A DNA stretch of 64,000 bases from contig CM075996.1 in the NCBI GenBank assembly GCA_038087875.1, positions 6,388,001 to 6,452,000 of the forward strand, in the 5' to 3' direction. Positions 1-64,000 of this stretch are shown piece after piece. The DNA comes from Malacoraja senta. Its lineage: Eukaryota. The notes under the pieces were generated by a model that was given only the letters and a program-made list of their open reading frames with translations, did no database searches and was not told the origin of the DNA. Position 1 is the first letter of the stretch. Each line of letters opens with the position of its first letter. A program made the translations under genes and the position numbers.

Positions 1-685
1 CATTCTCCTGCCTTCTCCCCATAACCCCTGACACCCGTACTAATCAAGAATCTATCTGTCTCTGCCTTCAAAATATCCACTGACTTGGCCTCCACAGCCT
101 TTGCGGCAAAGAATTCCACAGATTCACCGCCCTCTGACTAAATGTTGCAGAGAAGAAACTGTATGGGACGGTATCATAGAAACATAGAATACAGGTGCAG
201 GAGTAGGCCATTCGGCCCTTCGAGCCAGCACCGCCATTTAATATGCTCATGGCTGATCATCCCAAATCAGAATCCTGTTCCTGCTTTCTCCCCATATCCC
301 TTGATTCCGTTAGCCCCAAGAGCCAAATCTAGCTCTCTCTTGAAAACATCCAGTGAATTGGCCTCCACTGCCTTCAGTGGCAGAGAATGTATCATTAACA
401 ATCAGTGTAATTCTATAGCACAATAGGTTGATTAAACCTACCCTCATATCAAACCTCGATTCCCCTGCTCTGGGCAAGAGACTACGTGTGTCTACCCAAT
501 CTAGTTCTCTCATGGTTTTGTACACCTCTATAAGATCACCTCTCATCCTCCTGCGCTCCAAGGAGTAGAGTCCTAATTTGCTGAACCTCTCCCTGGAGCT
601 CAGGCCTTCGAGTCCTGGCAAAATCCTCGTAAATCGTCTCTGCACCCTTTCCAGCCTGGCAACATTGATCGGACTTCTCAATACG

Positions 686-1120
686 ACATATGATGAAAGA
701 ATGGGTCAACTGGGCTTGTATTCACTGGAATCTAGAATGATGAGAGGGAATCTTATAGAAACATATAAAATTCTTAAGGGATTGGACAGGCTAAATGCAG
801 GAAAAATGTTCCCCACGTTGGGGGAGTCCAGAACCAGGGGTCACAGTGTAAGAATAAGGAGGGGAGGCCATTTAGGACTGAGATGAGGAAAAGCTTTTTC
901 ACCCAGAGAGTTGTGAATCTGTGGAATTCTCTGCCACAGAAGGCAGTGGAGGCCAATTCACTGGATGTTTTCAAGAGGGAGTTAGATATAGATGTTAGGG
1001 GTAATAAAATCAAGGGATAAGGGGAGAAAGCAGGAAAGGGGTACTGATTTTGGATGATCAGCCATGATCATATTGAATGGCGGTGCTGGCTCGAAGAGCC
1101 GAATGGCCCACTCCTGCACC
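686..1120 (+). mobile_element. CR1 LINE 3' fragment
   Basis: LGLYSLE.R..RG.LIETYKI..RTRGH motifs followed by the CR1 3' UTR. Confidence 0.85.
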
Positions 1121-1209
1121 CGCTGGCAGGAGTAACCCCTGCTCCTACTGGCTCGAAGGGCCGAATGGCCTACTCTTGCACCTATTTTTCATGTTCCTAT
1201 GTTTCTATG

Positions 1210-1510
1210 TTTAGTTTAGAGAAACAGGCCCTTCGGCCCACCGAGGCCGCGCCGACCAGCGATCCCCGGACATTAACACTATCGAACACACACTAGGGAC
1301 AATTTTTACACATACAACAAACTAATTAACCTACATACCTGTACGTCTTTGGAGAGTGGGAGGAAACCGAAGATCTCGGAGAAAATCCACGCGGGTCACG
1401 GGAGAACGTACAAACTCCGTACAGACAAGCACCCGTAGTGGGGATCGAACTCGGGTCTCCGGTGCTGCAAGTGCTGTAAGGCAGCAATTCTACCGCTGCG
1501 CCACCATACC
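1210..1510 (-). mobile_element. tRNA-derived SINE (elasmobranch HE1/V-SINE-like)
   Basis: tRNA-like head (GGTGGCGCAGCGGTAGA..GTTCGATCC), conserved core and CTAAA tail. Many further copies occur in the window. Confidence 0.85.
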
Positions 1511-1554
1511 GCCTTATGTCTATGTTTAGTATATTCTGACTTCTGGTCACTCAC

Positions 1555-2473
1555 CTCTGCCTGGCTCCTCATAGGCAAACATCTGGTTGTCCACGCCACC
1601 CAAGGCGACACTGCGCGGGTTCGGGGGCGCGCTCTCCATGGGTCCGTCTTCGGTCTTGGCCGGGCAGGTGATGTGGCGGAGCTGGGGGATGATGTAGAAG
1701 AGGAGGAAGACCCAGCCGTTGGCCACTAGGGCGATGCTGAGGGCGGGGTCGTCCCAGGCGGGGCTCCTGCCCAACGAGGCGTTGCCCCTCACCAACATGA
1801 CGATCCACACCACCCAGATGGCGATGGAGAGCAACATGGTGACAAAGACGTGCGCCCCGTACTTCTTCCACTTGGGGTACTGGCCGCAGAGGTGAACATG
1901 GACAGGATGAAGGTGAGGGCCATCAGGAACATGACGTAGATGAGCAGCATGGTGAAGCCGGCGCTGTTGTATTGGCAGGGGCCACCGAAGCTGACGATGA
2001 CCAGCACCAGGTATTCAATGTCAATGATGACTTGGACCAACGTCAGGCATACGACCAAGGCGACCATGCAACATGCCGACGGCCCGGATCCGGACCTCAC
2101 CAACCTCAGCACCCTCCACACCTGGGCCAGCAGACAGGAGAAACAAATGGCGAACAGCACGCCCCAGAGGAAGACCCTGGTGGGACAAGTCCTCTGGGTC
2201 CAACTGGATGATGAAGGCGAACGTCAGGCCGAACAGTCCCATGGTGGCCAGCAGGAAGATGCAGTGAACGGGGACGGAAGCCTTCTTGCGGCTGTCGGTG
2301 ATGAAAGGGGTGATGCCCAGGAAGATCACCGTCAGTATGAAGCTGACGATGACCCCCAGGGCAGCCACCGCCTCCAGCACGATCCCCCACACTGCGTGCC
2401 AGGTCGCACAGGTTGAAGTAGACAGACAGGAGGTCAGGCCCACAGCCCCTGGGTGTGTTCTGGGCAGATCCAT
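1555..2473 (-). CDS. GPRC5: GPRC5-family (RAIG) class C orphan 7TM receptor, main coding exon; three 1-nt frameshifts as assembled; N-terminus lies in the gap
   Basis: Joining three ORF pieces gives ..GSAQNTPRGCGPDLLSVYFNLCDL(D)AVWGIVLEAVAALG..LGLFGLTFAF-like TM2..TCPTRVFLWGVLFAICFSCLLAQ..LCGQYPKWKKYGAH..WDDPALSIALVANGWVFLLFYIIP, all hallmark GPRC5 motifs. The exon ends at a G|GTGAGT donor (1554-1549). Paralog identity (A/B/C/D) is not resolved. Confidence 0.93.
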
Positions 2474-2673
2474 NNNNNNNNNNNNNNNNNNNNNNNNNNN
2501 NNNNNNNNNNNNNNNNNNNNNNNNNNNNNNNNNNNNNNNNNNNNNNNNNNNNNNNNNNNNNNNNNNNNNNNNNNNNNNNNNNNNNNNNNNNNNNNNNNNN
2601 NNNNNNNNNNNNNNNNNNNNNNNNNNNNNNNNNNNNNNNNNNNNNNNNNNNNNNNNNNNNNNNNNNNNNNNNN
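2474..2673. other. Assembly gap (200 N)
   Basis: Run of exactly 200 N. Confidence 1.
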
Positions 2674-3739
2674 GCCTGATATCCAGTCAGCAGAAAGACA
2701 ACACATGATTACAACTGAGCCATGCATGATAAAGGGAAAAGACAGCAAAGTCCGATCAAGTCAAGTCAAGTCTATTCGTCACATACACTCACGGGATGTG
2801 CAGTGAAATGAAAAGTGGCAATGCTCGCGGATTGTGAAAAAAAAACAAAAAAACAGAATGGAGCAGAATCACATATTCACATATTACATATTTGTAGGAG
2901 GGAGGGAAGAAAAAGGAAAAAACCCCAGCAATTTTAAGGATCAAGGATAGTCTGAGGGTCACCAATGAGGTAGATAGTAGTTCTGGTTGTGGTGGGATGA
3001 TTCAGTTGCCTGATAACAGCTGGGAAGAAACTGTCCCTGGAATTGGGGGGGTGCACTTTCACACTTCTGTACCTTTTGCGTGATGGGAGGGGGGAGAAGA
3101 GGGAGAGGCCGGGGTGCGACTGGTCCCCTGATTATGCTGCTGGCCTTGCCCAGGCAGCGTGAGGTTGAGGTTATAGTAGCTCACACCACACCGGGTGAAT
3201 CTGATTTGCCACTTGCCCAAATCCTGATCTTTGATTAAACTAAGTGAGTCTTGACGTTTGTTTTTCCCCTCTCTCTGCCCTGTGTGTTTGGTGCAGAGCG
3301 GATCCCATGCAAAGGTGGATAGTCGGGGGGAGGGGGGGGGGGATCTGGAGGGGAATAACAGAGGCAGGTGGTATCTGGGGAGGGGGCGTGAGAGGTGAGA
3401 GGTGTCATTGTGGAGCTGAGTTATCACAGGGACGTGTAGTGCATTGTGGGACAGAACCTGGGAGGTCCCCTGATAGTTGGCATCAGCTGTGACCGACCGA
3501 CCGACAAGGCGAAAACAAATCCCACAGTGCTGTTCCCTGGGAGCTGAGCTGCAAACATGACACAGGTATAAAGATGGCCCTCTAAACCCTGGTCAAAGCC
3601 CAGACGATTGATCTATTGACCAAGAAGATACAGCTGCAAGGTTCCTGTCACCAAGAGTCAAGACCTTGTCTTATGTCCCAAACTGAACAATGAAATTCTC
3701 TCAGCAGCACAGCAGAATGCGTAAGCATAATGCTCTGTA

Positions 3740-5490
3740 AAATAGGTGCAGGAGGAGGCCATTCGGCCCTTCGAGCCAGCACCGCCATTCATTGTGATCA
3801 TGGCTGATCGTCCCCAATCAATAACCCGTGCCTGCCATCTCCCCATATCCCTTGATTCCACTAGCCCCTAGAGCTCTATCTAACTCTCTCTTAAATCCAT
3901 CCAGTGATTTGGCCTCCACTGCCCTCTGTGGCAGGGAATTCCACAAATTCACAACTCTCTGGGTGAAAAAGTTTTTTCTCACCTCAGTCTTAAATGGCCT
4001 TCCCCTTATTCTAAGACTGTGACCCCTGGTTCTGGACTCGCCCAACATTGGGAACATTTTCCTGCATCTAGCTTGTCCAGTCCTTTTATAATTTTATATG
4101 TTTCTATAAGATTCCCCCTCATCCTTCTAAACTCCAAGCCTAGTGAATACAAGCCTAGTATTTTCAATCTTTCCTCATATGACAGTCCCGCCATCCCAGG
4201 GATCAATCTCGTGAACCTACGCTGCACTGCCTCAATCACAAGGATGTCCTTCCTCAAATCAAGAGACCAAAACTGTACACAATACTCCAGTTGTGGTCTC
4301 ACCAGAGCCCTATACAACTGCAGAAGAACCTCTCTACTCCTATACTGAAATCCTCTTGTTAAGAAGGCCAACATTCCATTAGTTTTCTTCACTGCCTGCT
4401 GTACCTGCACGCCAACTTTCAGTGACTGGTGCACAAGGACTCCCAGGTCTTGCTGTACCTCCCCCTTACCTAACCTAACCCCATTGAGATAATAATCTGC
4501 CCCCTTGTTTTTGCCACCAGTGGATAACCTCACATTTATCTATATTATACTGCATCTGCCACGCGTCTACCCACTCACTCAACCTGTCCAGGTCACCCTG
4601 CAACCTCCTAACCTTTGCGTCATCCGCAAACTTGCTAGTGTTGCCCCCAGTTCCCTCTTCCAAATCATTAATATATATGGTAAACAGTTGCGGCCCCAAC
4701 ACCGAGCCTTGCGGCACTCCACTCGCCACTACCTGCCATTCTGAAAAGGACCCGTTCACTCCTACTCTTTGCTTCCTGTCTGCCAACCAATTTTCTATCC
4801 ACGTCAACACCCTACCCCCAATACCATGTGCTCTAATTTTAGTCACCAGTCTCCCATGCGGGACCTTATCAAAGGCTTTCTGAAAGTCTAGATACACTAC
4901 ATCCACTGGCTCCCCTTCATCCATTTTACTTGTCACATCCTCAAAAAATTCCAGATTAGTCGTGCATGATTTCCCTTTCATAAATCCATGTTGACTTGGA
5001 CTAATCCTTTTACTGCTATCCAAATGCCCCATTATTACCTCTTTAATAATTGACTCCAGCATCTTTCCCACCACCTACGTCAGGCTAACTGGTCTGTAAT
5101 TCCCCCTTTTCTCTCTCTCGCTCCTTTCTTGAAAAGTGGGATAACATTAGCTATCCTCCAATCCACAGGAACTGATCCTGAATCTATTGAACATTGGAAA
5201 ATGATCACCAATGCATCCACTATTTCTAGAGCCACCTCCCCGAGGACCCTGTGATGCAGTCCATCCGGCCCAGGAGATTTATCATCCTCCAGTCCCATTA
5301 GCCTACCCAATACTATTTCTCGCCTAATGAAAATGTCTTTCAGTTCCTCCACGCCCATAGATCCTCTGTCCTCCAGTACATCTGGGAGATTGTTTGTGTC
5401 TTCCTTAGTGAAGACAGATCCGAAGTACCTGTTCAACTCTTCTGCCATTTCCTCGTTCCCCATAATAATTTCACCCGTGTCTGCCTTCAT
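3740..5490 (-). mobile_element. CR1 LINE, 5'-truncated, degenerate RT
   Basis: ORFs contain KSPGPDG, YLDFQKAFDKV, GVPQGSVLGP and FADD, followed by the CR1 C-terminus and 3' UTR. Confidence 0.95.
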
Positions 5491-5505
5491 ACACACACAT
5501 ATACT

Positions 5506-5574
<69 letters not shown>

Positions 5575-5575
5575 C
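5490..5575. repeat. (CA)n microsatellite
   Basis: Visible CA run at the 5' truncation point of the CR1. Confidence 0.95.
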
Positions 5576-6317
5576 TATAGATATAGATGTATACATTTAT
5601 ACATATGTTCATATATCACAAACAAACAAACAAAATAGTGGAGAAAAGACAAAACCAATGCCCCCAAGTCTATGTAGCAGGGATCTCCTGGATCATGGAG
5701 GGGAACTAGTCACCACATCGATCATCTGCCAGGATCCAGTCAACATGCACAGCAGTGGAAACGATTTACTGCCAGGGACAGGGACGGGTCAAAGCTGTGG
5801 TTTAATAACAAATTGAACTGTGGTGATCTAGTCAATGCATTGATCACGGGCAAGGATCTACCAAACAGACGGATGGGGAATATCCAGCGAGAAGGGGGAA
5901 CGGGAGTGAAATCGCGAACCGGCAAATCTCAGCAGGTCCTCAACGCACTGGACCCGGGACACGGTCTCCCCCCCACCCCCCCAACCACTGGAACCGGACC
6001 CCCTTAGACCCGACCCCCCCCCCCCCTCTCTCGCCTGGATCCCAAACCCCCGGGACCTGGACCCCCGGGACGCGGCCACGCCACCTCTAGAGCGCTCCTC
6101 CTCGGTCCCCCCGCTTCAGAGACCCCTTCCTTCTTCCCCGGCTTCTCAAACCGAGGGCAACCGAGGGCTTGGAGAAACCGAGTGAAGAAGAAACGAAGGG
6201 AGAGACAAAAATAAAGTTTAAAAAAAAGAGAGAAAACAGCCCAGAGGTGGCTGCTTAGTCCGAGGTGCCGCCGAGCGAGCAGAGCGGAGAGGTGGGACAG
6301 AGCTGTGGGCGCCTTAC

Positions 6318-6720
<403 letters not shown>

Positions 6721-8539
6721 CTCTCTCTCTCTGGACTCTTCAACCTGTTTCCACGCCTTTAAAAAAAAAAAAAAAATGAAATGTTACTTCACTTGCAAAA
6801 CCTCCAGTTCCTCCCAGCTTGTTTATTTATCACCGCGCCACGATTCCCCCCCCCCCCCCCCCCCGGACCAGCTCTTTGCAAGCTTGGAGAGGAGCTGCAT
6901 TTCCATAGCGCCTGCCTGTCCTGCTGAGTTACTCCAGCATTTTGTGTCTACCTTCGATGTTCTTTAAATGTTAGCCATAATTTTTTTTAACTGTCACAAT
7001 CTACTATAGTGAAATTCCACCTCATAGAGTCATAAAGTCATACAGTGTGGAAACAGGCCCTTCGGCCCAACTTGCCCACACCAGCCAACATGTCCCATCT
7101 GCACTAGTCACACTGTCTTTGGCCCATATCCCTCTAATAATCCATGTTGTCTAAGTGTTTCTTAAACATTGTGACAGTCCCTGCCTCAACGACCTCCTCC
7201 GGCAGCTCGTTCCATACACCCATCACCCTTTATGTGAAAAGGTTATCCCTCAGATTCCTATGAAATCTTTCCCCCCTCACCTTAAACCTATACCCTCTGG
7301 TTCTGGCTTCCGATCCAGGTAAGCCCCACTGGCTGCTGCAGGGCCTCCTCCGTCACCTGTCACCTGTGATCTGCGTGGGTTTTAACCGGGTGCTCCGGTT
7401 TTTACCAAAGATAGACACACAGCGCTGGAGTAACTCAGCGGGTCAAGCAGCATCTCTGGAGAAAATGGACATCGTCTATCCATGTTCTCTGGAGATGCTG
7501 CCTGACCTGCTGAGTTACTCCAGCACTGTGTGTCGATCTTTGGCAGAACTAGTGTCTTCTCTCACTCTTCACTTTTTACATTACGATTCTGTGATGTGGT
7601 TTTGATGCCATTTGCTACGATAGTGTGAAGGTCACAGTGGTGCAGCGGCAGAGTTGCTGCCTTAAAATTGATCCATTTTTAGTCGCAGGTCTAGTCGAAG
7701 CCGGTTTTCTTCATAGTCGAGGAAGGTTTTCAACATATGCGTGGGAGGTGGTAGGAGGTTACAGGTCACCTCGACCTTGATATTTTTTTGGGTGGCGGGC
7801 AAGGTCACCAGAGGTTGCTGTTTAGGTCTCCTAAGTGGGACAGGCCCTTTACAGCGGCGGAGACGCGTGGTCGATCCCGACTACGGGTGCTGTCTGTACG
7901 GAGTTTGTACGTTCTCCCCGTGACCTGCGTGGGTTTTCTCCGAGATCTTCGGTTTCCTCCCACATTCCAAAGACGTACAGGTTTGTAGGTTAATTGGCTT
8001 GGTTAAATGTAAAAATTGTCCCGTATAAATTGTCTAACTTCCAGTATAGTCCCTGGTGGACTCTTCGGAAGTGATGACCACAAGGTCTGGTTACCATATT
8101 GAGTGATGTTTGTGTAAATTTTCTGACCTACGAAAAAATAACTTAAGGTGAGTACAGTGAAAAGCTTTGTTTTGCAAGCTATTCATGTAACTATTAAAAA
8201 CCATTTAAAAAAAAAACATTAAAAAATACAGCATCTGAAATTCCTTGTATCTAGCTCATCGTACATTCTGTTTTCGAAACAATGTCATCAAAGCCAAACA
8301 GCGCGGAGATTTTAGGATTCCTGAAATTCTTTCGTAGAACTGCTTACTGTAAGGTTCATGGTGAAATGCTATAGCAGGAACTAACTTGCCAGTTCACTCT
8401 AAGTCCGTAATTGTTTCCTGTTACAAGGCAGTAACTGCAAGAAAGGCGCAGCTGGATAGACACAGGAGGAGGAAGAGAGCAGGAGGAGATGGTATTAAAA
8501 GGAGCATCCTTTAACTGTAAATAGACACAAAATGCTGGA

Positions 8540-9175
8540 GCGCATTGGCCTTCATCAGTCAGAGTATTGAGTATAGAAGTTGGGAGTTCATGCTGCAGTT
8601 GTATAAGACGTTGGTGAGACCGCATTTAGAAAATTGTTTAAGAAAGAAATGGTGATGGTGGAAAAATCGAAGGTAGACAAAAAAGCTGGAGAAACTCAGC
8701 GGGTGAGGCAGCATCTATGGAGCGAAGGGACAGGCGACGTTTCGTGTCGAGACCCTTCTTCAGAATATTGTGTTCAGTTCTGGGCACCATGTTATAGGAA
8801 AGATATTGCTTGAAAGGGTTCAGAAAAGATTTACGAGGATGTTGCCAGGACTAGAGGGTGTGAGCTACAGGGAGAGGTTGGGCAGGCTGGGTCTCTATTC
8901 CTTGGAGCACAGGAGGATGAGGGGTGATCTTATAGAGGTGTACAAAATCATGAGAGGAATAGATCGGGTAGATACATAGAGTCTCGTGCCCAGAGTAGGG
9001 GTATCGAGGACCAGAGGACATAGGTTCAAGGTGAAGGGGAAAATAATTAAAAGGAATCCGAGGGGTCACTTTTTCACACAAAGGGTGGTGGGTGTATGGA
9101 ACAAGCTGCCTGAGGAGGTAGTTGAGTCTGGGACCATCCCATCATTTAAGAAACAGTTCGACGGGTACATGGGTT
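8540..9175 (+). mobile_element. CR1 LINE fragment interrupted by a short repeat
   Basis: LERVQKRFTRMLPGL..LGLYSLE..TRGHRFKV motifs. Confidence 0.8.
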
Positions 9176-9654
9176 GGCCTGTGTACATTGTTGGCCTGTG
9201 TGGGCAAGTTGGCTGAAGGGCCTGTTTCCACACTGTATCTCTCTATGACTCTATAACTCTAACTCAGCGGGTCAGGCAGCATCTCCGGAGAAAAGAAATG
9301 GGTGATGTTTCGGGTCGAGACCCTAGTACTGAGTGGAAAAGCTGCCCCTCAGGTTCCTTTTAAATCTTTCCCCTATTCACCTTACACCCATATATTCCAG
9401 TTCTTGATTCCCATACTCTGGGTTAAAGACCTTATCTATTCACCTTATCTTAGCATTCACCTTAGCATTCACCTTATCTATTCCCCTCATGATTTTACAC
9501 ACCCCTATAAGATAACCCCACAGCCTCCTGCATTCCAAGGAACAAAGTCCAAGCCTGCCCAACCTCTCCCCGTAGCCCAGGCTTTCTAGTCCTGGCTACA
9601 TCCTCGTAAATCTTCTCTCCGCTCTTAACAGTTTAGTGTCATCCTTCCTATGGC

Positions 9655-9930
9655 ACGGGCAGTAGAGACCCGGGTTCGATCCCGGACTGCGGCTGCTGTC
9701 CGTACGGAGTTTGTACGTTCTCCCCGTGACCGGGTGGGTTTTCTCCGGGTGCTTCGTTTTCCTCCCTCACTCCAAAGGCGTACAGGTTTACAGGTTAATT
9801 GGCTTTGGTAAAAAATTGTAAATTACCCCGAGTGTGTGTAGGATAGTGTTAGTGCGCGGGGATCGCCGGTCGGCCCGGGCTAGGTGGGCCGAAGGGCCAG
9901 TTTCCGCGCTGCATCTCTAAACTAAACTAA
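9655..9930 (+). mobile_element. tRNA-derived SINE
   Basis: B-box GGTTCGATCC, SINE core and (CTAAA)n tail. Confidence 0.85.
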
Positions 9931-10696
9931 GAGCAGGGTGACCAAAACTGAACACAATACTCAAAATGTGTCTGGACTTTCCCTTAACCTTGAGTTAAGC
10001 CGGTCCCTTATTATCAGCTGTACCTTTGGATTGCCGGACTCGGGGAAACCACCTCAAAATGCACCTCTTTTGATAAAGTTTCCTCCTGAAACATTAACTC
10101 TCGTACACTGGGCAGTACTGGCTCGATGGGCCGAATGGCCTACTCCTGCACCTATTGTCTATTGTCTATTGTTTCTCATCTACCTGCCTTCCTTAAAGAG
10201 TGCTTCCAGCATTTTCAGCTTTGAGTTTAGGTTTCCCAACCCCCCCCCCCCCCCCCCCCCCATCTCCAGCTTTATTTAATTTTATTTTTTGAATTCAATG
10301 GCCAAACATTTGGTTGCCTGCCCTTATATCTCCTGTGATCCAGGATTAGTTTTTCTCTGGCGGACGTGCCCGAGAGGCATCATGAGGTCATTCGAAACTC
10401 TGAAAGTTGCGTGACTGCATCTGAAATCTTTGGATATATTGTTTGATTTATTATTACACAAGACCGGTGTGTCTAGTTTTGCCAGTCCTTGACATATAGT
10501 CCGTCACGTGGCAAAGTATGCTTACTGGGAGCTATGATGCCACATTGAGACGCTCTGAGTCAAGCAGTCCTGCTTATTCTAATACTAGTTCAAGAGGCCA
10601 CAGTCAGACGTTGCTAGGAGGTGTGTGGCATTAATGACCCATCCCACACCCACCCAGCCTCACCCACCCTGAGCTCATTTCCCATCAGTGTTTCAG

Positions 10697-11165
10697 GAAT
10701 GAGTAGGTTAACCTATGGCGAGCTTATGTCAACACTGGGCCTGTACTCGCTGGAGTTTAGAAGAACGGGGGGACGGGACCTCATTGAAACATGCAGAATA
10801 GTGAAAGGCTTGGATAGAGTGGATGTGGAGAGGATGTTTCCTCTGGTGAGAGAGTATAGGACTCGAGGTCATAGCCTCAGATTTAAAGGACGTTCTTTAA
10901 AGAAGGAAACGAGGAGAAATATTTTTAGTCAGAGGGTGGTGAATCTGTGGAATTCTTTGCCACAGACGTCTGAGGAGGCCTAGTCAGTGGATATTTTTAA
11001 GGAAAAGATAGATAGATTCTTGATTCGTACAGGTGTCAGAGGTTACGGGGAGAAGGCAGGAGAATGGGGTTCGGAGGGAGAGATAGATCAGCCACGATTG
11101 AATGGCGGAGTAGACTTGATGGGCCGAATGGTCTAATTCTACTCCATTCATTTATGACCTTATGA
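10697..11165 (+). mobile_element. CR1 LINE 3' fragment
   Basis: LGLYSLEFRR..RTRGHSL..RVVNLWNSLP. Confidence 0.85.
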
Positions 11166-11369
11166 CTACTTTTAGGGCGGTGATGTTCTCACCAGATCGA
11201 GATGCTGAGATGGGTCCAACATTGCATCCCCACGCATGTTGCAACGCACGTCAAGAGTCAAGAGTCAACAGTGTTTTATTGTCATAGGTTCAATGGAACA
11301 ATGAAATTCATACTTGCAGCAGCACAAAGGCTATTTAAACATAGTATGAAAGATGGACAAGTCAAGAGT

Positions 11370-11940
11370 CAAGAGAGTTTATTGTCATGTGCCCCAGATA
11401 GGACAATGACATTCTTGCTTTGCTTCAGCACAACAGAATATTGTAGGCATAAATACACAACAGATCAGTGTGTCCATTTACCATAAATATATATATATAC
11501 ACACATCAATAAACAGATAAAGTGCAATAGGCTGTTATAGTTCATAGTTTGTTTGAAGTTGTGTTTAATAGCCTGATGGCTGTGGGAAGATGCTGTTCCT
11601 GAACCTGGATGTTGCAGATTTCAGGCTCCTGTACCTTCTACCTGATGGCAGCGGAGAGATGAGTGTGTGGCCAGGATGGTGTGGGTCCTTGATGATGCTG
11701 CCAGCCTTTTTGAGGCAGCGACTGCGATAGATCCCCTCGATGGAAGGGAGGTCAGAGCCGAGGATGGACTGGGCAGTGTTTACAACTTTTTGCAGCCTTT
11801 TCTGCTCCAGGGCGCTCAGGTTTCCGAACCAAGCCACGATGCAACCGGTCAGCATGCTCTCTACTGTGCACCTGTAGAAGTTCGAGAGAGTCCTCCTTGA
11901 CATACCGACTCTCCGTAATCTTCTCAGGAAGTAGAGGCAG
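11370..11940 (-). mobile_element. Rex1/Babar-like LINE 3' fragment
   Basis: LYFLRRLR..FYRCTVES.L..AWFG..DPHHPGH..LPSGRRYRS C-terminal motif. Confidence 0.85.
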
Positions 11941-12299
11941 CTATGCTGGAGTAATATCAGAGGTGAGGTATAAACGGACACAATGGAAGGGTGGTTGGTT
12001 TGTGTGATGGTCTGGGCTGTGTCCACAATTCTACACTGGGTGTAGGAAGCAACTGCAAATGCTGGTTTAAACCGAATATAGACGCAAAAAGCTGGAGTAA
12101 CTTAGTGGGACAGGCAGCATCTCTGGAGAGAAGGAATGGGTGACCTTTCGGGTCGAGACCCTTCTTCACACAAGAAGGGTCTCAACCCAAAATGCCACCC
12201 ATTCCTTCTCTCCAGAGATGCTGCCTGTCCTGCTGAGTTACTCCAGTTTTTTGTGTCTATTCTACACTGGGGGATGGGTTATATATCGATCATAATGGA

Positions 12300-13110
12300 C
12301 AACAGACAATAGGTGCAGGATTAGGCCATTCGGCCCTTCGAGCCAGCACCGCCATTCAATGTGATCATGGCTGATCATCCCCAATCAGTACCCCGTTCCT
12401 GCCTTCTCCACATATCCCCTGACTCCGTTATTTTTAAGAGCCCTATCTAGCTCTCTCTTGAAAGCATCCAGAGAACCTGCCTCCACTGCCCTCTGAGGCA
12501 GAGAATTCCACAGACTCACCACTCTCTGTGAGAAATAGTGTTTCCTCGTCTCCGTTCTAAATGGCTTACCCCTTATTCTTAAACTGTGGCCCTTGGTTCT
12601 GGTCTCCCCCAACATCAGGAACATGTTTCCTGCCTCTAGCGTGTCCAAGCCCTTAACAATCTTATATGTTTCAATGAGATTTCCTCTCATCCTTCTAAAC
12701 TCCAGAGTGTACAAGCCCAACTGCTCCATTCTCTCAGCATATGACAGTCCCGCCATCCCGAGAATTAACCTTGTAAACCTACGCTGCACTCCCCCAATAG
12801 CAAGAATGTCTCTCCTCAAATTAGGGGACCAAAACTGCACGCAATACACCAGGTGTGGTCTCACTGGGGCTCTGTACTACTGCAGAAGGACCTCTTTGCT
12901 CCAATATTCGATTCCTCTTGTTATAAAGGCCAACATGCCATTCACTTTCTTCACTGCCTGCTGTACTTGCATGCTTACTTTCATAGACTGATGTACAAGG
13001 ACCCCCAGATCCCGTTGTACTTCCCCTTTTCACAACTTGACGCCATTTAGATAGTAATCAGCCTTCCTGTTTTTGTGACCAAAGTGGATAACCTCACATT
13101 TATAACCTCA
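12300..13110 (-). mobile_element. CR1 LINE 3' fragment
   Basis: RPHL.YCVQFWSP..TLEFRRMRG..RVVSLWNSLP. Confidence 0.9.
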
Positions 13111-13522
13111 CCTTCTGCTTGCCCCCATTCACTCTGTGGGCATGAGGTGTGTGATCCCACCCATTGGCAGTTCCAACCAGGTGATTCCTTGCAACATCCA
13201 TAGAAACATAGAAAAATAGTTTTAGGAGTAGGCCATTCGGCCCTTCGAGCCAGCACCGCCATTCAATTTGATCATGGCTGATCATCTAAAATCAGTACCC
13301 CGTTCCTGCATTTTCCGCATATCCCTTGATTCCTTCAGCCCTAAGAGCTAAATCTAACTCTCTCTTGAGGTACAAACTCCATCGTGTCACTGAGACCGCT
13401 CATTGTTTCATTGTTCCTTTGTCGTACCTATGACAATAAAACACTCATGACCCAAGACTCAACTCCTTTACTATTTGTTTTACTCATTCACAGGATGTGG
13501 GTGCGGCTGGCTGGGATAGAGG

Positions 13523-13830
13523 GCGGCACGGTGGCTCAGCGGTAGTGTTGCCTCCCTGTGACTTAAGACCCAGGTTCGATCCTGACTACGGGCGCTGTCT
13601 GTACGGAGCTTGTACGTTCTCCCCGTGACCTGCGTGGGTTTTCTCCGGGTGCTCTGGTTTCCTCCCACACTCCAAAGACGTGCAGGTTTGTAGGTTAATT
13701 GGCTTTGGTAAAGTTATAAATTGTCCCTAGTGTGTAGGATAGCGCTAGTGTACGAGGTGGGATCGCTGGTCGGCGTGGACTCGGCGGGCCGAAGGGCCTG
13801 TTTCCGAGCTGTATCTCTAAAGTCTAAAGT
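13523..13830 (+). mobile_element. tRNA-derived SINE, near full length
   Basis: GGCACGGTGGCTCAGCGGTAG head, B-box, core and tail. Confidence 0.9.
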
Positions 13831-16800
13831 CTGTAGCACCTACAGTGTAACCCGCTCAGCCCCGAACGTGGGAACAGAAGCTTTGGAAGAGCAGCACCCT
13901 GGTAGTACTGCCCTCCCACTGCTCCGTTGTTCAATCCTGACCTGGGACACTGTCTGCCTGGAGTCTGCATGTTCCCCCTGTGAGCACGAGTGTTTCCCCC
14001 TCTGTTCAACCAGTTTCCATGCTCATCAAAAAAAAAAAGATGGTGGTGCAAGGAACCGCAGGTGTTGAAATCTAGAGTAAAACAGAAAGTGCTGGAGTAA
14101 CTCAGCAGGTTGGGCAGTACCTGTGGAACCTGAGGGGCAGCTTTTTCCACTCAGAGGGTGGTGGGCATATGGAATGAGCTGCCAGAGGAGGTAGTTGAGG
14201 CAGAAACGATAACAACATTTAAAAGGCATTTTGTCCACTAAGTAATAATAATAATAATGAATTTTATTTACGGGCGCCTTATACCGAGGTCTCAAGGACA
14301 CCTTACAGAGATTTATAGGAAACATATAATCAGAATTAAAAAAATAAGTTATAAAGACCAATACACAAATCAGGGACAGAATTCCTTCCAAAAACACAAA
14401 AAATAAAATCAGAAGCACAATTTGAGGAGAGAGCAGCGGCAACGAAACCGCGCCAGCGTCCACTCTCCCCTCCGACCGCCATCTTGAACACAGACTAACA
14501 AATACAATTACAAACAATTACATACAAAAATCATCCCCCCACAGTGATTTCCACTGTGGGGGAAGGCACAATGTCCAGTCCCCAGCCCCAGTTCACCCAA
14601 AAAAGTCAGGCCAAATGAGGCCCCCGCTATTGCCTTTACGGAGGCCCGATGATCCTGGCCGTTCTCGCCGGGTGATGTAGCCCCGGCGTCGGGAGAGTCC
14701 TCCAGCAGCTGGGCCACCTGGAACGGCCGCATCCCTCACCGGAGGCCACAACTACGGCTGGATGTACATCCAGTACATGGATAGGAAAAGTTTAGAAGGA
14801 TATGAGCCAAACGCGGGCAGGCGGGAGTAGTGTAGATGGGGCATCTTGGTGGGCATGGTCAAGCTGGGCCGAAGGGCCTGTTCTGTGCTGTATGACTCTA
14901 TGACTATGATCTAAAGCAGCCATTTTCCCGCGGAGTCACTCCAGCACTTTGCGTCTTTTTCTGTAAACTAGCACCTGCAGTTCCTTGAGGCTGCAGCCAT
15001 TTCTCTTATTGGTTCCTCAAAGCACAATACTAGAAAACCATCAGTCACGCGTTCCAAGAATTAATTCCCTGTTCATTTTTTTGGCCACTAATTTGGCTTG
15101 TGCCTGTCTGTGTGCAGCTTATAGTTGCCCATGGTTACCGTTGCAAACCCTCTAATTATCTGATCGAGGTCACACCCAGCTGATTTGAAGCCTTTGAATA
15201 ATACCCCAACATTGTTTTCTATCCTCTTTCTTAGTTCCATCCAAAAAGATTATAAATTGTACATCAGTGAAATATTCTGTGGGTTTAAGAAGGAAATATT
15301 CTGTGGGACTTGGACCATTTCTCACCACCCCCCCACCTTCTCCTTTACCCTTCTCCCCGAGTGTGAAAACGCACCTTGGCCACTCCCTCTTCTCCCCTCT
15401 CCCATCAGCCATGATCATATTGAATGGCGGTGCAGGCTCGAAGGGCCGAATGGCCTACTCCTGCACCTATTTTCTATGTATCTATGTATCTAGCAAAAGG
15501 TATAGAAGTGTGAAAACGCACACCTCCAGATTCAAGGACAGTTTCTTCCCAGCTGTTATCAGGCAACTGAACCATCCCACCACAACCAGAGAGCAGTGCT
15601 GAACCACTATCTACCTCATTAGTGACCCTCAGACTATCCTTGATCGGACTTTGCTGGCTTTACCTTGCACTAAACGTTATTCCCTTATCATGTACGCTGT
15701 GAGTGGCTCGATTGTAATCATGTATTGTCTTTCTGCTGACTGTTTACGATATGATACGATAGAACTTTATTTATCCCTGGTGGGAAATCGATCTGGCAAC
15801 AGTCATAAAAACACAAGATACATGAAAAAATGAAATTAAAGTGACCAGTGGAAAGGATTGGGGATGTGCAAAGATTGGGCGGGTGGGGGGTGGGGGAGGG
15901 GAGGAGGGGAGTCAGTCTCAGTCTACCCCACGACTGAAGAGGGACGAGTTGTACAGTTTGATAGCCACAGGGAAGAAGGATCTCCTGTGGCGTTCTGTAC
16001 TGCATCTTGGTGGAACCAGTCTGTTGCTGAAGGTGCTCCTCAGCGAGCAACAAAAGCTTTTCACTGTACCCCGGTACAAGTGACAATAAACTAAACTGAA
16101 TTACTGAAGTACCTTCCTTCCAAAGTGTTAAATATCCCTGAATTTCCATCTATGTATACCCTATGGTCGCTATCCTGGAAATTAAATTTATTTATTTTGA
16201 TTGATTTTGCTAAACCATCTAGTTACGTGCATTTAGTTATAACCTTTTTAATTTTTTGCCCTTTTAACTTTTTTCCATACGTTAACTTTTTTTAGGCTGG
16301 CTTCTGTTTCAGCAGTTGTTTCACTTGGCCTTCCTTGAGTCACGAACACCTGATTTATGGACAAGAAGATAGACACTGAAGATAGACCACGAAATGCTGG
16401 AGTAACTCAGAGGGACAGGCAGCGTCTCTGGAGAGAAGGAATGGGCGATGTTTCGGGTCGAGACCCTTCTGCAGACGCCCCTGTACATGCGAGTGTGTGT
16501 GTTGTCAGACGCGTGGGATGGATGGGGATGGAGCAGTGGTCTTTATGTCATATAGCCAAACAGCACGGAAACTGCGTAGGAAGGAACTGCAGATGCTGGT
16601 TTACACCGAAGATAGACACAAAATGCTGGAGTAACTCAGCGGGTCAGGCAGAGTCTCTGGAGAAAAGGAATAGGAGGCATTTCGGGTCTGAAGAAGTGTC
16701 TCGACGTGCAACGTCACCTATTCCTTTTCTCCAGAGAATGCTGCCTGAACCGCTGAGTTACTCCAGCCTTTCATGTCTATTAGCACGGAACCAGGCCCTT

Positions 16801-17248
16801 CGGTCCAACTCGTCCATGCCGACCAAGATGCCTCATCTGAGCCAGTCACATTTGTCTGTGTTTGGCCCATATCCCTCTAAACCTTTCCTATCCATGTACC
16901 TGTCCAAGTGTCTTATAAATTCTGTTATAATGTGCGCAAATTGATGGTCGGTGTGGACTTGATGAGTCGAAGGGCCTGTTTCCATTCTGTATCTCTAAAC
17001 TAAACTTTTCCCCCTCTCATCTTAAACCTCTTGTACTTGTAGTTGATCCCTTTACCCTGGGTAACAGACCCTGTGCATTCACCCTATCTAATCCTCTCAT
17101 GATTTTATACACCTCTATAAGATCACCCCTCCAAGGAATCCTAGCCTGCCCAACCTCTCATATATATTTATAACCCAGACCCTCGGGCGCTGGCAACATC
17201 CTCGTAAATCTTCACTTCACTTCTTTGTGGTCAGAGAAGGTAGACTAA

Positions 17249-17478
17249 AGGGCCTGTCCCACTTGGCGATTTTTTTCGGCGACTGCCGGCATCATTGACT
17301 GACGTATCAGGTCACCAAAAAATTCCCGGCGTTGTTCGGTGGTGGCACGCGGTGTTTTTTTCAAGAGCCGCAACATTTTTTTTTGTCGCCGCTGGATTTC
17401 GAAATGTTCGAAATCTTTTGGCGACACTGATATGACGCTGGCAGTCGCCGACAAAAATCGCCAAGTGGGACAGGCCCT
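17249..17478. mobile_element. Harbinger/PIF-type MITE
   Basis: TIR AGGGCCTGTCCCACTTGGCGATTTTT / AAAAATCGCCAAGTGGGACAGGCCCT with TAA/TA flanks; non-coding interior. Confidence 0.85.
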
Positions 17479-18239
17479 TACACCTCGCCGGTAGGCACGG
17501 TGAATAAACATACTTGTCACCTGGCCGGGATGCAGAATAATGATATTCAACTCTTTGGAGGTGATGTTACTCTGTGCGGGCGTGTACTGTCATAAATAAA
17601 GCACTAGGGAGGGGATTATCGGCTGCTATTGAATTGAATAATTTAATTTTTTAATTTTTGAAATTCTTTGCTTGCGCACACAAGGTATGTAAATAGTCGC
17701 CATCTAAAGGGCGCTGACAAAGTTACAAAGTATTCCGCACCAGGTCTTCCTTTGTTCTCCCCCTCCCCCCCTCATGGTGGTCCCCCTATGCCGGGTACCC
17801 CTTTGTTCTTCCTCCCCCCGCCCCTCCCTCACAGCCGTTCTCCCGCTGCACCGCTGTGGCCTGCTGTGGGGCTGTAGACACCTTCTGTCAGGTGGGCACA
17901 GGCAATTTCCGAGTGCCTTCTCTCCACCCTCCCCTCCCCTTCCACCCGGCAACTGAGCCACTACTCCTGGGTGCTGGGTGGAGCCAAGCAGACCAGATGC
18001 ACTTGATCACTCCCCAAGTCAGTGAGGCCAGCTCTCCCCGCGCCTGCTCGCTCTCCCCCCCCCCCACCTCCGTCCCTCCGATCTGTTCCGGCAGGTGATA
18101 CATAAGCAGCAGGCTCAAGAATAATTCCTTCCCCGCTGATATCAGACTCTTGAACGGACCTGTCGTAGTCTAAGATGGACGCAAAATGCTGGAGTAACTC
18201 AGCGGGTCAGACAGCATCTCCGGAGTGAAGGAATAAGTC

Positions 18240-18312
18240 GACGGCGTGGCCGAGCGGTCTAAGGCGCTGGTTTAAGGCTCCGATCTCATGGGTTCGAATC
18301 CCACCACTGCCA
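18240..18312 (+). pseudogene. tRNA-Leu(AAG)-derived pseudogene
   Basis: GCGTGGCCGAGCGGTCTAAGGCGCTGG-TTAAGGCTCC...GGGTTCGAATCCCACC.CTGCCA matches vertebrate tRNA-Leu. The long variable arm is deleted and the acceptor and anticodon stems are mismatched. Confidence 0.75.
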
Positions 18313-19184
18313 TCATTTTGATTAGTACAGGGGTTACGGGCAGAAACAGGAGAATGGGGTTAGGAGGGAAGAGATAGATCAGCCATGATTGAATGGCATA
18401 GGTACACAAAAATGCTGGAGAAACTCAGCGGGTGCAGCAGCATCTATGGAGCGAAGGAAATGGGTAACGTTTCGGGCCGAACCCCTTCTTTAGATGAATG
18501 GCATAGGTTTGATGGGCCGAATGGCCTAATTCTGCTCCTATCACTTATGGTGACATATCGAGCTTTATGTGTCGATCTATCTTTGTATTAAACCACCATC
18601 TGCAGTTCCTTCCTGACTTCCTGTCGTAATAAGGATGTCTCAGCAATCTTACAATCTACCTCATTGCGTCACTCACACTTATTTTTATCTGCAGTTTCCT
18701 TGTAACTGCAACATTACATTCTGTACTCTGTTTATTTTCTCTTTTGCATTGAAGCATGTTATGATTAGCCTGATTAGCACGCAGGCCCAAGCTTTTCACT
18801 GCCTCAGTGAACGTGACAATAAAAATACGATACCAAAACCAAGCCTCCCCACCCTACACTATCTGCTATAGTTCAGTTTAGAGAGACAGCACAGAAACAG
18901 GCCCTTCAGCCCATCGAGTCCGTGCCGACCATCGATCACTCGTTCACACTAGTTCTATGCTATCCCACTTTCTCAACCAATTTTGCAAAGACCAATTGAC
19001 CTACAATTGTGTGCAGTTTTGGTCTCCAAATTTATTGAGTGCAGTTTTGGTCTCCAAATTTGCAGAAGGACATTCTTGCTATTGAGGGAGTGCAGCATAG
19101 GTTCACAAGGTTAATTCCCGTGATGGCGGGACTGTCATATGCTGAGAGAATGGAGCGGCTGGGTTTGTACACTCTGGAATTTAT

Positions 19185-21265
19185 ATACTCTTGTCAAAGC
19201 TGTTTTTATGTCTGGCTGTGGCAGCTTCGACAGTCTGGAGTCGCTTTCCAGAGGGAAGTGATTCAAAGAGTTTGTGGCCAGGGCGAGAGGGGTCAGAGAT
19301 GATCTTGCCTGCTCGCTTCCTGGCCCTTGCAGTGTACAGTTCATCAATGGAGGGAAGGTTGCAGCCAATAACCTTCTCTGCTGATCAGACGATTCGCTGC
19401 AGCCTCCAGGTGTCGTGCTTGGTGGCTGAGCCAAACCAGACCATGATGGAGAAGGTGAGGACAGACTCTACGATGGCCGTGTAGAATTGGACCATCATTG
19501 CCTGTGGCAGATTGTGCTTCCCCAGCTGCCGCAGGAAGTACATCCTCTGTTGGGCCTTTTTGACTGTGGAGTCGATGGTAGCCCCGCACTTAAGGTCCTT
19601 GGAGATGATGGTTCCCAGGAACTTAAAAGACTCCACAGATGTGACTGTGGTGTTGTTGATGGTGAGTGGGGTGGGGGGGAGCTCTCCTAAAGTCAACAAT
19701 CAATTCCACTGTCTCAAGAGCATTGAGCTCCAGGTTGTTGCTACGGCACCAGGACGCCAGCTGTTACACTTCCTGTCTGTTGGCAGATTCCTCCCCATCC
19801 TGGATCAGTCCAATCAGGGTTGTGTCGTCCGCAGACTTGAGAAGCTTGACAGAGGAGTCAGTGGAGGTGCAGTCATTGGTGTAGAGGAGCGGGGAGAGAA
19901 CGCAGCCTTGCGGTGCTCCTATGCTGAATGTTTGCAGGTCCGAGATGTGCTTTCCCAGCCTCACATGCTGCTTCCTGTCTGTCAGGAAGCTGGTGATCCA
20001 CTGACAGAGGGGTTCAGGCACAGTCAACTCGGAAAGTTTGGAGTGCAGTAGCTCTGGCACAATGGTGTTAGAAAGCAGAGCTAAAATCAACAAACAGGAT
20101 CCTCGCATAGGTCCCTGGCGGTCTAGGTGCTGTAGGATGAAGTGCAGGCCCAGGTTGACTGCATCATCCACAGATCTATTGGCCCGATATGCAAACTGCA
20201 GAGGGTCCAGCAGGGAGTTTGTGATATTTTTCAGCTTGGCCAGCACAAGCCTTTCAAGAGTCTTCATGACTACAGAGGTCAGTGCGACAGGCCTGTAGTC
20301 ATTAAGACCAGTAATCCTTGCCTTTTTGGGTACAGGGACAATCGTGGAGACTTTGAAGCAGGCAGGGACAGTACAGGTTTGCAGGGACTGGTTAAAAATG
20401 TCTGTGTAGACCGGTGCCAGTTGTTCGACACAGGGCTTGAGAGTAGAGGGGGGAAACATTGTCCGGTCCTGGAGATTTCCAGCTTTTCTGTCTTCTGAAA
20501 AGCCTCTCCACCTCCTCTATTTTTACTGTTGATGATGGAGAAGTGATGTTGTTCAGCACAGAGGGAGTGGGTAATTGGGTGTGAAGTGGTGATTGGAGAG
20601 GGGTGGGTGTAGAAGGGCCCAGTCTTTGCAGACTGAGGTCAGGCTGTGAGTGGGTGTGAAGTGTTGTTTGGGGTGGGAAAGGGTCTAATCTTTTCAGACT
20701 GGAGTCTTGCTTTAGGTAGGTGTGAAGTGGTGAATGGGGAGGAGTGGGTGCAGAAGGGTCCATTCTTTGCAGACTGGGGTCTGGCTGTGTTTGTTGGGGA
20801 GTGGGGGAGGAGGTACCAGGGTTACGTTCCTGCTTGTCAAACCTGCAGTAGAACTCATTCAGGTCGTTGGTCCAAATTGTCCAAAGAGTGGGGGGCTTTC
20901 CTCTTGCAGCTGGTGATTTCTTGCAAACCCTTGCAAACAGAAGAGTCACTAGCTGAGAACTTGCTCCTCAACTTCTCAGAGTTCCTTGGCAGCTCTGATT
21001 CCTCTTCTCAGCTTGTACTTAGCCTGCCTGTAGAGATCTGCATTCCCGCTCCTGTAGGCCTCCTCTTTAGACCGTCGGAGCTGTCTGAGTTCTGCAGTGA
21101 ACCAGGGGTTGTTGTTGTTGAACCAGGTCCGGGTCCTAGTTGGAATACAACTGTCCTCACAAAAGCTGACATATGATGATACAGTGTCTGTATACTCATC
21201 GAGGCTTGTGGTTGCTTCCTTGAACACATTCCAATCCGTGCAGTCAAAGCAGGATTGTAGGTTCT
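19185..21265 (-). mobile_element. Rex1/Babar-like LINE (degenerate RT) nested in a CR1
   Basis: [29 protein letters not shown], (S)ADDT and FKFLG. CR1 sequence flanks it at 19008-19183 and 21275-21700. Confidence 0.92.
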
Positions 21266-21274
21266 CAAATATCT

Positions 21275-21700
21275 CAATCTTATTGAAACATATAAGCTTA
21301 TTAAGGGTTTGGAGTTTGGAGGGTTATTGGGCCAATAGATCTGTGGATAACGCTAGAGGCAGGAAACATGTTCCCAATGTTGGGGGAGTCCAGAACCAGG
21401 GGCCACAGTTTAAGAATAAGGGGTAGGCCATTTGGAACGGAGATGAGGAAACACTTTTTCTCACAGAGAGTTGTGAGTCTGTGGAATTCTCTGCCTCAGA
21501 GGGTGGTGGAGGCCGGTTCTCTGGATACTTTCAAGAGAGAGCTAGATAGGACTCTTAAAGATAGCGGAGTCAGGGGATATGGGGAAAAGGCAGGAACGGG
21601 GTACTGATTGTGGATGATCAGCCATGATCACATTGAATGGCGTTGCTGGCTCGAAGGGCCGAATGGCCTACTCCTGCACCTATTGTCTATCGTCTATTGA
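21275..21700 (+). mobile_element. CR1 LINE 3' portion
   Basis: RTRGHSL..RVVSLWNSLP and a 3' UTR ending in (CTATTGT)-like repeats. Confidence 0.88.
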
Positions 21701-22774
21701 CTATAAACCTACAAACCTCTCCAGCCACACTTTCATCTGCCCTGTCCTATCTGTGCTTTTTTTACCACATGACATTGGGAATAACCCTGAGATTATTATT
21801 ATCGATCCTGACTGTGTGGAGTTTGCACGTATGTTTTTGTACGTTTTCAGGTCGAGACCCTTCTTCAGACTGTCTGAAGAAGGGTCTCGACCCGAAACGT
21901 CACCCATTCCTTCTATCTAGAGATGCTGCCTGTCCCGCTGAGTTACTCCAGCTTTTGTGTCTACTGCCCATAATCAGCTCCCTTGTGCCCACTGGTGGTG
22001 AATGGTGGAATAGCATCTGTGAAAGGCGACTGGGAAAAGCTTGGATCATAGTTTTCATATAGTTTAGAGATGCAGCGCGGAAACAGACCTTCAGCCTCCC
22101 GAGTTCGCACCGACCAGCCATCCCTGCACACTAACACTATTCTGCACACACTAGGGATAATTTTTACATTTATACCAAGCCAATTAACCTACAAACCTGT
22201 ACGTCTTCGGACGTGTGGGAGGAAAGCGAAGATCTCGGAGAAAAGCCACGCGGTACAGACAGCGCCTGTAGTCGGGATCGAACCCGGGTCTCTGGCGCTG
22301 TGAGGCTGCGCCACCTGTAATCTGAGACTCGTGTCTAACACTGTCTATAATCAGCTCCCTTGTGCCCACTGCTGGTGAATGGCAGAATAGCATCTGTTCA
22401 AGGTGACTGGCAAAAGGTTGGATCTGATGACTTAGAGCCCAAATGTATTTGACCTCACAGGCCAAAGCAATGTGATCTTTCTGCAAACGGATTCTGCAAC
22501 AGAATCAAGGGATATTGGGGAGAAAACCAGAACGGGGTATGGATTTTGGATGATCAGCCATGATCATATTAAAAGGGGGTGCTGGCTCGAAGGGCCGAAT
22601 GGCCTCCTCCTGCACTTATTTTCTACGTTTCTATGTTTTCTAACCTTTACTTGGGTCAGGACACAATGCAAGCGTTGCCTGAGAGTTTGGGCATATAGAT
22701 ATTGAGATATTGAGGATTCATGATCTGTTAGCCAGCAGAGATCTGTATGAAGGAGCTGCAGACGCTGGTTTATT

Positions 22775-24720
22775 ATTATTATTTTTTAAATATAATTTTT
22801 ATTAGAAGCATGTGCATATCATAATACAAACATTTCTTATATATCAATCCTACGTTGCTAATAGGTGGGAATACAGCTATCAAAATAATAGTGGTCCTTT
22901 ATCAGTTGTATATTAACTCTGCTTCTATTTCGTTTTTTTTTATAGATAGAAAGTGAGAAATAAAAAAAAGGGCATGATAAAGAAGAATTTACCAATAATA
23001 CAACTTTGGAGATAGGTCCGTAAGTTATTATTATTTTTTAATTTTTAATTTTATTTATTAGAAGTACATTAAATTACAAACAATTACATTAGTGCACATC
23101 ACGTATATCTTATTACAATTAATGTGCTCCTTCATTTTTTAAAGATATATTTTTTAAAAAGGTTGAAATTGAGAAGAAAGAGAAAGTGAAAGAAAATAGT
23201 GTTAGTGTAAAAGCGTGTCAAAAGGAAAGAATAAAGACCCTGTAGACGAGAAATTAGAGAAAGGAGATTAAGAGATAGACCCGAGGAAAGAAAAAAGAGA
23301 AAGAAGAAAAAAGAGAAAAACAGACTCTATTATGAACATCGCCACCTTTCATCCCCCTTTACCAAGTCCTGACATCGGTACCTTTTTAAAGTACTGTTGC
23401 ACCTTATGCTTGTAGTAATTCTATAAATGAAGACTACGTCCTATAGAAGTGATCTGATTTGCCTGCCAGGAGGAGTCTTATCTCTTCCAGGTGTAATGTT
23501 TCAAACATATTTGAAATCCACATGTTTATAGTTGGTGGCCGATTAGGAAATGGGGAGATGCAGCGAGACCTAGGTGTCATGGTACACCAGTCATTGAAAG
23601 TAGGCATGCAGGTGCAGCAGGCAGTGAAGAAAGCGAATGGTATGTTAGCTTTCATAGCAAAAGGATTTGAGTATAGGAGCAGGGAGGTTCTACTGCAGTT
23701 GTACAGGGTCTTGGTGAGACCACACCTGGAGTATTGCGTACAGTTTTGGTCTCCAAATCTGAGGAAGGACATTATAGCCATAGAGGGAGTGCAGAGAAGG
23801 TTCACCAGACTGATTCCTGGGATGTCAGGACTTTCATATGAAGAAAGACTGGATAGACTTGGCTTATACTCGTTAGAATTTAGGAGGTTGAGAGGGGATC
23901 TTATAGAAACGTACAACATTCTTATGGGGTTGGACAGGCTAGATGCAGGAAGATTGTTCCCGATGTTGGGGAAGTCCAGGACAAGGGGTCACAGCTTAAG
24001 GATAAGGGGGAAATCCTTTAAGACCTAGATGAGGAAAAACTTTTTCACTCAGAGAGTGGTGAATCTCTGGAACTCTCTGCCACAGAGGGTAGTTGAGGCC
24101 AGTTCATTGGCTATATTTAAGAGGGAGTTAGATGTGGCCCTTGTGGCTAAGGGGATCAGGGGGTATGGAGAGAAGGCAGGTACGGGATACTGAGTTGGAT
24201 GATCAGCCATGATCATATTGAATGGCGGTGCAGGCTCGAAGGGCCGAATGGCCTACTCCTGCACCTATTTTCTATGTATCTATCTATGTATCTATGTATA
24301 GGAGCATTTTTCCAGAATTTTAGGATAAGCTTTTTTCCAGTTATTAACCCGTAATCAAATAGGTTCTTTTGAAACACATTTAGTTCAGGGCTACCTTCCG
24401 TTGTTCCAAAGATAATCCGTTCTGCTTTTGGTATCAGTTTTATTTTAAATAATTTTGTAAAGATTTCAAAAATTTCAATCCAAAATTTTTGAATTTTTGT
24501 ACAAAAAACAAATGAATGCGCTATAGTAGCTTCTTGAGACTGACATTTATCACGGATAGGTGATACGTTGGGAAAAAGTTTACTAATTTTGTTTTTTGAG
24601 TAATATAATCTGTGCAAAATTTTGAATTGAATTAAAGTGTGTCTTACATTAATCCGTAAATTATAAAGCATAACTATTCATCTAATCCTGAGCTCCAATT
24701 TACCCTTTCAAAAAATCAAT
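22775..24720 (-). mobile_element. L1-clade LINE 3' end (ORF2 C-terminus and 3' UTR), split by a CR1
   Basis: LIQFKILHRLY..DKC..ATIAHSFVFC.KIQKFW..LILKFWKNAPI|PTINMWISNM: the cysteine-rich L1 C-terminus is continuous across the CR1 insertion. Confidence 0.85.
23537..24297 (+). mobile_element. CR1 LINE, 5'-truncated, inserted antisense into L1
   Basis: RDLGVMVH..KKANGML..RPHLEYCVQFWSP..; 3' tail (CTATGTAT)n. Confidence 0.93.
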
Positions 24721-25397
24721 AAATGGAGACCATGCAGAGGCTGGTTTAAACCAAAGATAGACACAAAATGCTGGAGTAACTCAGCGGGACAGGCAGCATC
24801 TCTGGAGAGAAGGAATGGGTGACATTTGGGGTCGAGACCCTTCTTCACCGATTTCTTCTCTCCAGAGATGCTGCCTGTCCCGCTGAGTTACTCCAGCTTT
24901 TTGTGTCTGTCAGACAGCAGAGTCTTCACGTCCAGGAACAGGGTGGCACGATGGGGCACTATCTGTCTGTATCTCTCTATCTGTCTCTCAGCTCTCTTGA
25001 CCTCTCTTCCTCTCATTTAATCTATCCCTCTCTGTTTTTCTCTCTCTCTATCCAGTATCTCTACACTGTGGACGGCTCGATTGTAATCACTTATAGTCTT
25101 TCCGCTGACTGGTTAGCACACAACAAGTTAGCTTTTCACTGTACCTCGGTGCACGTGACAATTAACTAAACTGAACTATCTCTCTCATCTATCTATTTTT
25201 CTTTCTGCCTGTCCCATCTCCATTTCCATGCCGCATGTTAAACTCTGCATAACAGTGGCCTCACTTACTGATTTAATCTAAGTGTGACTGCAGGTTAATC
25301 CGATTAAAAGCCTCTATGGTGGTATGGTGGCGCAGCGGTAGAGTTGCTGCCTTGCAGCGCCGGAGACCCGGGTTCGATCCCGACTGCGGGTGCTGTC

Positions 25398-26100
25398 TGT
25401 ACGGAGTTTGTATGTCCGATGCAGCAGGCAGTGAAGAAAGCGAATGGTATGTTGGCTTTCATAGCAAAAGGATTTGAGTATAGGAGCAGGGAGGTTCTAC
25501 TGCAGTTGTACAGGGTCTTGGTGAGACCACACCTGGAGTATTGCGTACAGTTTTGGTCTCCAAATCTGAGGAAGGACATTATTGCCATAGAGGGAGTGCA
25601 GAGAAGGTTCACCAGACTGATTCCTGGGATGTCAGGACTGTCTTATGAAGAAAGACTGGATAGACTTGGTTTATACTCTCTAGAATTTAGGAGATTGAGA
25701 GGGGATCTTATAGAAACTTACTAAAATCCTTAAGGGGTTGGACAGGCTAGATGCAGGAAGATTGCTCCCGATGTTGGGGAAGTCCAGGACAAGGGGTCAC
25801 AGCTTAAGGATAAGGGGGAAATCCTTTAAAACCGAGATGAGAAGAACTTTTTTCACACAGAGAGTGGTGAATCTCTGGAACTCTCTGCCACAGAGGGTAG
25901 TCGAGGCCAGTTCATTGGCTAAATTTAAGAGGGAGTTAGATGTGGCCCTTGTGGCTAAAGGGATCAGAGGGTATGGAGAGAAGGCAGGTACGGGATACTG
26001 AGTTGGATGATCAGCCATGATCATATTGAATGGCGGTGCAGGCTCGAAGGGCCGAATGGCCTACTCCTGCACCTAATTTCTATGTTTCTATGTTTCTATG
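25398..26100 (+). mobile_element. CR1 LINE 3' fragment inserted in a SINE
   Basis: CR1 C-terminal motifs and (TTCTATGT)n tail. The SINE head is at 25320-25395 and the SINE resumes at about 26103. Confidence 0.9.
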
Positions 26101-26439
26101 ATATCTTTGGTTTCCTCCCATTCTCCAAAAACGTTATGAAGGTTAATTGGCTTGGTGTACGTGCGGGGAAAGCCGAAGCTGTGTCTCTACACTAAAACCT
26201 GAACCTCCTGACACATTACTAAACGTGATTTTAATCAGCCTTTCATCTGAGCAAGGACACCCTGCTTTTTCCCTAAAAAAATAGAACAATAAACCAGAAC
26301 ATTATATTAAATTATATTTATGACAGGGCGACACAGTGGTGCAGTTGGTAGAGCTGCTGCCACACAGAACAGAGCTTCCACACAGAGTGTGCTGCTACAC
26401 GCCCTTCAAGTTCACATTTATTGTCACAAGCACCAATTA

Positions 26440-26858
26440 AGAGAATCTTCAATCTGTCTCTATCTCTGGCAACGGTCCCCAAGTGCCTGAAAACAGCCAC
26501 CATAGTGCCGGTGCCGAAAAAGTCCAAAGTCACCAACCTGAACGACTACCGCCCGGTTGCCCTAACATCCAATCCCAATGAAGTGCTTCGAGTTTCCCAC
26601 GGGAAGTTACAAAAATTATCAGCGATAATATGAAAATTGAAAACTTTCATAATCGCAGTTCAAAATGTTTGATTAAAAACTGGGGAAATTCCATGTTTAG
26701 CCTCATGAGGAGAATGTGGCCCTTCTCCACATCTGTTAGCTGCTCGATGACAGTATGTTTTATCAATCTCCAATTCCTACATCATATCTCTGGTTTAACA
26801 CGCTGTATTAACATGATATGAATGAATCAATAAATATACCACACGCTATTTATGGGGG

Positions 26859-26889
<31 letters not shown>

Positions 26890-28190
26890 AAATGAAGTGC
26901 TTCGAAAAGCTGGTCCTCTCCCATATCAAATCCAGCATCCCTGCCTCACTGGACTCCCATCAATTTGCATACAGGGCAAATAGATCAACAGAGGATGCCA
27001 TCTCTCTGGCTCTTCACACTGTCCCGACTCACCTGGACAGACAGGGCACGTATGTGAGGATGCTCTTCATTGACTATAGCTCTGCATTCAATACGGTCAT
27101 CCCCACCAAGCTCACCACCAAACTCCACCAGCTAGGCCTCAGCTCGCCGATATGCGATTGGATCCTGAACTTCCTGACGGAGCGACCGCAGGCAGTGAGA
27201 CTGGGCCCGCACCTGTCCTCCACTATCACCCTGAGCACCGGCACACCACAGGGCTGTGTACTAAGCCCCATGCTCTACTCCCTCTTCACTCACGACTGTG
27301 TCCCTGCATTCGACACCAACACCATCGTGAAGTTTGCAGACGACACAACAGTGATTGGGCTGATCACCAACGGTGATGAAACAAAATACAGAGCGGAGGT
27401 GCAGAACCTGGCGGACTGGTGCACTCATAACAACTTGTCACTAAACACCTCCAAGACCAAGGAGCTGATTAGTGACTTCAGGAGGTCCCATAATGGAGAA
27501 TACGCCCCAATCTCCATTTACGGGGAAAGTGTGGAGAGAGTGTCCAGCTTTAAGTTTCTGGGCACTCACATTTCAGAGGACCTCACATGGTCCACCAACA
27601 CCGCTGCGCTGGTCAAGAAGGCACAGCAACGACTGTTCTTCCTGAGGACATTAAAAAAGACTGGTCTGCCCCAACAGCTGCTGACAACCTTCTACCGCTG
27701 CACCACAGAGAGCATATTAACGTATGGCATCTCTGTGTGGTATCTCAGCTGCACGGAGGCGGAGAGGAGAGTTCTTCAGCGCGTCGTCCACAGAGCGCAG
27801 AGGATCATTGGGACAGAGCTACCAGCCTTGGAGGGCATCTACCACACACGGTGCCCCAGGAAGGCCGTCAGCATCCATAAGGACTCATCACACCCTTGTA
27901 ACGGACTGCTTGAACTACTTCCCTCCGGCAGACGTTACAAGGCCTTCTACGCCCGAACCTCCAGACTCAGAAACAGCTTTATTCCAAGAGCTATAGCGGC
28001 TCTGAACCGGCCCTGCTGAGTGCCCCCCCCACCCACCCCCCCCTGGACAGTCTCCCTCGGATGGTCACGTCACTCAGCTTGCTTATTTATTTATCTTACT
28101 TTTCTTGTACATCGGTGGAGCTGCATACTAAATCTCGTTGCACTGACGTGCAATGACAATAAAAGATATTATTATTATTATTATTATTAA
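26440..28190 (+). mobile_element. Rex1/Babar-like LINE with 375-aa RT ORF (26892-28019)
   Basis: [42 protein letters not shown]; (TTA)n tail at 28169-28188. Confidence 0.95.
26592..26890 (+). mobile_element. Polyadenylated retroposed insert with 15-bp TSD
   Basis: AATGAAGTGCTTCGA at 26577-26591 and 26891-26905; AATAAA at 26829; poly(A) at 26859-26890. Confidence 0.9.
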
Positions 28191-28314
28191 GGTACAGTGA
28201 AATTTGAGATCATGCAGCCACACAATCAAAAAGAACACAATACACAATAGATTTTAACATAAACATCCACCACAGTGGAATCAACATTCTTCACTGTAAA
28301 CCCAGTCCTCATAG

Positions 28315-28597
28315 TTTAGTTTAGAGATACAGCGCAGAAACAGGCCCTTCGGCCCACCGGGTCCTCGCCGACCAGCGATCCCCGCACACTAACACTATCC
28401 TACATACACTCGGAACACTTTACATTTATGCCAGGCCGATTAACCTGCAAACCTGTACGTCTTTGGAGTGTGGGAGGAAGCCGAAGATCTTGGAGAAAAC
28501 CCACGCTGGTCGCTGGAGAACGTACAAACTCCGTACAGACAAGCACCCGTAGTCAGGATCAAAGGCAGCAACTCTACCGCTGTGCCGCCATGCCACC
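28315..28597 (-). mobile_element. tRNA-derived SINE
   Basis: Reverse complement of the SINE head, core and tail. Confidence 0.85.
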
Positions 28598-28749
28598 CAG
28601 AGGTAACACAATAATCAAAGTAACATTCAATAAATAAAAATAACGAATATTTGTGCAAAACAAAGATGACTCTGGTGCAATCAAGAGGTTGTAGTTTAGT
28701 TGGTGCTTATAGTGTTCAAGAGCCTGGTGGTTGTTGTGAAGAAGCTTTA

Positions 28750-29065
28750 GTTTAGTGTAGTTTAGTTTAAAGATACTGCGCAGAAACAGGCCCTTCGGCC
28801 CACCTAGTCCGTGCCTACCAGCGATCCCTGTACACTAGCACTATCCTACACACACTGGGGATAATTCACAGTTTTACCAGGCTAATTAGCCTACAAACCT
28901 GTACGTCTTTGGAGTGTGGGAGGAAACCAGAGATCCCGGAGAAAACCCATGTTATCACGGGGATAACGTACAAACTCCGTACAGACAGCACCCGTAGTCG
29001 GGATTGAACCCTGGTCTCTGGCGCTGTGAGGCAGCAACTCTACCGCTGCGTCACTGTGCCGCCCT
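28750..29065 (-). mobile_element. tRNA-derived SINE
   Basis: Reverse complement of the SINE head, core and tail. Confidence 0.85.
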
Positions 29066-29469
29066 CTGGCAGCTCGTTCCACCACCCTTTGTTCTTTCAT
29101 TCTTTCTGTGATTTATTCGGAGAGTACTTTTGGCCCGCCTTGGTTTACCTTGCTGTAATTGACTAAAGATTCCCTCGCTCTCTCTTTACCTCCATCCCCT
29201 TCCTTATCTGTGTGTTCTGCAGCTCCCCCAACTGCTCACAGACATTATCTGAACCTGACCACAGTCAGTACGGGGTGATTATAGGCGGTGCTCATATGCA
29301 GTACTGAATGATATCCCTGTTCCTATAAATACTCTCCAGTTACATCATCGCCCAGGGCTCAACCTCGCCTGGTTTCTGTGAGACTACTAATCCAGTATCA
29401 GTCTGTCTCACCCCACTCTTCAGCTCTGACTCCGCTCTGCATTCCAGTGGTCATAAAGATTGCATCAAT

Positions 29470-29800
29470 TGCCAAGCTGGCCATCCGCGGAGTCACGGTG
29501 CCAGGCGGAAGAGGGCTCTGCCCGAGCCGGCTGCCTGCCCCTCCCCTGGGGTTATGTCCTCTCCCAGGTGGTACCAGAGACGGACTATGCGCTGTCCACG
29601 GGTGCCCTGGGGGGATTTCCGGGACCGCAGGGAGGTGGGGGTGGGGGAATGCATCCTAGCCCAAGATTATAATAAAGTTATTTAATATTTAGTTTAAGGA
29701 TAATTGGTAATTTTTTTGTATTTGGTGGTAGGAGTGTTGGTGTTGTTTGTTTTATAAAATATTATTATTGTTAATAATTGAATAAATTAATTTAAAAATA
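29470..29800 (+). mobile_element. Tx1/L1-like LINE 3' end remnant
   Basis: Frame-switched AKLAIR..QAEEGSARAGCLPL..DYALSTG.LG.F resembles Tx1-type C-termini; an AT-rich UTR with AATAAA follows. Confidence 0.55.
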
Positions 29801-29889
29801 GTGAAGGACCTAGGGTGGCGAGGAGAGGATGAAGGATCTCTGGACGATGTTGATCAAGGCGATGGTTGCAATAAGTCATTATGACCTTA

Positions 29890-30416
29890 TCTGAGGAAAG
29901 ACATTCTTGCCATAGAGGGAGTACAGAGAAGGTTCACCAGACTGATTCCTGGGATGGCAGGACTTTCATATGAAGAAAGACTGGATAGACTCGGTTTGTA
30001 CTCGCTAGAATTTAGAAGATTGAGGGAGCCTCTTATAGAAACGTACAAAATTCTTAAGGGGTTGGACAGGCTAGATGCAGGAAGATTGTTCCCGATGTTG
30101 GGGAAGTCCAGAACAAGGGGTCACAGTTTAAGGATAAGGGGGAAATCTTTTAGGACCGAGATGAGGAAAACATTTTTCACACAGAAAGTGGTGAATCTCT
30201 GGAATTCTCTGCCACAGAAGGTAGTTGAGGCCAGTTCATTGGCTATATTTAAGAGGGAGTTAGATGTGGCCCTTGTGGCTAAAGGGATCAGGGGGTATGG
30301 AGAGAAGGCATGTACAGGATACTGAGTTGGATGATCAGCCATGATCATATTGAATGGCGGTGCAGGCTCGAAGGGCCGAATGGCCTACTCCTGCACCTAT
30401 TTTCTATGTTTCTATG
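29890..30416 (+). mobile_element. CR1 LINE 3' fragment
   Basis: GLSYEERLDRLGLYSLEFRR..RTRGHSL plus 3' UTR. Confidence 0.9.
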
Positions 30417-31477
30417 ACCAGCTGATGTTGGGACTGTGAAAATGATGATGGATGATACTATATTGTCCCTCATACCTAGCTCGGTGCAGTGAAATTCTTA
30501 GTTTTTGCGTACCATGCATGCAAAAGAGTCGCCACAAACACACCGACAAATTTACAAAAAGTGCTCACCTCTTCTTCGCCCCCCCCCCCACCCCCACACG
30601 CCGGCCCCCCCTTAGTCTAGAGTTTAGAGATACAGCGTGGAAATGAATCAATAAGTTTATTGGCCAAGTATTCACATACAAGGAATTTGCCTTGGTGCTC
30701 CGCCCACAAGTGACAACGTGACATACAGTGACAGTTAGGAATGACACATAAAATATAAAACATAAAATAGGCTCTTCGGACCCCCCGAGTCCGCGCCGAT
30801 CAGCGATCCCCGCACACTAGCACTGCCCTACACACACTAGGGACAATTTACAATTTTTTACAGAAGCCAATTAACCTACAAACCTGCACGTCTTTGGCGT
30901 GTGGGGGGAAACCGGAGCTCTTGGAGAAAACCCTCGCAGGTCACGGGGAAGAACGTACAAACTCCATACAGCTCGCAACTTATTTGGAGGTTGTTGGGAA
31001 GAAGCTGTTCCTGTAGCTGGATGTCACAGTTTTCAGGCTCCTACACCTTCTTCCCGGTGGCAGGAGTGAAATGGGAGCTTGGCCAGGGTGGTGGTGGTCT
31101 CTGACGATGAATAGACGAGTGAATTGGTCTCTGACGATGCTGGCTGCCATTTTAGATGCAGCGACTCCTGTAGATGGCTGCGATGGGGGGTGGCCTGTAT
31201 GAGTCTCAATAGGCCCGTCAGTCTGGTGAGGGGCGCCTGTAGTGACCTTGCCCCAGGTGATACACAACAGGATCCCACCAGGTGTGATGATACGAATGAC
31301 ACACCTGTGTGGTCACATAATTCATTCATCTCCAGTCACGCAGCCAGTGAGCCAGGCAGCTGCACCTGCAATGTCACCCCACCCTTCACCATAGTGACCT
31401 TCGTCACGCGATAAACCGTCTCCCCTCCCCGGCAAACTCTCCAACTCCCTCACCATCGATTTCCTTCCCAATAACAG

Positions 31478-31790
31478 GCAGCACGGTGGCACAGCGGTTG
31501 ACCTACTGCCTTGCAGTGCCAGGGACCCGGGTTCGATCCTGACCACGGGTGCTTGTCTGTACGGAGTTTGTACATTCTCCCTGTGACTGCATGGGTTTTC
31601 TTCAGGTGCTCTGGTTTCCTCCAACACCTCAAAGACGTGCAGGTTTGTAGGTTAATTGGCTTGGGTAAAATTGTAAATTGTTCCTAGTGTGTGTAGGATA
31701 GTGTTAGTGTGTGGGGATCGCTGGTCGGTGCGGACTCGGTGGGCCGAAGGGCCTGTTTCTTTGCTGTATCTCTAAACTAAACCAAACTAA
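31478..31790 (+). mobile_element. tRNA-derived SINE
   Basis: Head, core and CTAAA tail; an inverted partner SINE lies at about 31860-32137. Confidence 0.85.
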
Positions 31791-33012
31791 AATGTCCCCA
31801 ATAAGGCACAGGGAACCGTGTTCGATCCTGACCTCGGTGATACTTAGTATCTAGTTTTAGTTTTAGAGATACAATATGGAAACAGGCCCTTCGGCCCACC
31901 GAGTTCGTGCCAACCAACGACCACCCTGTGCACTAGCTCTATCCAACACACTCGGGGCAATTTGCAGAAGCCAATTAACCTGCAAACCTGCGCGTCTTTG
32001 GGAGTGTGGGAGGAAACCGGAGCACCCAGAGAAAACCCACGCGGGTCACGGAGAGAACGTACAAACTCAGTCAGGATGGAACCCGGGTCTCTGACGCTGC
32101 AGGGCAGTAACTCTACTGCTGCGCCAGCGTGCCGCCCTAATAATGCACAAAGACCCGCTGAGTACATGAATGGAACTACACAACGTGGAGTTTTCCCTGT
32201 TGAGGGATGCTAGGCAATCTATATCTGTCAATGCTTTGTATTTCCCAGCACACGCCTTAAAGGTTTGTGAAGGAAAGAACTGCAGATGCTTGTTTAAATC
32301 AAAGGTAGACACAAAATGCTGGAGTGACTCAGCGGGACAGGCAGCATTTCTGGAGAGAAGGAATGGGTGACGTTTCGGGTCGAGATCCTTCTTCGGACTG
32401 ATCCAAAAGGGGCTGAGCTGATTAGATAGGGTCTCTGGCACTGAGAGGCAGCAACTCTATCGCCTTGGCGCCCTGTGCTGTCTGCGTCGAGTTACCACGT
32501 TCTCCCCGTGACCACTTGCGCTTCCCCCGGGCAGCACGGCAGTATTGAGCAGTCATTGTACTACACGAGGCTCGAAGGGCTGAATGGCCTCCTATTTGTC
32601 TATGTTTCTGGGAGGAACCTTCATGTAATGCAGGTCTTTCCTCTTGTCCCAGACGTACTGAAAGATGGAAGGTTCCCACTGTAATAAAAATAGTATATGA
32701 AATCATGAGAGGAATAGATCGGGCAGAGTCTGTTGCCTAGAGTAGGGGAATCGAGGACCAGAGGAATGGGTTTAAGGTGAAGGGGATAAGAATCCAAGGG
32801 GTAACTTTTTTCACACAAAGGGTGGTGGGTGTATGGAACAAGCTGCCAGAGCAGGTAGTTGAGGCTGGGACTATCCAAACCTTTAAGAAAGTTAGACAGG
32901 ATAGGACAGGTTTGGAGGGATATGGACCAAATGCGGGCAGGCGTGACTAGTGTAGCTGGGACATGTTGGGCGTTGTGGGCAAGTTGGGCTGAAGGGCCAG
33001 TTCCCACACTGT

Positions 33013-33612
33013 ATCAGATTGCTCAGTTTAGGCGGGCGGCCAGCTCTATGAAGAGTCCTGGTGGTTCCAAAGTTCTTCCATTTAAGAATGACGGAGGCCA
33101 CTGTGCTCTTCAGGACCTGCAATGCTGCAGAAATTGTTTTATACCATTCCCCAGATCTGTGTCTCGACACAATCCTGTCTCGGAGGTCTTCGAACAATTT
33201 CCTCATCTTCATGGCTTGGATTTTGCTCTGACATGCACTGTCAACTGTGGGACCTTATATAGACAGGTGTGTGCCTTTCCAAATCATGTCCAATTAATTT
33301 AATTTACCACTGGTGGACTCCAATCAAGTTGTGGAAACATCTCAAGGATAATCAATGGAAACAGGATGAGCCTAAGCTCAATTTTGAGTGTCATAGCAAA
33401 GGGTCCAAATTTTTATGTAAATATGATATTTCAGTTATTTCTTTTTAGTTACTTTACAAAAATGTCTCAACACCTGTTTTCGCTTCTTCATTCTGGGGTA
33501 TTGTGTGTAGATTGATGATTAAAAAAATGAATATAATTCATTTAAAAATTAGGCCGTAAGGTAACAAAATGTGGAAAAAGTGAAGGGGTCTGAATACTTT
33601 CTGAATGCACTG
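33013..33612 (-). mobile_element. Tc1-like DNA transposon, left end and N-terminal transposase fragment
   Basis: Terminus TA|CAGTGCATTCAGAAAGTATTCAGACCCC; ORF EDLRDRIVSRHRSGE.YKTISAAL..KSTVASVILKWK.FGTTRTL.RAGRP.KLS (paired-like HTH plus GRPR-like motif). Confidence 0.9.
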
Positions 33613-36256
33613 TAGATGGGAGGTCAGGACCGCTCTCTAGTTGTTGAGAGGACGGTTCATTTGCCTGATAATGGCATTTCTATTTTAGTTACAGGCTTTA
33701 TGAACATAAAACATAGATTAGTACAGCGCAGTAACAGGTCCTTCGACCCATAATTTCTGTGTCGAACATGATACCAAGATTTATTAACCTCATCTCTCTG
33801 CACATGATCCATATCCCTCAATATCCACGTGCCTTTCCATAAGTCACTTAAAGTACCGAGACCACACTGACCATCGATCACCTGTTCACACACCCAGTTT
33901 CATGTAATCCCACTTTCTCATCCACTCCCTACACACCGTACTTCGGATTTGTCTTCACTAAGGAAGACACAAACAATCTCCCAGATGTACTGGAGGACAG
34001 AGGATCTAAGGGGGTAGAGGAACTGAAAGAAATTTTGATTAGGCGAGAAATAGTATTGGGTAGGCTAATGGGACTGAAGGATGATAAATCCCCTGGGCCT
34101 GACGGTCTGCATCCCAGGGTCCTCAGGGAGGTGGCTCTAGAAATAGTGGATGCATTGGTGATCATTTTCCAATGTTCAATAGATTCAGGATCAGTTCCTG
34201 TGGATTGGAGGATAGCTAATGTTATCCCACTTTTCAAGAAAGGAGCGAGAGAGAAAACGAGGAATTATAGACCAGTTAGCCTGACTTCGGTGGTGGGAAA
34301 GATGGTGGAGTCAATTATTAAAGATGTAATAATGGGGCATTTGGATAGTAGCAAAAGGATTAGTCCAAGTCAACATGGATTTATGAAAGGGAAATCATGC
34401 TTGACTAATCTTCTGGAATTTTTTGAGGATGTGACAAGTAAAATGGATGAAGGGGTGCCAGTGGATGTGGTGTATCTAGACTTTCAGAAAGCCTTTGATA
34501 AGGTCCTGCACGGGAGACTGGTGACTAAAATTAGAGCACTTGGTATTGGGGGTAGGATGTTGACATGGATAGAAAATTGGTTGGCAGACCGGAAGCAAAG
34601 AGTAGGAGTGAACAGGTCCTTTTCAGAATGGCAGGCAGTGGCGAGTGGAGTGCCGCAAGGCTCGGTATTGGGGCCGCAACTGTTTACCATATATATTAAT
34701 GATTTGGAAGAGGGAATTAGGAGCAACACTAGCAAGTTTGCGGATGATACAAAGCTGGGTGGCAGTGTGAACTGTGAAGAGGATGTTAGGAGGTTGCAGG
34801 GTGACCTGGACAGGTTGAGTGAGTGGGCAGATGTGTGGCTGATGCAGTATAATATAGATAAATGTGAGGTTATCCACTTTGGCGGCAAAAACAAGGGGGC
34901 AGATTATTATCTCAATGGGGTTAGGTTAGGTAAGGGGGAGGTACAGCGAGACCTGGGCGTCCTTGTACACTGGTCACTGAAAGTTGGCGTGCAGGTACAG
35001 CAGGCAGTGAAGAAAGCTAATGGAATGTTGGCCTTCATAAAAAGAGGATTTCAGTATAGGAGTAAAGAGGTTCTTCTGCAGTTGTATAGGGCTCTGGTGA
35101 GACCACATCTGGAGTATTGTGTACAGTTTTGGTCTCCTAATTTGAGGAAGGACATACTTGTGATTGAGGCAGTGCAGCGTAGGTTCACGAGATTGATCCC
35201 TGGGATGGCAGGACTGTCATATGAGGAAAGATTGAAAAGACTAGGCTTGTATTCACTGGAGTTTAGAAGGATGAGGGGGTTCTTATAAAAACATATCAAA
35301 TTATAAAAGGACTGGACAAGCTAGATGCAGGAAAGATGTTCCCAATGTTGGGCGAGTCCAGAACCAGGGGCCACAGTCTTAGAATAAAGGGGATGTCATT
35401 TAAGACTGAGGTGAGAAAAAAACTTTTTCACCCAGAGAGTTGTGAATTTATGGAATTCCCTGCCACAGAGGGCAGTGGAGGCCAAATCACTGGATGGATT
35501 TAAGAGAGAGTTAGATAGAGCTCTAGGGGCTAGTGGAGTCAAGGGATATGGGGAGAAGGCAGGCACGGGTTATTGATAGGGGACGATCAACCATGATCAC
35601 AATGAATGGCGGTGCTGGCTCAAAGGGCCGAATGGCCTCCACCTGCACCTATTTTCTATGTTTCTATAATCAATGGAAACAGGATGAACCTAAGCTCAAT
35701 TTTGAGTGTCATAGCAAAGGGTCTAACTTTTTATGTAAATATGATATTTCAGTCATTTCTTTTTAATTACTTTACAAAGATGTCTCAACACCTGTTTTCA
35801 CTTCTTCATTCTGGGGTATTGTGTGCAGATTGATGATTAAAAAAATGAATATAATTCATTTTAAAATTAGGCCGTAAGGTAACAAAATGTGGAAAAAGTG
35901 AAGGGGTCTGAATACTTTCTGAATGCACTGTAGATGGGAGGTCAGGACCGCTCTCTAGTTGTTGAGAGGACGGTTCGTTTGCCTGATAACGGCATTTCTA
36001 TTTTAGTTACAGGCTTTATGAACATAAAACATAGATTAGTACAGCGCAGTAACAGGTCCTTCGACCCATAATTTCTGTGTCGAACACGATACCAAGATTT
36101 ATTAACCTCATCTCTCTGCACACGACCCATATCCCTCAATATCCACGTGCCTTTCCATAAGTCACTTAAAGTACCGAGACCACACTGACCATCGATCACC
36201 TGTTCACACACTCAATTTCATGTAATCCCACTTTCTCATCCACTCCCTACACACCG
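33348..36256. repeat. 591-bp direct repeat (33348-33938 and 35666-36256) flanking the CR1
   Basis: Both copies start ATAATCAATGGAAACAGGATG and end CACTCCCTACACACCG, with scattered substitutions. Confidence 0.93.
33939..35665 (+). mobile_element. CR1 LINE, 5'-truncated, 417-aa RT ORF (34035-35288)
   Basis: NYRPVSLTS, YLDFQKAFDKV, GVPQGSVLGP and KFADDTKL, then the CR1 C-terminus and 3' tail. Confidence 0.96.
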
Positions 36257-36696
36257 AGTGCAATTTACAGAGGGCAAATTAACCTACAAACACGCAAGTC
36301 TTTGGGAGTGTGGGAGGAAAGCGGGACACCCGGAGGAAACCTTCGCGGTCACAGGGAGAACGTGCAAACTCCGCACAGACAGCGCCCGAGGTCAGGATTG
36401 AACGCGGGTGAATGGCGCTGTGAGGCAGCAACTCTACCCGCTGCATCACCGTGCAGCCTAAGCTCGCTTGTGGTGGGTTACGGTCCTGTGCAAACGGCTT
36501 CCTGCTCGGCAGTAGACAAAATGTGTGGGAAGGAACTGCAGATGCTGGTTTAAACAAAGATCTGGACACAAAAAGCTGCAGTAACTCAGTGGGACGGGCA
36601 GCATCTCTGGAGAGAAGGAATGTCTGAAGAAGGGTCTCGACACGAAAACGCCACCCATTTCTTCTCTCCAGAGATGCTGCCTGTCCTGCTGAGTTA

Positions 36697-36962
36697 AGGG
36701 CCTGTCCCACTTACGCAACCTTTACAGGCAACTGCCGACACCCATGATAGGCTGCCGAAATTTTCAACATGTTGTAAAGTCAGCGGCGACCAGAAAGACG
36801 CTACGACGCTTTGGAGACCTCTCATGACCACAGGAGACCTCTCACGACCATAGGAGACCTCTCACGACCATGGGAGACCTCTCATGACCATAGGAGACCT
36901 CTCACGTCCTATCACGGGTGCCGGCAGTCGCCTGTAAAGGTCGCGTAAGTGGGACAGGCCCT
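36697..36962. mobile_element. Harbinger/PIF-type MITE with internal ~20-bp tandem repeat
   Basis: TIR AGGGCCTGTCCCACTTACGC.ACCTTTACAGGC.ACTGCC and its reverse complement; inserted at a TTA; about five copies of GGAGACCTCTCACGACCATA inside. Confidence 0.88.
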
Positions 36963-37189
36963 TCACTCCAGCTTTTCTGTGCCTATCTCCTGCTTGGTAG
37001 TATAATCCATAAAGCTGCCGGTGGAAGCAGGGACCTCCCTCCCATTTAAGTTCCCTCAAAACTCACTCCCGTTCAGCTTTGTCTTCAGTGTAAACAGAGT
37101 AAAGTCTAATCTCGGTCTCAATTGTTGACATGGTTCTGGTCTCCTCCTGCTTATGATTGCCATTAAAAACAGTGGCAACCCCTTCTAGA

Positions 37190-37266
37190 TATAAAAGGCA
37201 ACGGCGTGAACAGAGGAGACACAAGTCCCGGTCACCTAACCTCAGTCACACAGTTCTAGCGGGAGA
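37190..37266 (+). promoter_or_regulatory. TATA box and non-coding exon 1 of the parvalbumin-like gene
   Basis: TATAAAA at 37190-37196 and a GTGAGT donor at 37267. Parvalbumin genes have a short non-coding first exon. Confidence 0.7.
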
Positions 37267-38941
37267 GTGAGTACTATTCAAACTGCTTTTTGTTTCACCG
37301 GCTGAAAAATGTACCATTTCGCTGTTTGCTGTTGATGGTCTGAATGAACGAACGGGATTACTGTGGGGCTATTAACAATGGAAGGCAGTGTGAGTTTTAT
37401 GTGGGGAAAATACACATTGTTTGTTTGAAGGTAGACAGAAATGCTGGCGAAACTCAGCGGTTGAGGCAGCATCTATGGAGCAAAGGAATGGGTGTTCCAT
37501 TCGGGTCGAAGAATGAAGAAGGGTCAGTCTGAAGACTGAGTCTGAAGAAGGGTCTCGACCCGAATGGAGCACCAATTCCTTCGCTCCATAGATGTTGCCT
37601 CACCCGCTGAGTTTCTCCAGCATTTTTGTCTACCTTCAATTGTTCCAGCATCTGCAGTTGCTTCTTGCATGTTTGAAGATTCACTTTGTCTTCGGATTCA
37701 TTTGCCGATTTTTCAAAGAAAGACAAGGTCGCCCAAAATTTCCACCATCATCCTTACAGGCGAGAGAGTTTTTTTTTAATACAAATGGTGAACTCTGACG
37801 CGGAAAACATCAGAGAGGGAGAGTTAAACCAGTCGCTGATCCGAAACCTTCGCCCTTTCTCTTTCCATGGATGCTGCCCGACCTGCTGAGTATTTCACAG
37901 CATTTTCTGATCTTGTTTCCAGATTACCCAGCGTCTGAATTTCAATGAACCTGGGGATGTTCGTTGGGGAGTAGTGATGTGGGAGTCAGTAACTGATTCA
38001 AGTCATCGAGTCACAGTGTCTGGAAACAGGCCCTTTGGCCCAGCTCGACAATGCCGACCATGATGCCCCATCTACGCTAGTCCCTCCTGCCCACGTTTGA
38101 CCCAAATGCCTCTAAACCTTTCCAATCCATGTCCCTGTCTAACCGTTATATGCTGTTCTAGTATCTGCCTCTATAACCTCCTCTGGCAGCTCGTTCCGTA
38201 CACACACCACCCTCTGAGGATTGTCAAGAGCATAGAGAAATGTATTCAAAGGATATGAGAATGAGGAGGGATCTCATTGAAACTTACCGAATAGTGAAAG
38301 GCTTGGATAGAGTCGATGTGGAGAAGATGTTTCCACTGGTGGGAGAGTCTAAGACCAGAGGGCACAGCCTCAAAATTAAAGGACATTCCTTTAGGAAGGA
38401 GATAAGGAGGAATTTCTTTAGTCAGAGGGCGGTGAACCTGTGGATCTGCAGAAGGCTATGGAGGCCAAGTCAACGGATATTTTTAAGGCAGAGATAGATT
38501 CTTGATTAGTATGGGGAGAAGGCAGGAGAATGGGGTTAGGAGGGAGAGATAGATCAGCCATGATTGAATGGCGGAGTAGACTTGACGGGCCGAATGGTCT
38601 AATTCTGCTCCTATCACTTATGAACTTATGAGTGGAGGGATATGGATCAGGTGCGTGCGGTGGAAGTTAGTTGAACTTGTCATCATGTTTGTCAGGACAT
38701 TGTGGGCCGAAGGACCTGTCCCTATGCTGTGCTATCCTGCCACCTCTGTTTTCAAGAGAGAGTTAGATTTAGCTCTTCGGGCTAACGGAATCAAAGGATA
38801 TGGGGCGAAAGCAGGAACTCTCCTGCACCTATTTTCTATGTTTCTGTGTTTTATAAATGATATATATATTTTAAAAATTAAACGTTGCGGAGTTCATTCC
38901 AGACACAATGAGCCTGATCACTGTTTTTCAACAGGTTTACG

Positions 38942-39002
38942 ATGAAGATCACGGACTTCCTCGTTGCAGGAGAAGTGGCGGCTGCCCTCGCCGAGTGCAA
39001 CG
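38942..39002 (+). CDS. PVALB: Parvalbumin/oncomodulin-like gene, coding exon 1 (MKITDFLVAGEVAAALAECN)
   Basis: Acceptor tttttcaacAG at 38934, ATG at 38942, 61 coding nt and a GT donor at 39003, matching canonical parvalbumin exon size. The symbol is family-level. Confidence 0.92.
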
Positions 39003-40216
39003 GTAATCTCACTCTCCGCACAATCCTCCCTCCTCCGCTCTCGTTCCTGCCCATGGTTTCACGGCGTCCTGGTGCCATCTGAGATGTGCGTAACCCCGAG
39101 TCACTGATCCTCGTTAGGCATCGCTTCCATAAGTTACCATATCCGCACGGTGGCGCAGCGGTAGAGTTGCTGGTTCGCTGCGCCAGAGACCCGGGTTCGA
39201 TCCTGACCTCGGGCGCTGTCTGCACGGAGTTTGTACGTTCTCCCCGTGGGTTTTCTCTCGGTGCTCCAGTTTCCTGGATGTGCATTTCGAGATTCATTGG
39301 ACCTATTTCCGCGCTGTGCCTAGAAAAGCAATTCTCTTCGTTTCTCTCTGGCTCTGCTACTTCCAAGTTCATGCTACATCGTTCAATCATGGCTGATCTA
39401 TCTTTCCCTCCGAACCCTATTCTCCTGCCATCTCCTTCACTATCTTTCTGCCATTTGCCCTCACTTATAGTCGCTACCAACCAACTAGCTATCAACAAAT
39501 TTTGGGGGTTAGAGGAAAATCCACGCGGTCACAGGGAGAGCGTGCAAACAGCGAAGGGTGGTACTGCAGATGCTGGTTTAAATCGAAGATAGACACAAAA
39601 TGCTGGAGTAACTCAGTGGGACACACAAAGATGTGCAGGTTTTGAGATTCATTGGACTTATTTCCGCGCTGTATCTCTATAATCTAATTCCTCAATTGAT
39701 GTATCCACCATTCTGTGCCAGCCCCAGCCCCTCCGTGCAAACAGTACCTAGCTTGGTATCCAACCCTGGACTTGCGAGGCAATAGCAATTTCAATGGAGC
39801 TTCAATGCCATGTGTGGACTGCACAATGAAATTCTTTCTGCATGGATCACACATGCACGAATCGCTATATTTTGGCGCCATTTACAAAGAGTCCAAAGTC
39901 CTGTCCAGGCGCTGGATGTACTGGAGCGGCTCCCGGTCCAGGCGAGCCCCAGGCTGCTGCAGGGCCTCCCCCGTCACCCTCGACCGTCTCTGTGTCCCGG
40001 GGAGGGAGGGGCGCCTCCTGCAGCTGTCCTTGCAGGCGCTGGAGGCAATGGGCGGCACGGTGGCGCAGTGGGAGAGCTACTGCTTTGAAGGCGCCAGAGA
40101 TTCGGGTTCGATCCCGACTACGGGTGCTGTCTGTACGGAGTTTGTACGTTCTCCCCGTGACCGCGTGGGTTTTCTCCGAGATTTTCGGTTTCCTCCCACA
40201 CTATGTAGGAATGTCG

Positions 40217-42447
40217 CAGGGCTGCCAACATTATGTGAGAGTTGGGAGTGAGAAATTGCGAGAGACCAAGCCCGAGGGAGCATAGCGACGGGGGGGGGGG
40301 GGGGGGGGGGGGAAGGTGTCCCCCTCCCATTGCTACGGAACTTTTGCAATTTTCAGCTTGAAATTGTGCAATATGGTGCATACAGTAGCGAGTCTTTTAA
40401 CTTACACTTGAAAGCAATATATATGCTTTAAATTGGATTGGAGCGTTTTGAAAGGGAGGATGCTGAGCGATCACTGATCACTAGCCTTGGGGGTACCCGG
40501 TGAGGGAGTGGAGCAACCGAGTGGGGAGAGGGTGTGGAAGAAGGGTGTCCCCCTCCCAGGGTAGGAACTTTTTGAAATTTGATGTATTAAAATCATGTTT
40601 TAGTGCATTGTATAAGTATGATTTCAATGTTTTTTGTATGAAGTATTTTTAAGAGGTAACTTTTTAAGGGGTAACTTTATCCACACAAAGGATGATGGGT
40701 GTATGGAACAAGCTGCCAGAGGAGGTAGTTGAGGCAGGGACCATCCCATCATTTAAGAAAAAGTTAGACTGATACATGGACAGGACAGGGTTGGAGGTAT
40801 GGACCAAAAGCAGGTAGTGAAGCTGGGACATGTTGGTGGGAGTGGGCAAGTTGCGCCGAAGGGCCTGTTTTCACACTGTATCACTCTATGACTACATTAT
40901 ACCTCCACCATGCATGAATGCTTCAAAATCAAGTGATCGCGTTTTATTGCCATATACTCAAGCATAGAAACATAGAAAATAGGTGCAGGAATAGGCCATC
41001 GGCCCTTCGAGCCAGCACTGCCATTCAATATGATCATGGCTATTCATCTAAAATCAGTACCTCTTTCCTTTTTCCCCATATCCTTGATGTCGTTAGCCCC
41101 AAGAACTAAATGTAACTCTCTCTTGAAAACATCCAGTGAATTGGCCTGCACTGCCTTCTGTGGCAGAGAATTCCACAGATTCACAACTCTCTGTGTGAAG
41201 AAAGTTTGTCCTCATCTCAGTCCTAACTGCCCCCCCCCCCTTTATTCTTAAACTGTGACTCCTGGTTCTGAACTCTCCCAACACCGGGAACATTTTTCCT
41301 GCAGTTACAGTAAGTGAAAATCTAGCAGGCAAGCAGGATGCTTTCTCCAACCACCCCCATTTGAAGTCCACTATCTTCCACCGTTTCTACCCAGTGCTTG
41401 GTACTTACTTCCAGCAGCCACTGGTTGTCCTCCTGGATGCACCGAGCCGCAGCCTGAACCATGCCGGTCACCTGGGCGAATTTGGCAGAGAGACTCTCAC
41501 GGCAGCGGCGCAACGCTTCCGACGCCTTGCACTGAAGCTGCTCCAAGGCCGGAGCTGCAGTGAGCGACTCGCCAGCCCGGCAAACACTCGCCAACCCCGC
41601 TCCCCGTCCGCATCTGTCCCCGCCGCTGCTTCTGCTTCCAACACCCATGGCCCATGCAGTTGATACGAGTTATGAAATTTTCGTTGATCACAGAATTTCT
41701 CACAAGAGCGAGAGAAATTTGTGATCAGCGTGAGAATTTGGCGAAATGCGTGATTCTCACGCTTAATGCATGGTTGGCAGCCCTGCCTCTCTCTCTTTCC
41801 CCTCTCCCTCCCAACTCTCTCCCCTCTTTCCCCTAAATCTCCCCCTCTTTCTTCTCTCTCTCCCCCCACGCTTCCCTCTCTCTCTTTCTCCCTCTCTCCC
41901 ATTCTCTCCTCCCCCTCTCATCCCTCATTCTTCCCTATCATCCCTCTCTCTCTTCCCCCTCTCCCACCTCACTCTCCCCTACCTCTCTCTCTCCCCCCCT
42001 CCCTCTTCTCTCTCCATTCACTCCCCCTCTGTCTCTCCCCTCTCTCTCCCCACTGTCTCCTTCCCCTCTCTCTCTCTCCACCTCCCATTGAGAGTCTGTC
42101 CCTTCGGCACAGATACACTCGCGGCAGTGGCGCAACGCTTCCGACGCCTCCGACTGCACTGCAATACTCTCGCACTGGGGCTGCTCCATGGCCGGAACTG
42201 CAGCGAGCGACTCGCAGCCCCGCAAACACTCGCCAGCCCCGACTCCCCGCATCTGTATCCGCCCGCTGCTTCCATCCCTCCCTCAGCCCCGGCTCTCCAA
42301 CACCCGCGGACCATGCAGTTTAAATTAGTTTTGAAATCTTCGTTGAATCCAGAATTTCTCACCACAGAGCGTGAGAAATTTCTGATCAGCGTGAGTTTAT
42401 TCAAATGTGTGATTCTCACGCTCAAAGCGTGAGAGTTGGCAGCCCTG
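40217..42447. mobile_element. hAT-like non-autonomous DNA element with nested CR1 pieces, inserted in a SINE
   Basis: TIR CAGGGCTGCCAAC / GTTGGCAGCCCTG; ATGTCG direct repeat at 40211-40216 and 42448-42453; the right end is duplicated internally (second TIR copy at about 41773-41785). Confidence 0.75.
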
Positions 42448-43306
42448 ATGTCGGTTAATTGGCTTGTTGTACAGCAAATGTAAATTGTCCCTAGTGTGTG
42501 TGTGTGTGTGTAGGATAGTGTTAATGTGCGGGTGATCGCTGGTCGGCATGGCGGCATGGACTCGGTGGGCTGAAGGGCCTGGTTCTGTGCTGTATCTCTA
42601 AACTGGGGTGGAAGATTGCAACCTTCACGTGGTCCGCCCTGTTTCGACGAATGCAATCAACCTGGCGTGCACAATCAAATAAGATCAAATAGAACAAGTT
42701 GTCATAGAAACGTAGAAAATAGGTGCAGGAGGAGGCCATTCGGCCATTCGAGCCAGCACCGCCATTCATTGTGATCATGGCTGATCGTCCCCAATCAATA
42801 ACCCGTGCCTGCCTTCTCCCCATATCCCTTGATTCCACTAGCCCCTAGAGCTCTATCTAACTCTCTCTTAAATCCATCCAGTGATTTGGCCTCCACTGCC
42901 CTCTGTGGCAGGGAATTCCACAAATTCACAACTCTCTGGGTGAAAACGTTTTTTCTCACATCAGTCTTAAATGGCCTCCCCTTTATTCTAAGTCTGTGTC
43001 CTACAACTTTAGGCTGTGCATGCCATATGCAAGAAGAAGAATCTCTAAGCGAAAACTAAACATACCCCGCTCCGTCTCCCACCGGCCCACTCCTCGCGTC
43101 CATCATCACCAGCGGCTCCCTCCCTTGTTCTTCAGGGCCGAGCACGGCAGCTTCCCAGCTCCCCACCACCGTTCAGTTCCACGGCGCATCCTTGGAGCAC
43201 TAAGCTCTGCACCACCATTTCTAAACTCCGAGCCCCCCTCGCCCACACTTGGCCAATATTTCTTCCAATACGGTATTCTCCCGCTAACAACTCTGCCCTG
43301 TTCCAG

Positions 43307-43439
43307 ATCCAGGATCCTTCCACCTCAAGAGATTTTCCCAGACCTCTGGTCTCGCCAAGAAATCTTCGGAAGAGATGGGGAAAATCTTCGGCATTCTCGA
43401 CGAGGACGGAAGTGGCTTCATTGAGAAGAGTGAGCTCAA
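43307..43439 (+). CDS. PVALB: Parvalbumin/oncomodulin-like gene, coding exon 2 (DPGSFHLKRFSQTSGLAKKSSEEMGKIFGILDEDGSGFIEKSELK; CD EF-hand)
   Basis: ttccAG acceptor, 133 nt, GTAAG donor; EF-hand loop DEDGSGFIEKSE. Confidence 0.95.
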
Positions 43440-43664
43440 GTAAGCAACTCCTCATTGCTCTCTAAACCTCCGCGGACATTGGAATTTATCTCTGGAGCTT
43501 GAGTTTGCGTTTAAGGTGAGAGAGGCTGGCAGCATCGTCAAGGACCCACACCATCCTGGCCACACACTCATCTCCCCGCTACCTTCGGGTAGAAAGTACA
43601 GGAGTCTGATATCTGCAACATCCAGGTTCAGGAATAGACACTTCCCCACAGCCATCAGGCTATT

Positions 43665-45020
43665 TTAGACCTGTCGCACTAACATCAGTTGCCATGAAGA
43701 CCTTTGAGCACATAGTCCTCACCCATCTGAAAACATACACTGTCCCCATCATGGACCCGTTTCAATTTGCATACAGCGCCAACCGGTCTGTGGAGGATGC
43801 TATCAACCTAGCTCTTCACTACTCCCTACATCATTTGGATCACCGAACACTTATGCACGCATCCTATTTATAGATTTTAGCTCGGCCTTTAATACTATAC
43901 ACCCAATTAAACTCTACAATAAACTGTTGGACATGGGCATTCACCTAGCCATGTGCCATTGGATTTTACATTTTCTCACAAACAGACAACAAAGAGTCAA
44001 GGTGGGTGAAAAACTCTCCAGCCCTCTGACTATCAATACAGGAGCCCCTCAAGGGTGCGTTCTGTCACCTCAGCTCTTCTCACTTTACACCAACAACCTC
44101 ACATCCCAATACAGCTCAGTTAAAATTTTCAAATATGCAGACGACACGACAATAATTGGCCTCATCTCAGACAACAATGAATCACAATACCATCAAACAG
44201 TGGACAGCGCAGTCAAATGGTGCGCAGAAAACAACCTCCAGCTTAACACCTCAAAAACCTTAGAAACCATCATAGATTTCAGACGCAAACAAAACCTCAA
44301 ACCCGCGGTCCATGTCAACTCCCATCCCATAACCTCCACGAACTTATTTAAGTTTCTGGGCACCTATATCTGCAATAATCTAAAATGGCACATCAATGCT
44401 GACCACATCATTAAGAAAGGACAACAACGCCTATACTTCCTCAGACAGCTCAAGAAGTTCAGAGTCCACAAACACCTCCTGGTACGCTTCTATCAATCCA
44501 TCATTGAAAGCATCATCACCTCCTCAATCAGTCTGGTACGGAAACACTGACAGTCACTCACTACACAGAATACAGCGCATTGTCTCCAAGGCCTCTAGGA
44601 TCATCAACTCTCCCCTCCCCTCAATCTTTACCTCCAACGTACCTCAAAACGGGCAACAAAGATCATCTCGGACCCCTCCCATCCAGCAAACCACCTTTTC
44701 CAGTCTCTCCCTTCAGGGAGGCGCCTTAGGTCACTTGCTACAAAATCCACCCGTTTTAAAAACAGTTTCTTCCCCTCAGCAATAAGAACACTTAATTCCC
44801 TCCAATAACTTTTTGACTTTGATGTATACAGTGTCTTGTCTATGGTTTTTGTCTGTTCTTTTGCACTATGTATTGTTGGTGAGATTTGTGATTTGTGATG
44901 TGCTTTATTATTATTGTTGTTAGTGTTAATGTGCTAAAGCAGTACCATCATGTACCGAACCCAATTACCACCAACCCTGGTCGTGTGGCAAATAAAGTTT
45001 CTATTCTATTCTATTCTATT
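43665..45020 (+). mobile_element. Rex1/Babar-like LINE (degenerate RT) in a parvalbumin intron
   Basis: [30 protein letters not shown]; (CTATT)n tail. Confidence 0.92.
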
Positions 45021-45085
45021 AAACTCAACTCAAACAAAACTCTGATCATTAATAGCCCAATGCACTTTATCTGTTTATTTATTTA

Positions 45086-45095
<10 letters not shown>

Positions 45096-45153
<58 letters not shown>
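45096..45153. repeat. (TA)n microsatellite
   Basis: Visible run. Confidence 0.98.
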
Positions 45154-45159
<6 letters not shown>

Positions 45160-46009
45160 AGTATATGGACACACTGATCTGTTCTGTATTTATGCCTACT
45201 ATATTCTGTTGTGCTGAAGTAAATCAAGAATGTAATTGTCCTATGTTAGAAGGAACATTTAGACAGATGTCTGAACAGGCAGGCAGTAGAGGGATAAGGA
45301 CCATCCAACTCTTAATCAGTACAAGTGTCAGAGGGAGAGATACAGTAGATCAGCCATGATTGAATGGCGGAGTACACTTGATGGGCCGAATGGTCTAATT
45401 CTATTTCTTCTGACCATGTGCAGGCAGATGGGATTAGTAAGATTTACATCATGGTCAGTGCAGATATGATGGGCCGAAGGGCCTATTTCTGTATTGTGTG
45501 TTCTGTTATAATATTAGCAGCTGGAAAACTTTAGTTTAGTTTAGAGATACGTCGCGGAAACAGGCCCTTCGGCCCACAGCGCCTGCGCCGACCATCGATC
45601 CCCACACATTAACACTATCCTACACACACTGGAAACAATTTACAATTATACCAAGCAAGTTAGCCTACACACCTGCACGTCCTTGTGGGAGGAAACCGGA
45701 GATCTCAGAGAAAACTCACAGGTCACGGGGAGAAAGTACAAACTCCGTACAGACAGCACCTGTAGTCGGGATTGAACCTGGGTCTCTGGCGCTGTAAAGC
45801 AGCACCATTGTGCCACCTTGTGCAGGGAAAAGGTTACAGGGAGCATTCACCTGCATTACATAGTAACTGTACACTGTGGACAGCTTGATTGTAATCATGT
45901 ACAGTTCTTTCTGTGACTGGATAGCACGCAGCAAAAGAGCAGTTCACTGCACCTTGGTACACGTGGCAATAAACTAAACTGAAGTGATGGACTCCTCTTT
46001 ACTTTAAAG

Positions 46010-46119
46010 GCTGTTCCTACGGTACTTCTGTCCAGAAGCCCGAGAGTTGAGTGACGCTGAGATGGACAGTTTCGTCTCCGCTGGAGATGTAGATGGAGAT
46101 GGCAGGATTGATTGCGGTG
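46010..46119 (+). CDS. PVALB: Parvalbumin/oncomodulin-like gene, coding exon 3 (LFLRYFCPEARELSDAEMDSFVSAGDVDGDGRIDCG; EF EF-hand)
   Basis: AG acceptor, 110 nt, GTAAGT donor; conserved AR.L...E salt-bridge motif and loop DVDGDGRIDCGE. Confidence 0.95.
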
Positions 46120-46345
46120 GTAAGTTTCTACACATTTTAAAATGCTTCACTGTATTTGGGCAGCACGGTGGCGCAGCGGTAGAGCTGTTGCCTTACAGCG
46201 CCAGAGACCCAGGTTTGATCCTGACTATGGGTGCTTGTCTGTACGGAGTTTGTACGTTCTCCCCATGACCTGCATGAGTTTTCTCCGAGATCTTCGGTTT
46301 CCTCCCAAACTCCAAAGTCGTGCAGGTTTGTAGGTTAATTGGCTT

Positions 46346-46817
46346 GATACGAGATTGATCCCTGGGATGGCGGGACTGTCATATGAGGAAAGATTGAAAA
46401 GACTAGGCTTGTATTCACTGGAGTTTAGAAGAATGAGGGGGAATCTTATAGAAACATATACAATTATAAAAGGACTGGACAAGCTAGATGCAGGAAAAAT
46501 GTTCCCAATGTTGGGTGAGTCCAGAACCAGGGGCCAGTCTTAGAATAAAGGGGAGGCCATTTAAGACTGAGGTGAGAAAACACTTTTTCACTCAGAGTTG
46601 TGACTTTGTGGAATTCCCTGCCACAGAGGGCAGTGGAGGCCAAATCACTGGATGGATTTAAGAGAGAATTAGATAGAGCTCTAGGGGCTAGTGGAATCAA
46701 GGGATATGGGGAGAAGACAGGCACGGGTTATTGATTGGGGACGATCAGCCATGATCGCAATGAATGGCGGTGCTGGCTCAAAGGGCCGAATGGCCTCCTC
46801 CTGCACCTATTTTCTAT
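46346..46817 (+). mobile_element. CR1 3' fragment nested in a SINE (46160-46920)
   Basis: CR1 C-terminal motifs; the paralogous SINE at 59540-59830 is uninterrupted. Confidence 0.9.
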
Positions 46818-46927
46818 ATAAATTGTCCCTTGTGTGTGATGGATAGTGTTAATGTGCGGGGATCGCTGGTCGGCGCAGACACGGTGGGCCGAAGGGCCGG
46901 TTTCCGTGCTGTATCTCAAAGTAAAGA

Positions 46928-47745
46928 CTATATCCCTTACTCCCAATTTCTCGTCTCCGCCACATCTGCGCCCAAAATGAGATGTTCCATACCAGGACAT
47001 TCGTAATGTCCTCATTCGTTAGTGAAATGGGGTTCCCTACTTCTATCATTGATGAGGCCCTCACATGTGTCTCCTCGGTACTCCGCAGCTCCGACCTTGC
47101 TCCGCCTCTCCCAGTCACAACAAAGACAGGGGCCCCCCCCGCCCATCAGCCATCGCATACAACACATAATCCTCTGAAATTTTCACCACCTCCAACAGGA
47201 TCCCAACACCAGTCACATTTTTCCAGCTCCACCCCTTTCCGCCTTCCAGAGACCTTCTCACCACAACTCCCTGGTTAACTCATCCTTTCCCAGCTAAACC
47301 ACCCCCTCCCCAGGTACCTTCCCCTGCAACTGTAGGAGATGCAAAACCTGTCCCTATACCTCCTCCCTCGATTCTGTCCAGGGACCCCGACAGTCCTTTC
47401 AGGTTTGGCAGAGGTTCACCTGCGCCTCCTCCAACCTCATCTACTGTATCTGTTGTTCAAGATGCAGACTCTTATACATCGGCGAGACCAAACGTAGACT
47501 GGGCGATCGTTTCGCTGAACACCTTTGCTCAGTCCGCCTGAACCTACCTGATCTCCCGGTTGCCAAACACTTTAAATCCCCCTCCCATTCCCAAACTGAC
47601 CTTTCTGTCCTAGGCCTCCTCCATTGTCAGAGCGAAGCTAAACGCAAATTGGAGGAACAGCATCACATATTTCGCTTGGGCAGCTTTCAACCCAGTGATA
47701 TTAATATTGATTTCTTTGAATTCAAATAACCCCGACATTCGCTCT
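46928..47745 (+). mobile_element. Penelope-like element remnant (RT C-terminus and GIY-YIG endonuclease)
   Basis: IPYSQFL.., GTFPCNCRRCKTCPY, FTC.SSNLIYCI.CSRC.LLYIGETKRRLGDRFAEH, LPVAKHF. Confidence 0.9.
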
Positions 47746-48073
47746 CTGTTTACCCCCCCCCCCCCCACCCAAGTCGCATCATAGTCAGAGTCTAGGAGTC
47801 GCAGTGTGGAAACAGGCCATTTGGTCCAACTTGCCCTCACCAGCCAACATGTCCCAACTATATTAGTTCCACCTGCCTGCATTTGGCCTATACCCCTCTA
47901 AACCTGTACCTGTCTGTTTCTTAAACATTGTGATAGTACCTGCCTACAGTACATCCTCTGGCAGCTCGTTCTATACACCCACCACCCTTTGTGTGAAAAT
48001 GATACCAGCAGATTGTTTGTGTAGGATAGAAAGTAACCTCAAAATGCTGACCTCAGCTGTTCTGAACCTGCAG

Positions 48074-48099
48074 AATTCCTGAGTCTGATAAGTACGTAA
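48074..48099 (+). CDS. PVALB: Parvalbumin/oncomodulin-like gene, last coding exon ((E)FLSLIST*)
   Basis: ctgcAG acceptor and TAA at 48097-48099. Total CDS is 61+133+110+26 = 330 nt, i.e. 109 aa plus stop. Confidence 0.9.
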
Positions 48100-48259
48100 G
48101 GATAAATCGGATGAAGATTCCCTTCAAGTTGTCGCTCCCAAACCCACCTCTGGAAACAATGGAAAATACCTGGAATTCTTCAAATCGATCAGCGCTCTTC
48201 CTGTGTCGTTGAGTTGTACCCGAACAAATTGTCACTGCTGGATTCAGTCAAGTAACAGC

Positions 48260-48265
48260 AATAAA
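48260..48265 (+). terminator. Polyadenylation signal of the parvalbumin-like gene
   Basis: AATAAA about 160 nt after the stop codon. Confidence 0.65.
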
Positions 48266-50964
48266 ATCTCTTTGTGAACCACTGTCTGCCTTTGTTTTAG
48301 AACATAGAAGAATATTCCACTCCTTCCTTAAAGGACGTTCTTTTAGAAAGGAGGAGAAATTTCTTTACTCCTGTGAAGTGCACAGAAAACGGGCATTTCG
48401 GCCCAGAATGTTTGTGCTGAACATGCGCCTATCCTAAAAGCCTCTTAAACACCACTACGGTAACTGCCTCCATCACTACCCTATGCAATGCGTTCTAGGC
48501 CCCTACCACTCTCTGCAAAATAAAACATGCCCCACACATCTCCATTAAACTCCCTCTCTCTGCCCTCTAGTTAGCCATTTCCACCCCAGGAAAAAAAGGC
48601 TCTGACTGTCTCCCCTATCTGTGCCTCTCATAATTTTACTAACTTCTATCAAGTCTCCCCACAATATCTGACGTTCCAGAGAAAAAAAATGCAAGTCTGT
48701 CCAACCTCACCCTGTGGCTGAAGTCTTCTAATCCAGGCAGCCTTTTGGTAAACCTCCTCTGCACCATCTCCAAAGCCTTCACTTCCAGAATTGCACGCAG
48801 TACTCCTAATGCGGCCTGACCAAAGAGCTGCACCATGACTTTGGTCCTTGAGAATAAGGGGTGGGATGTCTTTGGCTGCTTGCAATGATAGTCAGAGTGA
48901 TACACCGTGGAAACAGGCCTTTCGGCCCAACTTGCCCACACCAGTCATCATGTTCCCACTTCACTGTCGATATACCTCCAAACCTGTCCTATCCATATAA
49001 CTAACTGTTTCTTAAACGTTGGGAAAGTCCCTGCCTCAACTACCTCCTCCGGCAGCTCGTTCCATTCAACCACAACCCTTTGTGTGAAAAAGTAACCCCT
49101 CAGATTCCTATTAAATAATTTCCCTTTCACCTTAAACCTATGCCCCCTGGTCCTCAATTCCCCCATACTCTGGGCAAGAGACCCTGTGCATCTACCAGAT
49201 CTATTCCTCTCATGATTTTGTACACCTCTTATAAGATCACCCCTCATCCTCCTGTGCTCCAGGTAATAAAGTCCGAGCCTGTCCAACCTCTCCATGTAGC
49301 ACAGGCACCTCGAGTCCTGGCAACGTCCCCGTAAATCTTCTCAGCTTAACGATTTTCCAGCTTAACGATTTTGCAGAGATGCTGCCTGACCCAGAGATCA
49401 GCCATCCATGTCCTCCAGAAATGTTGTATGAAGAGTAGATTCTGCCCAATGTTACTTGAAGATGCTTTTGACCAAATGTAGCAGCCTGACGCAGATGGAC
49501 ACAGCCAGTGTAGATATGTCACCGCTCTATACAAACTCACAGGAGAAACTCACTGATGTTAAAGAACTTTATAAAAGACTATTTTTTAAATTACTGCAAC
49601 GAAAGAGCACATTGAGGCAAACAAGAGATTGGATAGAATGGAATTAGTTATTTTTTTAGACTGTACAAAAACGATTTTGATCAGCTCTTGTATTCACACT
49701 ATAAACATAAATCACAAATATAACTAGATTAATTGGTAACTGCCATGCTTGAGAGCTAATCAAATATCAAAGAGACACAAAAAGCTGGAGTAACCCAGCG
49801 GGTTAGACAACATCTCTGGAGAAAAGGAATTGGTGACTTTTCGGGTCGAGACTCTTAACCAAACTGCAATGTGGACTTTAACCAAGACTTGGTCAGTAAT
49901 CACTAATATTGCGTTTAGTTTAGAGATAGTGTGCAAACAGGCCCTTCAGTCCATCAAGGCCACGACGACCACCGATCACGCGTCCACTAGAGTTCAATGT
50001 TATCCCAGTTTCGCATCCTACACACTAGAGGCAATTCACAAAAGCCAATTAACCGACAAACCTGCACGTCTTTGGAATGTGGGAGGAAACCGGAGTACCC
50101 GGGGTCACAGGGAGAACGTACAAACTCCACACTGGCAGCACCCGTCAACGGGATCGTACCCGGGTCCCTGGCGCTGTGAGGCAGCTGCTCTACAACTCAT
50201 TACAAAGCTTATTAAATGTTAGCTACTTGATTTACATCTTTTAACCATCTCATCATTATCGTTGGTAGTGTCAGTCCTCAGGAATCCTAAATGGATGAGT
50301 AATGCCTATGAGTGATCTCTCCAGCAATCCCATGGTGAACTCCAAACTACCTGCGGTGAACCCTCAGCTCTTTGGTATAATGGTGGGAGGGTGAAGAGTA
50401 AGGAGATAGCCACCGCCATCAAAAACACAGGAGCAATCCAGTTTTAAGCTGATTTTAAACTAATGGCTAAATTACAAAAATTGGAACGCTGGAATGTTTA
50501 GAGTTTAGAGATACAGCATGGAAACAGGTCCGTCATCCCATCGAGACCGCGTCGACCATCGATCGACCCGTTCACACTAGTTCCATGTCCCACACTGCAG
50601 GGGCAATATACAGCAGCCAATTAGCCTACAAACCCGTACGTCTTTGGGATGTGGGAGGAAACCGGAGAAAACCCACGCGGTCACAGGGAGATGGTGCAAA
50701 CTCCATATAGGCAGCCTATCGCTGCGCTGGAGCAGAATTAGGCCATTCGGCCCATCAAGTCTCATCCCCTTTCTCCTGCTTTCTCGGCACCCGTACTAAT
50801 CGAGAATCTGTCTATCTTAAAACCTGCCTTAAAAATATCCTGCGCACAAGTAGACTGCGCTGAGCTAGAGTCAAAATGCCGCCTGGATGTCAAGAACCGT
50901 TCCCTAACATAGCACAGTCACTGACATACTCAGCGCCACATGCGTGAAACTTCAGTACGGTGGT

Positions 50965-51585
50965 CCATGCTTAGGTAATGCTGAGGCTCTAGAAGGCGTG
51001 GGTTGGGCCTCATTTGGATTATTGTGAGCAGTTTTGTGCTCCACATCCAAGGAGGGATGTGGAGGCTTTGTAGAGGGTCCAGAGGACGATTACGAGAATG
51101 CTCCCAGGAATGAGTGGGTTCACGTATGATGAGTGTCTGATGGCACTGAGCCTGTACTCGCTGGAATTTAAAATGATGTGGGGGGGTGGGGGGGACCTCA
51201 TTGAAACTTTCCAAATAGTGAAAGGCCTGGATAGTGGATGTTTCCACTAGTGGGAGAGTCAAGGAGCAGAGCCCACAGCCGCCAAATAAAAAGGAGATGA
51301 GGATGAATTTCTTTAGTCAGAGGGTGGCGAATCTGTGGAATTCATTGCCACAGAAGGCAGGGTTGATGGCCGAAATATATAATGCCAAAATATATTAATC
51401 TAATCTGCCTGTACATGGTCCATATCCCTCAATTTCCTGAATTGATACTGTAGATTCCTGTTTAGTACGGATGTCAGGGGTGATGGGGAGAAGGCAGAAG
51501 GGGGTTAGGAGGGAATGAGAGATCAGCCATGACTGAATCGTGGAGTGGACTCAATGGGCCGAGTGACCTAGTTGTGCTCCTGTCA
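50965..51585 (+). mobile_element. Old CR1 fragment directly 3' of the TRIM stop codon
   Basis: Degenerate RPHL.YC.QF..RVQR...RMLPG..LYSLEF..RVANLWNSLP. Confidence 0.8.
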
Positions 51586-51593
51586 CCGATGCA

Positions 51594-53561
51594 CTAAGAG
51601 AGGTCCAGCTGGTACACGGTGATGAACCCGTTGCCTTGGGTGACGACCAGATTGTTGCAATTGTCGACGGTGATGACGCGTGGTTTGTGAAGGCCGTCGG
51701 CGGCAGTCAGCAGCTCCTCCCGGAAGTCCCCGCCGGGCCAAAACAAGAGGATCCGGTTCCGCTCGGTGACCATAATATTGTCGTCTTCGTCCGTGCAGAT
51801 GCTGTAGGGACAGATCGCCCGGCCCACTCCGTTCACGGTGACCTGGTCACAGGTGGTGAAGACGTAGCCGTCCCTGTCGAAGATCAGGATGCACTTCTTG
51901 CCGCAGTCGGCCACGATGAACCGTTCGTCGCTATTGATGGCGAGGAAGAGGAAGCGCCCCCCCTCGTAGCCGTACGGCTGCACCCTGTCGACCACCTGCC
52001 CGTTGATGTCGTACAGGGAGAGGGAGCACATGGAGCCCTCGCTCACCGCCACGTATTCATCCTGGTAGGCGGCGAGGTGGTAGACGGACTCGGAGCCGCG
52101 GAGGAAGAGCTTCCTCTGCATGGTCCCGTCCATGTCCAGCATGTACAGCCGGTTCCCAGACGAGCAGGCAATGGTGTCGTCAAAGATGGCAACACTGCAT
52201 GGTTCGTCATCATCGTCCGGCAGTGAGATGGTCGCGGTGAGATGCCCGTAGTTGGTGAAGGATTTCAGAAGGGAATTGTCCTCGTCCGCCACCACAATGA
52301 TGCCGTCACTGGAGATGCTGACGCCCGTCAGCTTCGGATCACACACGTCACCACCCAGCTCCGTTTCGAAGCAATGTAGATTCCATGCCCTCTGCTTGGG
52401 TTGGGGAAGGGGAGCGAAGGCCGGCGGGCTCTTGCGCGGCTCGATTTTCGCTGGAGCGGCCAGGATCTTGGGGGCTGAGTCTTCGCCAAAGGTGACGCTG
52501 AAAAGGTTGGAGTGAGACAGTATGCTCTTGAGCGACTCGTTGACGGTCAGGCTGGGGCGGGTCTTCTTGTCGTCCGGGACCCTCGGCGCTTGGAGTCCAT
52601 CGATCTGTTCTTCCACGACGGACCGCAGGCAGACTATTTCCCTCATTTTACCGGAATCCAAGACCCCCTGGGAAAATTCCCTGGTGTCCTTCGCCTTCTT
52701 GATCTTGAGCTGAATATCATCCCGCGCGACCTTGTACAACTCTTCCTGCTCCCTGACGTAACTGGAGAGCATGTCCTTGATGGTGTCACCCTGTTTCATC
52801 AAGTTGTTTGTGACCTCGGTCAGGGTGCACTCTATCATAGACATCAGAGATCTTTCCGTCACCTTCATCCCCTCCATTGCCTGGACGATGTCGTCTTCCT
52901 GTTGGACCAGCGACTGTGTGTCAGTCTTCAGTCTCTCCATGAGATTCATCACCGTAGGTGTCTCTGTGGCCCCTGCCTTGGCCAGGGACACGTTCGAGTG
53001 CTTGGCGTGGGCGTGCGAGGAACAACTGCTGCAGATCACGCTGTTGCAGGTGTTACAGAGATAGTCCACCAGGGTTCCTGGGTGGCCCTGGCAGTAGATC
53101 ATCTTCTGCATCTTTGTCTCTGCCTCGCAAGGGGCGGCGCCGTGACCGGGCAGATCTTCCAGCTCGTGGCATGGGTTGGCAGTCCCGTGGGTGAGTTTGC
53201 AAGGCGGGCAGAGGCACTTGAGGCAGGTTTTACACTGAACAACGGCGGCAATCTCGCTGCGACCAGCTGTCGCGCACCAACTACAGATCACCTTCTCGTT
53301 CTCCTTGCTCTTGAAGATATCCATCAGACTGTTGATGTGAAAGTTAGTCTTGAGTTTGCTGACGCCACCACTCACATCAAACTCTTCCCTGCACTCCGGG
53401 CACTGCACCTTCTGGTCTGACCTAACCATCTTCTCCAGGCACCCGTGGCAGTAGGTGTGGGCACAAGGCAGCATCTTGGGCTGCGTGAACCAACTGAGGC
53501 AGATCTTGCAGTTTAATAGATCATTTTGTATAAGATCCGTAATATCCCCCGACATGGCCAT
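51594..53561 (-). CDS. TRIM56: TRIM56-like E3 ubiquitin ligase (RING, B-boxes, coiled coil, NHL-like repeats), single coding exon, 655 aa
   Basis: RING CKIC..PK.LPCAHTYC..CL..V.CPECR..KTNF.IN.L.D closely resembles TRIM56. B-box2 C..H.....Y.C.TC...IC..C....H..H; NHL-type motifs IVVADEDN, FIVADCG and KPR.ITVD. No filamin domain is visible. Splice acceptor tgttgcAG at 53576. Orthology is not proven. Confidence 0.93.
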   Translation of the reverse strand: MAMSGDITDLIQNDLLNCKICLSWFTQPKMLPCAHTYCHGCLEKMVRSDQKVQCPECREEFDVSGGVSKLKTNFHINSLMDIFKSKENEKVICSWCATAGRSEIAAVVQCKTCLKCLCPPCKLTHGTANPCHELEDLPGHGAAPCEAETKMQKMIYCQGHPGTLVDYLCNTCNSVICSSCSSHAHAKHSNVSLAKAGATETPTVMNLMERLKTDTQSLVQQEDDIVQAMEGMKVTERSLMSMIECTLTEVTNNLMKQGDTIKDMLSSYVREQEELYKVARDDIQLKIKKAKDTREFSQGVLDSGKMREIVCLRSVVEEQIDGLQAPRVPDDKKTRPSLTVNESLKSILSHSNLFSVTFGEDSAPKILAAPAKIEPRKSPPAFAPLPQPKQRAWNLHCFETELGGDVCDPKLTGVSISSDGIIVVADEDNSLLKSFTNYGHLTATISLPDDDDEPCSVAIFDDTIACSSGNRLYMLDMDGTMQRKLFLRGSESVYHLAAYQDEYVAVSEGSMCSLSLYDINGQVVDRVQPYGYEGGRFLFLAINSDERFIVADCGKKCILIFDRDGYVFTTCDQVTVNGVGRAICPYSICTDEDDNIMVTERNRILLFWPGGDFREELLTAADGLHKPRVITVDNCNNLVVTQGNGFITVYQLDLS

Positions 53562-53989
53562 GATGTGGACACAACCTGCAACAGATCAGAGGACACAATG
53601 AGGTAGTTGAGGCTGGTTAGACAGGTACAGTTAGACAGGTACATGAATGGACAGGTTTGGAGGGATATGGACAAAGCACAGGCATGAGGGAAACAGCTGT
53701 TTCCACACTGACTATGAGAAGTTTGCTCACGGAAAGTTTGGGTCCGTGAATCAAGAGTGTTTTATTTTCACACCAGACGCCCTGTGGAACTGTTGGATCC
53801 TCGTTGTGACGCCAGTCAAGTACACACGGAAGTATTTTGGCGATCCCCATCAGCCGCGCCCGTGCAGTTGGGGGAGGGTTGCCGGGCCCGGTATCCGCGC
53901 CTGCACAGTTGGGGGATGGTTGCCGGGCATCTTAATCTCGAAGAATTAAAGACATCCATTTGTATCATTAGAAAATAGACATCCTAATT

Positions 53990-54146
53990 GGCCTGTCCCA
54001 CTTAGGTGACTTTTTAGGCGACTGCAGGAGACTATGCGGGCTGGTGAAGGAAGCGATGTATGTGTGCGTGTTTACTCTGACAGTTTTACCGGCGACTGCC
54101 AGTGACTTGACATTCGCCTTAAAAATCGCCTAAGTGGGACAGGCCC
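53990..54146. mobile_element. Harbinger-type MITE
   Basis: GGCCTGTCCCACTTAGG / CCTAAGTGGGACAGGCC termini. Confidence 0.8.
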
Positions 54147-54635
54147 ATAAGCAAATTCAGCAGGTGAAAGAAATACGTGATCTCAACTTTGATCTTAGCT
54201 GATCTCAACTTTGTTAGAGTATGGATGGAGGTTGGTGACAGCAAACAGTTAGTAGTTGGAAACGGGATCAATAATCAGCAAGAATTAACTGACGACAGGA
54301 AGTGTGCATGTGCTTTTGAGAGTGGTTTGCCGGCAGGGTCAGTTTTCTCTCAAAAGTGCCCCTAGCTCCGACTGCACAGTTAAACATGCTGCTCTCCAAC
54401 TTCACCCAAGCATCAAACATGACCCCGACTTCAGCTTCCTACCACACACCTAAACATGCGTTCAAAACATTGGCACCTGCTGGAATATATCTAACAAGGC
54501 ATAAAGTGCTGGAGGAGGGCAGTGGGTCCGACAGCATCTCTGGAGAATACACCCGTTCATTGGGTCCCCATCGTGACAGGGGAAGAACTGCAGGTGCTGG
54601 CTTAAATCGACGATAGATACAAAATGCTGGAGTAA

Positions 54636-54857
54636 AGCCCCTGTCCCACTTGGATGACCTATGCCGACCTTTTACTCGTGGACATTTTTTAATCAGGTTG
54701 GAAAAAACGCTGCAACCTACTTGAGGCCACGAGTATGCGGAGACCACTCACGAGCATGAGGAAGAGTTACGAAGACCTTCCACGACCATGCTGCGAGTAC
54801 GTCAAGGGTAAACTCGGCAGAGGTCGGCAATTAGGTCATACAAGTGGGACAGGCTCT
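54636..54857. mobile_element. Harbinger-type MITE with TAA TSD
   Basis: TAA|AGCCCCTGTCCCACTTG...CAAGTGGGACAGGCTCT|TAA; the empty site GGAGTAACTCAG is present in the paralog at about 57551-57562. Confidence 0.88.
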
Positions 54858-55310
54858 TAACTCAGCATCTCTGGAGAGCAGGAATATTCACAACGGCCCG
54901 TGGACCTTTTGTGATGCCAGATGAACTGCAGATGCTGGTTTAAATCGAAGGTAGACATTACGGGTCCACGGGCCGTCTAGTATTCTTTAAAAATCACTGC
55001 CGATTGTTTGAGTTCAAATTCCTCAGGAGGTGGAGACGGCGGACGTGAGGAGCAAGGGCCGGTAGGAGGGTGAAGTGGGTTAATGCCTCCATCCAGCACC
55101 TTCAGGCTCGGCTGCAGGAGGAGCCCCCGGGACACAAAGATGGCCGGGCGTGGAGAGGAGAGGGACGTCGGTTCGCGGGAACTATAATATTGACTTATAT
55201 CGAAGATAGACACAAAGGGTCCACGAGCCATCTACTATTCTTTAAAAATCAATGCTTGAGTTCAAATACCTCAGGTCGTCGACTGCCGCGTTCAATATTT
55301 GACCACTCAC

Positions 55311-55530
55311 CTGTGCACGAGGCAATTCTCAGCAAAAATGGCAGTCCCGGGCGGGCAACTCTCCCCCAACTGCGCAGGCGCGACGGCCGCGTTCAAACGT
55401 GTACCGTTGAACCTTCCCCCAACCACGCAGGCGCGGCTGAGTGACGGGGCCGGCAATTGGGAGTGCAGTGCGCAGGCGCGGCTGACGGGGCCGGCAAGTG
55501 GGCGGGCACTGCGCAAGCGGGACTGCCGCT
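55311..55530 (-). promoter_or_regulatory. Candidate TRIM promoter and non-coding exon 1 (CpG-rich)
   Basis: Minus-strand CAG|GTGAGT donor at 55311/55310; YY1-like AAAATGGC at about 55335; NRF1-like TGCGCAGGCGCG at 55371 and 55469. Confidence 0.5.
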
Positions 55531-55865
55531 TTCAAACTTTTGTGCCGTTAACTTGACAGAAGGTCAATTGAAGTTTATGAAGGGAATAGATGACGTGTGG
55601 AGCCGTTTGTAAAATAGAAGGAAACTTACCCGTGGACCCGTTGCGAGGCCAGTTAACTGCACAGGTAAGTATGAGATAAAAAAGGCGACCTGAAAATTGC
55701 CAAAGGCAACCCTCAAAGGAAAAGGTAAAAGGGTTGCACGTAATTTCATCGGGTCAAAAGGCGTGACGCACGGAGCCGCTCAATCCGTCTGGAGGACATG
55801 GCAACCTCGGCATACACTGTTAACACACGAAACGCGTACTTTCTTACCAGTTAAAAACCGACGAA

Positions 55866-56070
55866 ATGGTCAATTTTTGCGCTGAAAATAATTGTGGAAA
55901 TCAGGGGAACCGTGAGAGACATTTATCCAACTTCAGAATTCCAAAAATGAAGTGAGAAGCGACAGCTGAAGGGACAACAACAGCTAAAGTAGTTTGCGAA
56001 CATTGGTCGTGCAGACATCAAGATTTAAAATATTGGGAATTATCACGTTTGCTCACTGCATTTCATCAAC
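55866..56070 (+). pseudogene. Degenerate THAP zinc-finger domain, probably from a DNA transposon (about 55727-56490)
   Basis: MVNFCAENNCGN..RERHLSNFRIPK, then in a shifted frame *FANIGRADIKI*NIGNYHVCSLHF: the THAP C-x-C..P..W..VCS.HF pattern with stops. Confidence 0.75.
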
Positions 56071-57466
56071 AGAGGCATTATTTGTGGTTTTTCTTGATTC
56101 CTTTGGTATCTAAAAAGTTTCAGGTGATAAATCTGGCTATAAACTTTTAAAATCGCCCATAGTTCTCAAGTGGGTTTTTACATACAAAATGAAAACGCTT
56201 CTGAAGCTAAATTTATCATTAAAAAAATCTCCAGACTTACGAGTGGTGTGTGGAAAAGTAAGTTTTCTATCATTATGCTAATGAGATGTATATTTTGGCA
56301 AATAATAAAATGTCCTGACAGCTTAAACACCCAGTCCCTATCAAAGATATTGTCAATTTGCTGAGGTTGATTATGTCCAATTAATAGCTAACAAACAATT
56401 ATGCCATTCATTGGCTTGCATCTGAGTAAAATGTAATTCAAAACCCACTTATGGTTTGCGATTTTTCTAATGATATGTAAAAAAGTAGCAATGATAAAGT
56501 CCTAGCCTGTCCAACCTCTCCCTGTATCTCAGGCATCTCGAGTCCTGGCAACGTCCTTGTAAATCTTCTCAGTACCCTTTCCAGCTTAACGATTTCGCAG
56601 AGATGCTGCCTGACCCAGAGATCAGCCATCCATGTCCTCCAGAAATGTTGGCTGAAGACTAAAGATGCTGCCCAATGCTTGAAGATGCATTTGACCAAAT
56701 GTAGCAGCCTGAGGCAGATGGACACAGCCAGTGTGGATATGTTGCCACTCTATACAAACTCACAGGAGAAACTCACTGATGTTAAAGAACTTCATAAAAG
56801 TTTAGTTAATTTTTTAATTACAGCAACGAAAGAGCGCATTGAGGCAAACGAGAGATTGGATCGAAAGGAATTAGTTGTTTTTTTTAGCTTGTGGGAAAAC
56901 GACATTTTGATAAGCTCTTGTACTCACGCTATAAACATAAATCACAAATATAACTAGATTAATTGGCGACTATTAATTATGCTTGAGAACTAATCAAAGA
57001 CCAAAGAGAGACACAAAAAGCTGGAGTAACTCAGCGGGTCAGACAGCATCTCTGGAGAAAAGGAATTGGTGACTTCTCGGGTCGAGACTCTTAATCAAAG
57101 TGCAATGTGGACTTCAACCAAGACTTGGTTAGTAATCACTAACATTACGTTTAGTTTAGATAATTAACCGATCACTGGAAGTGAGCATGTGCTTTTGAGT
57201 GGTTTGCTGGCAGGGTCAGTTTTCTCTCAAAAGCGCCCAGAGAGCTCCGACTGCACAGTTAAACATGCTGGTCTCCAACTTCACCCAAACATCAAACATG
57301 ACCCCGACTTCAGCTTCCTGCCATACACCTAAACATGCTGCAAAACATTGGCACCTTCTGGAATATATCTAACAACAAGGCACAAAGTGCTGGAGGGCAG
57401 TGGGTCAGGCAGCATCTCTGGAGAATACACCGGTTCGTTGGGTCCCCGTTGTGACGCGGGAAGAAC

Positions 57467-57500
57467 CAAAGATACTAGAGGAACTCCTCTAGTATCTTTG
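57467..57500. mobile_element. 34-bp TIR-only DNA transposon derivative with 8-bp TSD
   Basis: CAAAGATACTAGAGGA-AC-TCCTCTAGTATCTTTG flanked by GGAAGAAC on both sides; a single GGAAGAAC at the paralogous site 54581-54588. Confidence 0.9.
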
Positions 57501-58187
57501 GGAAGAACTGCAGATGCTGGCTTAAATCGACGAGAGACACACAAAATGCTGGAGTAACTCAGCATCTCTGGAGAGCAGGAATATTCACGACGACCCGTGG
57601 TGACGCCAGATGAACTGCAGATGCTGGTTTAAATCGAAGGAAGTCCACTGGCCGTCTGGTATTCTTTAAAAATCACTGCCGATTGTTTGAGTTCAAATTC
57701 CTCAGGTGGTCGAGATGGTGGAGACGGCGGACGTGAGGAGCAAGGGCCGGTAGGAGGGTGAAGCGGGGTAATGTCTCCATCCAGGCTCGGCTGCAGGAGG
57801 CGCCCCCGGGACACAAGGATGACCGGGCGGGGAGAGGAGAGGAGGGGAACGTCGTTTCGCGGGAACTATAATATTGACTTAAATCGAAGATAGACACAAC
57901 GGGTTCACGGACCGTCTACTATTCTTTAAAAATCACTGGCGTTTGCATGGGTTCAAATACCTCAGGTCGGCGACTGCCGCGCTCAATATTCGACCACTCA
58001 CCTGTGCACGAGGCAATTCTCAGCGAAAATGGCGGTCCCGGGCGGGCAACCCTCCCCCCAACTGCGCAGGTGCGGCTGACGGGGCCCGCACTGCGCAGGC
58101 GCGACGGCGGCGTTCAAACTTGGGCCGTTGACGGTTGAACCCTCCTCCCAACTGCGGATGCCGGGCTGAGTGACGGGTCCGGCGGCA

Positions 58188-58385
58188 GGTGGGAGCGCAC
58201 TGCGCAGGCGCGGCAGACGGGGCCGGCAAGTGGGAGCGCACTGCGCAGGCGCGGCCGACGGGGCCGGCAAGTGGGAGCGGACTGCGCAGGCGCGGCCGAC
58301 GGGGCCGGCAAAAGTGGGAGCGCACTGCGCAGGCGCGGCTGACTGACGGGGCCGGCAAGGTGGGAGCGCACTGCGCAGGCGGGAA
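58188..58385. repeat. GC-rich ~41-46-bp minisatellite (5 units)
   Basis: GTGGGAGCGCACTGCGCAGGCGCGGCCGACGGGGCCGGCAA units; the TGCGCAGGCG core starts at 58201, 58242, 58283, 58326 and 58372. Confidence 0.92.
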
Positions 58386-58774
58386 CTGCCGCGAGCGTTC
58401 AAACTTTTGTGCCGTTGACTTGACTGCAAAAAGTAAATGAAAGTTTATGAAGAGAATAGACGACCTGTGGAGTCGTTTGTAAAATAGAAGGAAACTTACC
58501 CCGGGACCCGTCACTCAGTCAAGTGTACAGGTTAATATGAGGCCAGTCAAGTGCACAGGTTAATATGAGATAAACAAAAGGCGATCTGAAAATCACCAAA
58601 GGTGACCCTCAATGGAAAAGGTTAGATGGAGCATCGACCTGCATTACACAGTAACTAACTGGACACTGTGAACAGCTTGATTGTAATCATGTACAGTCTT
58701 TTCTCTGACTGGATAGCACGCAACAAAAGAGCAGTTCACTACACCCTGGTGATGGACTCCTCTTTACTTTAAAG

Positions 58775-59494
58775 GCTGTTCCTCCGGTACTTCTGTCAAG
58801 AAACCCGAGAGTTGAGTGACGCTGAGATGGACAGTTTGGTCTCCGCTGGGGATGGAGATGGAGATGGAGACGGCAGGATTGGACAATAGACAATAGGGTG
58901 CAGGAGTAGGCCATTCGGCCCTTCGAGCCAGCACCGCCATTCAATGTGATCATGGCTGATCATCCACAATCAGTGCCCCGTTCCTGCCTTCTCCCCATAT
59001 CCCCTGACTCCGCTATCTTTAAGAGCTCTATCCAACTCTCTCTTGAAAGCATCCAGAGGATTGACCTCCAGTGCCTTCCGAGGCAGAGAATTCCACAGAT
59101 TAACGACCCTCACGATTTCACGAGTGAAAACGTTTTTCCTCATTTCCGTTCTAAATGGCTTACCTCTTATTCTTAAACTGTGGCCCCTGGTTCTGGATTC
59201 CCCAACATCGGGAACATGTTTCCTGCATCTAGTGTGTCCAAACTCTTAATAATCTTATATGTTTCAATAAGATTCCCTCTCATCCTTCTAAATTCCAGAG
59301 TTACAAGCCCAGCTGGTACATTCTATCAACATCTGACAGTCCCGCCATCCCGGGAATTAACCTTGTGAACTTACGCTGCACTCCCTCAATAGCAAGAATG
59401 TCCTTCCTCAAATTTGGAGACCAAAACTGCACACAATACTCCAGGTGTGGTCTCTCTAGGGTCCTGTACAACTGCAGTAGGATTGATTGCGATG
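58775..59494 (+). pseudogene. Duplicated orphan parvalbumin exon (EF-hand exon) disrupted by a CR1
   Basis: LFLRYFCQETRELSDAEMDSLVSAGDGDGDGDGRI then CR1 (58882-59478), then the remainder ATTGCGATG|GTAGGT. No accompanying exons are seen in this copy. Confidence 0.92.
58882..59478 (-). mobile_element. CR1 3' fragment with 7-bp TSD
   Basis: AGGATTG at 58875-58881 and 59479-59485; CR1 C-terminal motifs on the minus strand. Confidence 0.9.
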
Positions 59495-59831
59495 GTAGGT
59501 TTATACACATTTAAAAACGCCTCACTGCGTTTGAGCGGCTTGGTGGCGCAGCGGTAGAGTTGCTGCCTTACAGTGCCAGAGAACCGGGTTCGATCCTGAT
59601 TATGGGTGCTGTCTGTATGGAGTATGTACGTTCTCCCCATGACCTGCATGGGTTTTCTCCCAGATATTCGGTTTCCTCCCACACTCCAAACTCGTGCAGG
59701 TGTGTAGGTTAATTGGCTTGGTATGAATGTAAATTGTCCCTTGTGTGTGTTGGGTAGTGTTAGTGTGCGGGGATCGTTGGTCGGCGCGGACTCGGTGGGC
59801 CAAAGGGCTTTGTTCCGTGCTGTATCTCTTA

Positions 59832-60816
59832 TTATCCCTTGCTCCCAATTCCTCCGTCTATGCCACATCTGCGCCCAAGATGAGGTGTTCCATACCAGCA
59901 CATCCGTAATGTCCTCATTCTTTAGGGAACGGGGGTTCCTTTCTTCCATCATTGATGAGGCGCTCACACGTGTCCTCGGTACTCCGCAGTTCCGCCCTTG
60001 CTCCCCCTCCCCCTCCCCGTGTCTTAATAGAGACGGAGTCCCCCTAGTCCTTACCTTCCACCTCATCAGCCGTCGCATACAACACATAATCCTCCGAAAT
60101 TTTTGCCACCTCCAACGGGATCCCAACACTAGTCACACCTTCCCAGCTCCACCCCTTTCCACCTTCCGCAGAGACCATTCCGCAACTCCCTGGTTAATTC
60201 ATCCCTTCCGACCAAAACCCCCCCATCCCAGCTACCTTCCCCATCAAACCCCTCCTTCAACTCTGTCCAGGGACCCCGACAGCCCTTTCAGGTTAGGCAG
60301 AGGTTCACTTGAACCACCTCCAACCTCATCTACTGTATCCGTTGCTCAAGATGTGGACTCTCATACATCGGCGAGACCAAGCGTAGACTGGGCAATCATT
60401 TCGCTGAACACCTTCGCTCAGTCCGCCTGAACCTACCTGATCTCCCGGTTGCCAAACATTTTAATTTCCCCGCCCATTCCCACACTGACCTTTCTGTCCG
60501 AGGCCTCCTCCATTGTCAGAGTGAGGCTAAATGCAAATTGGAGGAACAGCATCTTGTATTTCGCTTGGGCAGCTTACAACCCAGCGGTATGAAGGTTGAT
60601 TTCTTTGAATTCAAGTAACCTCGGCATTCCCCCTCTCTCTCTATCCCCCTCCCCACCCAAGCTGTGCCAGTTTCCCGTTCTCACCCAACAAACAGCTAAC
60701 AATGACCTGTTTCCTTTATCATTGTTACTTCTTTGCATATCTTTCATTCATTTGTTCTATATCTCCCTACATCATCGTCTATATCTCACGTTTCCCTTTC
60801 CTGTGACTTTCAGTCT
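59832..60816 (+). mobile_element. Penelope-like element remnant (paralog of 46928-47745) with longer 3' region
   Basis: IPCSQFLRL.HICAQDEVFH..PLVLTFH..YIGETKRRLG..FAEHLRSV. Confidence 0.9.
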
Positions 60817-61675
60817 ACCTCCGGCACTTCGTTCCATACACCCATCACCGTTTGTGTCAAAGAGTTACCCCTCAGATTCCTATTAAACCATTTCCCCTTC
60901 ACCTTAAACCTATGCCCCCTGGTCCTCGATTCCCCCATTCTCTGGGCAAGAGACCCTGTGCGTCTATCCAATCTATTCCTCGCATGATTTTGTACACCTC
61001 TTATAAGATCACCCCTCATCCGCCTGTGCTCCAGGGAATAAAGTCCTAGCCTGTCCAACCTCTCCCTGTTGCTCAGGCATCTCGAATCCTGGCAACGTCC
61101 TTGTAAATCTTCTCAGCACCCTTTTCAGCTTAACGATTTTGCAGAGATGCTGCCTGACCCATAGATCAGCCATCCATGTCCTCCAGAAATGTTGTTTGAA
61201 GAGTAAAGATTCTGCCCAATGTTACTTGAAGATGCTTTTGACCAAATGTAGCAGCCTGACACAGATGGACACATCCAGTGTAGATATGTCACCGCTCTAT
61301 ACAAACTCACAGGAGAAACTCACTGATGTTAAACAATTTCATAAAAGTTTATTTAATTTTCTAATTACAGCAATGAAAGAGCACATTGAGGCAAACGAAA
61401 GAATGGATCGAATGGAATGATCAGTTTTTTTTAGCTTGTATGAAAGTGACATTTTGATAAGCTCTTGTACTCACGCTATAAACATAAATCACAAATATGA
61501 TGAGATTAATTGGTGACTGCCATGCTTTAGAGAGCTAATCAAAGAGAGACAAAAAGCTGGAGTAACTCAGCGGGTCAGACAGCATCTCTGGTGAAAAGGA
61601 ATTGGTGACTTTTCGGGTCGAGACTCTTAATCAAAGTGCAATGTGGACTTTAATCAATACTTGGTCTGTAATATT

Positions 61676-63216
61676 TAGCGATGTTGCAAAACCTACCTTC
61701 AGCGGCGCTACAGTTCTGCCACTGGCCATGTGCGCGACTTTGGCGCCTTTGGGGGGGGGAGGCGGGATTAAATGCAGTTTTGCACTGCTTGTTGGAGAGG
61801 GATTTCCTCGGGCTGCTAGCTGATGAAGAAAAATCGATCGGACTTCCGCTCCCGTTTAAAAAAAAATCGCTGGACAATTTAATAATTGGATTAAAATAAA
61901 ATGCGACTTCGAACGCCTACAACGTGACGGATCGTAATGACAGGACAAAACAAAGGTAAGTCGTCTATTTTACATATAATCTTGCTTCTTGGGATGGCTT
62001 TAATCTAATTTTGCGAAAATGTTATTTGGGCCCCGTAGGAACCGGCCATGTCTTTCCTGCCGATATGGGGTTCAAATTCACCGCAAGCGCAATGTTCCAA
62101 TCATTCGAGTTCCAGAAACACCCACTCGCAAGATAATTTAAATGCTCTTTTTTTTGGACAATCATGTCATAAGAGCATCTAAATTGTCTATATTTTGTGT
62201 TACTGTCTATCCATAGTCAATATTTTTATACTAAATATACACAACAGTTTTAGCCACATCTATTGTGCAAAAAATAATAATTTTGATTGTATTGAGTGGA
62301 TGTTTCTAGATTAATTTATGGAACTAAAACATTACATTCCTTCCATCTGGCATATAAATTAATGACTGAGATTTAAAAATCATGTTATATTGTGAATTCT
62401 TGTGTGAATGGGATTATTGTTATTTGGATACTTAGGCTATTTAAAAAATATATCCTTTTCTTCAGAAATGGAATCTACAGGACATTCTTAATGGGAAAGT
62501 AGTAGGCAGAAAGGGATGTCATGCGTAGTTTGAAGAGCAAAAACTTGTAGTTTATAATGCCAAAATTGAAAAGTTGAGGAAAAACAAGGTGTACAGAGTT
62601 GCTTATTGGTTACAATCTGAGGAGTATGATGATGCTATTGATTATGATATGCCAATGTACCAGCTAGCAACTGATCTTCTCCATAAAGACTTGGTCTATT
62701 GCTAGAAATTGTAATTTATTTACCTATCTGTTATGGACTTACAGCATATAATACAATAGTATTAAAGTTCTGATCTTGAGAATATCACATTTTTGAATTT
62801 TCAAGGCAGTCTGGGTGTTTATTACTATTTCCGTCACAACGGTCAATTTTGTAATTAGCTACAATTAGGTAATTAGCTAATTATATGCTTTAATTTCAGT
62901 TCATCCAAGTAAGATGTTTTATATTTGTTTCAGAATGCTTCAATCTATAATAACTGAAAATTTCATTCAGTTCTCTTAATTTTTAAGAAAGTTATGGGCT
63001 TTTGACTGTCCTCGATCACAGCTTTTATGTTAAGTCAATGGAAAAGCAATAGGGAACAAGATACTAATTTCCTAGTATGAAAATGGCCATAACTTTTTTA
63101 ATACTGAAGATGAAGAAAGTGAATTAGGTGTCAAATTAAACTTCTTTTTATGCTTTATCTGATGGGATAAATTGCAGACTTGATTTTTAAAATCTCAACA
63201 TTTTATAACATTGCTA
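61676..63216. mobile_element. Non-autonomous DNA transposon (imperfect 16-bp TIR, 7-bp flanking repeat)
   Basis: TAGCGATGTTGCAAAA / TTTTATAACATTGCTA; TAATATT on both sides; absent from the paralogous site near 49900. Confidence 0.8.
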
Positions 63217-64000
63217 TAATATTGCATTTAGTTTAGAGATACAGTGTGCAAACAGGCCCTTCAGCCCATCAACTCCATGCTGACAACAAACCAATCGTCC
63301 AAATGAGTTCTATGTTATCCCAGTTTCGCATCCTACACACTAGAGGCCATTCACAAAAGCCAATTAACCGACAAACCTGGACGTCTTTAGAATGTCGGAG
63401 GAAACCGGAGCACCCCGAAAAAACCCACACGGTCACAGGGAGAATGTGCAAACTCCACACTGGCAGCACCCGTCATCGGGATCGAACCTGGGTCTCTGGC
63501 GCTGTGAGGCAGCTGCTCTACATCTCTTTGCAAAGCTTATTAAATGTTAACTATTTGATTTAATAATCAAAAGCTTTCCCAATATCCTCAATGATCCTTA
63601 CTGAAGTAAACTTGTATTGTATTAGTGCATTTGTTTACATCTTTTAACCATCTCATCATTATCGTTGGTAGTGTCAGTCCTCAGGAATCCTAAATGGATG
63701 AGTAATGCCTATGAGTGATCTCTCCAGCAATCCCATGGTGAACTCCAAACTACCTGCGGTGAACCCTCAGCTTTTTGGTACAATGGTGGGAGGGTGAAGA
63801 GTAAGGAGATAGTCACCGCCATCAAAAACATAGGAGCAATGCAGTTTTAAACTGATTTTAAACTAATGGCTAAATTACAAAAACTGGAACGCTGGAATGT
63901 TTAGAGTTTAGAGATACAGCATGGAAACAGGTCCGTCATCCCATCGAGACCGCGTCGACCATCGATCGACCCGTTCACACTAGATCTATGTCCCACACTC

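Follow-up and report, generated by a model that had tools for sequence, protein, structure and literature searches.

What has been multiplied beside the parvalbumin gene of the skate Malacoraja senta: a long segment that carries the tail of this gene, or a TRIM gene within a unit of its own? The window (the whole 64,000-nucleotide stretch analysed) contains an intact parvalbumin gene and, tail-to-tail with it, a TRIM56-like coding exon, T1; a class C GPCR, a rhodopsin-type GPCR in pieces and a GRB2-family SH3 exon are also found at the locus. The first-pass annotation proposed a tandem amplification of a unit that includes the parvalbumin tail. We conclude that the repeated unit is A-C-TRIM-U, without the parvalbumin tail and without the block B found upstream of T1.

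The repeated unit and its copies

Five TRIM copies make up one 50-kb array (G000:C20), with T2-T5 lying within 38 kb beyond the window. Positions above 64000 continue the window numbering along this contig, all on the minus strand. The copies are as follows:

51594..53575, minus strand: T1, single coding exon; acceptor 53575, ATG 53561, stop 51594-51596, 655 aa
65965-67945, minus strand: T2, frameshifted by one extra C near codon 588
73023-74999, minus strand: T3, open
83431-85409, minus strand: T4, frameshifted by one G missing at codon 280
99329-101305, minus strand: T5, open

The 655-aa TRIM frame first reported in the window is indeed open, the further one predicted 1-3 kb past its end is present at 2.0-3.9 kb, and the suggested cluster comprises five copies. 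Birth-and-death, also proposed, agrees with the two frameshifted copies and with an orphan A block that has no TRIM exon. The frameshifts in T2 and T4 are single-base changes in short homopolymers, however, and could be assembly errors. Over matched pieces the copies are 85-92% identical to T1 in amino acid sequence, and the DNA identity among the five is 91-95%. A search with caecilian TRIM56, in which 68 of 483 candidates were scored, gave, besides the five TRIMs of the array, just three weak RING/B-box matches on C4, and on this result a further TRIM56 lineage was rejected for this genome. No AATAAA or ATTAAA poly(A) signal for T1 is present on the minus strand between 49000 and 51600. At the other end of the exon, a contig from another organism (X23, guessed to be RNA) ends at 53578, having entered the T1 acceptor by three bases; it has 118 non-fitting letters and non-T1 variants and, as one contig from one study, is not counted as evidence.

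The blocks that surround the TRIM exons, and the elements inserted among them, are listed here (strand where assigned):

49036..49924: block A1, left edge of the array unit; unique core 49362-49755
49904..50596: block C1; unique core 50231-50489, with 2-5% divergence among 4 copies
53771..55726: stretch upstream of T1 that takes in block B1 (54283-55726); dispersed repeats form a mosaic in place of U
54636..54857: MITE insertion specific to B1, with a TAA duplication and terminal inverted repeats
55731..56493: high-copy element, truncated and bearing long inverted repeats, between B1 and A'; 4531 candidates
56494..58622: middle remnant A'-B'; 34-bp hairpin at 57467 with a 9-base duplication on its flanks
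60818-61672: A2, start of array unit 2
61676-63217: 1.5-kb terminal-inverted-repeat element; TAATATT duplication
63217 onward: C2, array unit 2, running past the window edge
68204-70720, minus strand: U2, past the window end
113950-115246, minus strand: orphan A6, no TRIM after it, past the window end

Comparison of the window with itself gives same-strand colinear matches between 45826-47773 and 58614-60661 (the parvalbumin-tail segments P1 and P2), 49046-49900 and 60818-61672, 49266-49924 and 56494-57160, 54283-55726 and 57162-58622, and 49904-50596 and 63217-63999. Identity is 77-98%, over hundreds of matched bases without a repeat in the first 44 kb of the window. All of the recurrences of P, A, C and B that had been described are thus seen, including block C at the window edge (C2, from 63217) and the direct A-to-B join of the middle copy near 57160, where A' (56494-57160) abuts B' (57162-58622) and both C and the TRIM exon are missing. 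The proposed threefold occurrence of a unit of about 10 kb stands only in part, since these blocks do recur within the window but the third copy goes on from A and C to T2 and U and has no B.

In the repeat-masked unit map A occurs at 7 places, C at 4, TRIM at 5 and U at 4. The A1 core has 7 loci in the genome, every one within the array, and block C is missing before T3. Block U, which lies upstream and shows features of a promoter and a 5' exon, follows each of T2-T5, and one junction sequence is common to all four U|A joins; within 44000-64000 U has no match apart from a single 18-base low-complexity one. Block B occurs twice, parts of it match dispersed repeats elsewhere, making it a mosaic, and no copies are present in the 140 kb downstream. 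Its candidacy as the family promoter was rejected, as it is absent from T2-T5 and composed of dispersed repeats. Block A was likewise rejected as a coding exon, its 158-aa frame (56481-56954) having no Pfam match and its copies having non-triplet indels. The element at 55731..56493, for which most of the 40 scored among 4531 candidates are 86-89% identical, is likely a non-autonomous DNA transposon. The start of A2 lies no more than about 10 bases from the U|A junction position, which fits either coincidence or the replacement of a former U1.

Could the copies be uncollapsed haplotypes or mis-joins? An assembly gap (81508-81707) lies inside unit 4, units 2/4 and 3/5 are sister pairs, and the comparison with read contigs was confined to 51600-59480. 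The U3|A4-C4 segment, however, sits to the left of the gap, and the coding DNA of the copies differs by 5-9%. Each of five private insertions is found in one copy and is absent from its partner, with target-site duplications or terminal inverted repeats at four of them and no clear duplication at the CR1 element at 46349. The A'|B' join is bridged with 0 differences by a contig from run X1, which may be the assembly's own source. At the 58614 junction, a contig from a different sample with the same organism code (X11, taken from 32 listed of about 297,000 pieces) spans 58422-58643 with 0 differences; it passes the microhomology there by 21 letters, below the 31-letter rule for bridging, and the junction is not counted as bridged. 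In three other skate assemblies 4-8 family proteins are found, each set on one contig. The duplications are real, as the first-pass annotation held, and an assembly artefact is very improbable.

The parvalbumin tail and the history of the array

How, then, did part of the parvalbumin gene come to lie among these blocks? The relevant features are:

38942..48099, plus strand: intact parvalbumin gene, 109 aa; 330 nt without an internal stop, splice sites canonical
38942-39002, 43307-43439, 46010-46119, 48074-48099, plus strand: parvalbumin coding exons; AATAAA at 48260
45826..47773, plus strand: P1, donor of the parvalbumin-tail duplication; starts at GGAAAAGGT
46349..46816: CR1-type insertion private to P1; about 94% like the window's other CR1-type copies; empty site near 59726
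58614..60661, plus strand: P2, broken parvalbumin-tail copy; begins at the GGAAAAGGT microhomology

The exons of the gene match parvalbumin chains, with best E values of 3e-10 and 2e-6. P1 comprises an intron end, the EF-hand exon, a SINE and a remnant that the first-pass annotation labelled Penelope-like. In P2 a CR1 fragment (58882-59480) with a GGATTG duplication splits the copy of the EF-hand exon (from about 58775), and the last parvalbumin exon is absent, as had been observed. A genome search finds the parvalbumin exon at 2 places only; the tail was copied once, and the claim that it was amplified with the TRIM unit fails. The word GGAAAAGGT occurs exactly three times on the plus strand of the window, at 45826, 55718 and 58614, which bears out the equivalence of 58614 and 45826 as restart points and implies that the end of B meets the parvalbumin intron at 58614-58622 through a microhomology of 9 bases. 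An identical short word is present at both parental ends and at the junction, the pattern of a microhomology-mediated tandem duplication. We envisage a separate, old duplication, likely through this microhomology, that would have copied the parvalbumin tail once, after which deletions and transposon insertions would have cut the segment down to the A'-B'-P2 debris. P1 and P2 differ at 12.2% of sites and B1 and B' at 9.4%, and dS among the TRIM copies is 0.09-0.14.

For the array itself, ordinary unequal crossing-over of the A-C-TRIM-U unit followed by birth-and-death is the likely origin of the five TRIM56-like exons in 50 kb. One founding U|A junction would have been propagated through the array, and a two-unit block (2+3) would later have been duplicated to give units 4+5. 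Pairwise p is 0.042 for A2/A4, 0.019 for C2/C4, 0.039 for U2/U4, 0.036 for A3/A5 and 0.022 for intron u3/u5, and trees unite T2 with T4 (support 96/98) and T3 with T5 (98/98); the block-A tree has weak support. Monophyly of the five copies of this genome is not rejected (p-AU 0.067). The earlier model, in which a parvalbumin-tail/A/C/TRIM/B unit of about 10 kb is repeated and T1 gives rise directly to T2, can draw on the recurrence of P, A, C and B in order within the window and on the microhomology at the B'|P2 join, and a single early duplication of the P-to-B span is plausible. As a history of the array we nevertheless find it quite improbable, given the two genomic places of the parvalbumin exon, the absence of B downstream, the presence in T2-T5 of a block U that is essentially unmatched in 44000-64000, the rejection of a T1+T2 clade (p-AU 0.006) and the distances, by which A2 is nearest to A4 and C2 to C4.

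Products of the array and the status of T1

The T1 protein consists of a RING, two B-boxes, a coiled coil, a disordered linker and an NHL propeller. Pfam matches above cut-off identify the C3HC4 RING (PF00097, residues 18-57, E 4e-9), a B-box (PF00643, 152-192) and, from the whole-protein score, NHL repeats (PF01436). A further Cys/His cluster (about 95-133), without a Pfam match, is conserved throughout an alignment of 16 sequences, and the coiled coil appears in the predicted structure as a continuous helix, 193-303, with local pLDDT of about 60-75. Residues 410-651 match the TRIM2 NHL by sequence (E 2e-14), and the fold matches found by Foldseek are the NHL domains of TRIM2, TRIM3, TRIM71 and Brat, that of TRIM2 being the best (E 1.5e-18). 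The resemblance to TRIM2, TRIM3 and TRIM71 lies in the propeller fold (Foldseek target TM-score about 0.75-0.78); identity, in contrast, is just 20-22%, and Pfam detects no filamin domain in the skate protein. The array genes are predicted to encode ubiquitin ligases. The products of the open copies would be RING E3 ligases, dimeric by way of the coiled coil, whose NHL propellers would bind RNA or protein targets.

Codon models (in-house code, five sequences, 651 of 660 codon columns, fixed tree) give an overall omega of 0.40 among the TRIM copies. Branch values are 0.32 for T1, 0.22 for T2, 0.34 for T3 and 0.42 for T5, each below 1 with p at most 0.01, and 0.66 for T4 (p 0.20). The T1 branch is thus under purifying selection although T1 has no U.

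Is T1 a recent promoterless pseudogene, its U lately deleted and its reading frame yet to decay? Its homology to T2-T5 ends at 53770, no U precedes it, and the sequence beyond that point consists of dispersed repeats. On the other hand, the frame is open over 1968 bases, whereas in adjoining non-coding duplicates 10-11 non-triplet indels are counted per 1.1-1.4 kb, and the branch omega differs from 1 with p 3e-4, for a branch that includes time before any loss of U. Block B1, moreover, is rich in CpG (observed/expected 0.98), and two candidate donors lie within it on the appropriate strand. We therefore regard the pseudogene reading as doubtful. As an alternative, T1 may be transcribed from a repeat-derived promoter in B, for which the CpG-rich part at 54960-55560 and the putative minus-strand donors at 55313 and 55632 are candidates. 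T1 offers a testable case of promoter replacement.

Relatives of the array and selection on it

The array is an ordinary gene-family expansion common to skates. Proteins annotated as 'E3 ubiquitin-protein ligase TRIM56-like' number 8 accessions in Amblyraja radiata, 4 in Leucoraja erinacea and 4 in Rhinoraja longicauda, so 4-8 in skates compared with a single annotated family protein in most other sharks and rays. These genes are 80-90% identical to T1 and multicopy on one contig per species, with clear T1 counterparts in two of the three. T1 groups with Amblyraja XP_032869023 and Leucoraja XP_055519116 (support 100/98 and 98/96 in two trees, from which a 215-aa Amblyraja fragment was left out), implying that the array is older than those genera, and a single clade of Amblyraja copies is rejected (p-AU 2e-84). 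All four copies of Rhinoraja fall in a clade of their own, implying expansion or homogenisation more than once. This genome differs in having 5 copies, of which the T2+T4 and T3+T5 pairs are private to it. The description of the cluster as lineage-specific is thus apt for skates but not for this species. The expansion is a routine tandem one, with counterparts already in the public annotations of three skates; we found no published description of this array in the literature covered, beyond which most subscription journals lie, and the word 'TRIM' is absent from the main text of PMC9774829.

What is the relationship to mammalian TRIM56, a member of TRIM-NHL subfamily C (PMC3503706)? The skate gene lies within a vertebrate TRIM56/TRIM56-like clade, apart from more distant relatives (support 100/99), in a tree in which TRIM2, 3, 32 and 71 were not identified. 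Its place there is in a second jawed-vertebrate lineage, sister to a lungfish/caecilian/reptile clade in which reptile members bear the name 'Tripartite motif containing 56', and it is therefore likely a paralogue, not an orthologue, of the mammalian antiviral gene; the TRIM56-like label holds for the broad clade but probably not as a statement of orthology. Pogona has one gene in each of the two clades (support 100/100 and 100/98), and monophyly of the lobe-finned vertebrates is rejected (p-AU 0.002). If the two-lineage tree were an artefact, the skate gene could be a true orthologue. Its best PDB match for the RING is human TRIM56 (5jw7, 72.5 bits versus 67.6 for TRIM2), its architecture is identical to that of TRIM56, and no other TRIM56-type family was seen in this genome among the 68 of 483 candidates scored; the tree, for its part, includes three reptile rows of unusual composition and no full-length mammalian TRIM56, and the group tested was picked after an earlier tree, from which 44 of 149 representative matches outside 480-820 aa were left out. 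The two Pogona genes and the rejected monophyly argue against orthology, as does the human TRIM56 RING, which scores 111.7 bits against the other-clade Pogona gene and 90.7 against the skate-clade one; the lungfish gene, of the other clade, reaches just 80.5 bits, so that RING scores alone are weak. Orthology seems to us unlikely.

Mammalian TRIM56 shares with the skate protein the RING, the tandem B-box1 and B-box2, the coiled coil, the disordered linker and the NHL-type C-terminus, with no filamin domain detected, a domain plan described, with antiviral roles, in the part of PMC11768893 available. The skate protein differs in its 655-aa length, its short linker, its multiple copies and its position in the sister clade with the second Pogona gene. 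The earlier designation of the cluster as immune is by analogy only: given mammalian TRIM56, an innate-immune role of the array has about even odds. The 'TRIM56-like' genes of sharks, rays and basal bony fish probably form a separate paralogue lineage, so that assigning them the function of mammalian TRIM56 calls for a check first. A fuller scenario would combine two ancient jawed-vertebrate lineages, the second being the only one found here and persisting in bichir, sturgeon, basal teleosts, salamanders and a lizard, with no mammalian member among named sequences; repeated expansion of that lineage by skates into an antiviral array exchanging NHL-propeller segments; and a T1 that functions from a repeat-captured promoter after losing the family's own. 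This combination we consider improbable.

Have the copies diversified under virus-driven positive selection, chiefly in the NHL propeller? Several observations would suit such an arms race: the long skate stem branch (0.33), the Rhinoraja clade of four copies, which points to more than one round of expansion or homogenisation, and an NHL segment (T1 residues about 436-447) that exists in two versions common to several genera. Human TRIM56, moreover, restricts viruses through its NHL-like domain, according to the available part of PMC11768893. Against this, comparison of M2a with M1a for the five copies, a test of low power, gives no sign of positive selection (LRT 1.06, p 0.59, no site posterior above 0.8), nor does either part of the protein taken separately (N-terminal half, p 0.54; NHL, p 0.60; again five sequences). 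Omega is lower in the NHL region (0.29) than in the N-terminal half (0.55), and the clustering of incompatible sites expected from gene conversion is not significant (p 0.17 on 78 sites). We judge an arms-race origin of the diversity unlikely.

Tandem TRIM expansions are familiar from the finTRIMs of teleosts, which evolve by birth-and-death, and those of primates, bats and finTRIMs involve mostly PRY/SPRY-type TRIMs with reported positive selection. The skate array resembles the primate reservoir (PMC3228819) and the bat duplications (PMC10145180), as far as the accessible parts of those reports describe them, in its tandem copies, pseudogenisation and lineage turnover. It differs from such expansions in being built of an NHL-type TRIM, with no positive selection detected among five sequences. 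With several copies of an NHL-type TRIM, skates provide a natural series in which it can be tested whether NHL propellers diversify in the manner of PRY/SPRY domains.

The TRIM56-like array and its repeated blocks

At this locus, skates have expanded a TRIM56-like gene in tandem; the expansion is real and of an ordinary kind. The window corresponds to G000:C20:6388001-6452000. A protein search, with the best 68 of 520 candidates scored, gave five strong TRIM loci, all inside 50 kb. One of them, T2, occupies the position just beyond the window edge where the first-pass annotation had predicted another TRIM reading frame.

TRIM56-like coding exons (window numbering continued past its edge)
51594-53561, minus strand, T1, open
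65965-67945, minus strand, T2, one extra C in a short homopolymer, 663 aa as assembled
73023-74999, minus strand, T3, open
83431-85409, minus strand, T4, one G missing in a short homopolymer, 305 aa as assembled
99329-101305, minus strand, T5, open

After masking, the blocks of the array unit A-C-TRIM-U number seven for A, four for C, five for TRIM and four for U, and the array terminates in an orphan A block, A6. Block U, outside the view of the first-pass annotation, stands upstream of each of T2-T5; it is GC-rich, its minus strand has a donor site at 70540 and, farther on, a TATA-like word, and we infer that it carries the promoter and 5' exons of the TRIM copies. The junction between U and A is identical in all four joins, so unequal crossing-over probably spread copies of a single founding junction. 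In A, C, U and coding sequence alike, unit 2 pairs with unit 4 and unit 3 with unit 5, which suggests that a two-unit block was duplicated later.

Within the window, self-BLAST with interspersed repeats marked places the previously described blocks P (the parvalbumin tail), A, B and C where they had been annotated.

Repeated blocks within the window (self-BLAST identity)
45826-47773 and 58614-60661, P, 81-88%
49046-49900 and 60818-61672, A, 89%
49266-49924 and 56494-57160, A and its middle remnant A', 88%
54283-55726 and 57162-58622, B, 77-89%
50231-50596 and 63634-63999, C, 97.5%

Three sites in the window carry GGAAAAGGT: where the donor parvalbumin tail (P1) begins, where the first B copy (B1) ends and where the second B copy (B') joins the copied tail (P2), a pattern that marks a microhomology junction. 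The parvalbumin gene is itself undamaged, with 109 aa, four coding exons and canonical splice sites. Its tail had been made the headline of the amplified unit, a view that is not borne out: it is a one-off, broken passenger. It was copied once, since the exon occurs at two places genome-wide, block B (composed of dispersed repeats) has two local copies, and a clade of T1 with T2 is rejected (p-AU 0.006). The copied EF-hand exon is broken because the CR1 at 58882 lies inside it. Site differences of 12% between P1 and P2 and 9% between B1 and B' place this duplication at roughly the age of the array. The segment 55731-56493 is a high-copy element.

Block C is better kept than A, P or B, with 2-5% differences and zero indels among copies (50231-50489); it may be a 3' UTR element or owe its similarity to recent conversion. 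For T1, the interval 49000-51600 shows no standard poly(A) signal. Elsewhere in the window, a long CR1-type element (~33938-35655) lies between 591-bp direct repeats of 97.3% identity (33348-33938 and 35666-36256), far exceeding the usual length of a target-site duplication.

Assembly, promoter and selection

Could the repetition be an artefact of assembly? The earlier case for real duplication stands: the coding copies are 5-9% apart and have private insertions, and all five insertions reported within the window are confined to one copy each, four of them with target-site duplications or inverted ends. The names CR1, SINE, MITE and Penelope are presumptive labels, taken over in part from the first-pass annotation. 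Contigs from sequencing runs were compared over 51600-59480. One from run X1, possibly the assembly's own source, spans the A'|B' join with no differences, and one from run X11 passes the 58614 join by 21 letters, under the length required to count as bridging. Independent support comes from other skates, which are also multicopy, each species' set lying on a single contig (eight accessions in Amblyraja, four in Leucoraja, four in Rhinoraja).

What, then, drives T1? Its homology to the other copies stops at 53770, and no counterpart of U lies within 44000-64000. Its reading frame is open although U is missing, and its branch omega is 0.32 (p 3e-4 against 1). Either T1 lost U recently, or its transcription would start from a different promoter, perhaps the repeat-derived CpG-rich stretch of B, where 55313 and 55632 are candidate donors.

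Our codon models, run with our own code on 651 of 660 columns from five sequences and thus weak as tests, give omega values of 0.40 overall, 0.55 for the N-terminal half and 0.29 for the NHL part; the Nei-Gojobori count ratio is 0.52. Among the five copies, no positive selection was detected (M2a no better than M1a, p 0.59) and no site stood out. The T4 branch is the only one indistinguishable from neutral (omega 0.66, p 0.20), as would fit a real pseudogene. By the branch omegas, the T4 frameshift (codon 280) would be genuine and that of T2 (codon 588) either an error or of very recent origin. An NHL segment (T1 residues ~436-447, window ~52220-52255) exists in two versions common across genera: one in T1, T2, T4, Amblyraja 023 and Leucoraja 116, the other in T3, T5, Amblyraja 024/025/027, Leucoraja 114 and, partly, Amblyraja 087 (abbreviated accessions). 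A clustering test for gene conversion, weak with five sequences, was not significant.

Relationships and age

By Pfam the T1 protein has RING, B-box and NHL domains. In a structure model (mean pLDDT 70, pTM 0.44), residues 193-303 form a long helix, followed by a disordered linker and, from ~410, a beta-propeller; the top fold matches are the NHL domains of TRIM2, TRIM71, Brat and TRIM3. This domain plan equals that of human TRIM56 as described in PMC11768893; PMC3503706 assigns TRIM56 to TRIM-NHL subfamily C. Among 1.84 billion representatives, the nearest relatives come from vertebrates and bear the names TRIM56 or TRIM56-like; they form two clades in a tree (LG+G4) that includes three rows of odd composition and no full-length mammalian sequence.

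Clades of vertebrate TRIM56 and TRIM56-like genes
First: lungfish, caecilian, turtle, snake, one Pogona gene
Second: cartilaginous fishes, sturgeon, bichir, Albula, Megalops, salamanders, second Pogona gene

A single lobe-finned group, chosen for testing after a first tree had been seen, is rejected (p-AU 0.002). The human TRIM56 RING scores 111.7 bits against the first-clade Pogona gene vs 90.7 against the second-clade one, and only 80.5 against first-clade lungfish. On these sequence comparisons the skate gene is probably a paralogue of mammalian TRIM56, and an immune function would be drawn by analogy from a probable paralogue. A literature search turned up no paper describing the array or a second TRIM56 lineage; counterpart genes of other skates are already in public annotations.

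Amblyraja XP_032869023 and Leucoraja XP_055519116 cluster with T1 (support 100/98 and 98/96 in two trees), and monophyly of the Amblyraja copies is rejected, implying that the array is older than those genera, with turnover since; this is tempered by the five-copy monophyly of Malacoraja senta, which stays unrejected (p-AU 0.067). The Rhinoraja copies cluster among themselves (support 100/99), pointing to a distinct expansion or homogenisation. Other sharks and rays appear with one cluster each, with one gene per species in the three of 11 clusters with members listed. Among public proteins (P0033/P0037/P0191 and P0048/P0198), Callorhinchus and Megalops each show two related TRIM56-like accessions on a single contig, and Pleurodeles has two; the lineage thus undergoes small duplications outside skates too.

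Other observations in the genome

Another small TRIM-like cluster, of three tandem RING/B-box matches each interrupted by one in-frame TAA, lies at G000:C4:12672441-12717622 (stretches L011-L013). Further features were seen in the window and in stretches L037-L039.

1547-2473 of the window, minus strand, class C GPCR (7tm_3) pieces, presumably GPRC5-like, in three reading frames, adjoining a 200-N gap (2474-2673); either frameshifted or badly assembled near the gap
L037:7337-8061, minus strand, rhodopsin-family GPCR in two frames, immediately ahead of an assembly gap
L038:7045-7236, minus strand, exon with a GRB2-family N-terminal SH3 segment, which we take to be possibly GRAP2; usable as a synteny marker
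L039:8742-9587, minus strand, open frame of 282 aa with a DDE_Tnp_4 transposase domain
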